Source of the DNA: Selaginella moellendorffii
Taxonomy: Eukaryota; Plantae; Lycopodiophyta
Reading direction: 5' to 3'
Assembly: GCF_000143415.4 (NCBI RefSeq)
Contig: NW_003314283.1
Coordinates: 320,752-384,751, forward strand
DNA length: 64,000 nucleotides
Shown in pieces: positions 1 through 64,000 of this stretch (position 1 is its first letter; the number at the start of each line of letters is the position of its first letter). The translations under genes were made by a program, and so were the position numbers. The notes beneath the pieces are model-generated. The model was not told the DNA's origin, made no database searches, and saw only the letters and a list, made by a program, of their open reading frames with translations.

Positions 1-454
1 AAGGTGCTAATTTCAAAAGGGGTGGCCCATGGGGTTAGGTATGGAGGAATCCATGCATGATCACAAACTTGTCAAGTAAAAGGACTTGGCAATGCAGAGG
101 AACTAAGTTCCTAAGTTATGATTTATAGCGTGCTTTAACTATAAGTTGGTGCACCGGCGTGGGGAGTCACGTCAGGCATCTTGGATGATGCCTTTCATAG
201 ATGCATATACGAAGGTTAGGTTCAAGTCCTGACCCTCTAGTGCTTGGGTTTGTGTCCCAACTCACTAGGGCGTGGTGATGGTTTGAAATATGAGGACACT
301 CATTTTTTGGTGGTCATGGACTCCAAGTAAGGAGACTGGCTTGGGCACACCGGAGTTGTGATGCACAGTTATATTGCTTAGTGTGGCTCGGCATATCTAA
401 ATTAAACACTTTGGTGTGAGTGGCACCAAGACGTAATGAATGAAATGAGGACAC

Positions 455-2068
455 TGTAAGCGACTAAATTTTTCTATTCTACTTTAGTCACTTTAACCAC
501 ACCTCTGACCATTTGGAGGAGTCTCATTCACAACCTCCATAAGTCCCACTCAGGACTTGCTAGCCCCAAGAATGACATCCATGCCACTCAACCTTTGCAC
601 TTGGTCCTAGTGCTCCACGTGTCCGGTCCCATGACCGACACCCCAAGGTACCACTGACATATCAGCCTGTTATGCTAAGGCCATGCCCCTTTACCTTGGT
701 CACACTGGTGGTCTAACACCACCTGCATCACAATCCTATCTCTCAAGGACTGGGCCATCCGTCCATGAGTGATCATTCCATATCCACTCCTTAGCATCCT
801 TAGGATGCCCACAGGCGTGGGGAATAGCCTTCCCCAATATCCCTTTTCCAGTCTTCACCAAGTCCCTTTCTGCCCATGGCCGTGTTCGCCAACACTGCCA
901 CTGGATCGAGGCCCACAGGCTTGACCACTAAGTCCCACGGTCCTCTGGGACTTCCTCACCACTCGACTGTATCCTTGGTCACTACACCAGAGGACTACTC
1001 TTCCTTTCCACAGTCTGGGCCTTTGGGACAACATTTCAAAACACCGTGGTCCTACGCGGGCCTCATAGGTACTCTCCGCGCCTTCCGCCTTTGGGTGCTC
1101 TAGCCATGGGCTTAGAGCGAGGTTCCGTTGAGCCACACCAGGTATCCAAGTAAGTAGTGCCACCCATACTTGGACTGGGAGCATCGACCATTCGATCTCC
1201 CGGGGGAACTAGAGCCGGCTCTTGAACACTTCACCAAGCTACCCCACTTGTTGGTCCGTATTCACTCTAGTCTTGGACTTCCCAGTGGTCAGTTCATCAC
1301 CCAACACTGGGATGGCCTTCCTGGGCCAAACTGGCCTTTCCTGGGCCGAACTGGCCCTTCCTGGCCAAACTGGCTCCACTGGGCTCCAACCCCCACACTC
1401 TCCTTACTATACTTTTGGAACCCCCCGCAGCCCCCCCCCCCCTGGGGGACGATTGCTTTGGGCTTTCACCCAACTGCCTGTATTAGTATTCGGACTCGGT
1501 CTCGGGCTCAAACTCGGACTCGGACTCGGTCTCGGTCCCGGTTTCGGACTCGGACTTGGTCTCGGTCTCGGTCTTGGCCTCGGTCTCGGTCTCGGTCTCG
1601 GTTCCATCTTGGACTCCATCTCAGACTCCATCTCGGGTCCATCTCGGACTCCATTTCAGACTCCATCTCGGACTCCATCTCGGGTCCATCTCGGACTCCA
1701 TCTCGAACTCCATCTCGGGTCCATCTCGGACTCCATCTCGAACTCCACCTCAGACTCCAACTCGGGTCCATCTCGGACTCCATCTCAGACTCCACCTCGG
1801 ACTCCAACTCGGGTCCATCTCAGACTCCATCTCGGACACTTTCACGTGTCATGTGTTGGTCCTTTTGGGTCCCTTTTTGAAGCCTCGCTTATTGCTCGCT
1901 TCATGCTCATTCCTTGAGCACTCCATTGGGAGTTCCACTCCCGCTCTCAACCTTTCAAGCCGGAGCCTTTTAGTCCAAACGTGTTACGCTCGTTTAGCTT
2001 TTGCTTCGGCCACTACCACGTGGCACCCTTTTGGCTCCACTTTGGGGCATAGGGATTTGTGTCTCACA
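455..2068 (-). repeat. Family A 3' LTR
   Basis: TGTAAGCGAC...GTCTCACA, near-identical to 6119-7727; adjoins the PPT. Confidence 0.92.
1489..1840. repeat. LTR-internal minisatellite: (CTCGGW)n hexamers followed by 11/12-mer GG(A/G)(C)TCCATCTC arrays
   Basis: Directly visible. Equivalent arrays of different length occur at about 7170-7500, 9180-9450, 40980-41470, 43670-44170 and 61825-62400. Confidence 0.9.
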
Positions 2069-5000
2069 ACTCCACCACCCATAGACGAAGTTTGATGTCT
2101 TCATCGAACGGTAAACCCTCTCATAAAGTAACACCTGCATGTATTACCAGTTCCATCCTTGGCACCCAGCCAATATTTGTCTATGGTTTGACACCAAAGG
2201 CTCACCATGCCTTGTCCATCTTCTAAGGAGCATAGTCTCTCCAACATAGAGACTCATTCGGCTACCTGGGGTGGTTTGCTCTCTTTTATTAGTTCAGTTC
2301 TCGCTAAACCCGTTAGAGATATCGTTTCTAACTCAATTCCACTACTCATTCTCGAGTAGTCTCAGATTCTATCGACATAACCTTTGCACTTTGGAACGTT
2401 TACTTTTGACTTCTTGAAGTCAATTTCCTAGGTGTCTCTGACACCTTGCATTGCACATATTGTACAAGTCCACTTCCCTATCCTAAGAAGTCCTCTACTT
2501 GAGGGCACCATCATCCTCTTTTCCATTTTGTGCCACCCTTGGCACTACGTTCCAATTATCATCATTTGTGCCAGGGTTGTCCACAGCCCTATCCTTTGGC
2601 TACTTTGCTGCTCCTCACTTGGAGCTTTTACTTTGCCAAATTGGAGCACTTGGGAATCTAACCTTGGAAGTCTACTTCCTTTCCCGCAATCCGTTAGCAT
2701 CAAACACATTATTGTTCCTTGGCTAACCTCGCCATTTGGATTCCTCCCATTAAATTCTATGGCCAAAACTTGGCCACTAGTCTTTTACTCCTATTCATTG
2801 ATTGTTGCATTAAGCAACAAAGGATCACTACTTCCCTCCTTGAGGTATTCTTTTGGTTCCATGGCAAAGCTCCATTTCGCCAAGTCCAGAGGGTGCTCAC
2901 CCCTAATAGGTCTCTTTAGCAACTTCTACTATGGGCCTCTTCTACGGCCCAACATTATGACCCTCCCATAGGTCCTTTCTAGAGACTACTTTCTTGAACT
3001 CATAATGTATCGTCGTAGTTCATTTCCCTTAAGTGCCCTTCCCACTTGGTCACCTTGACCAAGCCACACCATTATCAATAGTTCAAATCAACGCTTTGAA
3101 TTAGGAACCTTGTTCCTTAACTTCAAAAGGACCTTGTCCTTGTTTAGCCATACGATCACCTAGTGATCTAATCTTGACACCTTAACAGGTTTACCAATAG
3201 GTACTAGGTCTCCCAGACCTTTAACTTGTTGACCATGACCCCGGGGGCATCCCCCACACTTGGCGGTGTGCCCAAGCTAGCCCTTCCAGCCAAGGGTCCA
3301 TAGCAACTGAGACTGGGTGTCCCCATCTCATTCACCACGTCCTTGGTGCCACTCGCACCAAAGTGTTCAAGTTAGATATGCCGAGCCACACTAAGCAATC
3401 TAACCGTGTATCACGACTCCGGAGCATCCCCCGCTTGGCGGTGTGCCCAAGCCAGTCTCCTCACTGAGAGTCTATGACCACTGAAATATGAGTGTCCTCA
3501 TATTCCAAACCATCACCACGCCCTAGTGATTTGGGATTCGAACCCAAACACTAGAGGGTCGGGACTCGAACCCAACCTCCGTATATGCATCTACAGACGG
3601 CATCACCCAGGATGCATGGCGTGACTCATCACGCCGGTGCACCAACTTATAGTTAAAGTGCGCTACAGATCACAACTTAAGAACCTAGTTCCTCCACACT
3701 GCCAAGTCCTCTCACTTGACAAGTCTGTGATCATGCATGGACTCCTCCATGCTTGGCCCCATGGCCCACCCTTTTTGAAGTTATCACCTTCAACTAGGGT
3801 ATTTGTTCCCCCGACTTGCCAATCTCGCTTGGCAAGTCCTCCGACCACTGTAACATGGTTCCTGCATAAGCGTGAAAGTCCTTGACCATCGACGTTCATT
3901 CAAAGCCCTCTCTTTGAACACTCGGGAACTACTTTCCTAACCTTGATAGCCTTGCTTCATGGCAAGCTTCAAGACCACGCTCCTGCTACGCCACTCTAAT
4001 TTTGCGCGTTCCATGAACCATTTACACTTGGCCTTTCTAGGTACTAAGCTACCTAGAATCGTCTTTGGGAACCTTGAAGGAACTCTGTCCCTTAGCTTGC
4101 TAAGGCCTCCCTTTTTGCAAGCTTTATAGTTGCCATATAGTCTAACATGGACAATTCTATATTTTAGACTCCCCATGGCATCACGGTTGCTAGCAACAAC
4201 ATCCTCGAGCACCTTCTTGATTCTCCACTCCCAACTTGCATAACCATCGTTGAATATGCCCTTCGATTTCTATAGTTCAGTTTCATCCCAATACTACTTG
4301 CCTTTTGGCCCCATATGTTTCATTTGGTTATTCTCCTCCAGACTAGGAGGATAGCTTTGCACATTTTACTATATCTTAACAAGTATTCTTAGGGATGAAC
4401 CTACTCGATAGCCTAGGGAGTGGTTCCTCAATCTTGGGCATGCTCACCTTATAATCCTACACATTGGGATTAACGTTGCTACTTATGGGCCTTTACATGC
4501 CCATCACTAGCCTTGCCAAAATTCCATTTTTGGCTGTCCAATTCGAGTAGACAGTCTTCTCCTGTCTCCACAACCTTGGACATTTGGATAGCACCTTCTA
4601 TCCATCATTCGCTAGGGACTTAGTCCCTTGGGCCTTATCTATTGCCCTTGCGACATGAAACACCACCTCTTGGTGTTCTAGAGTGTTTGGGTGTCCCAAT
4701 GATAGCCTCCTAACAATGAACATTCCCGTTTACAACATTAATTTACTATATTGCAATATAAACAATTTATCCCCCGTAAGGGTATATCTAACTTCCTTAT
4801 GCCATCAAAAAGTCTTGGGTAGCTACCTTTTACCCATTTAACCAATTATCTTGCACTTTTTGTTTAGTTGCCCCATAATTATTAAGTTCTATAACTCATT
4901 GTTTGGTGCTTCCACACCTCTATCATTATCTAGGTCACCACCCTCCAACCGCATACTTTCCAGCTTAGGCCATGCCATTCCCACTTCCGTTGGGATTCCC

Positions 5001-6103
5001 TTGGCAAAGGGTTCTTATGAACCCACCATTATAACCTCAAGGTATCACACTTTGGCATATTTGGTGTCTCCACACCATCGGCCTCACGAGCCTACCTTTA
5101 TGACACTACTTATTAGTGTCTAGGTCTTTGCCAAGACCAATATAATTGTTCCCCATGCTAACTATCCGTTAGCACCGCACCATAGTGTTTGCACCCAACT
5201 CTGGGCCAAAGTTGCTTTCTTCTGGGAACATTTTTCCCACAATTTTAGTATGGCACATTTTGCCATTAATGAGATACCTACTGTTCTCATACTTGGATCT
5301 TATGATCCTCCCCATACCTCATAGGGCACCATACACCTCAGTCCAAATGCTTTAACCAATCCCTTAGGATCATTCCCTGACTCCGCTTGAGTCATCCAGC
5401 ATTTTTGGACTTTGCTAATCCAACAACCTGCGAGGTCTCAGTCTTAGAGGTGCCAACTCACTAAAATACAACTTCTTGTATTCATATCCTACTCACAAGA
5501 ACAATCTTTGCAAGTGTTACTCTAACACTTAATGATTTTCTTGGGGCTAACCTTTGCCCCTTATGACTACTTGTCCATGTGATAAGAATAGCAACTCATC
5601 TTTAAGTACACCCCCAACTCCTTGGGTTGTTCCAGCATTTATTAGAGGTAGCCCCGGCTACCATTTCAAGGACTGGTATCCTCTTCTGTATTTAACCTCC
5701 CACGGTCAACAATTCCGGTCTCAAATTTATGAGTACCAGCCTCAACCATATAAGGGTAATCTTGTGACTCCTTTATTGTTTTGGAGTCTGCATCTTTCCC
5801 GTGATCCCAACTATAGTTGTTTACCACAACTACATTAGTTCGTTTGCTGCGTCAAACGCTCATCTGGATCACATCCTCAGCTCTCTGAGGAAACCCTTAT
5901 ACTGTTCCCAAGATCCCAAAGTCGTTCCCTTATTGGCCCTTTTCCATCCACCATATCGTGCACAAGTTCATGCATGAACTTGAGTGGAGAGCCATGTCCT
6001 TTCGATATGCTACTCCTCGAGGATAGGTCCATATCTAGGACCTTCCAATTCCAATACAAGCGGTGATATACTTGGCCACCAATAAGAGTCGGACTAAGGA
6101 ACA

Positions 6104-6115
6104 GCTCCGATACCA
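6104..6115 (-). promoter_or_regulatory. Primer-binding site (tRNA-iMet type)
   Basis: Minus strand TGGTATCGGAGC, 3 nt from the LTR; resembles the canonical TGGTATCAGAGC. Confidence 0.85.
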
Positions 6116-6118
6116 AGT

Positions 6119-7727
6119 TGTAAGCGACTAAATTTTTCCATTCTACTTTAGTCACTTAACCACACCTCTGACCACTTGGAGGAGTCTCATTCACAACCTC
6201 CATAAGTCCCACTCAGGACTTGGGACTTGCTAGCCCCAAGAATAGCATCCATGCCACTCAACCTTTGCACTTGGTCCTAGTGCTCCACGTGTCCGGTCCC
6301 ATGACCGACACCCCAAAGTACCACTAACATATCAGCCCATTACGCTAAGGCCATGCCCCTTTACCTTGGTCACACTGGTGGTCTAACACCACCTGCATCA
6401 CAATCCTATCTCTCAAGGACTGGGCCATCCGTCCATAAGTGATCATTCCATATCCACTCCTTAGCATCCTTAGGATGCCCACAGGCATGAGGAATAGCCT
6501 TCCCCAATATCCCTTTTCCAGTCTTCACCAAGTCCCTTTCTGCCCATGGCCGTGTTCGCCAACATTGCCACTGGATCGAGGCCCACAAGCCCGACCACTA
6601 AATCCCACGGTCCTCTGGGACGTCCTCACCACTCGACTGTATCCTTGGTCACTACACCAGAGGACTACTCTTCCTTTCCACAGTCTGGGCCTTTGGGACA
6701 ACATTTCGAAACACCGTGGTCCTACGTGGGCCTCATGGGTACTCTCCCCGCCTTCCGCCTTTGGGTGCTCTAGCCATGGGCTTAGAGCGAGGTTCCGTTG
6801 AGCCACACCAGGTATCCAAGTAGGTAGTGCCACCCACACTTGGACTGGGAGCATCGACCATTCAATCTCCCGGGGGAACTAGAGCCGGCTCTTGAACACT
6901 TCACCAAGCTACCCCGCTTGTTGGTCCGTATTCACTCTAGTCTTGGACTTCCCAGTGGTCAGTTCATCACCCAACACTGGGTATGGCCTTCCTGGGCCAA
7001 ACTAGCCTTTCCTGGGCCGAACTGACCCTTCCTGGCCAAACTGGCTCCACTGGGCTCCAACCCCCACACTCTCCCTACTATACTTTTGGAACCCCCCGTA
7101 GCCCCCCCTCCCCCCCCGGGACGATCGCTTTGGGCTTTCACCCAACTCCCAACTGCCTGTATTAGTATTCAGACTCAGACTCGGGCTTGAACTCGGACTC
7201 GGACTCAGTCTCGGCCCCAGTTTCGGACTCGGACTCGGTCTCGGTCTCGGTCTTGGCCTCGGTCTCGGTCTCGGTCTCGGTCTCGGTTCCATCTCGGACT
7301 CCATCTCGGACTCCATCTCAGACTCCATCTCGGGTACATCTCCGACTCCATCTCCGACTCCAACTCGGGTCCATCTCGGACTCCATCTCGGTCCATCTCG
7401 GACTCCACCTTGGACTCCAACTCGGGTCCATCTCGGACTCCATCTCAGACTCCACCTCGGACTCCAACTCGGGTCCATCTCGGACTCCATCTCGGACACT
7501 TCCACGTGTCATGTGTTGGTCCTTTTGGGTCCCTTTTTGAAGCCTCGCTTATTGCTCGCTTCATGCTCCTTCCTTGAGCACTCCGTTGGGAGTTCCACTC
7601 CCGCTCTCAACCTTTCAAGCCGGAGCCTTTTAGTCCAAACGTGTTACGCTCGTTTGGCTTTTGCTTTGCCATTACCATGTGGCACCCTTTTGGCTCCACT
7701 TTGGGGCATAAGGATTTGTGTCTCACA
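6119..7727 (-). repeat. Family A 5' LTR
   Basis: TG...CA termini, next to the PBS, followed by TSD GACAC. Confidence 0.92.
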
Positions 7728-8978
7728 GACACCCAATCTCAATTGCTATGGACCCTTAGTCGGAAGGGTTGGCTTGGGTGCACTGCCAAGTGTGGGGGAT
7801 GCCCCTAAGGTCATGGTGAACAACTTAAAGGTTTAGAGGACTTAGTACCTATTAAAGTGCCAAAATTAGATTACTAGGTGATCTTATGGCTAAAACAAGG
7901 ACAAAGTCCTTATGAGGTTAAGGGATAAGGTTCCTAATTCAAAGTGTTGATTTGAACTATTGATGATGGTGTGGCTTGGTCAAGGTGACCAAGTGGGAGG
8001 GACACCCAAGGGAAATGAGTTGTGTCAATGCAATAACATAGTGAGTCCGAAGAAAATAGTCTCTATAAAAGACCCATGGAAGGGTCTCAAAATGGGGTTA
8101 TAAGTAAAGCCCATAACAGAAGATGCTAAAAAGACATACTAAGGGTGAACACCCTCTAGACTTGGCAAAGCAAAGTCTTTGCTATGGAACCGAAAGGATA
8201 CCTCGAGAATGGAGGTAGTGATCCAATGTTGCTGGGTGCAACAATCAAGGATAGGAACAAAAAACTAGTGTCTAAGAAAAGAGCCATGAGAATCATGGGA
8301 AAGAATCCAAAAGGCAAAGTTAGGCCAAGAACACTAATATGTTAGGTGCTAACGAATTGTGGGAAAGGCAATGTGTTTCCAAGGATGGATTCTCAATTGT
8401 TCTGATTTAGTGAAAGGGGAAGCTCCAAAGAAGGGAGCGGTAAGGTAGACAAATGATAGGGCCATGGACAGCCCTAGCACAAATCATGATAGCTGGAACT
8501 TAATGCCCAAAGTGGCACGAAATAGAAGAGAGGATGATAATGCCCTCAAGTAAAGAACTTCCTAGGAAGCGGAAATGGAGTTACACAATATTTGCAATGC
8601 AAGGTATCGAAGACACCTAGGAAATTGACTTCAAGAAGTCAAAAGTAAAAGTTCCAAAGTGCAAAGGTTATATTGATGGAAACTAAGATTACTTGAGAAG
8701 AAGTAGTGGGATTGAGATAAAGATGGTGTCTGTAATAGGTTTAGCAAGAACTAAACCAATAAAAGGAGAGAACCACCACAAATGGTCCAATCAGTCTCTA
8801 AGTTGGAGAGACTATCCTTCTTAGAGGATGGGCAAGGCATGGTGAGCTTTCGATATCAAACCATTGACGAATATTAGCGAAGGGCCAAGGATGGAAAGGG
8901 TAATATAAGTTGGTATTACTTTATAAAATAGTTTATCATTCGATGAGGACATCAAACTTCGTCTATGGGTGGTGGAGT

Positions 8979-10458
8979 TGTGAGACACAAAATCCCTAGG
9001 CCCCAAAGTGGAGCCGAAAGGGTGCCACGTGGTAGTGGCCGAAGTGAAAGCCAAACGAGTGTAACATGTTTGGACCAAAAGCTCCAACTTGAAAGGTCAA
9101 GAGTGGGAGTAGAACTCCCAACGAAGTGCTCGAGGAACAAGCACGAAGCGAGCAATAAGTGAGTCCCTAGAAACGGGACCTGAGATGGACCCAAGATGGA
9201 GTCCAAGATGGAATTTGAAATGGACCCGAGATAAAGTTCGAGATGGAGTCCGAAATAGAGTCCGAGATGGACCCGAGATGGAGTTCGAGATGGAGTCCGA
9301 GATGGACCCGAGATGGAGTTCGAAATGGAGTCTGTGATGGACCTGAGATGGATCCGAGATGGAGTTCGAGATGGACCCGAGATGGAACCGGGACCGAGAC
9401 CGAGTCCGAGTCTGAGTTTGAGTCTGTGTCCGAGTCTGAGTCCGAGTTCGAATACTAATATAGGCAGTTGGGTGAAAGCCCAAAGCGATCATCCCCCAGG
9501 GGGGGGGGGGGGGGGGGGTCCCAAAATTTAATAAGGGGAGTGGGGGGGTTGGAGCCCCCTGGAGCCCGTTTGGCCCGGAAAGGGCCGTTTGGCCCAGAAA
9601 GGGCCTACCCCGGGGTGGGGGGTGGGCTGACCCAGATTAGAGTGAATACGGACTGATAAGCGGGATAGCTTGGTGAAGTGTTCAAGAGCTGGCTCTAGTT
9701 CCCCCGGGAGATCGAATGGCTGATGCTCCCAGTCCAAATGTGGTGGCACTACCTACTTGGATACCTGGCGTGGCTCAACAAAACCTCGCTCTAAGCCCAT
9801 GGCTAGAGCACCCAAAGGCGGAAGGCAGGAAGAGTACCCACAAGGCTCATGTAAGGCCATGGTGTTCTAAAATGTTGTCCCAAAGTCCCAGGCTGTGAAA
9901 AAGAAGAGGAGCAATCCTCTAGTGTAGAGACCAAGGACACAGTCACACAATGAGGAAGTCCTAGAGGACAGTAAGACTTAGTGGTTGGGCCTATGGGCCT
10001 TGATCTAGTGGCAATGTTGGTGAACGTAGCCATAGATAAAAAGGGACTTGGTGGGGACCGGAACAAAGATATTGGGGAAAGTTGTTCCCCATATTTGTGG
10101 GCATCCTAAGGATGCTAAGGAGTGGATCTGGGATGACCACTCATAGACAGATGGCCCAGTCTTTGAGAGACGGGATTGCAACACAGGTGGTGTTGGACTA
10201 CTGATGTGACCAAGGTGAATAGGCATGGCCTAGCGTAACAAGCTGATATGTTAGTGGTACCCTGGGGTGTCGGTCATGGGATCGGACACGTGGAGTACTT
10301 AGACCAAGTGCAAAGGTTGAGTGGCATGGATGCCATTCTTGGGGTTAACAAGCCCCAAGTCTTGAATTGGATTTATAGAGGTTGTGAGTGAGATTCTTCT
10401 TAGTGGTTGGAGAGGTGGTTAAGTGACTAAAGTAGAATGGAAAAATTAATCTTTTACA
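8979..10458 (+). repeat. Family A LTR of the host copy (opposite orientation)
   Basis: Reverse complement of 455-2068, more diverged; PPT immediately upstream. Confidence 0.88.
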
Positions 10459-12874
10459 TTTGGTTAGTTTGGTTCCTAAAAAGCTTTAAATGGTGATTCA
10501 CTTTTACTTTCTTCTAACTTTGTTCTAGTGTTGATGGCATTGAAGTGATGCCTTGTCATTGACATTATTGTTGTTGAGATTTAAGTGAAATAATATTTCT
10601 CTTTATAAGATTGATATTGAGTTTCATTAATCTTGATGCAAATAGTGTTGATGTTTAGGTTATAGCTTTGTGTTATTAGCATTCATGCATTTGCTACTTA
10701 GCAACTATATATAAGCAACCAAAAGGAACGACTCAAGATATGATCCATAAGAGTTCAAATATAAAGGGAAAAGGCCCATAAACAAGAGTGCACCCTCTTT
10801 TCTAATCGGTTAAGGGTATTGGGATAATTAGGGTTAAGTGTCCTTGAGTTTAAATAATACTGAGCTAGGAGGACCAAATTCAAAAGATTACACTATATTA
10901 GCATTTAAACGAACTGAGTGGCAAGTTTGAATTAGTTTTGTTCTAAACGAGATTGTTTAATAGGAGTTGATTTTTGTTTTTTCTTGAAAAGTGAGTGGCA
11001 ACTTTGAGTTAGTTGTGTTCTAAACGAGATTGTTTAGTAAGGGTTGAACTTTAGTTTTTTCTTGAAAAGTGATTTAGTCATGGACTATATTAGTTTTACG
11101 AGAGGAAAAGTTAGTCATTAATATTGGAATGTTTGAATCTTTGTTAGATTTGAGTTGGGGATATATTGATCATTGATGATTCTTTTTGTGTTTGTTATAA
11201 AGTGAGTTATGTCTTGCTATAGATGAATTCACAAAGGATCATTTAGTGATCACTTATTGAACATAACTTTATTATGTTTAACTTTTAAATTGATGTAAAC
11301 ATGCTCTTCATTAATTTGGCATTATGAAGTTTAGGTTATGAATGTGTTGAAGAGGATATTATGGTGATTGTACCATAATTTCTTTTTAGCATTGAAGTTA
11401 GTTTATGCAAAGACTCATGATCATTTTTAAACAAGACTTAACTATAAGCTTCTTTGAGCTTTTGGTTTTTTAAATTATATGCTCATTATTCCATTTATTA
11501 AGAGTTGTTGGGGAAGGTATTTTAGCTCATTAGCTTTGATGTTGAAGCTAGCTTTTGCATCTGGCAATCATTAGTAACTATTAACTATCATCTAAGATAG
11601 TTGATTATTCTTGTCAAATGTTTTGTTTAATTATTGTTAATATAGAATGATATGCTATTCTTTGGGATGGTGGATTTTTTCTTCGACAATAATTATGCAT
11701 CTCTTCATTGATGTGATGATTGATGATCTTTTATAATAGTTAGTTATTCTCTTTAATGGTTTTTGATTTTTCGCAATACAATATATTCTTTATGTTTGCT
11801 CTCGATTGGTCTCTTGGGTTTAAAACATTGGTAGGATGTTACTAGCTCTTACTTAAGAAACTTGAGTTCCTTAGTATTATTGACTGGGATCTATTCAAGT
11901 TAAACCATAGTAATAATTAACAAAATAGAATGAATGTAGCAAGACTAATAAACATTTATTTGTGCCAAGTATTGTACTAGTTTAGTTCTGATAAATTAAA
12001 TGTTATTTTCTTTGGGTGATACATTCATGAGTATTTTGCTTGCCAATTAATGATACTTTGTGTTTTTGAGTTATCTTATATAAGTGGTTTAATACGCTAT
12101 CTACAATCTTTGATAGTTAAGTTTTCTCATTAAGTTTTCTTAATCATATATTAGCTATTGAATTTTTTTGGATAGTGAATTCTATGTTTTCCAACTATAG
12201 TTATCTTGGTGGTACCTATATTATAATATTGGTTTATCGGATGACAACTTACTTGGAATACTTTTGTGTTCTTATCTAAGATTTATTCATTGATAATTAA
12301 GTCTCTTAGATATCAGTGTCTCTAACTTTGATATTATCCATCTATTGATCTTAAAGTTTGGGCCAGTATAGGCAAACTAACTTCGGCACTTCATGGGTAT
12401 GGTGAAATCTTTAATCATAGGGTAAATACTGTCAACCGGTCATATCACCCGCCTCTCTGTCAATATTCCTTATTTTTGTAAAGGGCATTATCTTGTAAAT
12501 AACTCTAACTACCTATTTACAATAATTTATCTAAACCTTATTGATGGGTTTTGTTTCTTTGCTCAAAAGGGTTAGGGTCTTTGGCTTCTCTCTTTATGTC
12601 TCTACAGGTAAAGGTGTATCACACTTTTGTAAGTTAGGTGACACCAAGAGTAGCAAGGGTGGCACCGTTGGTCATTTCTTTATCAGCGACGGCTGGAAGG
12701 TGTCTGAGTTGGTTCTACATCTGTGTTAGATAAAAAGGTTACCTTAACTCATTTAAGTTGGTGCATTTTTTACAAAGTGTGAACACTATGAACTTAAGGA
12801 AGATCAACATCCTTATCGATGAATACTCTAATCTAGAGCACCACCTTTGAAACAACTTTAGAAAAAGAGGAAAG
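10459..12874 (+). mobile_element. Heavily decayed retroelement interior (probable Gypsy gag-pol remnant)
   Basis: AT-rich with no ORFs. Faint RT/RNase H-like traces (GHYEF-like near 11320, DAS-like near 11550). Ends in the purine tract AGAAAAAGAGGAAAG directly before the family B LTR. Confidence 0.45.
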
Positions 12875-13898
12875 TGCCGCAAATATGACTACAAGTATCA
12901 AAAATTACTTGTTGGTTAGTCCTTTTGAATATTTTTTCCTTTTTAACACGAGGTCAATATTGTTGGATCCTTTATCAGTCTCCACTCAAACTAGTTAAGA
13001 AATTGGTCAATGGCCATGTATTTAAATTGGATAAACATAAAGTAGGAACTCCTATGTGTTTCTTGTTGAGTATACTTGGTTTGGTTTGAGAAACTCCTAT
13101 CATTGGCTTGCATTTGTTAGTGTTGTGAACCCCTGCAATATTGAGCTTAGTCCCTTAATATTCACCAAATGATAACTTACCATGTCTGCCAAACACCTTT
13201 GCTATAATACACCTTGTGTTAGTTCCATTGAGTCCCAATTGTTATTTATAGAAAATGCCTAGATTTGCTAATTTGGCATATTTACAGAATGTAAAGATTA
13301 TTCTAAATATAATGGTGTTCATCCCATGTGCAAATTTGCAATCTAGCAACATTCCATATTTAGTAAGTTTCAAGTGCCAACCAACCTGAGACATAGTCTA
13401 ACTTCTATTTGTGTGTTTGTTTTTGTTATGTGTCCGGTTTAGATCTAAGCTCAAGTTCCATACCATGCTAATTGGTGGAGTACCCATATCCTTGTGTTAG
13501 GCCACCGGTATGCTGAAATAGCATTAATCCACTGGTATGTTGAAATAGCATCAAACTCCATTTGACTCTATTTTCCATGTTGGTCCTGGCATTAAGATGT
13601 TGGATGCTCTAAAACTGTTCCAAGTCGCTCCATGTTCCTATCCCTTCGCTCTTTGGGCTGTATGCTCGGGAGTTGCTCCGTGCTTTGGTTCTATCGCTCC
13701 TTGGCTCCATGCTTAAGAGTTTGGCTCCGTTCCTTCGTTCAATGACCTAAGTCTCTGAAACTTAGGTTCCACTCCACTATCCTTGGACACGTGGCATATG
13801 ACATATGGCATATGGCATATGGAAAGTTTAGGTTCCACTTCATGGTTATCCTATGGTAAATCATTATAGAATAAAGGGTAAAAACCACGTGTGCTACA
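12875..13898 (+). repeat. Degenerate family B LTR
   Basis: Reverse complement of the solo LTR at 41902-43023 at both ends (TGCCGCAAATATGACT... / ...CCACGTGTGCTACA); preceded by a PPT. Confidence 0.8.
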
Positions 13899-16800
13899 AT
13901 TTCAAAAAAATTTGGCAATACTTTGCTATAATATTTGGGATTGTGTTTTTGTTCTTTATTTCTTCATTCTCTTTAAGATTTAGATTTGTATTAACTTTTT
14001 ACAAGATCTAGAACTATAGCTATTATTGTGGTTATATCTACTCTTTTTTCTAATCTTCATTACATTCTTTTCTTCTACTATACGATACCAATCGATCAAG
14101 GAGTATGTCAGTTGAGGCTACTAACACTACTCCGTTAGATCAAACTTTTGGTGTTTTGGGGTGTGATTATATTGGTGTTGCACCCATCTTTAGTGTGTTG
14201 CCGTCTCCAACTTTTATAAGATGTGATTATATGGCTTGTCTTGTTCTCAATGTTTTGCCATCTCTTATTGATGTAGAGTATGATTGTGACATCGATTGGC
14301 AAGTTATGGATGATGCAGTCTAGTTCTTGAAAAATATTTAAGGATCAAGTTTATAGGAAGACGATATTTATGAGTTCAAATGGATTCTAGATTGTGATGA
14401 AAAACTTAATTTATAGAGATAGCTTTGGAGATTAAATAGAGATTTTACGAGGTAAGTGTCAATTCTTCCATTTGATCCCTTTTCTTTACTTTTTACTCTT
14501 TTCCAACCTTTTCTTATTTCTTAGCTTAAACAACCTTTTTATGTTTTTAGTATTTCTTCCTCATCTGTAGTGTTTTCTTTTCATAGCACGTCGATCATTT
14601 ATGACTCTTATGATTCTCATTTTTAGTATAATGTTGAATTAAGTGTTCTCTGTCCTCTTCATACTAATTTGGATATTAAGTATATATATGAAGTTGAGAA
14701 TCTTACTTTTGTTTCATTGATAGAGTTTTTAATCATTTCTAGTGTTGAGTATTCCCATGTTCTAAGGGTTAAGTCAATTTGGCCAAAGTTTTAAATTATA
14801 TCCCCACATATTAGTGTTATTAAGAGTTTTTGTTTTACCATTGTTACTAAGGAATTTTTGTATTCCCTTGAGAGTATGGACATTATTATTAATTTTTTCA
14901 TCTTAAATGTTGAGTTATATGTTGAGGAGGTTGAGTGGTATAAATCTTTTATTTATATTGTGGTGGCCAAAATATTTTATGATAAGAGATTCTTTATTTT
15001 CCAAACTTTAAGCATATATCTTCTTTTTTATTTCCCCATTTTTGCATTGTTAATTGCTTCTTCTAATGCTTCTTTATCCACTTTTTTTTCTTCCACATTA
15101 TTTCTTCCTCAACTTTTTTCACTTTCTCCTCTTTATCCTGATGCTTCAGTTTTTTTTTTTTTTCTTTGGAGGAGAGGGTAGAGGGGATGGATGGGAGTTT
15201 GGCTTTAACAATGGAGTGAGGACAAATAAATACAATAGTGGAGTAAGGACAAGTGATATAGATTATGGAGTGAGGGAAAACATAGTAAGTCTAAATGGAA
15301 CATCTGGCGTCAATTGAACAGATGTGATAGTAAAATGAAAACAAGTGTAATGAATCCAAATAAAACTAATACTTTAAAACTTTTTTTCTTTTAAATGAAG
15401 GGATAAGGAGGATATAGAGGATAAACAAAGCGAGTCCAACCTCCCATATGTAATATTAGATGAGGACAACAATCATGAGTCTAAGTTAATACAAGTCTTA
15501 GATATTGACTAAAGGGAAGACATAAAAGTAAATTTTGGTTATAGTCATCAATTTGAGTTAATAGTGGTCTTGGAGGATTGTCAACAAATAGATTTAGAGA
15601 CGAGATATATTATTTTCTACAATGGTGTTTTATGGACTGTAATAGCTTTTAAAGTCTCTTACTTTGGTTTAAAGTTATGGCTTTGATATTGGTTTAAACA
15701 TTTGGCAATTGTATATAAAGTTGCAATTGGTTTATCAAGATCTCGTAATTGATTGATGCTTATACCATGGTTCTAAGTTTTGTTTCAATCATGGTTATCA
15801 ACAACTTTGTTTATGGTAATTTGTAATTACCTAGCAAAAGCTCTAAATGTTCCACTTAAATTATTGTTATCACCTTTTTATTTTCCAGAGGGGAGGATGA
15901 TGTAAAGTTTGTAAATACATATATGTATATATATGTAATAACCTAGCTAAGTAATACACTAATTATAGTACTATAGTATATAAATTGTCTATTTGAGACT
16001 TAATCTAGTCCATCCATTCTTGTATATAAGCAGGGTCTAAACCCCAATTAATATACTTATTCCTATATCCTGAACATTCACACATTTATATAAAACATAA
16101 ATAAATTTTTAATTAGAATTCAAAATGAAATATTGTAAAAAAGCTAAACCATTGTACAGAATTGATCCCAAAGATATAAACTTGTGTAAGAGTTTTTATA
16201 TTTTTCCTCTGTATTGTCACTTTAATATTTAAAAAATATTTTAAAAAATTATAATATTTTTTAATAACATATATAATCTCAACTCAATAATATCAATATT
16301 TATCTTTCACCAAGTATTTCAAAATTCTCTAAATAATTTTTTTCTCATGTATTTTTTATAATAAAAGAAGCAAAATTACTTTTCAAACCCTTCTTAGTTA
16401 TATTTTCTTTTGTTCTTCTTGAAGAAAGTTCTATACAACAAGTTATAAATAATATAGCAATAAGCATAAAAATAAAATAAAATTTTACACCCCTATCACA
16501 TATATATTAATTTAACATTATTGTTTTGAACTATTCTATCCGGATGATACTTCCAAAAAATTATTTTAGTGATTTTAATTAAAACACATCAAAATATCTA
16601 AAATTTGTGGAGAACAAAAATCTAACTTGCTTAAATTAATCTTATTCCCTTAACCTTATCAGAAATTAAAGCAGCAATTTTCAAAGTGGTTGAAACCACT
16701 CCTGAGTGGCATTGCTATGATCAAGAATCCTTTGCATAAGAAGAGAGTTAAAATCATTCTATACAATACAAAACTCTCACCTCTCTGCAAGGCGTTCCAG

Positions 16801-18829
16801 AAACAAGCGATACATGTATTTGTGGAGCAGCTCCAACAAAAACACCACCCACAAAATGGACAACTGATCTCCTTTCCTCGGTCCTAGAATCCATGCTCCC
16901 TCAAGAAGGAAAACAAAATCAGCAGTGCTTACAGATAGAGCTTACTTGGATTTCCTGCCAGCGTCCAAGAGTTCCTTGTGTTTTCATCGCAGAGTCCACA
17001 AAAGAAGCATGAAAACGAGGCAACTCATCGAATTCTTTCACCAGCATACTTCTCGATTTGTCCATAGAGCTGGAGGCTAACATTCTTTCCCTGCGGCTTC
17101 CCTTGGAACTCGAGGAGCTAGAAAACCTGGGATTGTCTCGTCGCCGGCACCATGACGCTGCCGCGGTCGCGAATCCAGTGCCTGCCCTGGCAGAAGAAGC
17201 TGCGCAGTCGGGAAGGGTCGACAGTAGCCACGACTCTTTCAAACACCAAAAACATCGAAATATTGTCATCCTCCATGCTTTACCGGAGCGCTGGAGAAGC
17301 GGAGCTAGCTCGTCTAGATCGGCCGCGAGGTCATTCTTCCGGTTTTGGAGATGAGAAGCGATCGATGCAACAATCGAGCGAAGAGGAGGAGGAGGAAGAG
17401 GAAGAGAAGCGGCTGCGCAGCGATCATAGCTCTCTCACTCCACCCACTGCTAGGCGTAGAATCGAGAGCCAGGTAGAAGAGGACCTGCCAACGATCATCG
17501 CCTCCAAGATCAGCTCCAGGAATTCCTGGACAAGACAGTGGAGATTATCCGCGCGGAGGAGGAGCCAGATCGTCCAGTGGCTGATGATCGTTGGATGGAT
17601 TCCATCTCTTTGGGAAAGCTCCGCGATGATAGAGAGAGTCAGGGATGGGTCTTTAGAGCACAGGGCTAGTGGCAAACGCTACATTCACAGTACGGTGAGA
17701 GTGTGGGAGTAGAGGCTGAGTCGTTGAGATACTTCTCAAGTGTATATGTCACAACTTCTGTGGCAACACGTGGTTTCACCACATTTGAAACGTCAAAATA
17801 CATTGCAGGGACTTGAAAAGTGCTGTTGCGCCTGTCATTCTGAAGAAAGCGATCAGAAACAAAATCTGCAGGAGCCTTTCCGTAAGACCCATGGCCACCT
17901 GCCTTTCAAACTCTAGACCGACTGTCATGTTGCTGCCTTGGCCCTTGGCGTTAAACTGCTGCTTATCAGGATGGTCAGATGATGCCCTTCGTGCGTCCTC
18001 ATGACTTGAAATAGCTGTTGTTGTTATTGTATCAAATACTCTTCACTGACTCCAAAAGTAATGAAAAAGAGCTCGAAAGATGGCAGGTTTTTCAAGTTTG
18101 GTCCAAGTGTCTTTATCCTGCTTTGCAGAGAATTTATCCAAATCCTCCAATGCAACACTATTTCCACTGCTTAGCCAGGCTAACCCAAACTTCACAAGGC
18201 TAAGATATGGACTGTTAACGTTAAGTAGAGTGGACATAGGATGGTAAATCAAAACCAAGCCTCGAAATGTTGCAGCACTCAAGGAGCTAGAGGTGATACT
18301 GTATCATCAGATGTTTGGGTCTGAGAACGACTGATTGTACTTGAGGTGCATATCTTTTCAAAAAAGTCAATCAGAAATTCTGTTGCCTGCTCTATGGGAC
18401 GCTTATTCCCAATAAAATGCTCAAGCGCTGTGATTAAGAACTTGTCCTGTGTAATTTATGTATTAAAGACATAAATTAGTGAAAGTTGCTTGTGTCTTAA
18501 ATCTAGATGAGCAAAATCATGTGATTTAGAAAGAAAAGATACTTCTTAGTATGAGATTTAGGTACATCGCCAAAAACCATGTATGGTATCCTTCTCCTCA
18601 CTCCGTGCCGCATGCCCTCTCACTCCATTCCACTGGTAACACCCACCATGTACGCTTGGCCAGTTGTACATCCGTGCACATTTTTATTTCTTGCAGCCAG
18701 TGTAGAAATCTTTAAAATTCAATATCTTACTTCTTACTAGCACACAATTTGAACAGAATTTTACAGAATTTTAATTTGATTGAAACTATATATCTAGAAC
18801 TAAATCCTTGGACTATTGCCGCCTGTGAT

Positions 18830-20156
18830 GTTTGCTGAAAGTTGTTTCTTACTGCCTCCGCGAACTTCCTGAGCCATGATCCTCTTGAGCTCTTCTGTCC
18901 TAAGAACGAAAAAAAAACAAAAAAAAAAACAAAAACACGTACCCCCGGAGAATGTGCGCGAGTGAAGAACTTAGGCTGGAAAACCACAAACCTTGATAGA
19001 AGGCACTGCTATAAGAGACATACGCGAGCTGAGAAAGAAGAGAAAGGATCAACTGAAAAAAAAAAGTAAACCTTTTCCTGTGTATCACCACGCACTAGCA
19101 GGATGGCTGCCTCAATCCGGTGGCCAGAGCAGCACAGCAAGCGTGTCTTCATTCGATACCTGTGCGTCTGAATCCCGTAGAGAGACAGAGAGAGTAATTA
19201 CCTTTTTCGTCGATGACGCCGTCGTTGGAGCTGACTTCCAGCAGACACCACTCTCTGGAAGCCAGTGCGACAATCGAGGAGCCTATACACCTGCAATAAC
19301 ATTCTTTGAAGTAAATGTTTTTCTACATCCGACAGTCCGAAGAATCGAGCTGCCAGAGATAACGCTCAGATTTGAACCTGCAGGAAAACGAACGGATCAG
19401 GAGAAACCAAAGATGATCTATGTCCAGAGAGCTAACGAGAACTACGTACAGGTCCAGCGCTTGACTTTGCTAACTTCTCAATGGCGTCTTTTGCCACGCT
19501 CGACTCCCTGCAACAAATCCAGCAAACGTGAGCGTCATTCACACACATAGTATGCTTGTTTACTCGTCACATATCTGTTGCTGTTTGCACAGAACTTGAA
19601 TCGCCATCCTCTAGACACTTAGGCAGGTATCCAAGAAGGAAAAACTTAGATAGCAATACGAAACGTGAAAACATAAGTTGCTACTCACGAACATGGAGCA
19701 TGCGAGACGACGAACTTGTGGAGATGCTGCGTTTAAACCAGCATTTGCATAAGGCTAACACACACAAAAAACAAACAGAGAAAATTAAAATCGTAGCACG
19801 AAGGAGCTTCGACGATTTTCATAAGCATGCTGTGTCCAAACGACCTTCTCGACAGCATTACTCTCACAAGCGCTGGAGTTCCTGCGGTGAATAGAACCCT
19901 GTCCAAGAAGACGAAATTCAATCGCATTCGATCCCACAAAGAAAGATCCAGAAATCTTACCTGGAGAGAACCGGAAACGGATATTTCGAGAGGAAATCCG
20001 ACACAGAGCTCTCGGGAAGGGCGCGCGGCAAATGCACGAGATCGATCGCGACAAGAATGCGATACCTGGAAGCGCGACGAGATCAGAGGCCTCCGCCAAG
20101 AGCAGTTTCGCGTCGACGCCGTCGATCGCCATCACCCCCACCATCATCCCTGCCAT
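18830..20156 (-). pseudogene. 26S proteasome assembly chaperone PSMD5/S5b-like (ARM repeat) pseudogene
   Basis: Exon fragments KLLLAEASDLVALPG, VAKDAIEKLAK, VYRLL/IVALASREWCLLEV, HACCAALA and KFAEAVR follow the order of plant PSMD5 motifs as I recall them. Frameshifts, a stop codon and missing exons are present. Confidence 0.55.
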
Positions 20157-20320
20157 CACGACGCGAAGAACAGAGCGCAAAACCCTAGTTGAAAGGTTCT
20201 TTTATTGCAATTGCAAGAAATCGATGGATTCACAGAGCTGGATCGCCGATCGCATCTTCAATACATCTGTGGACAAGACGAGCACCAATTTCAAGCACAG
20301 ATCACGCCAAATCGAATGAC

Positions 20321-20788
20321 TCACCGCTGGAATGCCGAAGCATTCACACGCGCAGCGAATTTCCGGTGGAGTCTTCTCCTCGTCGAGCAAGAAGATGTGA
20401 TGGGAGCGGAATCACTCTCCGGCGGGCTTGGAGCGTGATTTCGGACGCTGAATTCACAGAAAGCCTCGTCGCACTTGGCGCTGGAGCAGTAGAACACATT
20501 CTTGCCTCTCCCGTCCGGCCTGTCGAGGTGCTGATTTCCGCAATGGCAATCCTCGCCCAGGCCCCTCACCAGCATCCTGTGCTTGTCCTTCCGGATCTCC
20601 TTCTCCTGCTCGATCCAAGCCGGGCGATCGGGTGCCTCGAGCGCTCCATCACAGCTCTTGAAATGCTCGGCAGCGTCGAGCTCGCAGAAAGCCTGGCAGC
20701 ATTTCCTGCAGAAAAGCGAGATTCGTCCATCCGGATGCTCTTCCCTTGAGCAAGAGCAGAACTTCCACAGCGCCTTGCGAGCCGCCAT
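20321..20788 (-). CDS. Small Cys/His-rich protein with two B-box-like zinc-finger repeats
   Basis: 155-aa ORF containing LFCRKCCQAFCELDAAEH and FYCSSAKCDEAFCEFSVRNH. Confidence 0.5.
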   Translation of the reverse strand: MAARKALWKFCSCSREEHPDGRISLFCRKCCQAFCELDAAEHFKSCDGALEAPDRPAWIEQEKEIRKDKHRMLVRGLGEDCHCGNQHLDRPDGRGKNVFYCSSAKCDEAFCEFSVRNHAPSPPESDSAPITSSCSTRRRLHRKFAARVNASAFQR

Positions 20789-21001
20789 AGCTCCTCGTCC
20801 TCCAAAATATTTTCCCTCGCTCGTTTGAAAATTTGCTTATTTATATTCAACGGAGGGTCGGTCTAGCGTTCGAATCTGGACTACATCAAGTCTGGTGTTC
20901 GAATCCCACCAAGAAGAAGCAGAGGTTCGACACTCACAAACTCAAATAAGTTTATTATAAATGGAGGGGGTTTAAGGGATAAACCTTATCTTTTAGGTTT
21001 C

Positions 21002-22094
21002 ATGGGGCGAAGGAGAATTGAATTCCCAGACGAGTTACTTGAAGAAATCGTTATAAGATTACCTATCCAATCTATCATAGCTGCTAGATCTGTTTGCTCA
21101 CGCTGGAGGAACAAGTTGTGCGCCAAATACTTCCAGGCCAAGAAAGATTCTCGCGAACCACAACAGCGCTGGATCATTATGGATTTCTTCCTCCTCAGTG
21201 AAGGTTTCCTAGGGGTTTTTGATACGATTGATAAGAAATGGCTCAAGATACCACTGTCTCTGCCTCCAAACACTAGATTTTCGCTTCTTTGTGGCTCCTG
21301 TGGATATCTTTGTTTCATGGACAGGCAGGCGATTACCACTCATCACATCCACCTTTGCAATCCAGTGACGCAGCAATGGCTACAAGTGAGTGATCCCTTT
21401 CTTTCTCAACAATTCCAGGCTAACTCGATTTCTACTGCCACAGCTTCCACTGCCACGATCAATCAAAACTTCACGCTTGCACATCCGGATGTATGGAATC
21501 AGAGGCTCGAATCATTTCAAGCTCCTGATGATAGATGGCACGGATTTGCCCTCTCGATTAGCTAGTAGTCTCTACGATTCACAGACAGGAGATTGGAAGC
21601 CTCGCAGCCAAGAGTGGATCACAAACTTTACCAGCTTATGGGACAACCTAGCTATGTGCAAGGATGGGATTTACGACATGGACAAAGAAGAGTGGAGGCT
21701 GCGCGGGCAAATTTCAGATTTCCAGCCGACAACCCTTCGTCTCCGCAGAGACGGTAGCGTATTCAGGACCAAACTGGTGGGCACGAGGATCCGAGTCTAT
21801 CAGCTTGACATGGAGAGCACGCGAGAAGAGCTTGTGACAGAATCTCCAGAGAGAATGCGCGTCGAAATGCCGCCTGGGTGCTCAGGCATGATTCCATGGA
21901 GTTACTTCGATGGGCTGGACAACTTGTGGGTCGTGTGCCCAGTCCTCCCGGCGATCTACAGATACGAGCCGTGCTCTGGGCAGTGGAGCAGCTTCGATAA
22001 CAAGTGGAGTGGAGCTGCAGACTTTGGCTATGCCATTTGCTGTGAGTTGAGCTTCCATGAGTTCCCTGATTGCACAACGCCATTGCAAGAATAA
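21002..22094 (+). CDS. F-box protein (2 exons; intron 21386-21443)
   Basis: N-terminal F-box FPDELLEEIVIRLPIQSIIAARSVCSRWR, plus SCGYLCF and LCNPVTQQW motifs. A GT..AG intron joins the two ORFs in frame. Confidence 0.9.
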
Positions 22095-23105
22095 AATCAC
22101 AGCATGGAATTGACGATAAAGGGATATTTTCTATCTGAATTAGATTAATCCATGGATTGATATTGCCCTCTTCCATTCTAGCTAATGTGACTATCCAGAA
22201 CTCCAGATCAAGGTGGCTAGCTTCTCACAACAAGGAGAGTCACGAGTGGTGATGCAGCACAGTCTTTGGAGAAGCTTGGATTTACGTTGACATTTCCTGG
22301 CCAGTCTAATATTAAATCTTCGTGGCATCTCATACAGCCATGCAGCTTGAAAGCAAGGACTTGGAAGCTACTAATTTGTCCACGGGCATTGTTCTACTAC
22401 TAGGAAGGTAGTGGAGGTGAGGGGATTGCAGTATATTGTAGATCTAACTTATTCAACATGGCAGCATGGAAGCTTTTGGTGAACATATTGAAGTGTATGC
22501 TGTGAAGATCAGCTTTTCTTGCTGTTTTTTTTTTTTTTTTTTTTGTAAACCATCACAATAAATTGCAGTAAATGTTTTTAGTGATAAATAACATTATTAA
22601 TTAAAGAAAAGTTTAACAGCAGAAAACCAGATAATTTAAGTATATTCTTTACACTCAAGAGTATCTCAAAATGGAATAATCAAAATACCTTCAGTCAGTG
22701 GTTAAGTTTCAAATCCACTACTAACTACAATGCAAGCTTGCATGTTTGGATGTAAAAGCTAGCTGCTCTAGTCTCTACCATTCACCTGATTCAATGTGAT
22801 TCAAGCTATATATCTCCAGAAGGGAAAACCATAAAAAATACTCCTGCATTCCAATGAAGTTATTTCGATCAACCATGTTTACATATGGAGCAACTTCGGT
22901 TAAAAGTTGAGTCATTGGTTACACAGAGCTGATGTATTTTCTTGATTTTGTGTCGAAAAAACGTGGCTTTGAGAATGGTGATCTTGTTCTTGCAGCAAAG
23001 CCTTTGGTGTAAATGGTATCATCATAGATTTTTCTGATTTTCTGATTAACTTCTGTTTAAGTTTATTTGATCCTAATCCTAGCTTGTTATCGAATCAGAG
23101 GGTTT

Positions 23106-24136
23106 ATGGGGAGGGGGAGGTCACAGTGCGACATTCCAGACGAGCTCCTCGATGAGGTTTTCATCCGGCTTCCCCTCCAATGGATCGTCACAGCTAGGTC
23201 GGTGTGTAGGCGCTGGAGAAGAAAGCTGTGCTGCAAATCCTTCTTGGCCAAGCACGATCTTCATGGGCCACAGCAGCGCTGGATCATTGTGGATTACTTC
23301 CTCAACAGCAAGGGTTTCCTGGGGGCTTTCAACACCGTGGGCAGGAAGTGGCTTGCGATTCCAGTGTTGCTGCCTCCACGCACTCGAAATTTATCGCTGC
23401 TTTGTGGCTCTCAGGGATTCCTTTGCTTCCTGGACAGGCAAAAGCTTCACGCTAGACATGTCCACCTTTACAATCCAGTAACGAAGCAATGGCTAAAGGT
23501 AAGCTCCTCGATCGTATAGAACTTTGCATGAGAGTTACAAACCAGGTTCCATTGCCACGATCCATCTCGCCGTTACACTTGCACTTACGGATCTATGGAA
23601 CCAGAGGCTCGAATCATTTCAAGCTCTTGATGCTGGATCAGACGTGTGACTTGGTTCCAGTTGCTAGTCTCTACGATTCACGCACACGAAAGTGGAGGCC
23701 TCTCAACCAGGCGCTAGCCGCAAGCTTTTTCAGCTTGTGGGACAACTTAGTATTGAGCTCGAACGGGATTTACGACCTGGAGAAAGAAGAGTGGAGACTT
23801 TCTGTGCAAATACCACGGTTTCGTACCTCTTCACTACTTCTCCGCAGGGATGGTGGCATTTTCAAGGCCAGAGTGTTAGTCGCGAAGATCAAGTTGTTTC
23901 AGCTGAGCGTGGAGAGCATGCGAGATGAGCTTGTGGCTGAATCCACACCAAAGCCATGGTGTTTCTTCAATGAATTGGACAACGTGTGGATCGTGTCTCG
24001 ATGGATGCCGGCAATCATTATGTACGAGGCTAGCTCAGAGCAGTGGAGAAAGTTTGACTACAAGTGGAGCGGATTCGAGGACAGAGGTATTGCCGAGTGC
24101 TGCAATTTAAGTTTCCATCAGTTTCCTCATGCATGA
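23106..24136 (+). CDS. F-box protein, tandem paralog (intron 23499-23545)
   Basis: IPDELLDEVFIRLPLQWIVTARSVCRRWR; same intron position and colinear similarity to the upstream copy. Confidence 0.9.
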
Positions 24137-25024
24137 TATCTATGCTTTGTATTTTATTTTAAAACTCTCATAAATGAGTTCTTCAGTAGGTTAAAGAATA
24201 TGATAATCTTCCATTCAAAAACTTCCTGTACACAAAACACTTGGTGCATAAAGGCACTGAATGTTTCCATCAAATTATGATAAAGTTCAGGAACAAGGAA
24301 AGTGCCACAAGAAAACTTGCTTTTAACAGCTGTGCAGTGGTCAGTGCTCACTGTTTTCTCAAGCTTTAAAAAAAAAGTTGATAAGTCAGAAAAGTTTGTT
24401 AGGCTGTTAGGCCGTGATCAGATTATCTCTGGGCGCTGGGTTTCCTCCCTTCAATAGATCATCCTCAAAACATCGATATTAAACTTTGCTAAACATCCAG
24501 TGAACGTATATCTTGACAACGATCAGTGAATGGCCGCTGGGAGCAAACCACGCAGAAAAGATCACAATCGCATGCTTTCAGATGGTCTGCCACTTTCAGG
24601 TTTGATCAGATATGACTTTGAATGCTCGTCGGACGTTCCGTTTGATTGCGGCACCGTTACAGCTACAGGTGCGGGTCAATGCTCGTGGTCAATTAGTCAA
24701 GGTCAAATAAGTGGTCGTTACTTTGCGGTTGAGTAAAATGTGGATTCACATTTACATCAACAAAGAACCTTGACAAAATTGTGTGTAGATTCTTTGAGGG
24801 CCTTGAAGCTGTGAATGAGGGAGATCTCACGAAAGCGATTGCTGTTCGTTGTCACAGAAGAAAGAGGGGACGTTTCCTCCAGATTATCAAGAAAACCTCA
24901 CTTTTGGCAATCGTACAGTAGCTAGTGTGTGCAATTCTTGAGATAAAAAAAGTTGATATATTAGATGTGAAAGTGAGAAGAGTGGTTTAGCATGGCCTTT
25001 CCTTTAAGGACCAAATGCTTTAAA

Positions 25025-25246
25025 CTATGGTTTTGGTGGTGTTCTTCCTTTGTTAATATTGATTCTATCTGGTGATCCTGGTGAAATGGATGGAGATTTT
25101 CGCTTGAACACTCTGCTTGGCAACGATGCTGGTTTTGAATCCACTGTGCTCGCCGACTGGAAGGGCCTGGCAGCAGCAGCACCATGGAGAAACAGGATGA
25201 GCACGGCCAAGATCACAACCACATGAACCATCCTTGATCTCTCCAT
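25025..25246 (-). CDS. Small secreted peptide precursor (73 aa)
   Basis: Hydrophobic signal peptide ending AAAA-RP, then a basic site followed by the Pro/Ser/Gly-rich SPSISPGSPD. Confidence 0.65.
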   Translation of the reverse strand: MERSRMVHVVVILAVLILFLHGAAAARPFQSASTVDSKPASLPSRVFKRKSPSISPGSPDRININKGRTPPKP

Positions 25247-25592
25247 TTCCAGAGTAGGAGAGATTGGCTAGCTGAAACTTCTGAACACAAAATTTTGAGT
25301 GCAGCTTGCTACAAAATATGATCCATCATATCAAACCGTGAGGTTTTTATAGATCTGTTTCGCACTGACCCAAGACAAGAAGAGGGAAGTTTCGGTTCAC
25401 TTTCAATACTTGAATCTCGCAGGTCTTGCTTTGATTTTGCGGCACCGTTATGGGTACAGCAAACCAAAAAATATAAAATACAGAGAAATATTCTAAATTA
25501 TAATTGAATATTCTACTTAAACTAAAAATAAAAATATTAACTAATAAATAATTTTTATTTAGTATAGTTTGAAAACAGAGCTTATGCGTTAA

Positions 25593-25666
25593 GCTTTTAT
25601 GGCTCAGTTGGCTAGAGCACCCGTTTAGTAAGCGGGAGGTCCTGAGTTCGACTCTCAGTAAAAGCA
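25593..25666 (+). tRNA. tRNA-Thr (anticodon AGT)
   Basis: Acceptor stem GCTTTTA/TAAAAGC, D arm GCTCAGTTGGCTAGAGC, anticodon arm CCCGT-TTAGTAA-GCGGG, T loop TTCGACT, downstream T tracts. Confidence 0.96.
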
Positions 25667-25701
25667 TTTAGTTTTGTTTTTGCTTCCTAGGGCTTGTGGC
25701 A

Positions 25702-28064
25702 ATGCTGCTAGAAAATTTGCACTTCTCGCTCTTCACTCCACCTCCGCGAAGATTTTGTCGTCGTGGGAGAGCTCGCGAGCGCTGCTGCCATGGCTTCGTC
25801 ATCGCCGGGAATTGCTGCTCCATTCGCCACGCCGCCAAAGCTCAGTAAGTACCAGCAGTGCCTCCATGGCTGGAGCTCTGAGATTTCGTCTCGAGCAGGA
25901 TCTCGAGAGAGCCAGCTGATCGGAGCGGCGGATTCGAGGGAAGGAATCCCTTGATCGGTGCATTCCACGAGAAAGGGGACGTCGTGGCTGGGAAATACAG
26001 GATTGTTGGTGTTCTTGGCAGCGGTGGCGTGGGTGTTACGTATGAGGCCGAGACCGAACAAGGCGATGCTGTGGCTATCAAAGCCATGTCTCTGAGAAAC
26101 ATGAAAGGCTGGAAGGTTAGTTCTTTGTTTCTCTTCTCCGTGTGATCATGCTTGCATTGCTTGCAGGATCTCGATCTTTTCGAAAGGGAAGCTAGAGTGT
26201 TAAAATCACTCCAGCATTCTGGGATCCCCGAATACATCGACTTCTTTGAGGTATTGCTGTTGTTTCTTTGTTTTTTCCTTTCTTCTTTCTTTTTGTTTTT
26301 TTCCTTGTTGAAGCTGAATACTAAGCTCGCAGATAGAAAACGAGAAAGATAAAGGCTTTTACATCGTCCAGAAGGTCGCAAAAGGAAAATCGTTGGCCAA
26401 GCTAGTTGAGGAGGGATGGCGAGTCTCTGAGCAGGAGGTGAAAGACATCGCCATCGAGGTTTGCAACTAAACACTTGTAGTTGCAACGGTGACATTCTCT
26501 TTTAGATTCTTGATGTCTTGAAATATCTGGGAAGCTTGAGGCCTCCTGTCATTCATCGAGATATCAAGGTTCGTTTCGCAACTTTATGAAAGTCTCACGA
26601 TCGTTTTTTGTGAATCTTTTTTTGCAGCCTGATAACATCATATTGGACGAAGCGACTGGCAAAGTGAAGGTGGTTGATTTTGGCGCCGTGCAAGATACAA
26701 CATCGTCGGCAACTTTTATCGGCAGCACTGTTGTTGGCACGGTGTGAGCTCCGCAAATCTAGTTTTTTCTTTGAGGTCTAAGCCTTTTATCGAACACAGG
26801 CTTTAGATTTTGTTCACTGAAGCGTTTCTTTTTTTTCCTTGCAGTACGGCTACATGGCTCCAGAGCAATTTCAAAACCGTGCCACGCTGCAGACTGATCT
26901 GTATGGACTTGGTGGAACGCTTTTGTTCATGCTTTCGGGACGCTCTCCTGCAACGTTTCCTCAGGTTTGGAAAACATAGAAAGCCTCGGCCATCTCTAAC
27001 CTTTTCAAATTTTGCAGAAAAGACTGAGAGTTGATTTCCAAAACTTTGTTTCTGCGAGCCCAAGCATGACGCGTGTGGTTGAAAAGCTTCTAGAACCAGC
27101 TCCTGAAGACAGATATCAGGTCATTGATATTTTTTCTGGTTTCCTTTACATTGTGTGATGGATGCAGTCAGCTGACGAGGTGATTCGGGCACTTCAAGAT
27201 GGCGAATCTCCCGTTGTGGCAGGGGAGAGTTTTTTCGATTATGCTGCAAAAAGTCGAAAGCCATATGGAACAAAAGTTGTATGTATCTCGCTTTTTCGAA
27301 CTGTTTCTATAATCGTTTTCCTTTTAAAAGGTGTTGACAAGGTTCCCAGACTCCTTGACAATCAGCATTCCTCGAGCAGGTGTTGGTGCGGCTGCTGCTA
27401 CTGGAACGTTTGCTTTGGTATGTCACTCCCTTCGTTTTTCTCTAAGTTGCTCAACTAACAGTATTGTAGGCGTGGAATTCATTCCTCTTGCTTTGGACGT
27501 TCGGAGCACCATTGCCATTCGTTTTCTTTTCTATCCCTTTCTGGTTTGTTGGATATGGGTACGTCTCATCATTTTTAAGCCAGTTTTGTCAGCTAAAACC
27601 GTGATGCTTGCTTCTTGCAGTCTTTCCAAAGACGCGCTCTCTGCACTCACTGTTACAACTTTCATAGAGCTTACGAAACGTTATTTCTCAATCGAATGGA
27701 AGGTGGGAAACTTCTGAACACATCGGGTTCAAGGCTTGACACAAGACATCACTTCGGTGGAGCTTTGTGCGGAATGGGTAGAGTTTTTGTCCAATCACCT
27801 TTCCAAACTCCTGTGTCCATTTCCCAGGTACGAAACAGGCGGCGGATCAAATCGTGCTGCATCAGGGAAGGTGTCAAAGTCCACGATTTCGGAGGGGGGC
27901 TGGAGCTGGTGGAGAAGAATTGGCTGGTAAACGAGATATCGTCGTTCCTGGGGATTCCCCCGCCGCCTCCAGTCTTGGAAGAGACTTTCGTGGATAACAG
28001 AGCGTGGGATAGAGAACGCGACTTTTGGGGGAGAGATCGAGATTTCCATGACGACTTTTGGTAG
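25702..28064 (+). CDS. Multi-exon Ser/Thr protein kinase of bacterial Pkn2/cyanobacterial Spk type with a C-terminal membrane region and a probable plastid transit peptide
   Basis: GSGGVGVTY, VAIK, LFEREARVL, VIHRDIKPDN, DFGAVQD, GSTVVGTYGYMAPEQ and TDLYGLG motifs across short introns. The first intron (25845-25898) links ATG 25702 to the kinase frame. Confidence 0.88.
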
Positions 28065-28249
28065 CACTTAGAACGAGACCGGCCTCAGGTACTGTGGAGA
28101 ATGTGCCAGATAGCTAACTTGTAATTGACTTTCAGGTACAGTGGGAAAAATAAAATACACTCGTAGCTTTCGTGTCTATAAGGTGAAACCGGCTTCTTCT
28201 ACGATTATCTAGTTCCTGGCAGGCGAAAACTTCGGTATAGCAGTGTGAG

Positions 28250-28542
28250 ATGATGAAGGGACTCGTCTGTGCAATCGTACTGCTGCTGGCGCTTTCGCCA
28301 TGTATTCTTGCAGCTGGTAAGCAGTGTCAGTTTAGCTAAGGTTGTCACCGTTTTGTTTGTTTCCAGTCTGCCCTCAGTACTGCATCGCAAGCGCCGATTA
28401 CGTGATCTGCGAGTCTCCGTCGCCTGCGAAGTATCCGCCAGCGTGTGGGAACTGCTGCTTTGCAAAGGGAGAGATTGGAAGCCTTGCAAAGAACTGCAGC
28501 ATACACCTCAAGGATGGGACTCTTCTTGCTTGCAATTTCTAG
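28250..28542 (+). CDS. Potato type II (Pin-II) proteinase inhibitor-like peptide 1
   Basis: Signal-peptide exon MMKGLVCAIVLLLAL, a phase-1 intron, then CPQYC..C..CGNCC..C..C (8 Cys). Confidence 0.85.
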
Positions 28543-28779
28543 CTGCAAGATTTGATAGTGTCGTGTCTTAAGGTACTTTCGTATTTGGAAGAACTAATAT
28601 GTGTCTCTGTTATATCAAGTTTCTTGCTACGACTTCTCGGTCACTGCGAGAATTTTCGCGCAGCAATCGTGTCTAACTTGAACTCTTTTCCATTCGTTTG
28701 ACCGGTGCGAAGTTCCAGCAACTATAAAAGTCGGCATCAGTCGGGTAAGTGGGAACTTATCCATTTGCATTCCAGGAAG

Positions 28780-29078
28780 ATGAAGCTCGCTCTCTCCTGT
28801 GCTGTTGTGCTGCTGCTGGTCTTTTACCAATGCGAACTCGTCCCTGGTAAGCTAGCCAAAGTTTTTTGCTGTGCTTGACGAGTTTTTTCCTTCGTTTTTG
28901 TCCAGCATGTCCACAGTACTGCCTCTCGGATGCCGATTATGTGATCTGCAACTCGCCCGTGCCTGCAAAGTATCCGGCTTCGTGTGGAAACTGCTGCTTT
29001 GCAAGGAGCGCAGTCGGAAGCTCGAAGGATTGTAGCATTCACCTCACCGATGGGAGTCTTCAGGCCTGTGGCTTCTAG
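28780..29078 (+). CDS. Pin-II proteinase inhibitor-like peptide 2 (tandem paralog)
   Basis: MKLALSCAVVLLLV exon, intron, then ACPQYCLSDADYVIC...CGNCC...CSIHLTDG. Confidence 0.85.
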
Positions 29079-29480
29079 TTTCGTGACAAGAGAGTAACTT
29101 TCCTTCTTAATAGTACATAGTTACAGGCATTTGATCTTTTTTCTTGGTAGTACTCTCTCTCTCTCTCTCTCGGAAGATCTGAGAGATACAAACCATCGCC
29201 CATCGAATCGTCTACGAGAGGAGATGGAGATGTGCGAGAGAAACACCACACACACAAGAAAAAAAAAGAGTGTGAGTAACCAAACACGCTGGAAAAGAAT
29301 AAAGTCTACATGCTCGAGGAAGAAAAGGAAAGCTTTTTTGAGCGAGATTGTCTCTCACGAGATTGTTTTGGAGAAGAACCTGTCCTCCATCGCTCGGGAA
29401 AAACTCGGCTAGACCGAGAGAGAGAGCAAACAAAATTGTGTATGTACCTCACGGTAGTGAAGCGTAAACCCCGAAAGTTT

Positions 29481-30665
29481 TCACGGATCTTCCATTTCCT
29501 GTGAAGCTCCTCCTCCGCCACCACCACCACCACCACCACCACCAGCGTTCTCGGCCTTTTTCACCGGTTTCTTCCTCCTCGGCTTGTTGGAGGAGAAGAG
29601 CCGGGCAATCTGGAGCTGCGTGTTGAGCATCATCTCCGCTCGCTTGGCCTCCATCTCGATCCGCCGGAGCTCCGCCTCGGCATTCAACCGAGCCACCTCC
29701 CGCTGCATCTGGATCTGCGCCTCCTCGATTCTCAGCAGCGACTCTCCAAACGATTTCATCACCGCCACCACCTCGTTCATCGAGGACGCTCCCCCGGCAT
29801 GCTTCCGCCGTTTGAATCCACCGCCGCCACAACCAACACCGCCACCACCACCACCGTTACCGCCGGCACCGCCACCACCGCCACCCCGCCCATCCAGGCA
29901 AGCCACTGCCTCTTCTCGGACCCTCGAGCAAGGATCCAGCAAGCTCGTCAAGCTCCCATTCTCCTTCGCGACGTGGTGGTGTGGAGTCGTGAAGGACGTA
30001 TCCTCGTCCTCGATCTCCTTCTCGCCAATCCTTCCAGCAGCGGCGGTGGCAGCCCCGGGAGTACACTGCCGGAAGTGGAGATGGCTCTCGATCTGGTTGA
30101 AAGAATCCAGCTCCATCACCGCGGGTTGTGCGTGCTCGCCGTTATCCATCCCCCCCGGCATCCCCACCACGCTCTTGAATCCATTCCTCGCCAGCAAGCT
30201 CTCCATCCTCTGGAAGAAGACCCACTTGGAATACGATCCGGGAGCGCCGCCCACTCCAGTGCCCTTCATCGCCTTCTCCGCGCGGTACTTCTTCTTCATG
30301 TCCTCGATCTTGTTCTTGCACTGCGTGGGCGTCTTGGCCACCCACAATCCACTGCTGTGCGTGGCGAGCCTGTGCGCGATCTCCTCCCAGTGCTTGCTCT
30401 TGACATTCCCCCTCTCCAGCTGATTCCACTTCTCCTCGTACGCATCCAGCAAGAACCACACCTCCTGGTCCGTCCAGAAGTTAAATTCCTTGCGGGCGCC
30501 ATCGCCGCGGTCCTTGTCCTTGCCATCGCTGCCATCGGCGTGAGAGGGAGACTGCATCATGCCCGCCATCGCATTCATGCTCGCTTCGCCTCCCCCCTGC
30601 GCCATCCACACCCTAGAAACCCCTGGAAAACCCTCGCGATCTCTTCCCGGATCCCACACAACCAT
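29481..30665 (-). CDS. Trihelix (Myb/SANT-like) transcription factor, ASIL/SIP1 clade
   Basis: WTDQEVWFLLDAYEEKW...HWEEIA...KTPTQCKNKIEDMKKKYRAEK, WVFFQRM, and a C-terminal coiled coil (MKSFGESLLRIE...MMLNTQLQIA). Start codon uncertain. Confidence 0.92.
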   Translation of the reverse strand: MVVWDPGRDREGFPGVSRVWMAQGGGEASMNAMAGMMQSPSHADGSDGKDKDRGDGARKEFNFWTDQEVWFLLDAYEEKWNQLERGNVKSKHWEEIAHRLATHSSGLWVAKTPTQCKNKIEDMKKKYRAEKAMKGTGVGGAPGSYSKWVFFQRMESLLARNGFKSVVGMPGGMDNGEHAQPAVMELDSFNQIESHLHFRQCTPGAATAAAGRIGEKEIEDEDTSFTTPHHHVAKENGSLTSLLDPCSRVREEAVACLDGRGGGGGGAGGNGGGGGGVGCGGGGFKRRKHAGGASSMNEVVAVMKSFGESLLRIEEAQIQMQREVARLNAEAELRRIEMEAKRAEMMLNTQLQIARLFSSNKPRRKKPVKKAENAGGGGGGGGGGGGASQEMEDP

Positions 30666-30861
30666 AGCGGCGATCCTCCTGGCACTCCACCGAATCGATC
30701 CAATCCATCGCTCGCTGGCCTCGATCGCGCATCGACCAGATCGAGGATCGCAAGAACAAGTTAAAATAAATGCTAGCCCTAAAGCCCCATATCTACCTTT
30801 TTGCTTTATTAGCCCTAAGAGCACTTCTTTATTACTTTATTACTTTGTTAGTTAATGAGCT

Positions 30862-31036
30862 NNNNNNNNNNNNNNNNNNNNNNNNNNNNNNNNNNNNNNN
30901 NNNNNNNNNNNNNNNNNNNNNNNNNNNNNNNNNNNNNNNNNNNNNNNNNNNNNNNNNNNNNNNNNNNNNNNNNNNNNNNNNNNNNNNNNNNNNNNNNNNN
31001 NNNNNNNNNNNNNNNNNNNNNNNNNNNNNNNNNNNN
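30862..31036. other. Assembly gap (175 N)
   Basis: Run of N. Confidence 1.
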
Positions 31037-31168
31037 TAGGACAACACAGACGTTACTTATTTACACGAGACCTCTCTCTCCTCTAGAGTTCTTTCTTCGT
31101 GCCTGGCTTGCCGGCAATTCTCCATTCTTTTCTTTGGCGATCGATGGACGAATCGATCGATCGATCTC

Positions 31169-32659
31169 TCACAGCATTAGAGCGATCGCCGTTGCCACTA
31201 GCACATTTCGCATAGCTGATAATCTCTGAGAATACCAACCTGGAAGAAGCAAGCAAAAGAGAACAGTTTTAGCTCGAAAAGAAGGAAGAGAGAGAGAGAG
31301 CTTACTTGAAGAACTCTGAGGTTCTGCTACTCCCGGAACAAAAGCCATGCCTCCCGAAAGTTTATCGGGAAAATCTGGAGCAGCCGAGACGAAGTCCGGT
31401 GACTTTGCAAACCCGGTCTGGATGGAGTAAACCGGAGCGGGAGCTGGGGCGTCGTAAGCTCCAGGATAGAACAACTTTGGGGAGCGTCCATAGCTGTAGT
31501 CTGTGTATTCCTGCGACCCACCTGAGACTGGAGCTGGGCTTGGAGCTGGGCTTGGAGCGATATCAAGTCCCAGAGCGTGCCGAAACATTGGCGAAAGTTG
31601 TATATCCTTCACCCTCCCGAACAGCGTATGGTTTAGCCTGAGGTTCTTCCGGTGCCTTGAGACCTTGAGAGCCAGCTGCCTTATTCTCGTCGAAGAAAAA
31701 TGGCGTCCGGCAGGGAATACCGTAGCCTGTATGATGACAGGAGACTCCACCGTGGAGCCGTTTAGATTTGTCAGCCGAGCGATCAAAGTCTACAAGAGCA
31801 AGTAAAAGAGTTAAAGCTAAAGATGTGAGAAGAACGAGAACTATTCTAACCTCGTTGTGTTGCAGACTGATCCCACCCGCGAGCTGATGCTTGAAAACTC
31901 GAAAGTTGCTACTCACGCCGGAGATGTGTCTGTTGGGCAATGTGAAGTTGAAAAGCGACGGCCTCCTGAGAGACTTCTGCCACTTCCCAGGGACGATGCT
32001 CAATCCGCCAGGAAACTTGTTGATTTGGAAATCGTACACTTGTCCGAACGTCGTCGGCGTCAGAGAAAGGTTCCTCTGTTGCAGGAAAAACTTCACGAGG
32101 CTCTTCTTGACAGCAGACTCGTTGTAAGGCGCCCGATGGTCGGGAAGGAGCTGAAAGCGAACTTCGGCATACCTGCAATCGTTGGTTTGGTTTACGGACA
32201 ATAAAGACACCTGAAAGTGACAACACATTATACACATATATCTTGTGAAGCACGCACAGCACATACCTTCATGTTTGAGGAAGGGATATGGCTCGAAAGA
32301 TTTGCCTCAAGCTCCGCTTTGTATCTTTCGATGACTGAAGCGGATCTCTGGAGCTTAAACGTGAACATGAATGGAGCTGAAAAAACAAGAGAGAAAGAAG
32401 AATTAGATGGTCCAATCTAGAAACAAGAACCAAGTACTAGAAAGAGTCTACCTTCGATGAAAGAGTTCTTCGCACCGTTGTGTCCTCTACGAATGCCAAC
32501 GGTGAGCAAAACAAACACCAAGAGCTGCAAGCTGAGAACCACCGTGACGATCCATCTCCAAGTCGACCTCTGGAAGCACGAGCGGCAGTCTTGTGGATTC
32601 ACGGGGCCCTCGGTCTCCAAAGCCGCCGACGATGGAGCTCCCTCATCGTTCTTCCCCAT
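31169..32659 (-). CDS. DUF7036-type membrane-anchored protein with a Pro-rich tail (At3g56590-like), multi-exon
   Basis: MGK start, N-terminal TM helix, LSLTPTTFG, KFPGGLSIVP, LFNFTL, LTNLNGSTV, NLRLNHTLFGRVKDIQLS, APSPAPSPAP. Confidence 0.82.
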
Positions 32660-33420
32660 AACCTTCCTTAACACCCGGCCGACGGCCATCCACTGGCATG
32701 GCAATCCCTACACTCACTGCTACAAATCGGCATCTACTGGCCAATGTAGATGCCCCGACCCTCGCCCCGGGAGCGACAATGCCGCCATCGCCTAGAAATC
32801 GAGCCAGCGCAAGCGAGGATGAGGGCCTCTACTGTAGCCTCGACTGGATCGATCGATCCCTGGACCGAAATCTTACCTCTAGACGGCGCTCGCTGAGATC
32901 TCGCCTAGCTGCGTCGCCGCATCAGCGCCTGGAATGCTTGCTCCCCTCGGCGGCGTCGTGGCATAGCAAAACCCTCGAGCTCGATCCAGCTGAAGCGACC
33001 TAACTCGCCATGGACACGTCCATCCGACGGTGGGATCCAGCGCCACGTCCACTAGAGTTAAAAAAACCGGGTTTTCTGGCAATCCAACGGCGCGCAAGCG
33101 TGGATTAGATTTGGCCCGGGTTGATCCAAGCGCTGGCATTCCGCCAGGTCGACTCTAGCTGGCGCTCTGAAAATAAAGGTACACCCACATTAAAGGCTTT
33201 TAAATTTCTGTTTTGTTAGAGTTTTCAAAACATTAGGGTTTAAGCACCAGGGATTTCTCCGGCGATTGATCGCGTGCGCGATCCTCACGGCGAATGGATC
33301 TTCTCTTTGCGATGAGGTAATTCGATCCAAACACTTGGGATTTCTCTTGGCCTTTCCTAAAATTTTCAATCTCTTGCGATAGCTGGCCAAATGTGTAGCG
33401 AGAGTTTCTTGCCAAAAGGT

Positions 33421-34729
33421 ATGAGTCATGGCTCGCGTTTTGGAGTATGCCCTTGCTGTCACGCTTCCATCGCGCTATTTTTTATGGACTCTCACTTAGA
33501 CACTTGTCTCCGAAGAAGGTTGGGTCCCTTCTTTGCTTGCTTCTAAACTTCTAACTTGGCTCGCATTTGATGTTCTTATTAGTTACGAGGAGGATTATGT
33601 GGAACCAGATGATGAAAAATCAGTTAAGATTTTTTTTTTTTTTCTCCTTCTCGTGGCTGGGAAGTTGTAATGTGTGCATCTCTTTTCTCTGAATTCAGGA
33701 GGAAGAACCTCAGACCAAGCAAGAAGTGTTTCCACTCTTCCGTCAAAGAAAGAAGGCGTGTTTGCTTTTGCATCCCTTTTCTTTTCTTTTCTTTTCTTCT
33801 TGTTTTCTTACTCGTGTTTTAAGCTTTTGGCATCTCAGATCATTCATATTATCAGGCACGGGCATACTTTGTTTCAGCAAGGAGATCAGAAGATGATCGA
33901 TGTAAGGCTCTCGGCTCAAGGCATTCAACAGGTAAGAGTATGATCCTCCAGTTTTTTAATCTTCTTCCGTTTTGCTAATATAAAACTCTTGGTATGATCA
34001 TTTAGGCCTCCTGCATTGGTCAGCAGTTGCTGTCGCTTAAGCCAGACGTGGTAAACGTTTCAATAGGAAGATTTCTAGAGCTTACTTGTGTGGTCTAGAT
34101 TCTAGTTTCTCCTCTAACAAGAGCGTTGGACACATTGAAATGGGCTTTACACCCGTTCAAGGTGATATACAAGGTTTTGCATTCTCCCAAATTTGTATTC
34201 AGGACGAGAGAAGCAGTTTGCGTCTGGAAGTCAGCAGCTTACACACTGAGCACGTAGCTGGTGCTGGAGATATTGGCCGTGATCCACAGGTAACCACTTT
34301 CTTCTCTTTCAACTTAAAATGTATTGCTAGAGAACTCACTTTGCTTACAGGTACTTTCTCTTGATTTTCCTTGGCTATCATTCGAGAAGCTCGATCCAGT
34401 CTGGTGGTTCTCGCCGCCAGAGGCTCCAAACATCGGGGCATTTCGGACGAGAGAAAACACTGGTCTGACTTCCTTTCCCCTTCTCTAATTTTGATGTATT
34501 CTTCATGAACTCAGCGAACCTCCGCAAACGGGTCGCTTCTTTTCGTCGCCATCTTCTTTCAAGGCCAGAACAAGTAATTGCTGTTGTTGGACATTCTACT
34601 TTCTTCATGGTGCGTATTCTTTGGAGGATGTTTCGTCTCTGTAACTCTTTCTACTGTGGTTCGCTCCAGGTGCTTACCGGTGAGAAGAAGCGAATGCGTC
34701 ACTGTGAGTTTCGCAAGCTCGCAATCTAA
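33421..34729 (+). CDS. Histidine phosphatase (phosphoglycerate-mutase-like) with an N-terminal UBZ4-type zinc finger, multi-exon
   Basis: Exon 1 encodes VCPCCHASIALFFMDSHLDTCL. Later exons encode IIHIIRHG, DVRLSAQGIQQ, VSPLTRALDT and IAVVGHSTF. An in-frame upstream ATG exists at 33391. Confidence 0.8.
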
Positions 34730-35041
34730 GTAATGTGCATTTGCAACATTGTGTTTTCTCTAACCTTTGAAAATTTGATAGGACGTGATGGTGCCAAAGG
34801 TATTTCCCAAAGTCATCCCGGAGTTCATGCTGTAAGAAATGTTTCCAGACAGTTGGCCTTTTATGTGTTTCAGGCAGAATTTATGATCAAGTCCATAACT
34901 GTCAATTCTTCAATATCTTGGTAGTGTTCAAATTGCTCTCAAACTCTCTTCTTTGGATTGATTCTTTTGTTTTGCTCAAGACTGTCAGCAGCTTGAAAAC
35001 TTATTAAACTCTCTTCCCTGTGTTTGCATGCTTGGAGCGGG

Positions 35042-35197
35042 ATGAGCATACAGCCAGCTACAATCATTTCAGCACTGGTTGCCTTCCCTCCAGCGTGCCT
35101 TGCAGGGAAGGCAGCCTTCAAATCCATCAAAAGCTTCATCACAAGTGTTCTAGAACTGGAGAGCATTGCAGTTCAAGCTGCATCTGATGAAGGCTGA
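35042..35197 (+). pseudogene. Truncated copy of the unknown ORF at 36274
   Basis: MSIQPATIISAL...GKAAFKSIKSFITSVLELESIAVQA matches 36274-36400, then stops. Confidence 0.55.
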
Positions 35198-36273
35198 TGT
35201 ATTTGCCGCTTGTTGAAGACAGCATGGGCAGACTCATCAGCCTACAAGGCTCTGGAGAGGGGCAAAAAAAGCCTTGAAAATCTGAGAAGCCATGCCTTTC
35301 AGGCAGCTTCAAGCAGTGGTGGTGCTAGTACCAGTACAAATTGGCTTGAAAGGTATCTCAAGTGTGGAAGTTTGCATAGGGTTTCTATTGGGAAGTATGA
35401 TTGACAAGCAAAAAAAGTTGTGCGTTGAGAGTGACCTGGGATCAAGAATGCGAGAAAGTTCTAGAGATTGACAGTAAATATTACTATTGACAGTAAATAT
35501 GAGTTTGAGCTCATAAAGGACTGCGAACATAAAAATAAATGTAATAAAAGTTTTCGGCATGAAAGATGGAAATTACATAGCTTTGCGATTTCAGGGACTT
35601 TTATTTTGAGAAGGATGAGCGATTGTATTATAAACTCTCCGAGGAGGGCGTAATCAAAAAAATCATGTCATAATTTTTTGTGGTGCACAACATCTCTCTT
35701 ATGCAAGCTTGCCCCGAGTGCATAAAGGCATAAAGTTTGAGATCAATCACAGAAACATTGTGGTGAAGCTAGGAGTTCTGCCCAAGGAAGCTCACAGCAC
35801 CAAACCTAGATAATTTTAGATCATTGTGATACAAGTTATCTCTGGGGATATCGAGAAAATGGGGAGAGGTGTGGATGTGGGGGTGTTGGAGTTTGGTGTT
35901 GCAGTGATGCTCTTGCAAAAGAACTTTTTTTCAAAAAGTTCATAGAAATAAGATCAAGAAGTTCTTCAGTATAAAATGATTAATTTGGGAAAGATGTATT
36001 TTGGAGTGAAAATATATGAAAAAAGGAATGGTACCTTTTGTTAAAGAAGAAAAGGTGATGGAATATTCACCCTTTCAAAAGTTTGCTATATGCTATTTTG
36101 TGTTAATTGGAATTTAGTTCTTTAATTTTGTAAAAGATTTAAGGTAAGACTCTTACTTATCATACTGCAAAATTTTCGAAGTCAAAATTGAAATTGGTGC
36201 TAAGACATAGACTAAAGCCTAAAGAAACAATCATCCTTTTGGCTATGTTCTGTTTCTGTTTCGCATTCAAAGC

Positions 36274-36680
36274 AATGAGCATCGAGCCAACCACACTCGT
36301 CTCAGCACTAATTGATAAATCTTGTAGGCAAGGCTGCCTTAAAATCCATCAAAAGCTTCATCACAAATGTCTGGGAACTGGAGAGCATTGCAATACAGGC
36401 AGTCTTAGAGATCAAATCAGAGGTGGAGAAGTTTGTTCACAGCATGGATGTGATAAATCTCAGCGAGACACTCAAAGCAAACGAGCTGCAAGCTCTCAAG
36501 ATGAACGAATTATGCGAGCAAGGAATGAGCAGATTGTTTGACTTGTGGGAATCGCGATTCGAGCAGCTCATCCAGCTCCAAACTTCTCAGTTCCAGGCTA
36601 TCCAGCAGCTGATTAGCAGTAAAGGTAGTCAACCAATGTTTATGCTTGTTCAGTTTATCTCGTTGAAAACCTACAGCTGA
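36274..36680 (+). pseudogene. Unknown helical/coiled-coil ORF, frameshifted near 36315
   Basis: MSIEPTTLVSAL and LVGKAALKSIKSFITNVWELES lie in different frames here but in one frame in the 35042 paralog. Confidence 0.45.
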
Positions 36681-36849
36681 GGCTTCTACCGCAATTGCAA
36701 TCCTCTGACGATCAGAATCGACATTTGCTGCATGAAAACCATCACCATCACGATCAATCACCAACATCAATCGTTCGCACAATCAATGGTAGCTTTCAAG
36801 TGTGCATGAACTTCAAGGTATACCAACATGTAGTTCCAGTGGCAACGAG

Positions 36850-38245
36850 CACAAAGCTCAACTTACTGGGAACAGTGGAGTATGCGCAGTGAACTCAACT
36901 TACTGGAAACGAACCTTGACATAAATACTGGACGGTGGACTGAGTACTCTTCAGGCATTGGTGCTGGTAATATTTTTCAATGTAATTATTTGGCCACCGT
37001 CCGGCCTGTTCTTTCTGCAGGTATCGATTCCTTCTATGAATATCTGGTAAAAGCCTACATTCTTTTCGGAGGCGAAGAATACTGGGATATGTTTCAGGAC
37101 GCTTACCGAGCTGTCCAACAACATTATAGATACGGTTCCTGGTAAACTATCAGTAAACAGTTCATATGTATTGAAAGAGCTTTATATCAGGTACCATGAC
37201 GCTGATGTGAGAACTGGGAGAGCTACATACTGGCAGTTCACGAGTCTGCAAGCATTTTGGCCTGGACTACAGGTAGGAATTTATCGAGAGTTTTATGTAA
37301 CCTTTTTGTTGCAGGTTTTGATAGGTGATATTGCCGCTGCAAACGCTACCCACAGAGAATTTCTCCGCTTGTGGGAGACGTTTGGTATTTTTCCTGAAAG
37401 GGACTAGCGTACGTGCGTGGATACTTACAATGGTCGGCACCTATAAGACAAAGTCTGGCAGAGATAGCAAATATGGGCTCCACATCTGCAAGTTAAAACT
37501 ATGAGAAACATCAACGAGTGACCATTTCGTTTTGTAGAGTTTTGATCCTGCTTTGCTTATTATCTTTTTTTGTCTCAGATACTTACTTGATGCCGGAAAA
37601 GTCCACCTCACAGAAAGATACTATCCACTTCGTCCAGAGTTGGTCGAGTCCACATTTTTTTTATATCAAGCTACAAAAGGTAAAATAGTAGGAAAAGTTT
37701 TGATTTGATTGTATGTTTTGCTTTTCAGATCCTTGGTATTTGGACGTGGGAAAGAAAATCATGAACTCTATCAATGTGTTTAGCCACGTGCCTGGAGGCT
37801 TTGCTAGTGTCAGAGATGTCATGACTATGAAACTAGAAGATCATCAACATAGTTTTTTCTTATCAGAGACGTAAGTACTCACACCTCCTGCGTGCTGATG
37901 ATCACAAATCCTTTCAACAGGTGCAAATACTTGTATTTGCTATTTGATGACAGCTTCTTGGACGGCAAGAACCATGTTTTCTCCACATCTCTTCCCTGTC
38001 AACCAGTCGTGGCAGCAACAGCCCCGTCCCAAGGTACCAGAGGTTCAATCTCGCAAACATAAGTAGCGTTTGTGTGTTTTGACAGATATTGTCAAGGCTA
38101 TGACTATTTTCAAGGCAAAAGCCCATAGACACCAGCACTCTCACATCAAAGACATGTCCTCACTTGAGCAGAGGAAGTGTGGAATTGGCATGCCACATCC
38201 CAGACACTAACGCTGACTACCGATGCGTTTCAAGGTCAGACTGTA
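36850..38245 (+). pseudogene. GH47 class I alpha-mannosidase (MNS5/EDEM-like), 3' half only
   Basis: Intron-containing exons SSGIGAGIDSFYEYL, SLQAFWPGLQ, YPLRPELVEST and HSFFLSETCKYLYLLF. The N-terminal half is absent and the TEGHP motif is reduced to FSTSLP. Confidence 0.8.
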
Positions 38246-39980
38246 AGAGGTTGTGTAGTTTTGCCAGTTATTGCTCATGACAAGATCACCAAAAGCATAT
38301 ACAAATTATTTTCTTCCCAGAAAAAATAAGTATAGTTTTGCTGAAGAAGAAAGAAAAAAAGAAAAAAAAGCTATGGGTCATATGTAGCAATATTTAGTTT
38401 GTTTAATAGTCAATTGATTAAATAAATTTAAAATTATATTTTGCGAGTGCATGGAATATGGAAAGGGAATATATAAAATATGCATATCAATTAGCCTAAA
38501 AACCCTAGATTATATATAGGAGCGAATGGTCCAGATTAAAACTAATCTAACAGCTATCAAAATCCCACTATGCTAATATTAATATATAGCATCATAGTCA
38601 TACACCTAAACTTTATATCATCCCCTTCTCTCAGAATAATGGAAAACTATCAAAGTTCTCTTGTAGATGGGCCAAGATCTGGAGGAACATCAAGAGGAGG
38701 CATTGGCAGATTTGTAGATAGCCTCGATTGTTCTTGATCCCTTTGTATAAAACATTTTAACCGCTGTACATGCATAATTTTTGAAGGATTAGTTTGTTAG
38801 ATGTCATGCTGAATCTCATAAATTTGCGGTCCAACTTGCCGCAACACTTAATACGGTCCTTTCCACTAAGCAAGAAGCCCTTTAGACAAACCATATACTA
38901 TAAGATGGGGAAAATGGACTAACACCAAGTCATCCATTTTATACTCCGCAAGTGGACGATGATGGGAGTTGTAGTGCCATTGTTGTCCTACTTGTATACG
39001 GTCTAAGTGTTTGGTAGACTCTACTCGGACAAGTGGAAGAATGTTCGTCAAGTACTGATCCCCACGATGTAGCATTGGCAGCTCATAGCAATCGCGAAAG
39101 CAAACCCAGCTCCATTGGTAATATTGGATCATAACCATATAGAAGTTTATATGGTGAAGCTGCACCCCTGTGACATATGCATACCGAAAAGATAACAAAT
39201 AACCATCCCAATCCGAATGCTGAAAGTTCATGTACTTCGCGATCATTCTTTTGAATGTCCGAACAAGCCGTTACACCAAACCATCTGACTATGGATGATA
39301 AGCACTTGTGAAAGTGTGGCATATCCCCAACTGAGACATCAAAACATAAAATGCCTCAGCCATAAATATAAGACCATTATCTAAAAGAATTCGTTCCAGA
39401 CAAGAATGCTAAAACACCATTTGATTGAGGAGGAAGTATCCAATAACAGTTGCAAAAGCGCTAACAAGAGCACCAACTTCCACCTAATGAATCAAGTAGT
39501 TAGAAGCAATATAACATATTCATTGCCAGTAGTCAATCATGGAAAAAGTCCCATAAGGTTAAATGCCACCAACTCAAATATACAGGAAATTGCAATTGAC
39601 TCCAACCATCCTTCCGTAGCACGAGGGGGAGTATTATGAACTTGGCACCAAATGCAGCTACGCACATACCAGATAACATCACTTTGCATCTCCGGCCAAT
39701 AGAAAAACTTGCTCAGCTTCTTAATCACACGACGATGTCCCATATGTCCACTTAAAATAGGAGAATCATGGTAGGCAAAGAGAAACTATGGAATAAAGAC
39801 AAAAGGCACCACCAACCATAAAAGTGTAAGTGACTAATTTTTACATTTTACTTTAGTCACTTAACCGCACCTTCGACCACTTGGAGGAGTCTCATTCACA
39901 ACTTCCATAAGTCCCAGTTAAGACTTGGGGCTTGCTAGCCCCGGAAATGGCATCTATACCACTCCACCTTTGCACTTAAT

Positions 39981-41076
39981 TGTAAGAGACTAAATTTTCC
40001 ATTCTACTTTAGTCACTTAACCACACCTTTGACCACTTGGAGGAGTCTCATTCACCACCTCCATAAGTCCAATCCAGGACTTGGGACTTGCTAGCCCCAA
40101 GAATGGCATCCATGCCACTTAACATTTGCACTTGGTCCAAGTGCTCCACGTGTCCGATCCCATGACCGACACTCAAAGGTACCACCGACATAGCAGCCCG
40201 TCACGCTAAGGCCATGCCCAATCACCTTTGCCACACTGGTAGTCCAATACCACTTGCATCACCGTCTTGGCTCTCCAAGACTAGGCAAACCATCCGTGAG
40301 TGGTCATCTCAGATCCACTCCTTAGCATCCTTAGGATGCCCACCGACAAGGGGAATAACCTTCCCTAATATCCCTCTGTCAGTTCCCACTAAGTCCCTTT
40401 CTGCCCCTGGCCGTGTTTGCCAACACTGCCACTGGATCGAGACCCACAAGCCCGACCACTAAGTCCCACGGTCCTCTGGGACTTCCTCACCACACGACTG
40501 TGTCCTTGGTCACTGCCCCAGAGGACTGTTCCTCTTCCTTTCCACAGTCTGGGCCTTCGGGACAACATTTCGGAACACCGTGGCCTTACGCGAGCCACCT
40601 GGGTACTCTCCTCGCCTTTCGCCTTTAGGTGCTCTAGCCATGGGCTTAGAGCGGGTTCCGTTGAGCCACACCAGGTATCCAAGTAGGTAGTGCCACCCAC
40701 ACTTGGACTGGGAGCATCGGCCAGTCGATCTCCCGGGGGAACTAGAGCCGGCTCTTGAACACTTCACCAAGCTACCCCGCTTGTCGGTCCATGTTCACTC
40801 TAGTCTTGGACTTCCCAGTGGGCAGCTCATCACCCAACATTGGGTCCGGCCTTCCTAGGCCAAACTGGCCTTTCCTGGCCAAACTGGCTCCACTGCAGTC
40901 CTCCCCCTACTATACTTTTGGAGCTCACCAAACCCCCTAGGGTCTGGGAGACGAACGCTTTGGGCTTTCACCCTCTAAGGCTCCGGACTCGGACTCGGAC
41001 TCGGACTCGGACTCGGACTCGGACTCGGACTCGGGCTCGGTCTCGGCCTCGGCCTCGGTCTCGGTCTCGGTCCCGA

Positions 41077-41108
<32 letters not shown>

Positions 41109-41698
41109 CCGGTCTCGGTCTCGACTTCGGACTCCATCTCGGGTCCATCTCGGACTCCATCTCGGGTCCATCTCGGACTCCATTTCGGGTCCATCTCAGA
41201 CTCCATCTCGGACTCCATCTCGGGTCCATCTCGGACTCCATCTCGGACTCCATTTCGGGTCCATCTCGGGTCCATCTCGGACTCCATTTCGGACTCCATT
41301 TCGGACTCCATTTCGGGTCCATCTCGGACTCCATTTCGGACTCCAACTCGGGTCCATCTCGGACTCCACTTCGGACTCCAACTCGGGTCCATCTCGGACT
41401 CCACTTCGGACTCCAACTCGGGTCCGTCTCGGACTCCACTTCGGACTCCAACTCGGGTCCATCTCGGACTCCCACGTGTCATGTGTTGGCCCTTTTGGGT
41501 CCCTTTTTGGAGCCTCGCCTTTTGCTCGCTTCGTGCTCGTTCCTCGAGCACTTCGTTGGGAGTTCCACTCCCGCTCTTGACTTTTCAAGTCGGAGCTTTT
41601 GGTCCAAACGTGTTACGCTCGTTTGGCTCCCGCTTCAGCCACTACCATGTGGCGCCCTTCCAGCTCCACTTTGGGGCCTAGGGATTTTGTGTCTCACA
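39981..41698 (-). mobile_element. Solo LTR, family A, inserted in a family A LTR
   Basis: TG...CA termini; TSD TTAAT at 39976-39980 and 41699-41703. The host LTR resumes in register. Confidence 0.92.
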
Positions 41699-41901
41699 TT
41701 AATCCAAGTGCTCCACGTGTCCGATCCCATGACTGGCACCCCAAGGTACCACCAACATATCGGCCTGTTACGCTAAGGCCATGCCCATTCACCTTGGTCA
41801 CACCGGTGGTCTAACGCCACTTGCATCATAGTCCCATCCCTCAAAGACTGGGCCATCTGTCTATGAGTGATTATCCCAGATCTACTCCTTAGCATCCTTA
41901 G

Positions 41902-43023
41902 TGTAGCGCACGTGGTTTTGACCCTTTATCCTATGGTAATTTACTATAGGATAACACCATGAAGCGGAACCTAAACCCTCTTTGTGCCACATGACAGATG
42001 CCACGTGTCCATAGGAACCCGAGGTTCAGGGCCTTGGGCCACTGAACGAAGGAACGGTGCCAAACTCCCAAGCATGGAGCCAAGGAGTGATGGAACTGAA
42101 CCACGGAGCAACTCCCGAGCATAAAGCCCAAGGAGTGAAGGGACAGGGGCCTAGAGCGACTTGGAACAGTCCTAGAGTAACCAGCATCCCAATGCCAGAA
42201 CTAGCACGCAAAATGGAGCCAAACGGAGTCTGGCGCTATTTCAGCATACCGGTGGCCTAACGCGAGGACATGGATACTCCACCAACTAGCATGGAATGGA
42301 ACTTGGGCTTAGACCCAAGCCGGACGCAGAACAAAGACAGGCACGCAAGCGGGAGCTAGACTATGCCTCATGTTGGTCGGCCATGCCCGACCTACCCACT
42401 ATCCCTACTATACATTTGGAACCCCCTATAGCCCCCCCCCCCCCCTTGAGGAACACACGCTTTGGCCTTTCACCCCAAGCCTACCCTTAGTACCAGGAGT
42501 TAGTCTATGGGACAAGCTTGAAACTTACTAAATATGGAATGGCGCTAGATTGCGAATTTGGACACGGGATGAACACCATTGTGTTCAGGACGATCTCTAC
42601 ATTCCGTAGATATGCCAAATGGGTAAATCTGGACACTTTCCATAAATAGCATTTGGGACTGAAATGAGACTAACACAAAGGGCATGATAGCGAGGGTGTT
42701 TGGCAGACACGGTAAGCTATCATCCAGCGATATTGAGGGACCAATTTCAATACGCGAGGGTTCTTGTCAAGCCAGTGCAAGACAGAGCAAAAGAGAACTA
42801 AGAGCCAGGCCGAGTATGCTCAGCTAGAAACACATAGGAGTTCCTACCTTATGTCCATCTGGCTAAGTATAGGTGTTAAGCCCAGTAAACTAACACTTGA
42901 ACAAGAGGGGCTAACAAAGGGAACCAGCAATACCGATCTCCTGCCATTGTGGCAGTAAGGTAAGAGTGTCCGTAAGGACTGGTCGACAGGTAACTTTCGA
43001 TACCCGAAGTCACATTCGCGACA
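41902..43023 (-). mobile_element. Solo LTR, family B
   Basis: TGTAGC...GCGACA; TSD CTTAG at 41897-41901 and 43024-43028; homologous to 12875-13898. Confidence 0.9.
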
Positions 43024-46000
43024 CTTAGGATGCCCACAAACATGGGGAATAGCCTTCCCCAACAACTCTCTTCTAGTCCCCACCAAGTCCCTTTTTGTCC
43101 ATGGCTGTGTTTGCCAACACTGCCACTAGATCAAGGCCTGCAGGCTCAACCTCTAAGTCCCACTAGCCTTTGGGACTTTCTCACCATGTGACCGTATCCT
43201 TGGTCACTGCACTAAAGGACTGCTCCTCTCCCCTTTCACCATTTCGGACTTTGGGACAATATTTCGGAACACCGTGGCCTTATGCAAGCCTCATGGGTAC
43301 TCTCCCCACCTCCTGCCTTTTGGTGCTCTAGCCATGGGCTTAGAGCAAGGTTCTATTGAACCACACCAGGTATCCAAGTAGGTAGTGCCACCCATACTTG
43401 GACTAGGAGCATCGGCCAGTCGATCTCCTAGGGGAACTAGAGCCGGCTCTTGAACACTTCACCAAGCTACCCCGCTTGTCAGTCCGTATTCACTCTAGTC
43501 TTGGACTTCCCAGTGGGCAGCTCATCACCCAACATTGGGTACAGCCTTCCAAGGCCAAACTGGCCTTTCCTGGCCAAACTGGCTCCACTGCAGTCCTCCC
43601 CTTTACTATACTTTTGGAGCTCACCAGACCCCCCAGGGTCTGGGAGACGAACGCTTTGGGCTTTCACCCTCTCAGACTCGAACTCAGACTCAGACTCAGA
43701 CTCGGACTTGGACTTGGACTCGGGCTTGGGCTCGGTCTCGGCCTCGGCCTTGGTCTCAGTCTTGGTCCCGGTCTCGGTCTCGGTCCCGGTCTCAGTCTTG
43801 GTCTCGGTCTTGACTTCAGACTCCATCTCGGGTCCATCTCGGGTCCATCTCGGACTCCATCTCGGACTCCATCTCGGGTCCATCTCAGACTCCATCTCGG
43901 ACTCCATCTCGTGTCCATCTCGGGTCCATCTCAGACTCCATCTCAGGTCTATCTCGGACTCAATCTCGGATCCATCTCGGACTCCATCTCGGGTCCATCT
44001 CGGACTCCATCTCGGATCCATCTTGGACTCAATCTTAGATCCATCTCGGACTCCATCTCGGGTCCACCTCGGACTCCAACTCGGGTCCATCTCGGACTCC
44101 ACTTCGGACTCCAACTCGGGTCCATCTCAGACTCCACTTTGGACTCCAACTCGGGTCCATCTCGGACACTTCCACGTGTCATATGTTGGTCCTTCTGGGT
44201 CCCTTTTTGGAGCCTCGCTTATTGCTCGCTTCGTGCTCATTCCTTGAGCACTTTGTTGGGAGTTCCACTCCCGCTCTCGACCTTTCAAGTCAGAGCTTTT
44301 AGTCCAAACGTGTTACGCTCGTTTGGTTTTCGCTTCGGCCACCACCACATGGCACCCTTCTGGCTCCACTTTGGGGCCTAGGGATTTTGTGTCTCACAAC
44401 TCCACCACCCATAGACGAAGTTCGATGTCCTCATGAATAGTAAACCCTTTCATAAAGTAACACCCACACGTGTTACCATTTCCATCCTTGGCACTCAGCC
44501 AATATTTGTCTATGGTTTGACACCAAAGGCTCACCATGCTTTGTCCATCCTCTAAGGAGCATAGCCTCTCCAACTTAGAGGCTCATTCGACCACTTGTGC
44601 TGGTTCTCTCCTTTTATTGGTTTATTTCTCACTAAACTTGTTAGAGACACCTTCTCTAACTCGATCACACTACTCATTCTTGAGTGGTCTCACTTTCCAT
44701 CGATATATCCCTTGCACTTTGGAACTTTTAATTCTGATTTCTCGAAATCAATTTCCTGGGTGTCTCTGACACCTTGCATTGCACATATTGTGCAATTCCA
44801 CTTCCTCATCCTAGGAAGTTCTCTACTTGAGGGCACCATCATCCTTTGTTTGATTTCATGCCACCTTTGGCACTAAGTTCCAGTTATCATATTTTGTGCT
44901 AGGGCTGTCCATGGCCCTATCATTTGGCTACCTTATTGCTCCCACCCTTAGAGCTTCTACTTTCGCCAAATCGGAGCAATAGGGAATCCATCCTTGGGAA
45001 CACATTGCCTTTCTGACAATCCGTTAGCACCTAACACCTTAGTGTTCTTGGCTTAGCTTTGCCATTTGGATTCTTTCTCATGATTCCCATGGCTCTTTGC
45101 TTAGCCACAGTCTTTTGCTCCTATCCTTGATTGTTGCACCTAGCAACATAGGATCGTTACCTTCATTTTCGAGGTATCCCTTTGGTTCCATAGCAAAGAC
45201 TCTTCTTTGCCAAGTCTGAAGGATGTTCACCCCTAGTATGTCTTTTTAGCATCTTTTGCTATGGGCTCTATCCACGGCCCAACTTCGTGACCCTCCCATG
45301 GGTCTCTTATAGAGACTACTTTCCTCAAACTCACTATGCCATCGCATGGACACAACTTATTTCCCTTAGGTTCTCTTCCCACTTGGTCATTTTTACCAAG
45401 TCACACCATCTTAAATAATTCAAATCAACATTTTGAACCAGGAACTTCATTCTTTAGCCAACCAAGGACCTTGTCCTTATTTGGCCATAAGATCACTTAG
45501 TGATCTCACCTTGGCACCTTAACAGAGTTGCCAAAAGGTACTTGGTCTTCTAGACCTTCAAGTTGTTGACCATAACCCCGGGGGCATCCCCCACACTTGG
45601 CGGTGCACTCAAGCTAGCCCTTACGGCCAAGGGTCCATAGCAATTGAGATTAGGTGTCCCCATCTCACTCACCACATCTTTGGTGCCACTTGCACCAAAG
45701 CGTTCAAGTTAAATATGCCGAGCTTTCACACTAAGCAATCTAACCGTGCATCACGACTCCGAGGCATCCCTCGCTTGGCGGTGTGCCCAAACCAATCTCC
45801 CCACTGAGAGTCCATGACCACCGAAATATGAGTGTCCTCATATTCCAAACCATCACTACGCCCTAGTGATTTGGGACTCGAACCCAAGCACTAGAGGGTC
45901 GGGACTCGAACCCAACCTCCATATATGCATCTACGGACGGCATCACACAAGATGCCTGGCGTGACTCCCCACGCCGGTGCACCAACTTATATTTAAAGCG

Positions 46001-46188
46001 CACTACAGATCACAGCTTAGGAATCTAGTTCCTCCGCACTGCCAAGTCCTCTCACTTGACAAGCCTGTGATCATGTATGGACTCCTCCATGCTCAGCTCC
46101 ATGGGCCACCCCTTTGAAGTTGGCTCCTTCAACTAGGGTATTCATTCCCCCCGACTTGCTAATCTCACTTAGCAAGTCATCTGGCCAC

Positions 46189-46212
46189 AAGCTCTATTTC
46201 GTTAAAGTGGGA
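46189..46212 (+). repeat. Left TIR AAGCTCTATTTCGTTAAAGTGGGA
   Basis: Exact reverse complement of 58567-58590. Confidence 0.97.
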
Positions 46213-46630
46213 ATTGTCATTATCCCACTTGTAAAATAAGGTTTCTAAACCTTTATATAGTATATAAATATAACAAAATTCAACTGCATTGAGGCACATG
46301 CCATTTTATTTTAAACAAGGAAATGTCTACTCAATCACTTCTCCTCCCTCTGCCACTGCTTCACCTCTCTCTTCTCCTTGTCATCGTCGTCCAATTTCTT
46401 TCCATCCTTTTAATATTGGCTCAGTTGCTCCGAGTCTAGGTGGAGCCCAAGTCCCCATTCAATCTTTACTTTCCCCTTATTAATAAAACAACTTCGTAGA
46501 CTTCCAATAACATGCTGTAACACTTCTAGTATAATGCAAATCCTCTCAAAGAATTGTCTTTTAATATTAATACAATGGCATGGAACCCCATGCCATAATA
46601 AGTTACATTTTTAAATAAATACATGCCATC

Positions 46631-49600
46631 TCAGACTGTTATTTTTTGCCTCCAACGCCTATACAATAATCTTGGAATTTCATCACTCTCCACACTATCA
46701 GGATTTAAACCCAATAGTAATGCCATCTCTTCTCTAATACGTCCACGCTCATGTTCAATGGTCGAAGAACCCATCCGGTTGAGCAGATTATGGAGATGCG
46801 GATAGTGCTTGGCTAGACAATATACATGCCATAAATGATGACTGGTGTCTGTCCGATCAAATGGCTTCTGATATACCGTTCCATCTGCCATTTGGTTGAT
46901 TTCTGCAGCCACCTCCTGGACTGGCCGGTTCTCTATCACCATCGCTTCAAGCCGTTTTGCAAGGTCCCCCAGAACATACGGTTTCTTCTCCCTAGTTTCC
47001 ATATTGCAAGAGATGGGGTGCACTGCATATGTGTGCGTGTTCGCTGCAGTTTTAATCGGCGAGTCATCGATGATGAGGATTTCACTTGACCTAGCAGTCT
47101 GGTTCATCACTACAGCCTCTGGCTTGACGAAGATGGGCTTGCTACCCCTCACATGGACCATAGTCAAGCAATTCTCCTGCGTTAGGAGAAAGTCAAATGG
47201 TAATATTACTCGCGTCTGATCGTGCATCATCTGTAGCAACGTTAATGCATTGTGGCGCATCATGGATGTCCAAACTCCCAATTGCAAATTGAACCCGGCC
47301 CTCTGTTTTAAGTGTCGCATGGTCATTATTAGATCCCGCAGTTTCTCCCGTGTGATTAATGTGAATCTGTCTCTTTTGACCAACTTGCGACCGCAGGCTT
47401 TGGAGGGTGCAATGACATTCGAGGACGAGCCACGCTCATGGGAGAAAAGGACACCGTTCAGATCAAAAACGATACAGTACTTTCGCCGTGACTCTGAAAT
47501 GAAATGCGTCAGCATAAAAAATGGTACAAGTCAATTTTACCATCTACAATATTAGCGAATGGTGCTCCCGATGGTCGTTCAGAGGGTTTTGGTCGAGGAA
47601 ACGTGAAGGGCGGAAATACTCTCCTCTGCAATGTGGGGTCAATCGCATCCGATGGCGTGTGGGCACATGCCATAACAGCTGTAGACTCTGGTACAACTGG
47701 CTCAACAGTGGTATGGGGTGGTTCCGATGGCGTGTGATCACACGCCATTTCAGCTGGTGCCTCCGTTGGCAAAGTGGACATGACTGAACAGGCAGCAGGG
47801 GCGGTGTAGGGAGGTTCCAACGGCGCGTAGTCAGATGATTGGGCACACGTTGAGTCCGTTGGAAATGAGGATACGACCGGCTCGGCGGCTGGGGCGGCCT
47901 CATACGGGTCCAATGGTGCCTGGTCACCGTATCCAACTGGTCAGTTGGATACGTGGACAAGATTGACTCAGTGGTATGGGTAGCATCAAGTGGAGCGTGG
48001 TCAGCTTGCTTGGCGTTGATATGGATAGTAGCCTCCACCAGCTCTGATGACTCTTGCAGGCAAGTAGAGTCCACTGGCAGATCCATATGCATGTCCAAAT
48101 ATCTCCCTTCGATTGAGATGGTATCCTCCCTACTGGCTACTAAAAACAAACTCATTAGCACATTGAATCGACTATACTGTATTTACCATCAACTGCTATT
48201 GGGTGCATTGCTGATTCTGAAGGATTGGACATACGTTTCCACCCTTGCTTGGCACTATCCTTCCTCGACACTAAAGGCTAGAGTTTGTATCTTAATTCAA
48301 CTGAATAATCTCTACTTACCATTTCTTCTGCGACCTACATGGACAATGTTAGAAATGGTAAAAGGTTAGGAATGGATGTACTATTATTTACCTGATGGTT
48401 TGTCTTGTATGACCTTCCTCCGCTGCTCTTTGGCCACCTTAGGCTGGCCATCGTCGTCATCATCGTCGTCGTCGTTATTGTGATCGTCACCATTGTGAGG
48501 ACCATCCAAGTCCTCTTCGTCCTCCTCTTCTTCGTCCTCCTCTTCGTCCTTCTGCTCTTCCTGCTCATTATCTTTCTCTGGCTCCTCATCCCCCTCCTGC
48601 ATTTCTTCCATAGGCTGCTCAGGCTGGATGGCTTGTTTTTCCAGGACCATCTTGGGAAAATCATCTGGCCGAGTCTCCATCTCAAAATACAAGACATCCA
48701 TAGCCTGTTTCAGTGCTTGACCTAGGACCGTATCCTCACCCGACTGTCTTAACATGGTTTCTGCACGTTCTTGCACCCTTCGAAGACGACGAGATGAGAA
48801 AAACTTGGCCCTAACTTGAAAAGCATCCCTCATCCATTGTACCTCTCCATTGAGATTGGGGAAGGGGAGTCCGCCATAGGAATCTGAGTCAGGAGGTGGT
48901 GACTGGCTCCTTTCACTCAGCCCTTGATCTGCAATGAATGGCATGAGCACACACGCCATAACCGCGAGGCATTACCTATCATCTTTTGGTTGCCCTTCTT
49001 CCTTTTTGAATCAAACGCCTCTGATCCCGACGACTGTCCAACGTGCTTTCGCTTTTTATGACTACTGTCAGTTTGAGCTTGGCTGGTGCTTGCCTGTTTT
49101 GCCTTTGAAGAAGTGTCTCCTGCAAGGAATGGCATGAGACCACACGCCATTGCAAATATAATTTGTACCTCCTTTTTTCCTATTGCTAGCCGGCGGTCGA
49201 CATCCCTCTTAATGAAATTTGGATACTGATCCAACTTCTCAGCTTTACTTTTCGTGGCATCCCGCAGCAGATCGATGAACTTGGGGGCCCCCTTCACGTA
49301 CTCGTCGATGTCTTCATTTGACAAGTCCAGCTCTTCCATCATCTCTTGCGTGGTGTCGATGCTCACCCTCTCCACGGCCACTTGCTCGAAGATCCAATCC
49401 TTCAATAGCGCACGAGCTCTCAGAGTCATGCACAAGTCCTCGTATGTCACAATATGGCCGGGAGTCATTTTGGTCTTGTTGAAGACTACCTCACCACGTA
49501 GAAGAGCATTAGCCACTGTCAGAAGGTCGTCGTCGTCTAGAGACCGCGAGAAACGCAAGGCGTTGAGCTTCAAATCATTGGGCTTCCGGCCGTCCTCCAC

Positions 49601-51219
49601 ACCCATTGAGTTTAGCAACTCCCCGTCATGGTACCTCCTCAGCACATCTACCCATTTGTCAAAAACAACTTTTGTCGCGAGTAGAATGTTATGGATGCTG
49701 AGTGTGTCATTGACCCCCAGTGTTTTCGAGAGAAGACTCGAGAATTCCTGCAATGGAAATGGCGTGAGGCCACATGCTATGCCACATGCAACGAGGCTTA
49801 CCTGCCAGGCGCTAGTTGCTAGTGCACGTCCTTGTCCTGGTTTTTGTGGCTTCTTCAGTTGAACCCAGAGCTTCTGTGTTCGTGCCAATGTCTCGTGCAG
49901 ACCCGATTTGTAGCACGTTTCTTGCTTGACATTCTGCGCGTGGGAGATGGATATGATAGATCGGAGGGGCGAGTTGCCTTTTATCAGGCGGACAACTCTT
50001 GTCTTGAAGACTTTCTTCACCTCCTCGCCCACCATAATATCCAGAACTATCTCTTGCATCGCCAAGCTAGAATGCTGCCCGAAGACGGCATAGAACCGGA
50101 TGTTCTGATCGTCCAACACCTTCCTATTGATCAAGTTTGGAAACCTCGTCTCGCCCTTCATTGTTTGGTAGTAGGGGATCACGTCTGCGATGTCGGGTGT
50201 TACTGGACTTGCCAGCATCTTCTGCTTCAGTTTCTCCACCCACTCATCAGATACTAGCCTGTGGTTGTATTTGCTTTGGATGTCGATACGGCTCACGTCG
50301 ATTGTATATACTTTGTTGGAATAGTAACAAGTACTATTATCTGCGACGATTTTTGCTGCCTCTTCTTGCTCTTTCTGCTCTTTGCGGCTCTTCTTTTTGG
50401 TGGGTGTAGTGTTCGAACCCGAGGCAATGGCATCACCGAGTAGCTTCTTTTTTGGAGCAGCAGAGTCGGACGTCGGCTTGAGCTTGACCACCCTTTTCTC
50501 CTTCAGGGTAGTTTCCAGATCGACCCCCTTCCCCTTCGCTTCGCGAACTGGAGGCACTCTCAACGGCTCAATGTTGGAATATAGTTTTTGATCGCCGTAG
50601 GTGAGGTCCGTGGATTCCATGTGATCTTCATAGACCCGCAGCGTCTTTGAAATTGTGGGCCTCCTGGACAACCTCTCCCTAGCTCCCTCTAGGAATTCCT
50701 CATAGCCGCTGCCCCCCTCCGGGAAGCCGCTAGGATGTGCAAGGTGGATCTTGAAGGCGGACGCTGTCTCTACCACAAGTGCCAGTCCATATTCTTGCAT
50801 GGAACTGCATGGAGTGTCTGTCACTTGGATGAGGATCCCCATGCATTCTTTTCTCCCACCATCTGTGTTGTACAGCATCAGATCCTCGCCTTCCATCCCG
50901 AAAGTCCAACTGGTGAGCTCCTCCCCCTTCTCTGCATCCACATTGACAGTGGCTGGAAGAAGAACGCAATTCCTCGCCTGTTCAGAAATGCACAACAATT
51001 AGAGCTGACAGATGAAAAACTAGCAGTTGGAAATAACGTGAGGCCACACACCATTCACCATTGCATCAGATGTCTTGAGGCTGCATCCTAAGATGGCGTG
51101 AGGCTACACGCCATCTGTAACCGAACTGCACTCGAGAGCCCAATCGGTGCATGCCAATGTTGCTACTGAATGGCATGTGGCCTCATGCCATTTTCTACTT
51201 GGCCTAAAAGACTTACCAT
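46631..51219 (-). CDS. Transposon cargo gene: ParB/Srx-like domain + acidic tract + Pro/Thr repeats + FCP1-like HAD phosphatase domain (multi-exon, probably damaged in this copy)
   Basis: GT-AG introns at 50978-51216, 49748-49801, 48929-48975, 48335-48391, 48271-48319, 48140-48186 and 47494-47540 join the 693-, 191-, 205-, 134- and 294-aa ORFs. Motifs FYAVFGQHSSLA, VFDLNGVL and IIDDSPIK. Apparent frameshift near 47925. Confidence 0.72.
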
Positions 51220-51434
51220 TTGAAGCCGAATGGAGGCCGTGACAATCGAGGCCGGACTCGCTGGCGAATGTGCACTGTGTGTGCAGCGGATCGTAGCAGC
51301 AAGGCTACTCTGCCACTTACAGTTGGAGAGTGGCGCTGAAATCTCCCGGGACGCCAAGTGGGCTGCGTGTGGGTGGCGGAGTGGGCGGCGGAGTTGGCGG
51401 CGAAGTTACAAACTGGGTGTGTCTTGAAGTGGAC

Positions 51435-51610
51435 GCCGATGCACACGAGCGCGATGCGAGCGCGAGTGTGATGCAAGCGTGAGTGGACGCCGATGCACAC
51501 GAGAAACCTGTAGAGAAGTGAGCGTGATCGCGAGTGGGAGCGCGATGCGAGCGGGAGCGCGAGTGTGATGTGAGTGCGAGCACGAGTGTGATGCGAGCGC
51601 GAGTACGAAG
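51435..51610. repeat. GC-rich degenerate tandem repeat (GATGCGAGCGCGAGTGT-like) upstream of the cargo gene
   Basis: Directly visible. Confidence 0.7.
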
Positions 51611-52819
51611 CAAAATGCAAAACCTAACCTCACACGCGCGAAATGTCACAACGGTTGGTAATCCCGCCACGTCATCATTCCTCGGACTTGGGCGCCACCA
51701 TTAATTTCTAGATTGCCGCGTGCATGCAAGCACGCAAAATCCAAAAGAAATCCGCAACGTCATCATTCCTCGGACTACATGCACGCGAAATCCAAAAGAA
51801 AGATCATGATTGGGATATCATTTAATACCCTCGCTATATTTATACCATGCATGATTGGATATTCCAAAGCATCTTGTATTTCCAAAAATGGCAGATGTTC
51901 AGCTAAATAAAGAAATTCTATCTGTTTCTATTTTTCTCTCAAATCAATATTATAGCGTGTGGGCTCATGCAATTTTGAACTAAAGAAACCCAAAAAACGT
52001 TGGACCCAAAATATTTTGAAAAAACCCAAAAAACCCTAAACATTTTAAACCCAAAAATCCAGGCGTCCTGTGGCGTTATTCCTTGAATGGCGTGTGGGCG
52101 CATGCCATTTTCAGGGCCAAATGCTGAATGGAGAAAAATTCCCTTTCAGTGCAAATGCTGCAAGAGGCAGATGCCGAGCACAAAGGACTGTAATTACCTC
52201 ACATGACACAGATAAACTTTTCTCTATTTGGCAAAGATAAACTTTATAGCGTGTGGGCTCATGCAATTTTGAACCCAAAAAATGCACCCAAAAATTCTCG
52301 GCGTCATCTGGCGTTATCTCTTGAATGGCGTGGGGCCGCATGCCATTTTCAGGGGCACATAGGAGTATATTCCTAGGATATTCTAACATGCGTGAGATTT
52401 TTTTGAGTTTTCTGGAGATCCAACCGTTAGATCGCAACTAGATTTTACAGAATGGTATACAATGTCTTTCTTGATGACCCTGCAAAGAAGCATCTCGATC
52501 GGACACCACATGAAACCACACGAGCCTTACAATGTTTCAGGGGCATTTGCCATAGATCCGACCGTTATTTTGCTCCAAGATTTTACAGTTTGGTGTGCAT
52601 TGACCTTTCCATCGACACTGCAAAGGGACATCACAATCAGATGCGGGATCACAAGAAACTAACTTCACTAACTCTGGTTTCACCAAGATCTACGTAAGGA
52701 GTTATGAAATGAAAGGACCCTCTCTATTGAAATGTGTTTATGGTCCTAAGGGCATTGTGACATATCAAAGGATTTTGCATCAAGTTCTGTATTTGCATGT
52801 TTATCAAACTACTGAATTG

Positions 52820-52846
52820 CTAAACCCTAAACCCTAAACCCTAAAC
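52820..52846 (+). repeat. Interstitial plant telomere repeat (CCCTAAA)x3-4 / telo-box cluster
   Basis: CTAAACCCTAAACCCTAAACCCTAAAC. Confidence 0.85.
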
Positions 52847-53705
52847 ATGTGGCAAATGCTGCGTGAAGAAAGATGCCCTTTCTGGGCAAATGCTGTAAGA
52901 GGCAGATGCCGAGCAGATGTATTTCAGGCTAGCGAAGGGGACAAACGAAAGCTAGCTATAAACATGACGGGATGCAAATAGATTACTAGGCTGGTCCTGC
53001 GAAAATCAAAAACCATAATTGAAAACATTGAAAATGCAAAAAGAAAGGTTTATAATATTTTTGAATTTTAAGCAACCAAAGGAATGTGAGTAAGGCATGT
53101 GTTTGTAAGTTTAAAAATGCCTCAACCACTTAAATTCCCAAGTAAATAAAACTGTTTCTATTTTTGGTACAGGTAAACTTTATAGCGTGTGGGCTCATGC
53201 AATTTTGAACTCAAAAATGCACCAAAAAATGCTCGACTAGCATTATTCTTTGAATGGCGTGTGGCCTTATATTGCCATAAATGGACGTACACACACAGCA
53301 TAATTATTCCTTTACACGGCGAATAATCTTGGCGCGGATCGCTGACATGGCATGGCAAAGTTCGAATCACTGACATGGCACAGCTGGATCGAGGCAAGGA
53401 CATGATGTGACAAAGTTCAACCTCCGACAGCAAAGTCTAGAAGCTACTCAGTTTGAAATTTGTCAGAGGAGTCATAAAATCTAGTTTGTCAGAGGATTTG
53501 ATGTGACGTTCAAGCGTGTGTTATTTTTGAATTCTCGAACTCATTCCTAGGTCTATCATTTTTGTGCGCCGTGTTCTTGGTTCCGCTGAGCGCAGTGAGC
53601 GCTGCTTGTGTAAGCGGCGTTGTGAGCTGTGGTTTATGCGTCTACGAGCGGTTGCGGCATTGTGAGCGACATTGCGGGTGGCAGTTTATGCGAGTGGCAA
53701 TTTGT

Positions 53706-53777
53706 GCGAGCGGCGCTATGAGCAGTTGCGGTGTTGCGAGCGGCACTACGAGTAGTTGCGGTGTTGCGAGCGGCACT
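53706..53777 (+). repeat. 30-bp tandem repeat, about 2.4 copies
   Basis: Unit GCGAGCGGCACTACGAGTAGTTGCGGTGTT. Confidence 0.75.
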
Positions 53778-53981
53778 GTCTTTGGTGTGGCTACCGCTTC
53801 CTCTTGATATTCGGCACTTGTGCTTCCTGGTATGTTCACCATGGAATGGCTTAGGACCACATTTAGAAATGGCATGAGGCCACATGCCATCTTGGGCCCT
53901 TGCAATTTCATGGCTAGCGTATTGTCATGTATGTTTTTACTTGCCTGCAGCTGTGTGTATATCAAGATGGCATGTCATGCC

Positions 53982-54133
53982 ATCTTTGGCCCCTGCTAGC
54001 CTATTGCCATATTCCTTTTGCCTTGCTGCAACTGTATATATTTTTGTATGGGTGACTAGTCACGCACACAAAAATATATACAGTTGCAACAAGGCAAAAG
54101 GAATATAGCAACAGGCTAGCAGGGGCCAAAGAT
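53982..54133. repeat. 152-bp loopless inverted repeat
   Basis: 76-bp arms centred on GTGACT|AGTCAC with about 5 mismatches. Confidence 0.92.
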
Positions 54134-54341
54134 AGCGTGAGGCCTCATGCCATTAGTGGTACCACTAATGGCATGAGGGCTCATGCCAATTTTGTGAATG
54201 CAAAATTTCACGTGGGTGTCAATAGCATGTTTGAATAATGGCATGTGGCCTCATGCTATTGAGGTTGTTTGGTATGTTATGATTTAGGCCATTCTCCAAT
54301 CATTTTTTGTATGGTCTTAACTTCTTTTTTGCACTTTCAGA

Positions 54342-57300
54342 ATGGCCTTCAGGGTTGGGGAAAAGGTTTATATTTTGAATGGTGGGAAGAGAGTTGCAAA
54401 AGGGACCCTTGTGTCTATGGATCGGAACTTTGTTATACACTGTCAAAGGCTTGGGGAAGGCAATGCTGCTGTATCAGTAGAGACTGTCTTCGATGGGAAT
54501 GTGGTCGCTATTGAACGAGGAGAGATGGTCGTCGGGGTAAATGTTGTTGTTGCCTTGAAAAATCTTCAGAAGAAAGCAGATGTTGGGGACAGCGCAAGTG
54601 CGACGCATGTTCCCTCCGTGGATCTTAAGAACCGTGCTACATGGATTCAGGCGAAGGTGTTTCTAAACAACCCCGAGGGGGAGGTGGTAGCTGAGGGCTT
54701 AGCCACAGTTGTCGATCCAAGAGATGCGGTTGCTAATCAAGAATTGGGCTGGGATGATATTGGAATTGTGATTTTAGAGGTTGTTGACACAGAAGAAAAC
54801 AGTCTGACTATTGGAAGCATTGTGCGGTGGAAATTGAGGCACTTAGTGTTTGAGAATGTGAAGGATTCACAATCAAACACCACTACAACTGATGACAGAA
54901 CATCTCTTCATGGGAAAAGAAAGTACACCTTCCTAAAGCGCAGCCAAAGGGATCTGAGCAACGAACCGAAAAGGCAGAAAATGGCGATGGAGGTTCGAAT
55001 GGTCTCGACAGTTGTTTGTTGCAAGAGGAGGTGTTGTCAACATGCTGATTGGGATGTTATTGAAGAGGAGAGAGCAAGATACAAGACATTGTCCTGGAAG
55101 GCAGCTCGCAATTTTGTGTATGAGGCATTACGGTCATCTGTTGATGCTTCAGAACATCAGGTGGGGGGCATGGTCTTCCATAGGGGTTTGGTCTGCATGA
55201 AGGCATGGAGAATCATTTATGGAGTCCCTCGAACCACATTCTACAGAATCAAAACTGAGTTCGAGGAACAAAGGGTTCAACAAGCAGTCCATGGGAACGA
55301 CGGTACGCACAAAACCAGGGGTCATGTTGTATATGGAGAGGCAATCTTCAAGAGGTTTGTCGAGACATGTAGCGAGTAGCAACCACATAAAACCCGCCTC
55401 TTGGAAGATGGAACACGAGACACCCAACGAGTTCTCCCTTCCATGTATACCAAGGGGGCCATATTGGAAGATGTGAATCGGGAACTCCAGAGTAATGGCT
55501 ACAGGAAGCTGAGCCAATCTAGATTTAGTAGATTGTGGAGCAACAGGTTCAGGGATGTGAGTATAGGAAAGTACTCCAGCTTTTCAAAGTGTGACGAGTG
55601 CACTGCTATCAAAATGGCTTTGTCGAAGAATTCTTGCAGCGCTCAAGAGCGAAAGACGTTGGTTAGAAGGCGGCTCGACCACAACATCGAGCAGAGAAGC
55701 TGCAGGACTGCATATTATCATAACAGGATTCTCTCCATAGAGAGACCTGACTCTTACCTCTGCATCATCCACGACAAAATGGACCAGAAAAAGACGTGCT
55801 TACCTCGACTCAATCCTGCCCCCAAGGCAATCTCTTCATCCATGCAGCTGCCTGTGTCTCTGTTTGGCATAATCGCTCATGGGCATGGTGCCCAGAACTA
55901 TGGGAACTTCTTTGTACCTCTATGGGGTGGCGGGGGTGCAAACATGATGATTGCGTCCCTAGCAAAACACTTAAGGTCTCTGCAAAGTGCGCAGACTGAG
56001 CTGAACGGCCAACCCTTGCATAAGGCCCTTGTCGATCGAACCCCATACAGGGTTCAGCTGGAGGAGGAGCAAAGGCTTGCAGTATCGCGTGGGGCCCCAT
56101 GCCATCCCAGTGAATATGTTAGCTGTCAGATTGTAGGGTTATCACGTGAGGCCTCATGCCATTCCGACAAGGCTGGTCGCCCGGTGAATGCACAGCCTCA
56201 TCCAAACAAAGCAGAATCTCAAGGAAGTTCTTGCGGCCGATGTGGCCTTCCACCCCATCTTCTGCTCCAAACAGACAATGCTGGCAGTGAGAACAAAAAC
56301 ATGTACGTCTTCGCGTACTTGGCGATGCTTGTTGCCAAAGGCATATTTGAAACGGTTACACTTGGCTTTCTCATGGTTGGGCACACTCATGAAGACGTCG
56401 ATGCCATGTTCAGTCACCTGGCAGAGTCCCTCCGGCGATCCAATGTCCTCACCCTCCCACAACTCTACGATGAATTCCAAAATTGCATCAAAGGCACTGT
56501 TGAAGCTGCACTTCTGACAGAGGTTCCAGACTTTAAGGGGTTTGTAAGAGGCTACATCAGGGACGGATCCGAAACGCTGATTGGCCACTCCAAGCCTCTT
56601 CAGTTTCATTTCAGCATGTGTGACGGTGCTCCAGTGATGAGGTACAAGATGAGAGAATGGGACACAGTGTGGCTGCCAGTGGACGGCATTGAACTCTTCA
56701 AGAGAGATCCCATAACTGGGGAACCTATGATGCCGATGCACCCGGATGGACTCAAAGACCAGGAAAGTATAGTGGCCGGGATTAGACAGCATATTGCCTT
56801 CTGGAAGAGGGGGTTGGTGTTTGGTGGAGAATCCTATTTTCAGAGGTGCAAGCCTTTGCTCGAATACTGGGAGAAGATTATATCTGCTATCCAAAATGGG
56901 CCGGTTGTATATGAAGAATTGGAAGAGTCCTTTTGGCCAGAACCCAGAGCACCAGATAGTAGCGGAACAATGTCCTCTGGAAATGCAGTGACAGATAACG
57001 ATGTTGAGGATCACTATTGTGGGCCGAGGAACAAGAAGCCGGATTCAGCATTCAATCCAGTACAGGTCTGCAAAGGAATGGTCGTGCTTGTCAGACCCAG
57101 TAATAAAAAACAAATGATATGGGTGGGGCGCTGCATCACTGATGCAGAGGAGGACGCGGAAACTAACTCCTTCAATGTAACTGTGGAGTGGTTCAAGCCA
57201 AGTTCCGGATATACGAAGGATTGCCTAGAAAAAAGATGGGTGCTAAATCCAAGGGATCCCAGCATGAGCATATCGGTGGATAATGTTGTGCATGGTTGGA

Positions 57301-57392
57301 TGCGGAAGCAGAGTGCCACCATCACCTTGCCAGACCATGCAAGAGATGTAGCAAGAGCATTCATAACCCGGGTTCAAGGTGAGATTCATTAA
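54342..57392 (+). CDS. DDE transposase (Sola1/DUF7869-like motifs), about 1016 codons with one in-frame TAG at 55377-55379
   Basis: The 345-aa and 663-aa ORFs share one frame. Motifs CCKRRCC, VCMKAWRIIYGV, FSKCDEC, IIHDKMDQ, LQTDNAGSENKN and FLMVGHTHEDVDAMFS. A possible last mini-exon extends to 57465. Confidence 0.88.
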
Positions 57393-57672
57393 TATTCCTT
57401 TACTAAGTTTGTAATGTATTTTATTTCAAGGTGAACAATCTGAATCTGAATCAGAGGAGGCGTGATGGCATGTGGCTTGAGATGATGTGACATATGCATT
57501 TACCAATCACATGTGCATAAATCTAATAATATGGCGTGTGGCCCATATTAATGGCACATAAACCCATATTGTGGGCTTACGTGCTTTATGTACCATCATT
57601 CCCTTGCAGCGTGTGTGTTGGTTTCCTTTTATAACACAACGAACTCCATAGTTTAGGGTGAAGAGCGTTCTC

Positions 57673-57930
57673 ATGGCAAGCACAAAATCTGTAAGTGAGG
57701 CAGAAAAGGAGACGGAGAAGGAGATAGGTGAAGATGTAGAATATATAAGTCTTCCAAACTCCCCGTACTATACTCCAGGTGATCATTTTTCTGAACAAAC
57801 GGCAACATTAACAACTATCGAGAACGCCCCAGTAACGTCAGAGACAACAATCCAAAGCAAAACAACTGACCCGGAGAAGGATGATAGTACCGCTGAGAGT
57901 ACCAAAAAGGAGGTGTCCACTAGCGCTTAG
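57673..57930 (+). CDS. Small acidic Ser/Thr-rich ORF inside the transposon
   Basis: 85-aa ATG-initiated ORF with protein-like disordered composition; no motif recognised. Confidence 0.3.
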   Translation: MASTKSVSEAEKETEKEIGEDVEYISLPNSPYYTPGDHFSEQTATLTTIENAPVTSETTIQSKTTDPEKDDSTAESTKKEVSTSA

Positions 57931-58566
57931 GCTTATAATGGCGTGTGCCCTCATGCCATTTACTTGATCACCAAATACCTTTTTCCCTTTGCACTAGTAT
58001 ATCTTAATACCGGTCTGAGAAATAGAATGGCATGTGCCCTCAGGCCTTTTACTAAATCACCTTTGAAAGAAATGCAAGCCTTTATGTCGTAAAAAAAAGG
58101 TACTAGAGAAATTCCTTAATAATATGAATGTTATTTAGTTTCATGAAAATACACTAAGGGTCAAATGAGTTAAATGACTTCTCCAGACTAGCAATGCCTC
58201 TTGCTACACCTTCACAATTAGATTCGTTAGAAAAAGATAACATTGAATAATATCTAAATGTTCTCACCATTAAGTTATATGTCTGGCTAATAGGAATGAC
58301 GTTCATCTTGGAAAGCTCACCACACGCTCAATGAACAAACAAATAGTGTGTGCGCGCATGCCATCGCTCTTCTTTAGCTTCAGATTCGGCTTGTTCACCT
58401 TGACAATGAGATTTATTATACAACCAGATGGACTCAGTCTGGACACAAAGTCACCGCGCTAGTCACCATGCCCCAGATATGTCTAGCCCCTGGACAAAAA
58501 ACATATAATTTCACGTCATTTTCAAATACTTGAAAATTTGTACCTAGTCCCATTTTACTGAATAAA

Positions 58567-58590
58567 TCCCACTTTAACGAAATAGAGCTT
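58567..58590 (-). repeat. Right TIR
   Basis: TCCCACTTTAACGAAATAGAGCTT followed by CCAC. Confidence 0.97.
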
Positions 58591-60813
58591 CCACCGTAAT
58601 ATGGTTCATGCATAAACATGAAAGTCCTTAACCATCGACTTTCGTTCAAAGCCCTCTCTTTGAACACTCAGAAACTACTTCCCTAATCTTGCTAGCCTCG
58701 CCTCATGGCAAACTTCAAGACCACGCTTCTGCTGCACCACTCTGATTTCGCGCGTTCTATGAACCATTTACACTTGGTTGACTAGATACTTATCTACCTA
58801 GGGGAACGTTCAAGGAACTCTGTTCCTTAACTTACTAAGGTCTCTCCTTTCGCAAGCTTTCCAATTACCATATAGTTTAACATGGACAATCCCATGCTTT
58901 AGACTCTCCATGGCATCCCGGCCGCTAGTAACAACATGCTTGAGCACCCACTTGATTCTCCACTCTCAATTTGCATAACCACCCTTAGTCATGTCTGTCA
59001 ATTCCTATGGTTCAATTCTATCCTTATATTACTTGCTTTTTGGCTTTATACATTTCCTTCGGTTATTCTCCTCCAAACTAGGAAGGTAGCTTTGCACTTT
59101 CTACCATGCCTTGGCAAGTATTCATAGGGATGAACCTACCTGACAGCTTAGGGAGTGTTTCCTCAATTTGGGTATACTCACTTTGTAATCCCACATACTA
59201 GGATTACCGTTGCTACTTATGGGCCTTTATATGCCCATCACTAGCCTTGCCAAAATCCCTCTTTGGCTTTGTCCAATTTGGGTAGATGGACTTCTCCCAT
59301 CTCCACAACCTTGGACATTTGGATAGCACCTCCTATCTTTCATTCACTAAAGACTTTGTCCCTTGGGCATTATCGATTGCCCTCATGACACTAAACACCA
59401 CCTTCTGGTGTTCTAGAGTGTTTGAGTGTCCCAATGATGGCCTGTTTAGCAATGAGTATTCCCTTTACAACATTGACTTACTATCTCACAACATATCTAA
59501 CTTCTTTATCCCAATAAAAAGTTTTAGGTAGTTACCTTCTACCAGTTTAACTAATTATTTTGCACCTTTTGCTTAGTTGCCTCATAGTTGTCAAGTCCTC
59601 CAACTCATTGCTGGTGCTTCCACACCTCTATCATTATCTGTGTCACCACACTCTAACCGCATGCCTTCCAACTTAGGCTATATTATTCCCATTTCCATTG
59701 GGATTCCTTTGGAAGGGGTTCTTATAAACCTGCCAATTTGACCTCGAGGCAGCACGCCTTGGCACATTCAGTGTCTCCATACCATTGGCTCCACGAGCCT
59801 ACCTTTATGACATTTCTTACTTGTGTTTAGGTCTTTTTGCAAAGACCAATATGATTGTCTCTTATACCAATTATCCATTAGCACTGCACCATAGAGTTCA
59901 CACACAACTTTGCGTCAAAGTTGTTTTCTTCTAGGAAACTCCTTCCCACGACTTTAGCATGGCACCTTCTGCCATCAATGAGATACACACGGTTCTCATG
60001 CTTGGATCTCAAGATCCTCCCCATTCTTCGTGGGGCACCACACACCTCAGTCCAAATGCTTCCATCAATCCCTCAGGATTATTCCTTGACTCTATTAGAG
60101 TCATCAGACTTTTTGGACTTTGCTAATCCGATGACCCATGAGGTCCTACTTTTGAGGTACCAACTCACTAGAATACAACTCCTTATATTCATGTCCTACT
60201 CACAAGGACCATCTTTGCAAGTGTTACTCCAACACTTTATTTGTTCTTTAAGGGCAACCTTTTGCCCCTTATGACCACTTGTCCACATGATGAGAATACC
60301 AATTCATCCTCTAAGTACACCCCCAACTCCTTGGGTTGTTCCAACATTTATTCAAGGTAGCCCCGGCTACTATTTCAAGGACTTGTGTCCTCTTCCATAT
60401 TTGACCTCCCACGGTCATCAATTCCGGTCTCAAATTTATGAACACCAGCCTCACTATATGAGGGTAATCTTGTGACTCCTTTATTGTTTTGGAGTCTCTA
60501 TCTTTTCCGTGATCCCAACTATAGTTGTTTACCACAACTACATTAGCGTAAGTTTGCTAAATCAAATGTTCATTTGGATCACGTCCTCAACTCTCCGAGG
60601 AAAACCTTATACTATTCCCAAGATCCCAAAGTCGTTCCATTATTGGCCCCTTTCTATCCACCATATTGCGCACAAGTTCATGCATGAACTTGAGTGGAGA
60701 GCTATGTCCTCTCGACATGCTACTCCTCGAGAATAGGTCCATACCTAGGACCTTCCAATTCTAATACAAGTGGTGATATACTTGAGCACCAATAAGAGTC
60801 GGACTAAGGAACA

Positions 60814-60825
60814 GCTCCGATACCA
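60814..60825 (-). promoter_or_regulatory. Primer-binding site (tRNA-iMet type)
   Basis: Minus strand TGGTATCGGAGC beside the LTR at 60829. Confidence 0.85.
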
Positions 60826-60828
60826 AGT

Positions 60829-62634
60829 TGTAAGCGACTAATTTTTCCATTTTACTTTAGTCACTTAACCACACCTCTAACCACTTGGAGGAGTCTCATT
60901 CACAACCTTCATAAGTCCCAGTTAGGACTTGGGGCTTGCTAGCCCAAGGAATGGCATCCATACCACTCCACCTTTGCACTTAGTCCAAGTGCTCCACGTG
61001 TCTGATCCCATGACCGGCACCCCAAGGTACCACCAACATATCAGCCTGTTACGCTAAGGCCATGCCCATTCACCTTGGTCACACCGGTGGTCTAACGCCA
61101 CCTACATCATAGTCCCGTTCCTCAAAGACTGGGCCATCCGTTCGTGAATGATTATCCCAAATCTACTCCTTAGCATCCTTAGGATGCCCACAAACATGGG
61201 GAATAGCCTTCCCCGACAACTCTCTTCTAGTCCCCACCAAGTCCCTTTTTGTCCGTGGCCGTGTTTGCCAACACTGCCACTAGATCAAGGCCTGCAGACC
61301 CGACCTTTAAGTCCCACTAGCCTTTGGGACTTTCTCACCATGTGACCGTATCCTTGGTCACTGCACTAAAGGACTGCTCCTCTCCCTTTTCACCATTTCG
61401 GATTTTGGGATAACATTTCGGAACACCGTGGCCTTATGCAAGCCTCATGGGTACTCTCCCCACCTCCTGCCTTTTGGTGCTCTAGCCATGGGCTTAGAGC
61501 GAGGTTCCATTGAGCCACACCAGGTATCCAAGTAGGTAGTGCCACCCACACTTGGACTAGGAGCATCGGTCAGTCGATCTCCTGGGGGAACTAGAGCTGG
61601 CTCTTGAACACTTCACCAAGCTACCCCGCTTGTCAGTCCGTGTTCACTCTAGTCTTGGACTTCCCAGTGGGCAACTCATCACCCAACACTGGGTACAACC
61701 TTCCTAGGCCAAACTGGCCTTTCCTAGCCAAACTGGCTCCACTGCAGTCCTCCCCCTTACTATACTTTTGGAGCTCACCAAACCCCCCAGGGTCTAGGAG
61801 ATGAACGCTTTGGGCTTTCACCCTCTCAGACTTGAACTCGGACTCGGACTCGGACTCGGACTCGGACTCAGACTTGGACTCGGACTTGGACTCGGACTCA
61901 GGCTTGGGCTCGGTCTCGGCCTCGGCCTTGGTCTCGGTCTCGGTCCCGGTCTCGGTCCCGGTCCCGGTCTCGGTCTCGGTCCTGGTCTCGGTCTCGGTCT
62001 CGGTCTTGGTCTCAGTCTCGGTCTTGACTTCGGACTCCATCTCGGGTCCATCTTAGACTCCATCTCGGACTCCATCTCGGGTCCATCTCGGGTCCATCTC
62101 GGACTCCATCTTGAACTCCATCTTGGACTCCATCTCGTGTCCATCTCGGGTCCATCTCGGACTCCATCTCAGGTCCGTCTCAGACTCAATCTCAGATCCA
62201 TCTCGGACTCCATCTCAGGTCCGTCTCGGACTCAATCTCAGATCCATCTCGGACTCCATCTCGGGTCCATCTCGGACTCCATCTCGGGTCCGTCTCGGAC
62301 TCAATCTCGGATCCATCTCGGACTCCATCTCGGGTCCACCTCGGACTCCAACTCGGATCCATCTTGGACACCACTTCGGACTCCAACTCGGGTCCATCTC
62401 AGATATTTCCACGTGTCATGTGTTAGTCCTTCTAGTCCCTTTTTGGAGCCTCGCTTATTGCTCGCTTTGTGCTCGTTCCTTGAGCACTTTGTTGGGAGTT
62501 CCACTCCCGCTCTCGACCTTTCAAGTCAGAGCTTTTAGTCCAAATATGTTATGCTCGTTTGGTTTTCGCTTCGGCCACCACCACATGGCACTCTTCTAGC
62601 TCCACTTTGGGGCCTAGGGATTTTGTGTCTCACA
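60829..62634 (-). repeat. Family A 5' LTR with an expanded minisatellite
   Basis: TGTAAGCGAC...GTCTCACA followed by TSD AAAAG. Confidence 0.92.
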
Positions 62635-64000
62635 AAAAGATCATTAGGATTCGTCCCTACAAAATAAAGAAGGATGTCTTCAAAGTGATATTGAAAATGT
62701 AAATGCCAGAATGGCAAGTTATCAACAAGTGATATAAAATTCTAAAACCTATTTCAAATCCTTTAAATCCATGGCTCAAGCTTTTGAGCCTCGCAAACCT
62801 CATCAAGAGAAGGTGGATCTTGCTCTGCACTTTATGGACACTGAACATCAAGTACAACAACCATTGACGGCACAGAATCCTCGTCTAGAAAATCCACAAA
62901 TACTGGAACAATAAGTTCGTCAAAAACATGAGAAGAGAGTGGAGAAGGAAGAGGAGCTCGAGAAAGGGCATCAGCATCAGCCATGTGTGATGAACAACAT
63001 CAAAATCATATATGTGAAGCTTCAAAGCCCACTAAATAGTATGACCAACTAGGTTCTTCTGCTTTAATAATGAAGTAACAATAGTATGGTCACCTTCAAG
63101 TAACGTCTGAGAACTATGTAGATATGCATGAAATTTCTCGAAACCCCAGACTGTTGCTAAACACTCCTTTTCTGTCATGGAGTAGTTCACCTCCGCTGGT
63201 TGTAATGTACGGCTTATATATATATAATAAGATGGCACTGACCAAGCACACTTGGGCTATCTTGGATTAACACACCTTCAAGACCAATATCAGAAGCATC
63301 CATGCACAAAATAAAAGGTCGAGTGTAGTCAGGATATGCCAAAACCCGAAGAGTCGTTAATAGCTCTTTGAGATCCTCAAATGCCCACTCACAATCCGAA
63401 GACTAGATGAAAGATGATGTTGATGACTTCAGCAACGCTCGCAACAGTGTAGTGCAATCAGAAAAATGATCCACAAAACGACCGGGATACTGCATCTTGC
63501 CCAAGAAGCACTACACATTAGTCACACACTTTAGAGTAGGGAACTTTAGAATAGCCATAAGTTTGTCAAGATTAACTTGCAAACCCTCACAAGAAATACA
63601 ATACCCAAGATAAATTATATATTTAAACTCAAACACGCACTTCGACCACTTCAACTTTAAACCAATATCCCATAGCCAATTCAACACTTTACAAACATCA
63701 CGAATATGCTCCTCCCACAACCCCTTCAAGTGGATTAAGATATTATCAATGAAGTCAATAGTCACCTTTGGCATATTGCAAAGAACTTTATCCATCATCC
63801 ACTAGAAAGTTGCTAGAGCATTATTCAAACAAAATGACATCACCAAAAACTCGTACAAACTAAATAATGTATGAAAAGAAGTCTTAAGAATATCTTCTTT
63901 GGCCATCAGTAATTACCAGTACCTAAAAGCAAGATCTAGCTTTGTGAACCAATGACTTCGCCCCAAATGATCCAAGAAATCAATAGTGTGAGGAAAAGGG

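What the first reader, a model, noticed from the sequence alone, without database searches (positions are those of the whole stretch)
46189..58590. Giant Sola-like transposon with a divergent cargo gene and its own cis-repeat system
Seen: 12,402 bp, perfect 24-bp TIRs, a 4-bp TSD, a transposase on +, a roughly 1,400-codon spliced gene on -, a 3.1-kb repeat-rich spacer and about 24 private palindromes. Established: Sola elements make 4-bp TSDs and are usually described with a transposase only. The DN...NKN and GH....D motifs match my recollection of Sola1, whose TSDs are typically AWWT, unlike CCAC here. Inference: an undescribed two-gene lineage whose accessory protein acts on the element's own sites. 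This is the best candidate for a new system in this window.
Basis: partly seen in the sequence, partly recalled or inferred. Interest (0 to 1): 0.92.

Follow-up and report, generated by a model that had tools for sequence, protein, structure and literature searches.

The report
Giant Sola1 transposon with ParB-like partner
This is a real 12.4-kb Sola1-type DNA transposon of an early-diverging land plant. Besides its transposase it carries a gene for a ParB-like DNA-binding protein and about two dozen copies of a private 22-bp palindrome; a similar design was first reported in algae in 2025 and is seen here in a new form.

Summary
The element spans 46189-58590 and has perfect 24-bp TIRs and a 4-bp TSD (CCAC). 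A paralogous empty site in the same window confirms the insertion. A second, internally deleted copy in another assembly ends at exactly the same terminus.

The + strand gene is a roughly 1,010-codon transposase. It hits Pfam DUF7869, and its D / DN..ENKN / GHTHxDxD motifs fit the published Sola1 core. This copy carries one in-frame TAG.

The - strand gene (about 1,300 codons, 47-54-nt introns) encodes a ParB/Srx-fold protein (AF2 plus Foldseek) with a C-terminal NIF/FCP-like phosphatase-like domain. A homologous, divergently placed ParB-like gene sits beside related transposases in Riccia.

The palindrome ATGGCRTG-N6-CAYGCCAT occurs 22 times inside the element and once elsewhere in the window. 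Two copies form the core of mini-introns. Related loci in Riccia, Ceratodon and Calypogeia each carry a different private palindrome.

A giant Sola1 with an opposite-strand ParB-methyltransferase gene was published for Ectocarpus in 2025.

What looks new here:
- the land-plant host;
- the swapped effector domain;
- the dispersed, lineage-specific palindromes.

Binding of the palindromes by the ParB-like protein is inferred, not shown.

The parts
46185..46188 (.). Left copy of the 4-bp target-site duplication, CCAC
   Evidence: The paralogous empty site at about 3838-3860 has a single CCAC.
46189..46212 (+). Left terminal inverted repeat (24 bp perfect; 27 nt with one mismatch)
46634..47493 (-). 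Last exon of the accessory gene: NIF/FCP1-SCP-like (HAD) phosphatase-like domain. Motif I reads DLNGV, with the second Asp replaced by Asn; IIDDSP is present.
   Evidence: Pfam PF03031 E=6e-6, 26.5 bits against a cut-off of 21.8. No homologues by word search. The single-sequence AF2 model failed at pLDDT 35.
47494..47540 (-). 47-nt canonical intron (GTAAAA...TTTCAG) without a palindrome; joins the P-rich exon to the NIF exon in frame
47541..48139 (-). Exon with proline-rich peptide repeats. Palindromes 47652 and 47727 lie in frame here. The frame probably shifts (frame 2 to frame 1) near 47940.
   Evidence: repeat units continue in a different frame across about 47940.
48392..48928 (-). Acidic, low-complexity exon of the accessory gene
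48929..48975 (-). Intron B, 47 nt (GTAATG...ATTGCAG). Its core is palindrome 48938-48959. Removing it joins the 693-codon ORF to the next ORF in frame.
49120..49168 (-). Candidate intron C, 49 nt, with splice-like ends around palindrome 49129-49150. Removing it would shift the frame, so it may be retained.
49187..50326 (-). ParB/Srx-fold core of the accessory protein: N-terminal ParB-like domain plus a helical domain. The family motif F.AISGQHS..A sits where ParB has GERRxRA.
   Evidence: AF2 pLDDT 80, pTM 0.71. Foldseek: 37 of the top 38 PDB hits are ParB, Noc, KorB, PadC, sulfiredoxin or other ParB/Srx-like folds, best E 1.9e-3, probability 1.0. Alignment A3.
49748..49801 (-). Intron A, 54 nt (CAG|GTAAGC...CATTGCAG|G), made almost entirely of palindrome 49759-49780. 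Relatives have an intron at the same position.
   Evidence: Its removal matches the annotated Selaginella protein P0076. It coincides with the AF2 low-confidence segment. The Calypogeia intron at this position holds 4 palindromes.
46634..50896 (-). Accessory ('cargo') gene as a whole, about 1,300 codons, from the first ATG of the 693-codon ORF to the stop
   Evidence: The gene model is inferred from splice signals and homology; there are no RNA data.
50999..54341 (.). Spacer of about 3.3 kb between the divergent genes. It holds GC-rich tandem repeats (51357-51608) and repeated units of about 240-290 bp carrying two palindrome variants. It also holds a telomere-like (CCCTAAA)n run (52820-52846) and a 166-bp hairpin (53975-54140).
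54342..57392 (+). Transposase gene, about 1,010 codons in one frame
   Evidence: About 40% identical relatives of 1,054-1,074 aa. Alignment A4.
55377..55379 (+). In-frame TAG that breaks the transposase in this copy
   Evidence: The second copy L001 has CAG here and reads through.
55773..56402 (+). Catalytic core. D125 (IIHDKMDQ), D292 (DN..ENKN) and GHTHxD332xD334 are invariant in relatives. The Pfam DUF7869 match covers 56244-56657.
   Evidence: Pfam E=1.8e-42. Invariant columns. Pattern matches Sola1-1_AP in the Majorek 2014 supplement.
46575..58364 (.). 22 copies of the palindrome ATGGCRTG-N6-CAYGCCAT at up to 2 mismatches. Starts: 46575, 47652, 47727, 48938, 49129, 49759, 51093, 51170, 51952, 52087, 52246, 52325, 53182, 53869, 54132, 54168, 54238, 56084, 56141, 57938, 58027, 58343. 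Weaker copies: 46283, 51033, 53967.
   Evidence: The R/Y positions are CpG or its TpG/CpA decay products.
58567..58590 (-). Right terminal inverted repeat
   Evidence: Similarity to the second copy L001 ends exactly at 58590.
58591..58594 (.). Right copy of the TSD, CCAC

Best explanation
Shown: this is a Sola1-type cut-and-paste DNA transposon of 12.4 kb that inserted into an older repeat and made a 4-bp duplication.

It carries two divergently transcribed genes around a repeat-rich promoter spacer:
- a DDD-type transposase (Pfam DUF7869);
- an accessory protein of about 1,300 aa whose core has the ParB/Noc/KorB fold and whose C-terminus is an FCP1/SCP (NIF)-like phosphatase-like domain.

This copy is slightly decayed, with one nonsense codon in the transposase and a probable frameshift in the accessory gene. 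It would therefore depend on intact copies elsewhere.

Inferred mechanism: dimers of the ParB-like protein recognise the element's private 22-bp palindromes, much as ParB, Noc and KorB recognise parS, NBS and OB sites. These sites are seeded through promoters, introns, variable coding linkers and both subterminal regions. Binding would mark the whole element as self. It would then deliver the C-terminal effector (phosphatase-like here, methyltransferase-like in relatives) to the element's chromatin or transcription machinery. It might also compact the long element so that its distant ends can pair. Each lineage has its own palindrome, as expected if protein specificity and sites co-evolve.
For: Element and mobility; empty site; second copy.

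Transposase family:
- DUF7869 at E=1.8e-42.
- 75 relatives, including Riccia, Ceratodon and Ectocarpus.
- Invariant D125, D292, D332 and D334.
- Motif pattern equals the Sola1-1_AP core and differs from Sola2-1_HM and Sola3-1_HM.

Accessory protein:
- AF2 pLDDT 80.
- Foldseek top hits almost exclusively of the ParB/Srx fold: Noc, ParB-parS, KorB, pNOB8 ParB, PadC, sulfiredoxin.
- NIF Pfam hit above the gathering cut-off.

Conserved architecture: Riccia L003 has a homologous gene divergent from its transposase. Riccia L007 has one about 10 kb upstream on the opposite strand.

Palindromes:
- 22 of 23 window matches lie inside the element, against 0.06 expected.
- Different private palindromes occur in Riccia (25 copies), Ceratodon (9 and at least 11 copies) and Calypogeia (14 copies).
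- The Calypogeia copies lie beside a ParB-like gene with no transposase within 10 kb.
- Palindromes occupy the same intron of the ParB-like gene in the window and in Calypogeia; in Riccia one overlaps the end of the upstream exon ORF at the same junction.

Literature: the same kind of accessory gene and the same hypothesis appear for Ectocarpus Sola1-1_Ec32 and for red-algal Plavaka.
Against: - No binding data exist.
- Foldseek E-values are modest (best 1.9e-3, TM 0.3-0.5), and no sequence-level match to ParB families was found.
- The ParB CTP-binding arginines (GERRxRA) are replaced by GQHS, so a CTP-clamp mechanism is doubtful.
- Ceratodon loci L004 and L008 have palindrome arrays but no detectable ParB-like gene within 10 kb.
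- ParB-like loci L005 and L011 have no repeated palindrome.
- The NIF assignment rests on one Pfam hit. The second catalytic Asp is Asn, there are no homologues, and the fold prediction failed.
- The gene model has no RNA support.
- Sola1 placement is by motif comparison and indirect literature, not by phylogeny against Repbase.
Confidence: 0.55

Rival explanations
1. The palindromes are binding sites for the transposase itself, serving as subterminal or internal enhancer sites for transpososome assembly, like the motifs of En/Spm or Ac. On this view the ParB-like protein does something unrelated to them.
For: - Ceratodon loci L004 and L008 carry arrays of private palindromes immediately flanking the transposase gene, with no ParB-like gene detected within 10 kb.
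- In the window, palindromes lie within about 250-390 bp of both ends.
- The transposase has a Cys-rich N-terminal region that could bind DNA.
Against: - In the window and in Riccia the sites are spread over the whole element rather than concentrated at the ends.
- The TIR shares no half-site with the palindrome.
- Calypogeia L006 has 14 palindromes around a ParB-like gene with no transposase within 10 kb.
- Symmetric 20-22-bp palindromes are the classic target of dimeric HTH proteins such as ParB, Noc and KorB (established knowledge).
Confidence: 0.22
2. The palindromes act as RNA hairpins in the element's transcripts (splicing control of mini-introns, small-RNA precursors, transcript stability). 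Alternatively, they are self-spreading mini-palindromes that are merely tolerated in introns and variable linkers.
For: - Two palindromes form nearly the whole of canonical 47-54-nt introns, and a third has splice-like ends.
- Others sit in 5' and 3' untranslated regions, or in frame in hypervariable coding linkers.
Against: - All copies keep the same sequence rather than only the pairing, which points to sequence-specific recognition or recent copying, not structure alone.
- Many lie in the non-transcribed or promoter spacer.
- There is no Rfam family.
- Stems are only 8-9 bp.
- Other introns of the same gene (47494-47540, 48140-48186) lack them.
Confidence: 0.13
3. The C-terminal NIF-like module, and possibly the long acidic and P-rich linker, is a lineage-specific capture of host exons. 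It would have no role in the element's biology, and only the ParB-like part would belong to the conserved system.
For: - No NIF-like sequence was found in the Riccia accessory gene. Relatives carry an N6_N4-methyltransferase-like C-terminus instead.
- No homologues of the NIF exon were found.
- The catalytic motif is degenerate, DLNGV.
Against: - The exon is joined in frame by a canonical intron to the upstream exons, and its ORF is intact over 284 codons.
- Variable effector domains fused to ParB-like modules are the reported pattern in other transposons: methyltransferase in Ectocarpus, 2OG-oxygenase in Plavaka.
Confidence: 0.1

Closest known systems
Sola1-1_Ec32 of Ectocarpus (giant Sola1 transposon; Genome Biol 2025, PMC12477816)
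   Same: Both are Sola1-type transposases in an element longer than 10 kb. [quoted passage not shown] The published hypothesis is also the same: the protein binds and modifies its own transposon. An Ectocarpus DUF7869 protein is among the relatives of the window's transposase.
   Different: The Ectocarpus protein carries an N4C/N6A DNA-methyltransferase domain, whereas the window's has a NIF/FCP-like phosphatase-like domain. The host is a brown alga, whereas the window's relatives are bryophytes and lycophytes. That paper's text does not mention dispersed palindromes (0 occurrences of 'palindrom'). No direct sequence comparison with Sola1-1_Ec32 was possible.
Plavaka accessory gene PAG3 in the red alga Bostrychia (bioRxiv 10.1101/2025.02.11.637652)
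   Same: It has an N-terminal ParB-like domain fused to a variable effector. Arrays of inverted repeats lie next to the gene, and the authors propose self-binding.
   Different: It belongs to a different transposon superfamily (Plavaka/CACTA-like) and has a 2OG-oxygenase effector. Its repeats are described as tandem arrays adjacent to the gene, not as sites dispersed through introns, coding linkers and both ends.
Bacterial ParB-family site systems: ParB-parS, Noc-NBS, KorB-OB (RK2)
   Same: The fold of the accessory core matches. These systems also use many copies of one short palindrome spread over a replicon, some inside genes, each recognised by a dimer. KorB uses 12 such sites on RK2 to control transcription (established knowledge).
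   Different: There is no sequence-level similarity. The CTP-binding GERRxRA arginines are absent, replaced by GQHS. The setting is eukaryotic, with introns. The protein is fused to a phosphatase-like domain. No partner ATPase is present.
Two-component plant DNA transposons (En/Spm TnpA+TnpD; PIF/Harbinger ORF1+transposase)
   Same: Each has a second element-encoded DNA-binding protein and repeated cis motifs recognised by it (established knowledge).
   Different: The superfamilies and protein folds are unrelated. In those elements the motifs are subterminal, not element-wide.
Classical Sola1 elements (Bao et al. 2009; e.g. Sola1-1_AP)
   Same: They share a 4-bp TSD, TIRs, and a large transposase with the D / DNCGGQN.N / GHT motif pattern.
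   Different: Sola1 elements curated in bivalves average 5.4 kb (PMC10294476), whereas this one is 12.4 kb with a second gene.

Membership tests
Sola superfamily / Sola1 group | 4-bp target-site duplication | tested here: met
   CCAC lies on both sides. The paralogous empty site has a single CCAC and aligns without a gap across the junction.
Sola superfamily / Sola1 group | Terminal inverted repeats | tested here: met
   24 bp perfect, unique in the window. A second copy ends at the same base.
Sola superfamily / Sola1 group | Transposase with the Sola1-type RNase H-like core (D ... DNxxxQN.N ... GHT..) | tested here: met
   The window has IIHDKMDQ, QTDNAGSENKN and VGHTHEDVD, with D125, D292, D332 and D334 invariant. 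Sola1-1_AP has VFDLEK, SDNCGGQNRN and RGHTQS. Sola2-1_HM and Sola3-1_HM have different patterns (Majorek 2014 supplement). The comparison was made by eye at motif level only.
Sola superfamily / Sola1 group | Phylogenetic placement among Repbase Sola1, Sola2 and Sola3 transposases | not testable with these tools
   No Repbase access. Bao 2009 and Yuan & Wessler 2011 are not held. Indirect support: an Ectocarpus DUF7869 protein is a relative, and Ectocarpus has a curated Sola-1 family.
   The TSD here is CCAC. The second copy's right flank starts AAAG. Only one complete TSD is available.
ParB/Srx superfamily (accessory protein core) | ParB/Srx-fold N-terminal domain followed by a helical DNA-binding domain | tested here: met
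   AF2 pLDDT 80, pTM 0.71. In Foldseek, 37 of the top 38 PDB hits are Noc, ParB, KorB, pNOB8 ParB, PadC, sulfiredoxin or other ParB/Srx-like folds. Alignments of about 280-300 columns cover both domains of Noc and ParB. The E-values are modest (1.9e-3 at best).
ParB/Srx superfamily (accessory protein core) | Sequence-level membership (Pfam, NCBIfam or PDB profile match) | tested here: not met
   No significant hit in Pfam, NCBIfam or PDB sequences.
ParB/Srx superfamily (accessory protein core) | CTP-binding GERRxRA arginine motif of canonical ParB, Noc and KorB | tested here: not met
   The family consensus at the equivalent strand-helix position is F.AISGQHS..A, with no arginines.
ParB/Srx superfamily (accessory protein core) | Specific binding to a palindromic site | not testable with these tools
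   Only co-occurrence of ParB-like genes with private palindromes could be shown.
ParB-methyltransferase accessory proteins of giant algal transposons (Sola1-1_Ec32 type) | Encoded on the strand opposite the transposase within the element | tested here: met
   The same arrangement occurs in Riccia L003 and L007.
ParB-methyltransferase accessory proteins of giant algal transposons (Sola1-1_Ec32 type) | N4C/N6A DNA-methyltransferase domain | tested here: not met
   The window's protein matches the family profile only up to position 412 and has a NIF-like C-terminus instead. Relatives have a methyltransferase-like C-terminus: Pfam N6_N4_Mtase E=0.04 in Riccia, and a motif-I-like TRPGTCVIDINTGG in P0093, with no DPPY.
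FCP1/SCP (NIF) HAD-type phosphatases | Pfam NIF domain above the gathering score | tested here: met
   PF03031, E=6e-6, 26.5 bits against 21.8, model positions 1-126 of 160.
FCP1/SCP (NIF) HAD-type phosphatases | Catalytic DxDx(T/V) motif | tested here: not met
   The sequence reads FDLNGV, with the second Asp replaced by Asn. The downstream IIDDSP motif is present.
FCP1/SCP (NIF) HAD-type phosphatases | HAD fold | tested here: inconclusive
   The single-sequence AF2 model has pLDDT 35. There is no PDB sequence match and no homologues from which to build an alignment.

The most novel reading that the evidence does not exclude
Sola1-like transposons of early land plants each carry a private addressing system of the ParB/parS type. 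A ParB-fold protein co-evolves in specificity with a 20-22-bp palindrome seeded all over its own element, including the mini-introns of its own gene. That address is used to deliver interchangeable effector domains to the element's own chromatin or transcription machinery: methyltransferase-like in some lineages, an RNA-polymerase-II-CTD-phosphatase-like domain here. This would be transposon-encoded, self-targeted control of expression or silencing.
Probability: 0.3. Interest if true: 0.8.

Novelty: new variant of a known kind. Interest (0 to 1): 0.6.

Why it matters
ParB-domain accessory genes in giant eukaryotic transposons were reported only in 2025, in algae, and what they do is unknown.

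This locus and its bryophyte relatives supply what is needed for a direct test:
- a defined protein core with a confident predicted fold;
- a defined candidate site;
- several lineages whose palindromes differ, so specificity-swap experiments are possible.

The effector fused to the ParB-like module is also replaceable (phosphatase-like here, methyltransferase-like in relatives). That points to a modular way for transposons to manipulate their own chromatin or transcription. The mini-introns built around the palindrome are an unusual link between a cis-acting DNA site and gene structure.

Tried and rejected
Searches and predictions that led nowhere:
- Word-indexed homology searches of the 693-codon ORF and of the NIF exon found nothing. 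Only the exhaustive representative search found 13 weak relatives of the 693-codon ORF.
- PDB sequence searches of all three proteins, and a profile search of the ParB-like family, gave nothing meaningful.
- NCBIfam gave nothing for the ParB-like region.
- AF2 of the NIF exon without an alignment failed, so no fold search was run on it.
- The TIR was not found in JGI metagenome contigs.
- Rfam found no RNA family in 45000-60000.
- TIR/TSD boundaries of the related Riccia and Ceratodon elements could not be defined; only chance-level 11-bp pairs turned up.
- The Ectocarpus DUF7869 contig holds only the transposase.
- Bao et al. 2009 and Yuan & Wessler 2011 are not in the paper library.

Rejected readings:
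- One-off host gene capture for the ParB-like gene. It is conserved in position in Riccia.
- A genome-wide MITE as the origin of the palindromes. 22 of 23 copies lie inside the element, and their flanks are not conserved.
- Sola2 or Sola3 membership. The motif patterns differ.

Full report
**1. The observation**

The ends are as described. AAGCTCTATTTCGTTAAAGTGGGA lies at 46189-46212, and its exact reverse complement at 58567-58590. The repeat extends to 27 nt with one mismatch. No other copy exists in the 64-kb window. CCAC flanks both ends.

Three independent checks show that this is a real transposition product.
- A scan for inverted-repeat pairs with a 4-bp duplication around the transposase gene returns this pair alone.
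- The element sits inside an older repeat. When the two flanks are joined with one CCAC, they align over about 2 kb, without a gap at the junction, to a paralogue at 2860-4880. That paralogue has one CCAC at that point and so serves as an empty site.
- A contig from an unrelated public assembly (L001, Logan ERR10900155) is a second, internally deleted copy, 97.6-100% identical. Its similarity ends at precisely base 58590 and then continues into a different flank.

**2. The transposase**

54342-57392 is a single reading frame of about 1,010 codons interrupted by one TAG at 55377-55379. The second copy has CAG there and reads through, so the window's copy carries a nonsense mutation.

The C-terminal 663 codons hit Pfam DUF7869 at E=1.8e-42. 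There are 75 relatives. These include full-length proteins of 1,054-1,074 aa at about 40% identity and named proteins from the liverwort Riccia sorocarpa, the moss Ceratodon purpureus, an oyster, Chromera and Ectocarpus. In an alignment of eight relatives, D125 (IIHDKMDQ), D292 (DN..ENKN) and GHTHxD332xD334 are invariant.

The founding Sola papers are not in the library. However, the supplement of Majorek et al. 2014 prints the RNase H-like cores of reference elements:
- Sola1-1_AP has VFDLEK / SDNCGGQNRN / RGHTQS.
- Sola2-1_HM has GDFAENY / TDGCAGQYKN / TSHG.
- Sola3-1_HM has LKDYCQ / SDNASSYHGN / CRGKD.

The window fits the Sola1 pattern and not the other two. Together with the 4-bp TSD, this supports Sola1 membership at motif level. 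A phylogeny against Repbase could not be run.

**3. The minus-strand gene**

Six-frame reading and the DNA itself show a chain of ORFs joined by canonical GT...AG introns of only 47-54 nt: 49748-49801, 48929-48975, 48140-48186 and 47494-47540. Each join restores the frame. The total is about 1,300 codons, from the first ATG at 50896 to the stop at 46634. Near 47940 the peptide repeats continue in another frame, which suggests a frameshift in this copy. No RNA data are available, so the model is inferred.

The 693-codon ORF has no Pfam or PDB match and no word-indexed homologues. The exhaustive search found 13 weak relatives (best E=1.4e-7). They include hypothetical proteins of Selaginella moellendorffii and the liverwort Calypogeia fissa. 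Their alignment shows a conserved block ending in F.AISGQHS..A.

An AlphaFold2 model of residues 225-604 of the ORF, built on that alignment, is confident (pLDDT 80, pTM 0.71). In Foldseek against the PDB, 37 of its top 38 matches are ParB-superfamily structures: Noc, ParB-parS, KorB, pNOB8 ParB, PadC, sulfiredoxin and other ParB/Srx-like proteins. The E-values are modest (best 1.9e-3), but probabilities are near 1. The longer alignments span both the N-terminal domain and the helical DNA-binding domain. The arginines of the ParB CTP pocket are absent.

The last exon (46634-47493) hits Pfam NIF, the FCP1/SCP-type phosphatase family, above its gathering score (E=6e-6). It has IIDDSP, but its motif I is degenerate (DLNGV). 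It has no detectable homologues, and a single-sequence fold prediction failed.

**4. Is the second gene a one-off capture?**

No. Next to the Riccia transposase P0025 (locus L003), an annotated 675-aa gene lies about 4.6 kb upstream on the opposite strand. It matches the window's ParB-like core (tblastn E=3e-13; profile hits 1e-40 and below; FLAISGQHSSRAQQ). A second Riccia locus (L007) has a ParB-like ORF about 10 kb upstream, again on the opposite strand.

In relatives, the region downstream of the ParB-like core looks like a beta-class N6_N4 DNA methyltransferase without the DPPY motif:
- weak Pfam hit, E=0.04, in Riccia;
- a motif-I-like TRPGTCVIDINTGG in P0093.

The window lacks this region and has the NIF-like exon instead. 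So the ParB-like module is conserved and the effector is swapped.

**5. The palindromes**

ATGGCRTG-N6-CAYGCCAT occurs 23 times in the window at up to 2 mismatches, 22 of them inside the element, against 0.06 expected. Of 41 exact half-sites, 39 lie inside. The flanks are mostly unrelated, so the unit is the palindrome itself. The spacer also holds larger repeat units that carry two variants. The R/Y positions are CpG or its decay products, consistent with an ancestral ATGGCGTG half-site that erodes by cytosine deamination (inference).

The sites lie in these places:
- downstream of both stop codons;
- upstream of both genes;
- throughout the spacer;
- in frame in the hypervariable linker of the transposase;
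- in frame in the P-rich exon.

Most strikingly, they also form the core of introns. Intron A (54 nt) and intron B (47 nt) are little more than a donor, the palindrome and a TTGCAG acceptor. A third palindrome has the same ends but would shift the frame. Intron A corresponds to an intron position shared with relatives, to the gap in the annotated Selaginella protein, and to the low-confidence loop of the model.

The window's palindrome is absent from the four related loci fetched at that point (L001-L004), but relatives have their own:

| Locus | Palindrome | Copies |
|---|---|---|
| Riccia L003 | CTTCGGGACGCGTCCCGAAG | 25 over 15 kb |
| Ceratodon L004 | TTCAACTCGA-N-TCGAGTTGAA | 9, just upstream of the transposase |
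| Ceratodon L008 | ATTTAGCTCA-NNN-TGAGCTAAAT | at least 11 |
| Calypogeia L006 | GCCTCGAGA-NNN-TCTCGAGGC | 14 |

In Calypogeia, four copies lie in the intron that corresponds to intron A. In Riccia, one copy overlaps the end of the upstream exon ORF at the same junction.

The association is not perfect. L004 and L008 have palindromes but no ParB-like gene within 10 kb. L005, L009 and L011 have no repeated palindrome.

**6. Mechanism**

Shown: a mobile Sola1-type element, a conserved divergent ParB-fold accessory gene, and lineage-private palindromes.

Inferred: the ParB-like protein binds the palindromes as a dimer, as ParB, Noc and KorB bind their sites. Through them it addresses its effector domain to the element, or compacts the element.

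The main rival is that the transposase binds the palindromes, which the Ceratodon loci favour. A second rival is an RNA-level role, or selfish spread of the palindromes. All three are separable by simple binding assays and RNA-seq.

**7. Comparison with what is known**

The Ectocarpus transposon survey (PMC12477816) describes a 21.5-kb Sola1-1_Ec32. Its opposite-strand gene encodes a 1,104-aa protein with a ParB-like domain and an N4C/N6A methyltransferase domain. [quoted passage not shown] A Bostrychia preprint describes a Plavaka accessory protein with a ParB N-terminus, a 2OG-oxygenase domain and adjacent inverted-repeat arrays.

The following were not found in that literature:
- occurrence in land-plant lineages;
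- a phosphatase-like effector;
- element-wide, lineage-specific palindromes, including palindrome mini-introns.

I class the finding as a new variant of a known kind.

**8. Verdict**

Identity as a two-gene Sola1-type element is well supported (about 0.85). The ParB-palindrome mechanism is plausible but untested (about 0.45). Interest is 0.6.

Noticed in passing
window 2860-4880; 45189-46188 plus 58595-59594; 1-454; 7728-8186: The transposon is inserted into an older repeat family that has at least two long copies (82.5% identical) and two fragments in the window. The copy at 2860-4880 serves as an empty site.
   Followed up: partly
window 930, 6600, 40461, 43155, 61309: A second, unrelated palindrome family, AAGTCCCAC-N6-(A/T)TGGGACTT, has five copies outside the Sola element (0.06 expected). 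It probably belongs to another repeat family.
   Followed up: partly
window 3616-3637 and 45956-45977: A near-palindrome, (A/C)TGGCGTGACTC(A/C)(T/C)CACGCCGG, with conserved flanks occurs in both copies of the host repeat. It resembles the Sola palindrome by chance or by shared half-site, and accounts for the single 'outside' match.
   Followed up: no
window 52820-52846: A short plant-type telomere-like repeat, (CCCTAAA) x 3.9, lies inside the element's intergenic spacer.
   Followed up: no
window 53975-54140: A 166-bp hairpin (83-nt arms, 92% complementary, no loop) lies just upstream of the transposase start. It is bracketed by copies of the 22-bp palindrome and followed by a TAGTGGTACCACTA palindrome.
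   Followed up: partly
window 29484-30824 (-): A 447-codon ORF carries a Myb/SANT-like DNA-binding domain (Pfam Myb_DNA-bind_4, E=1.4e-17). It could be a trihelix-type host gene or the ORF1 of a Harbinger-like element.
   Followed up: no
window 47494-47540, 48140-48186, 48929-48975, 49748-49801: All inferred introns of the accessory gene are 47-54 nt. This suggests a host with very short introns; Selaginella-like lycophytes come to mind, but the host was not identified.
   Followed up: partly
L005 10001-11425 (Selaginella moellendorffii GL377575.1): A relative of the accessory protein that starts after the ParB-like N-terminal block sits among ordinary host genes (ArfGap, VQ, SCAR), with no transposase and no palindromes. 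It may be a domesticated or relic copy.
   Followed up: partly
L007 2227-7855 and 14499-18220 (Riccia sorocarpa): This locus holds three different palindrome families: TTGGCACG.., ATGTTGGAACG.., and the L003-type CTTCGGGA... It also has two adjacent DUF7869 gene fragments, which suggests nested or tandem elements of different sublineages.
   Followed up: no
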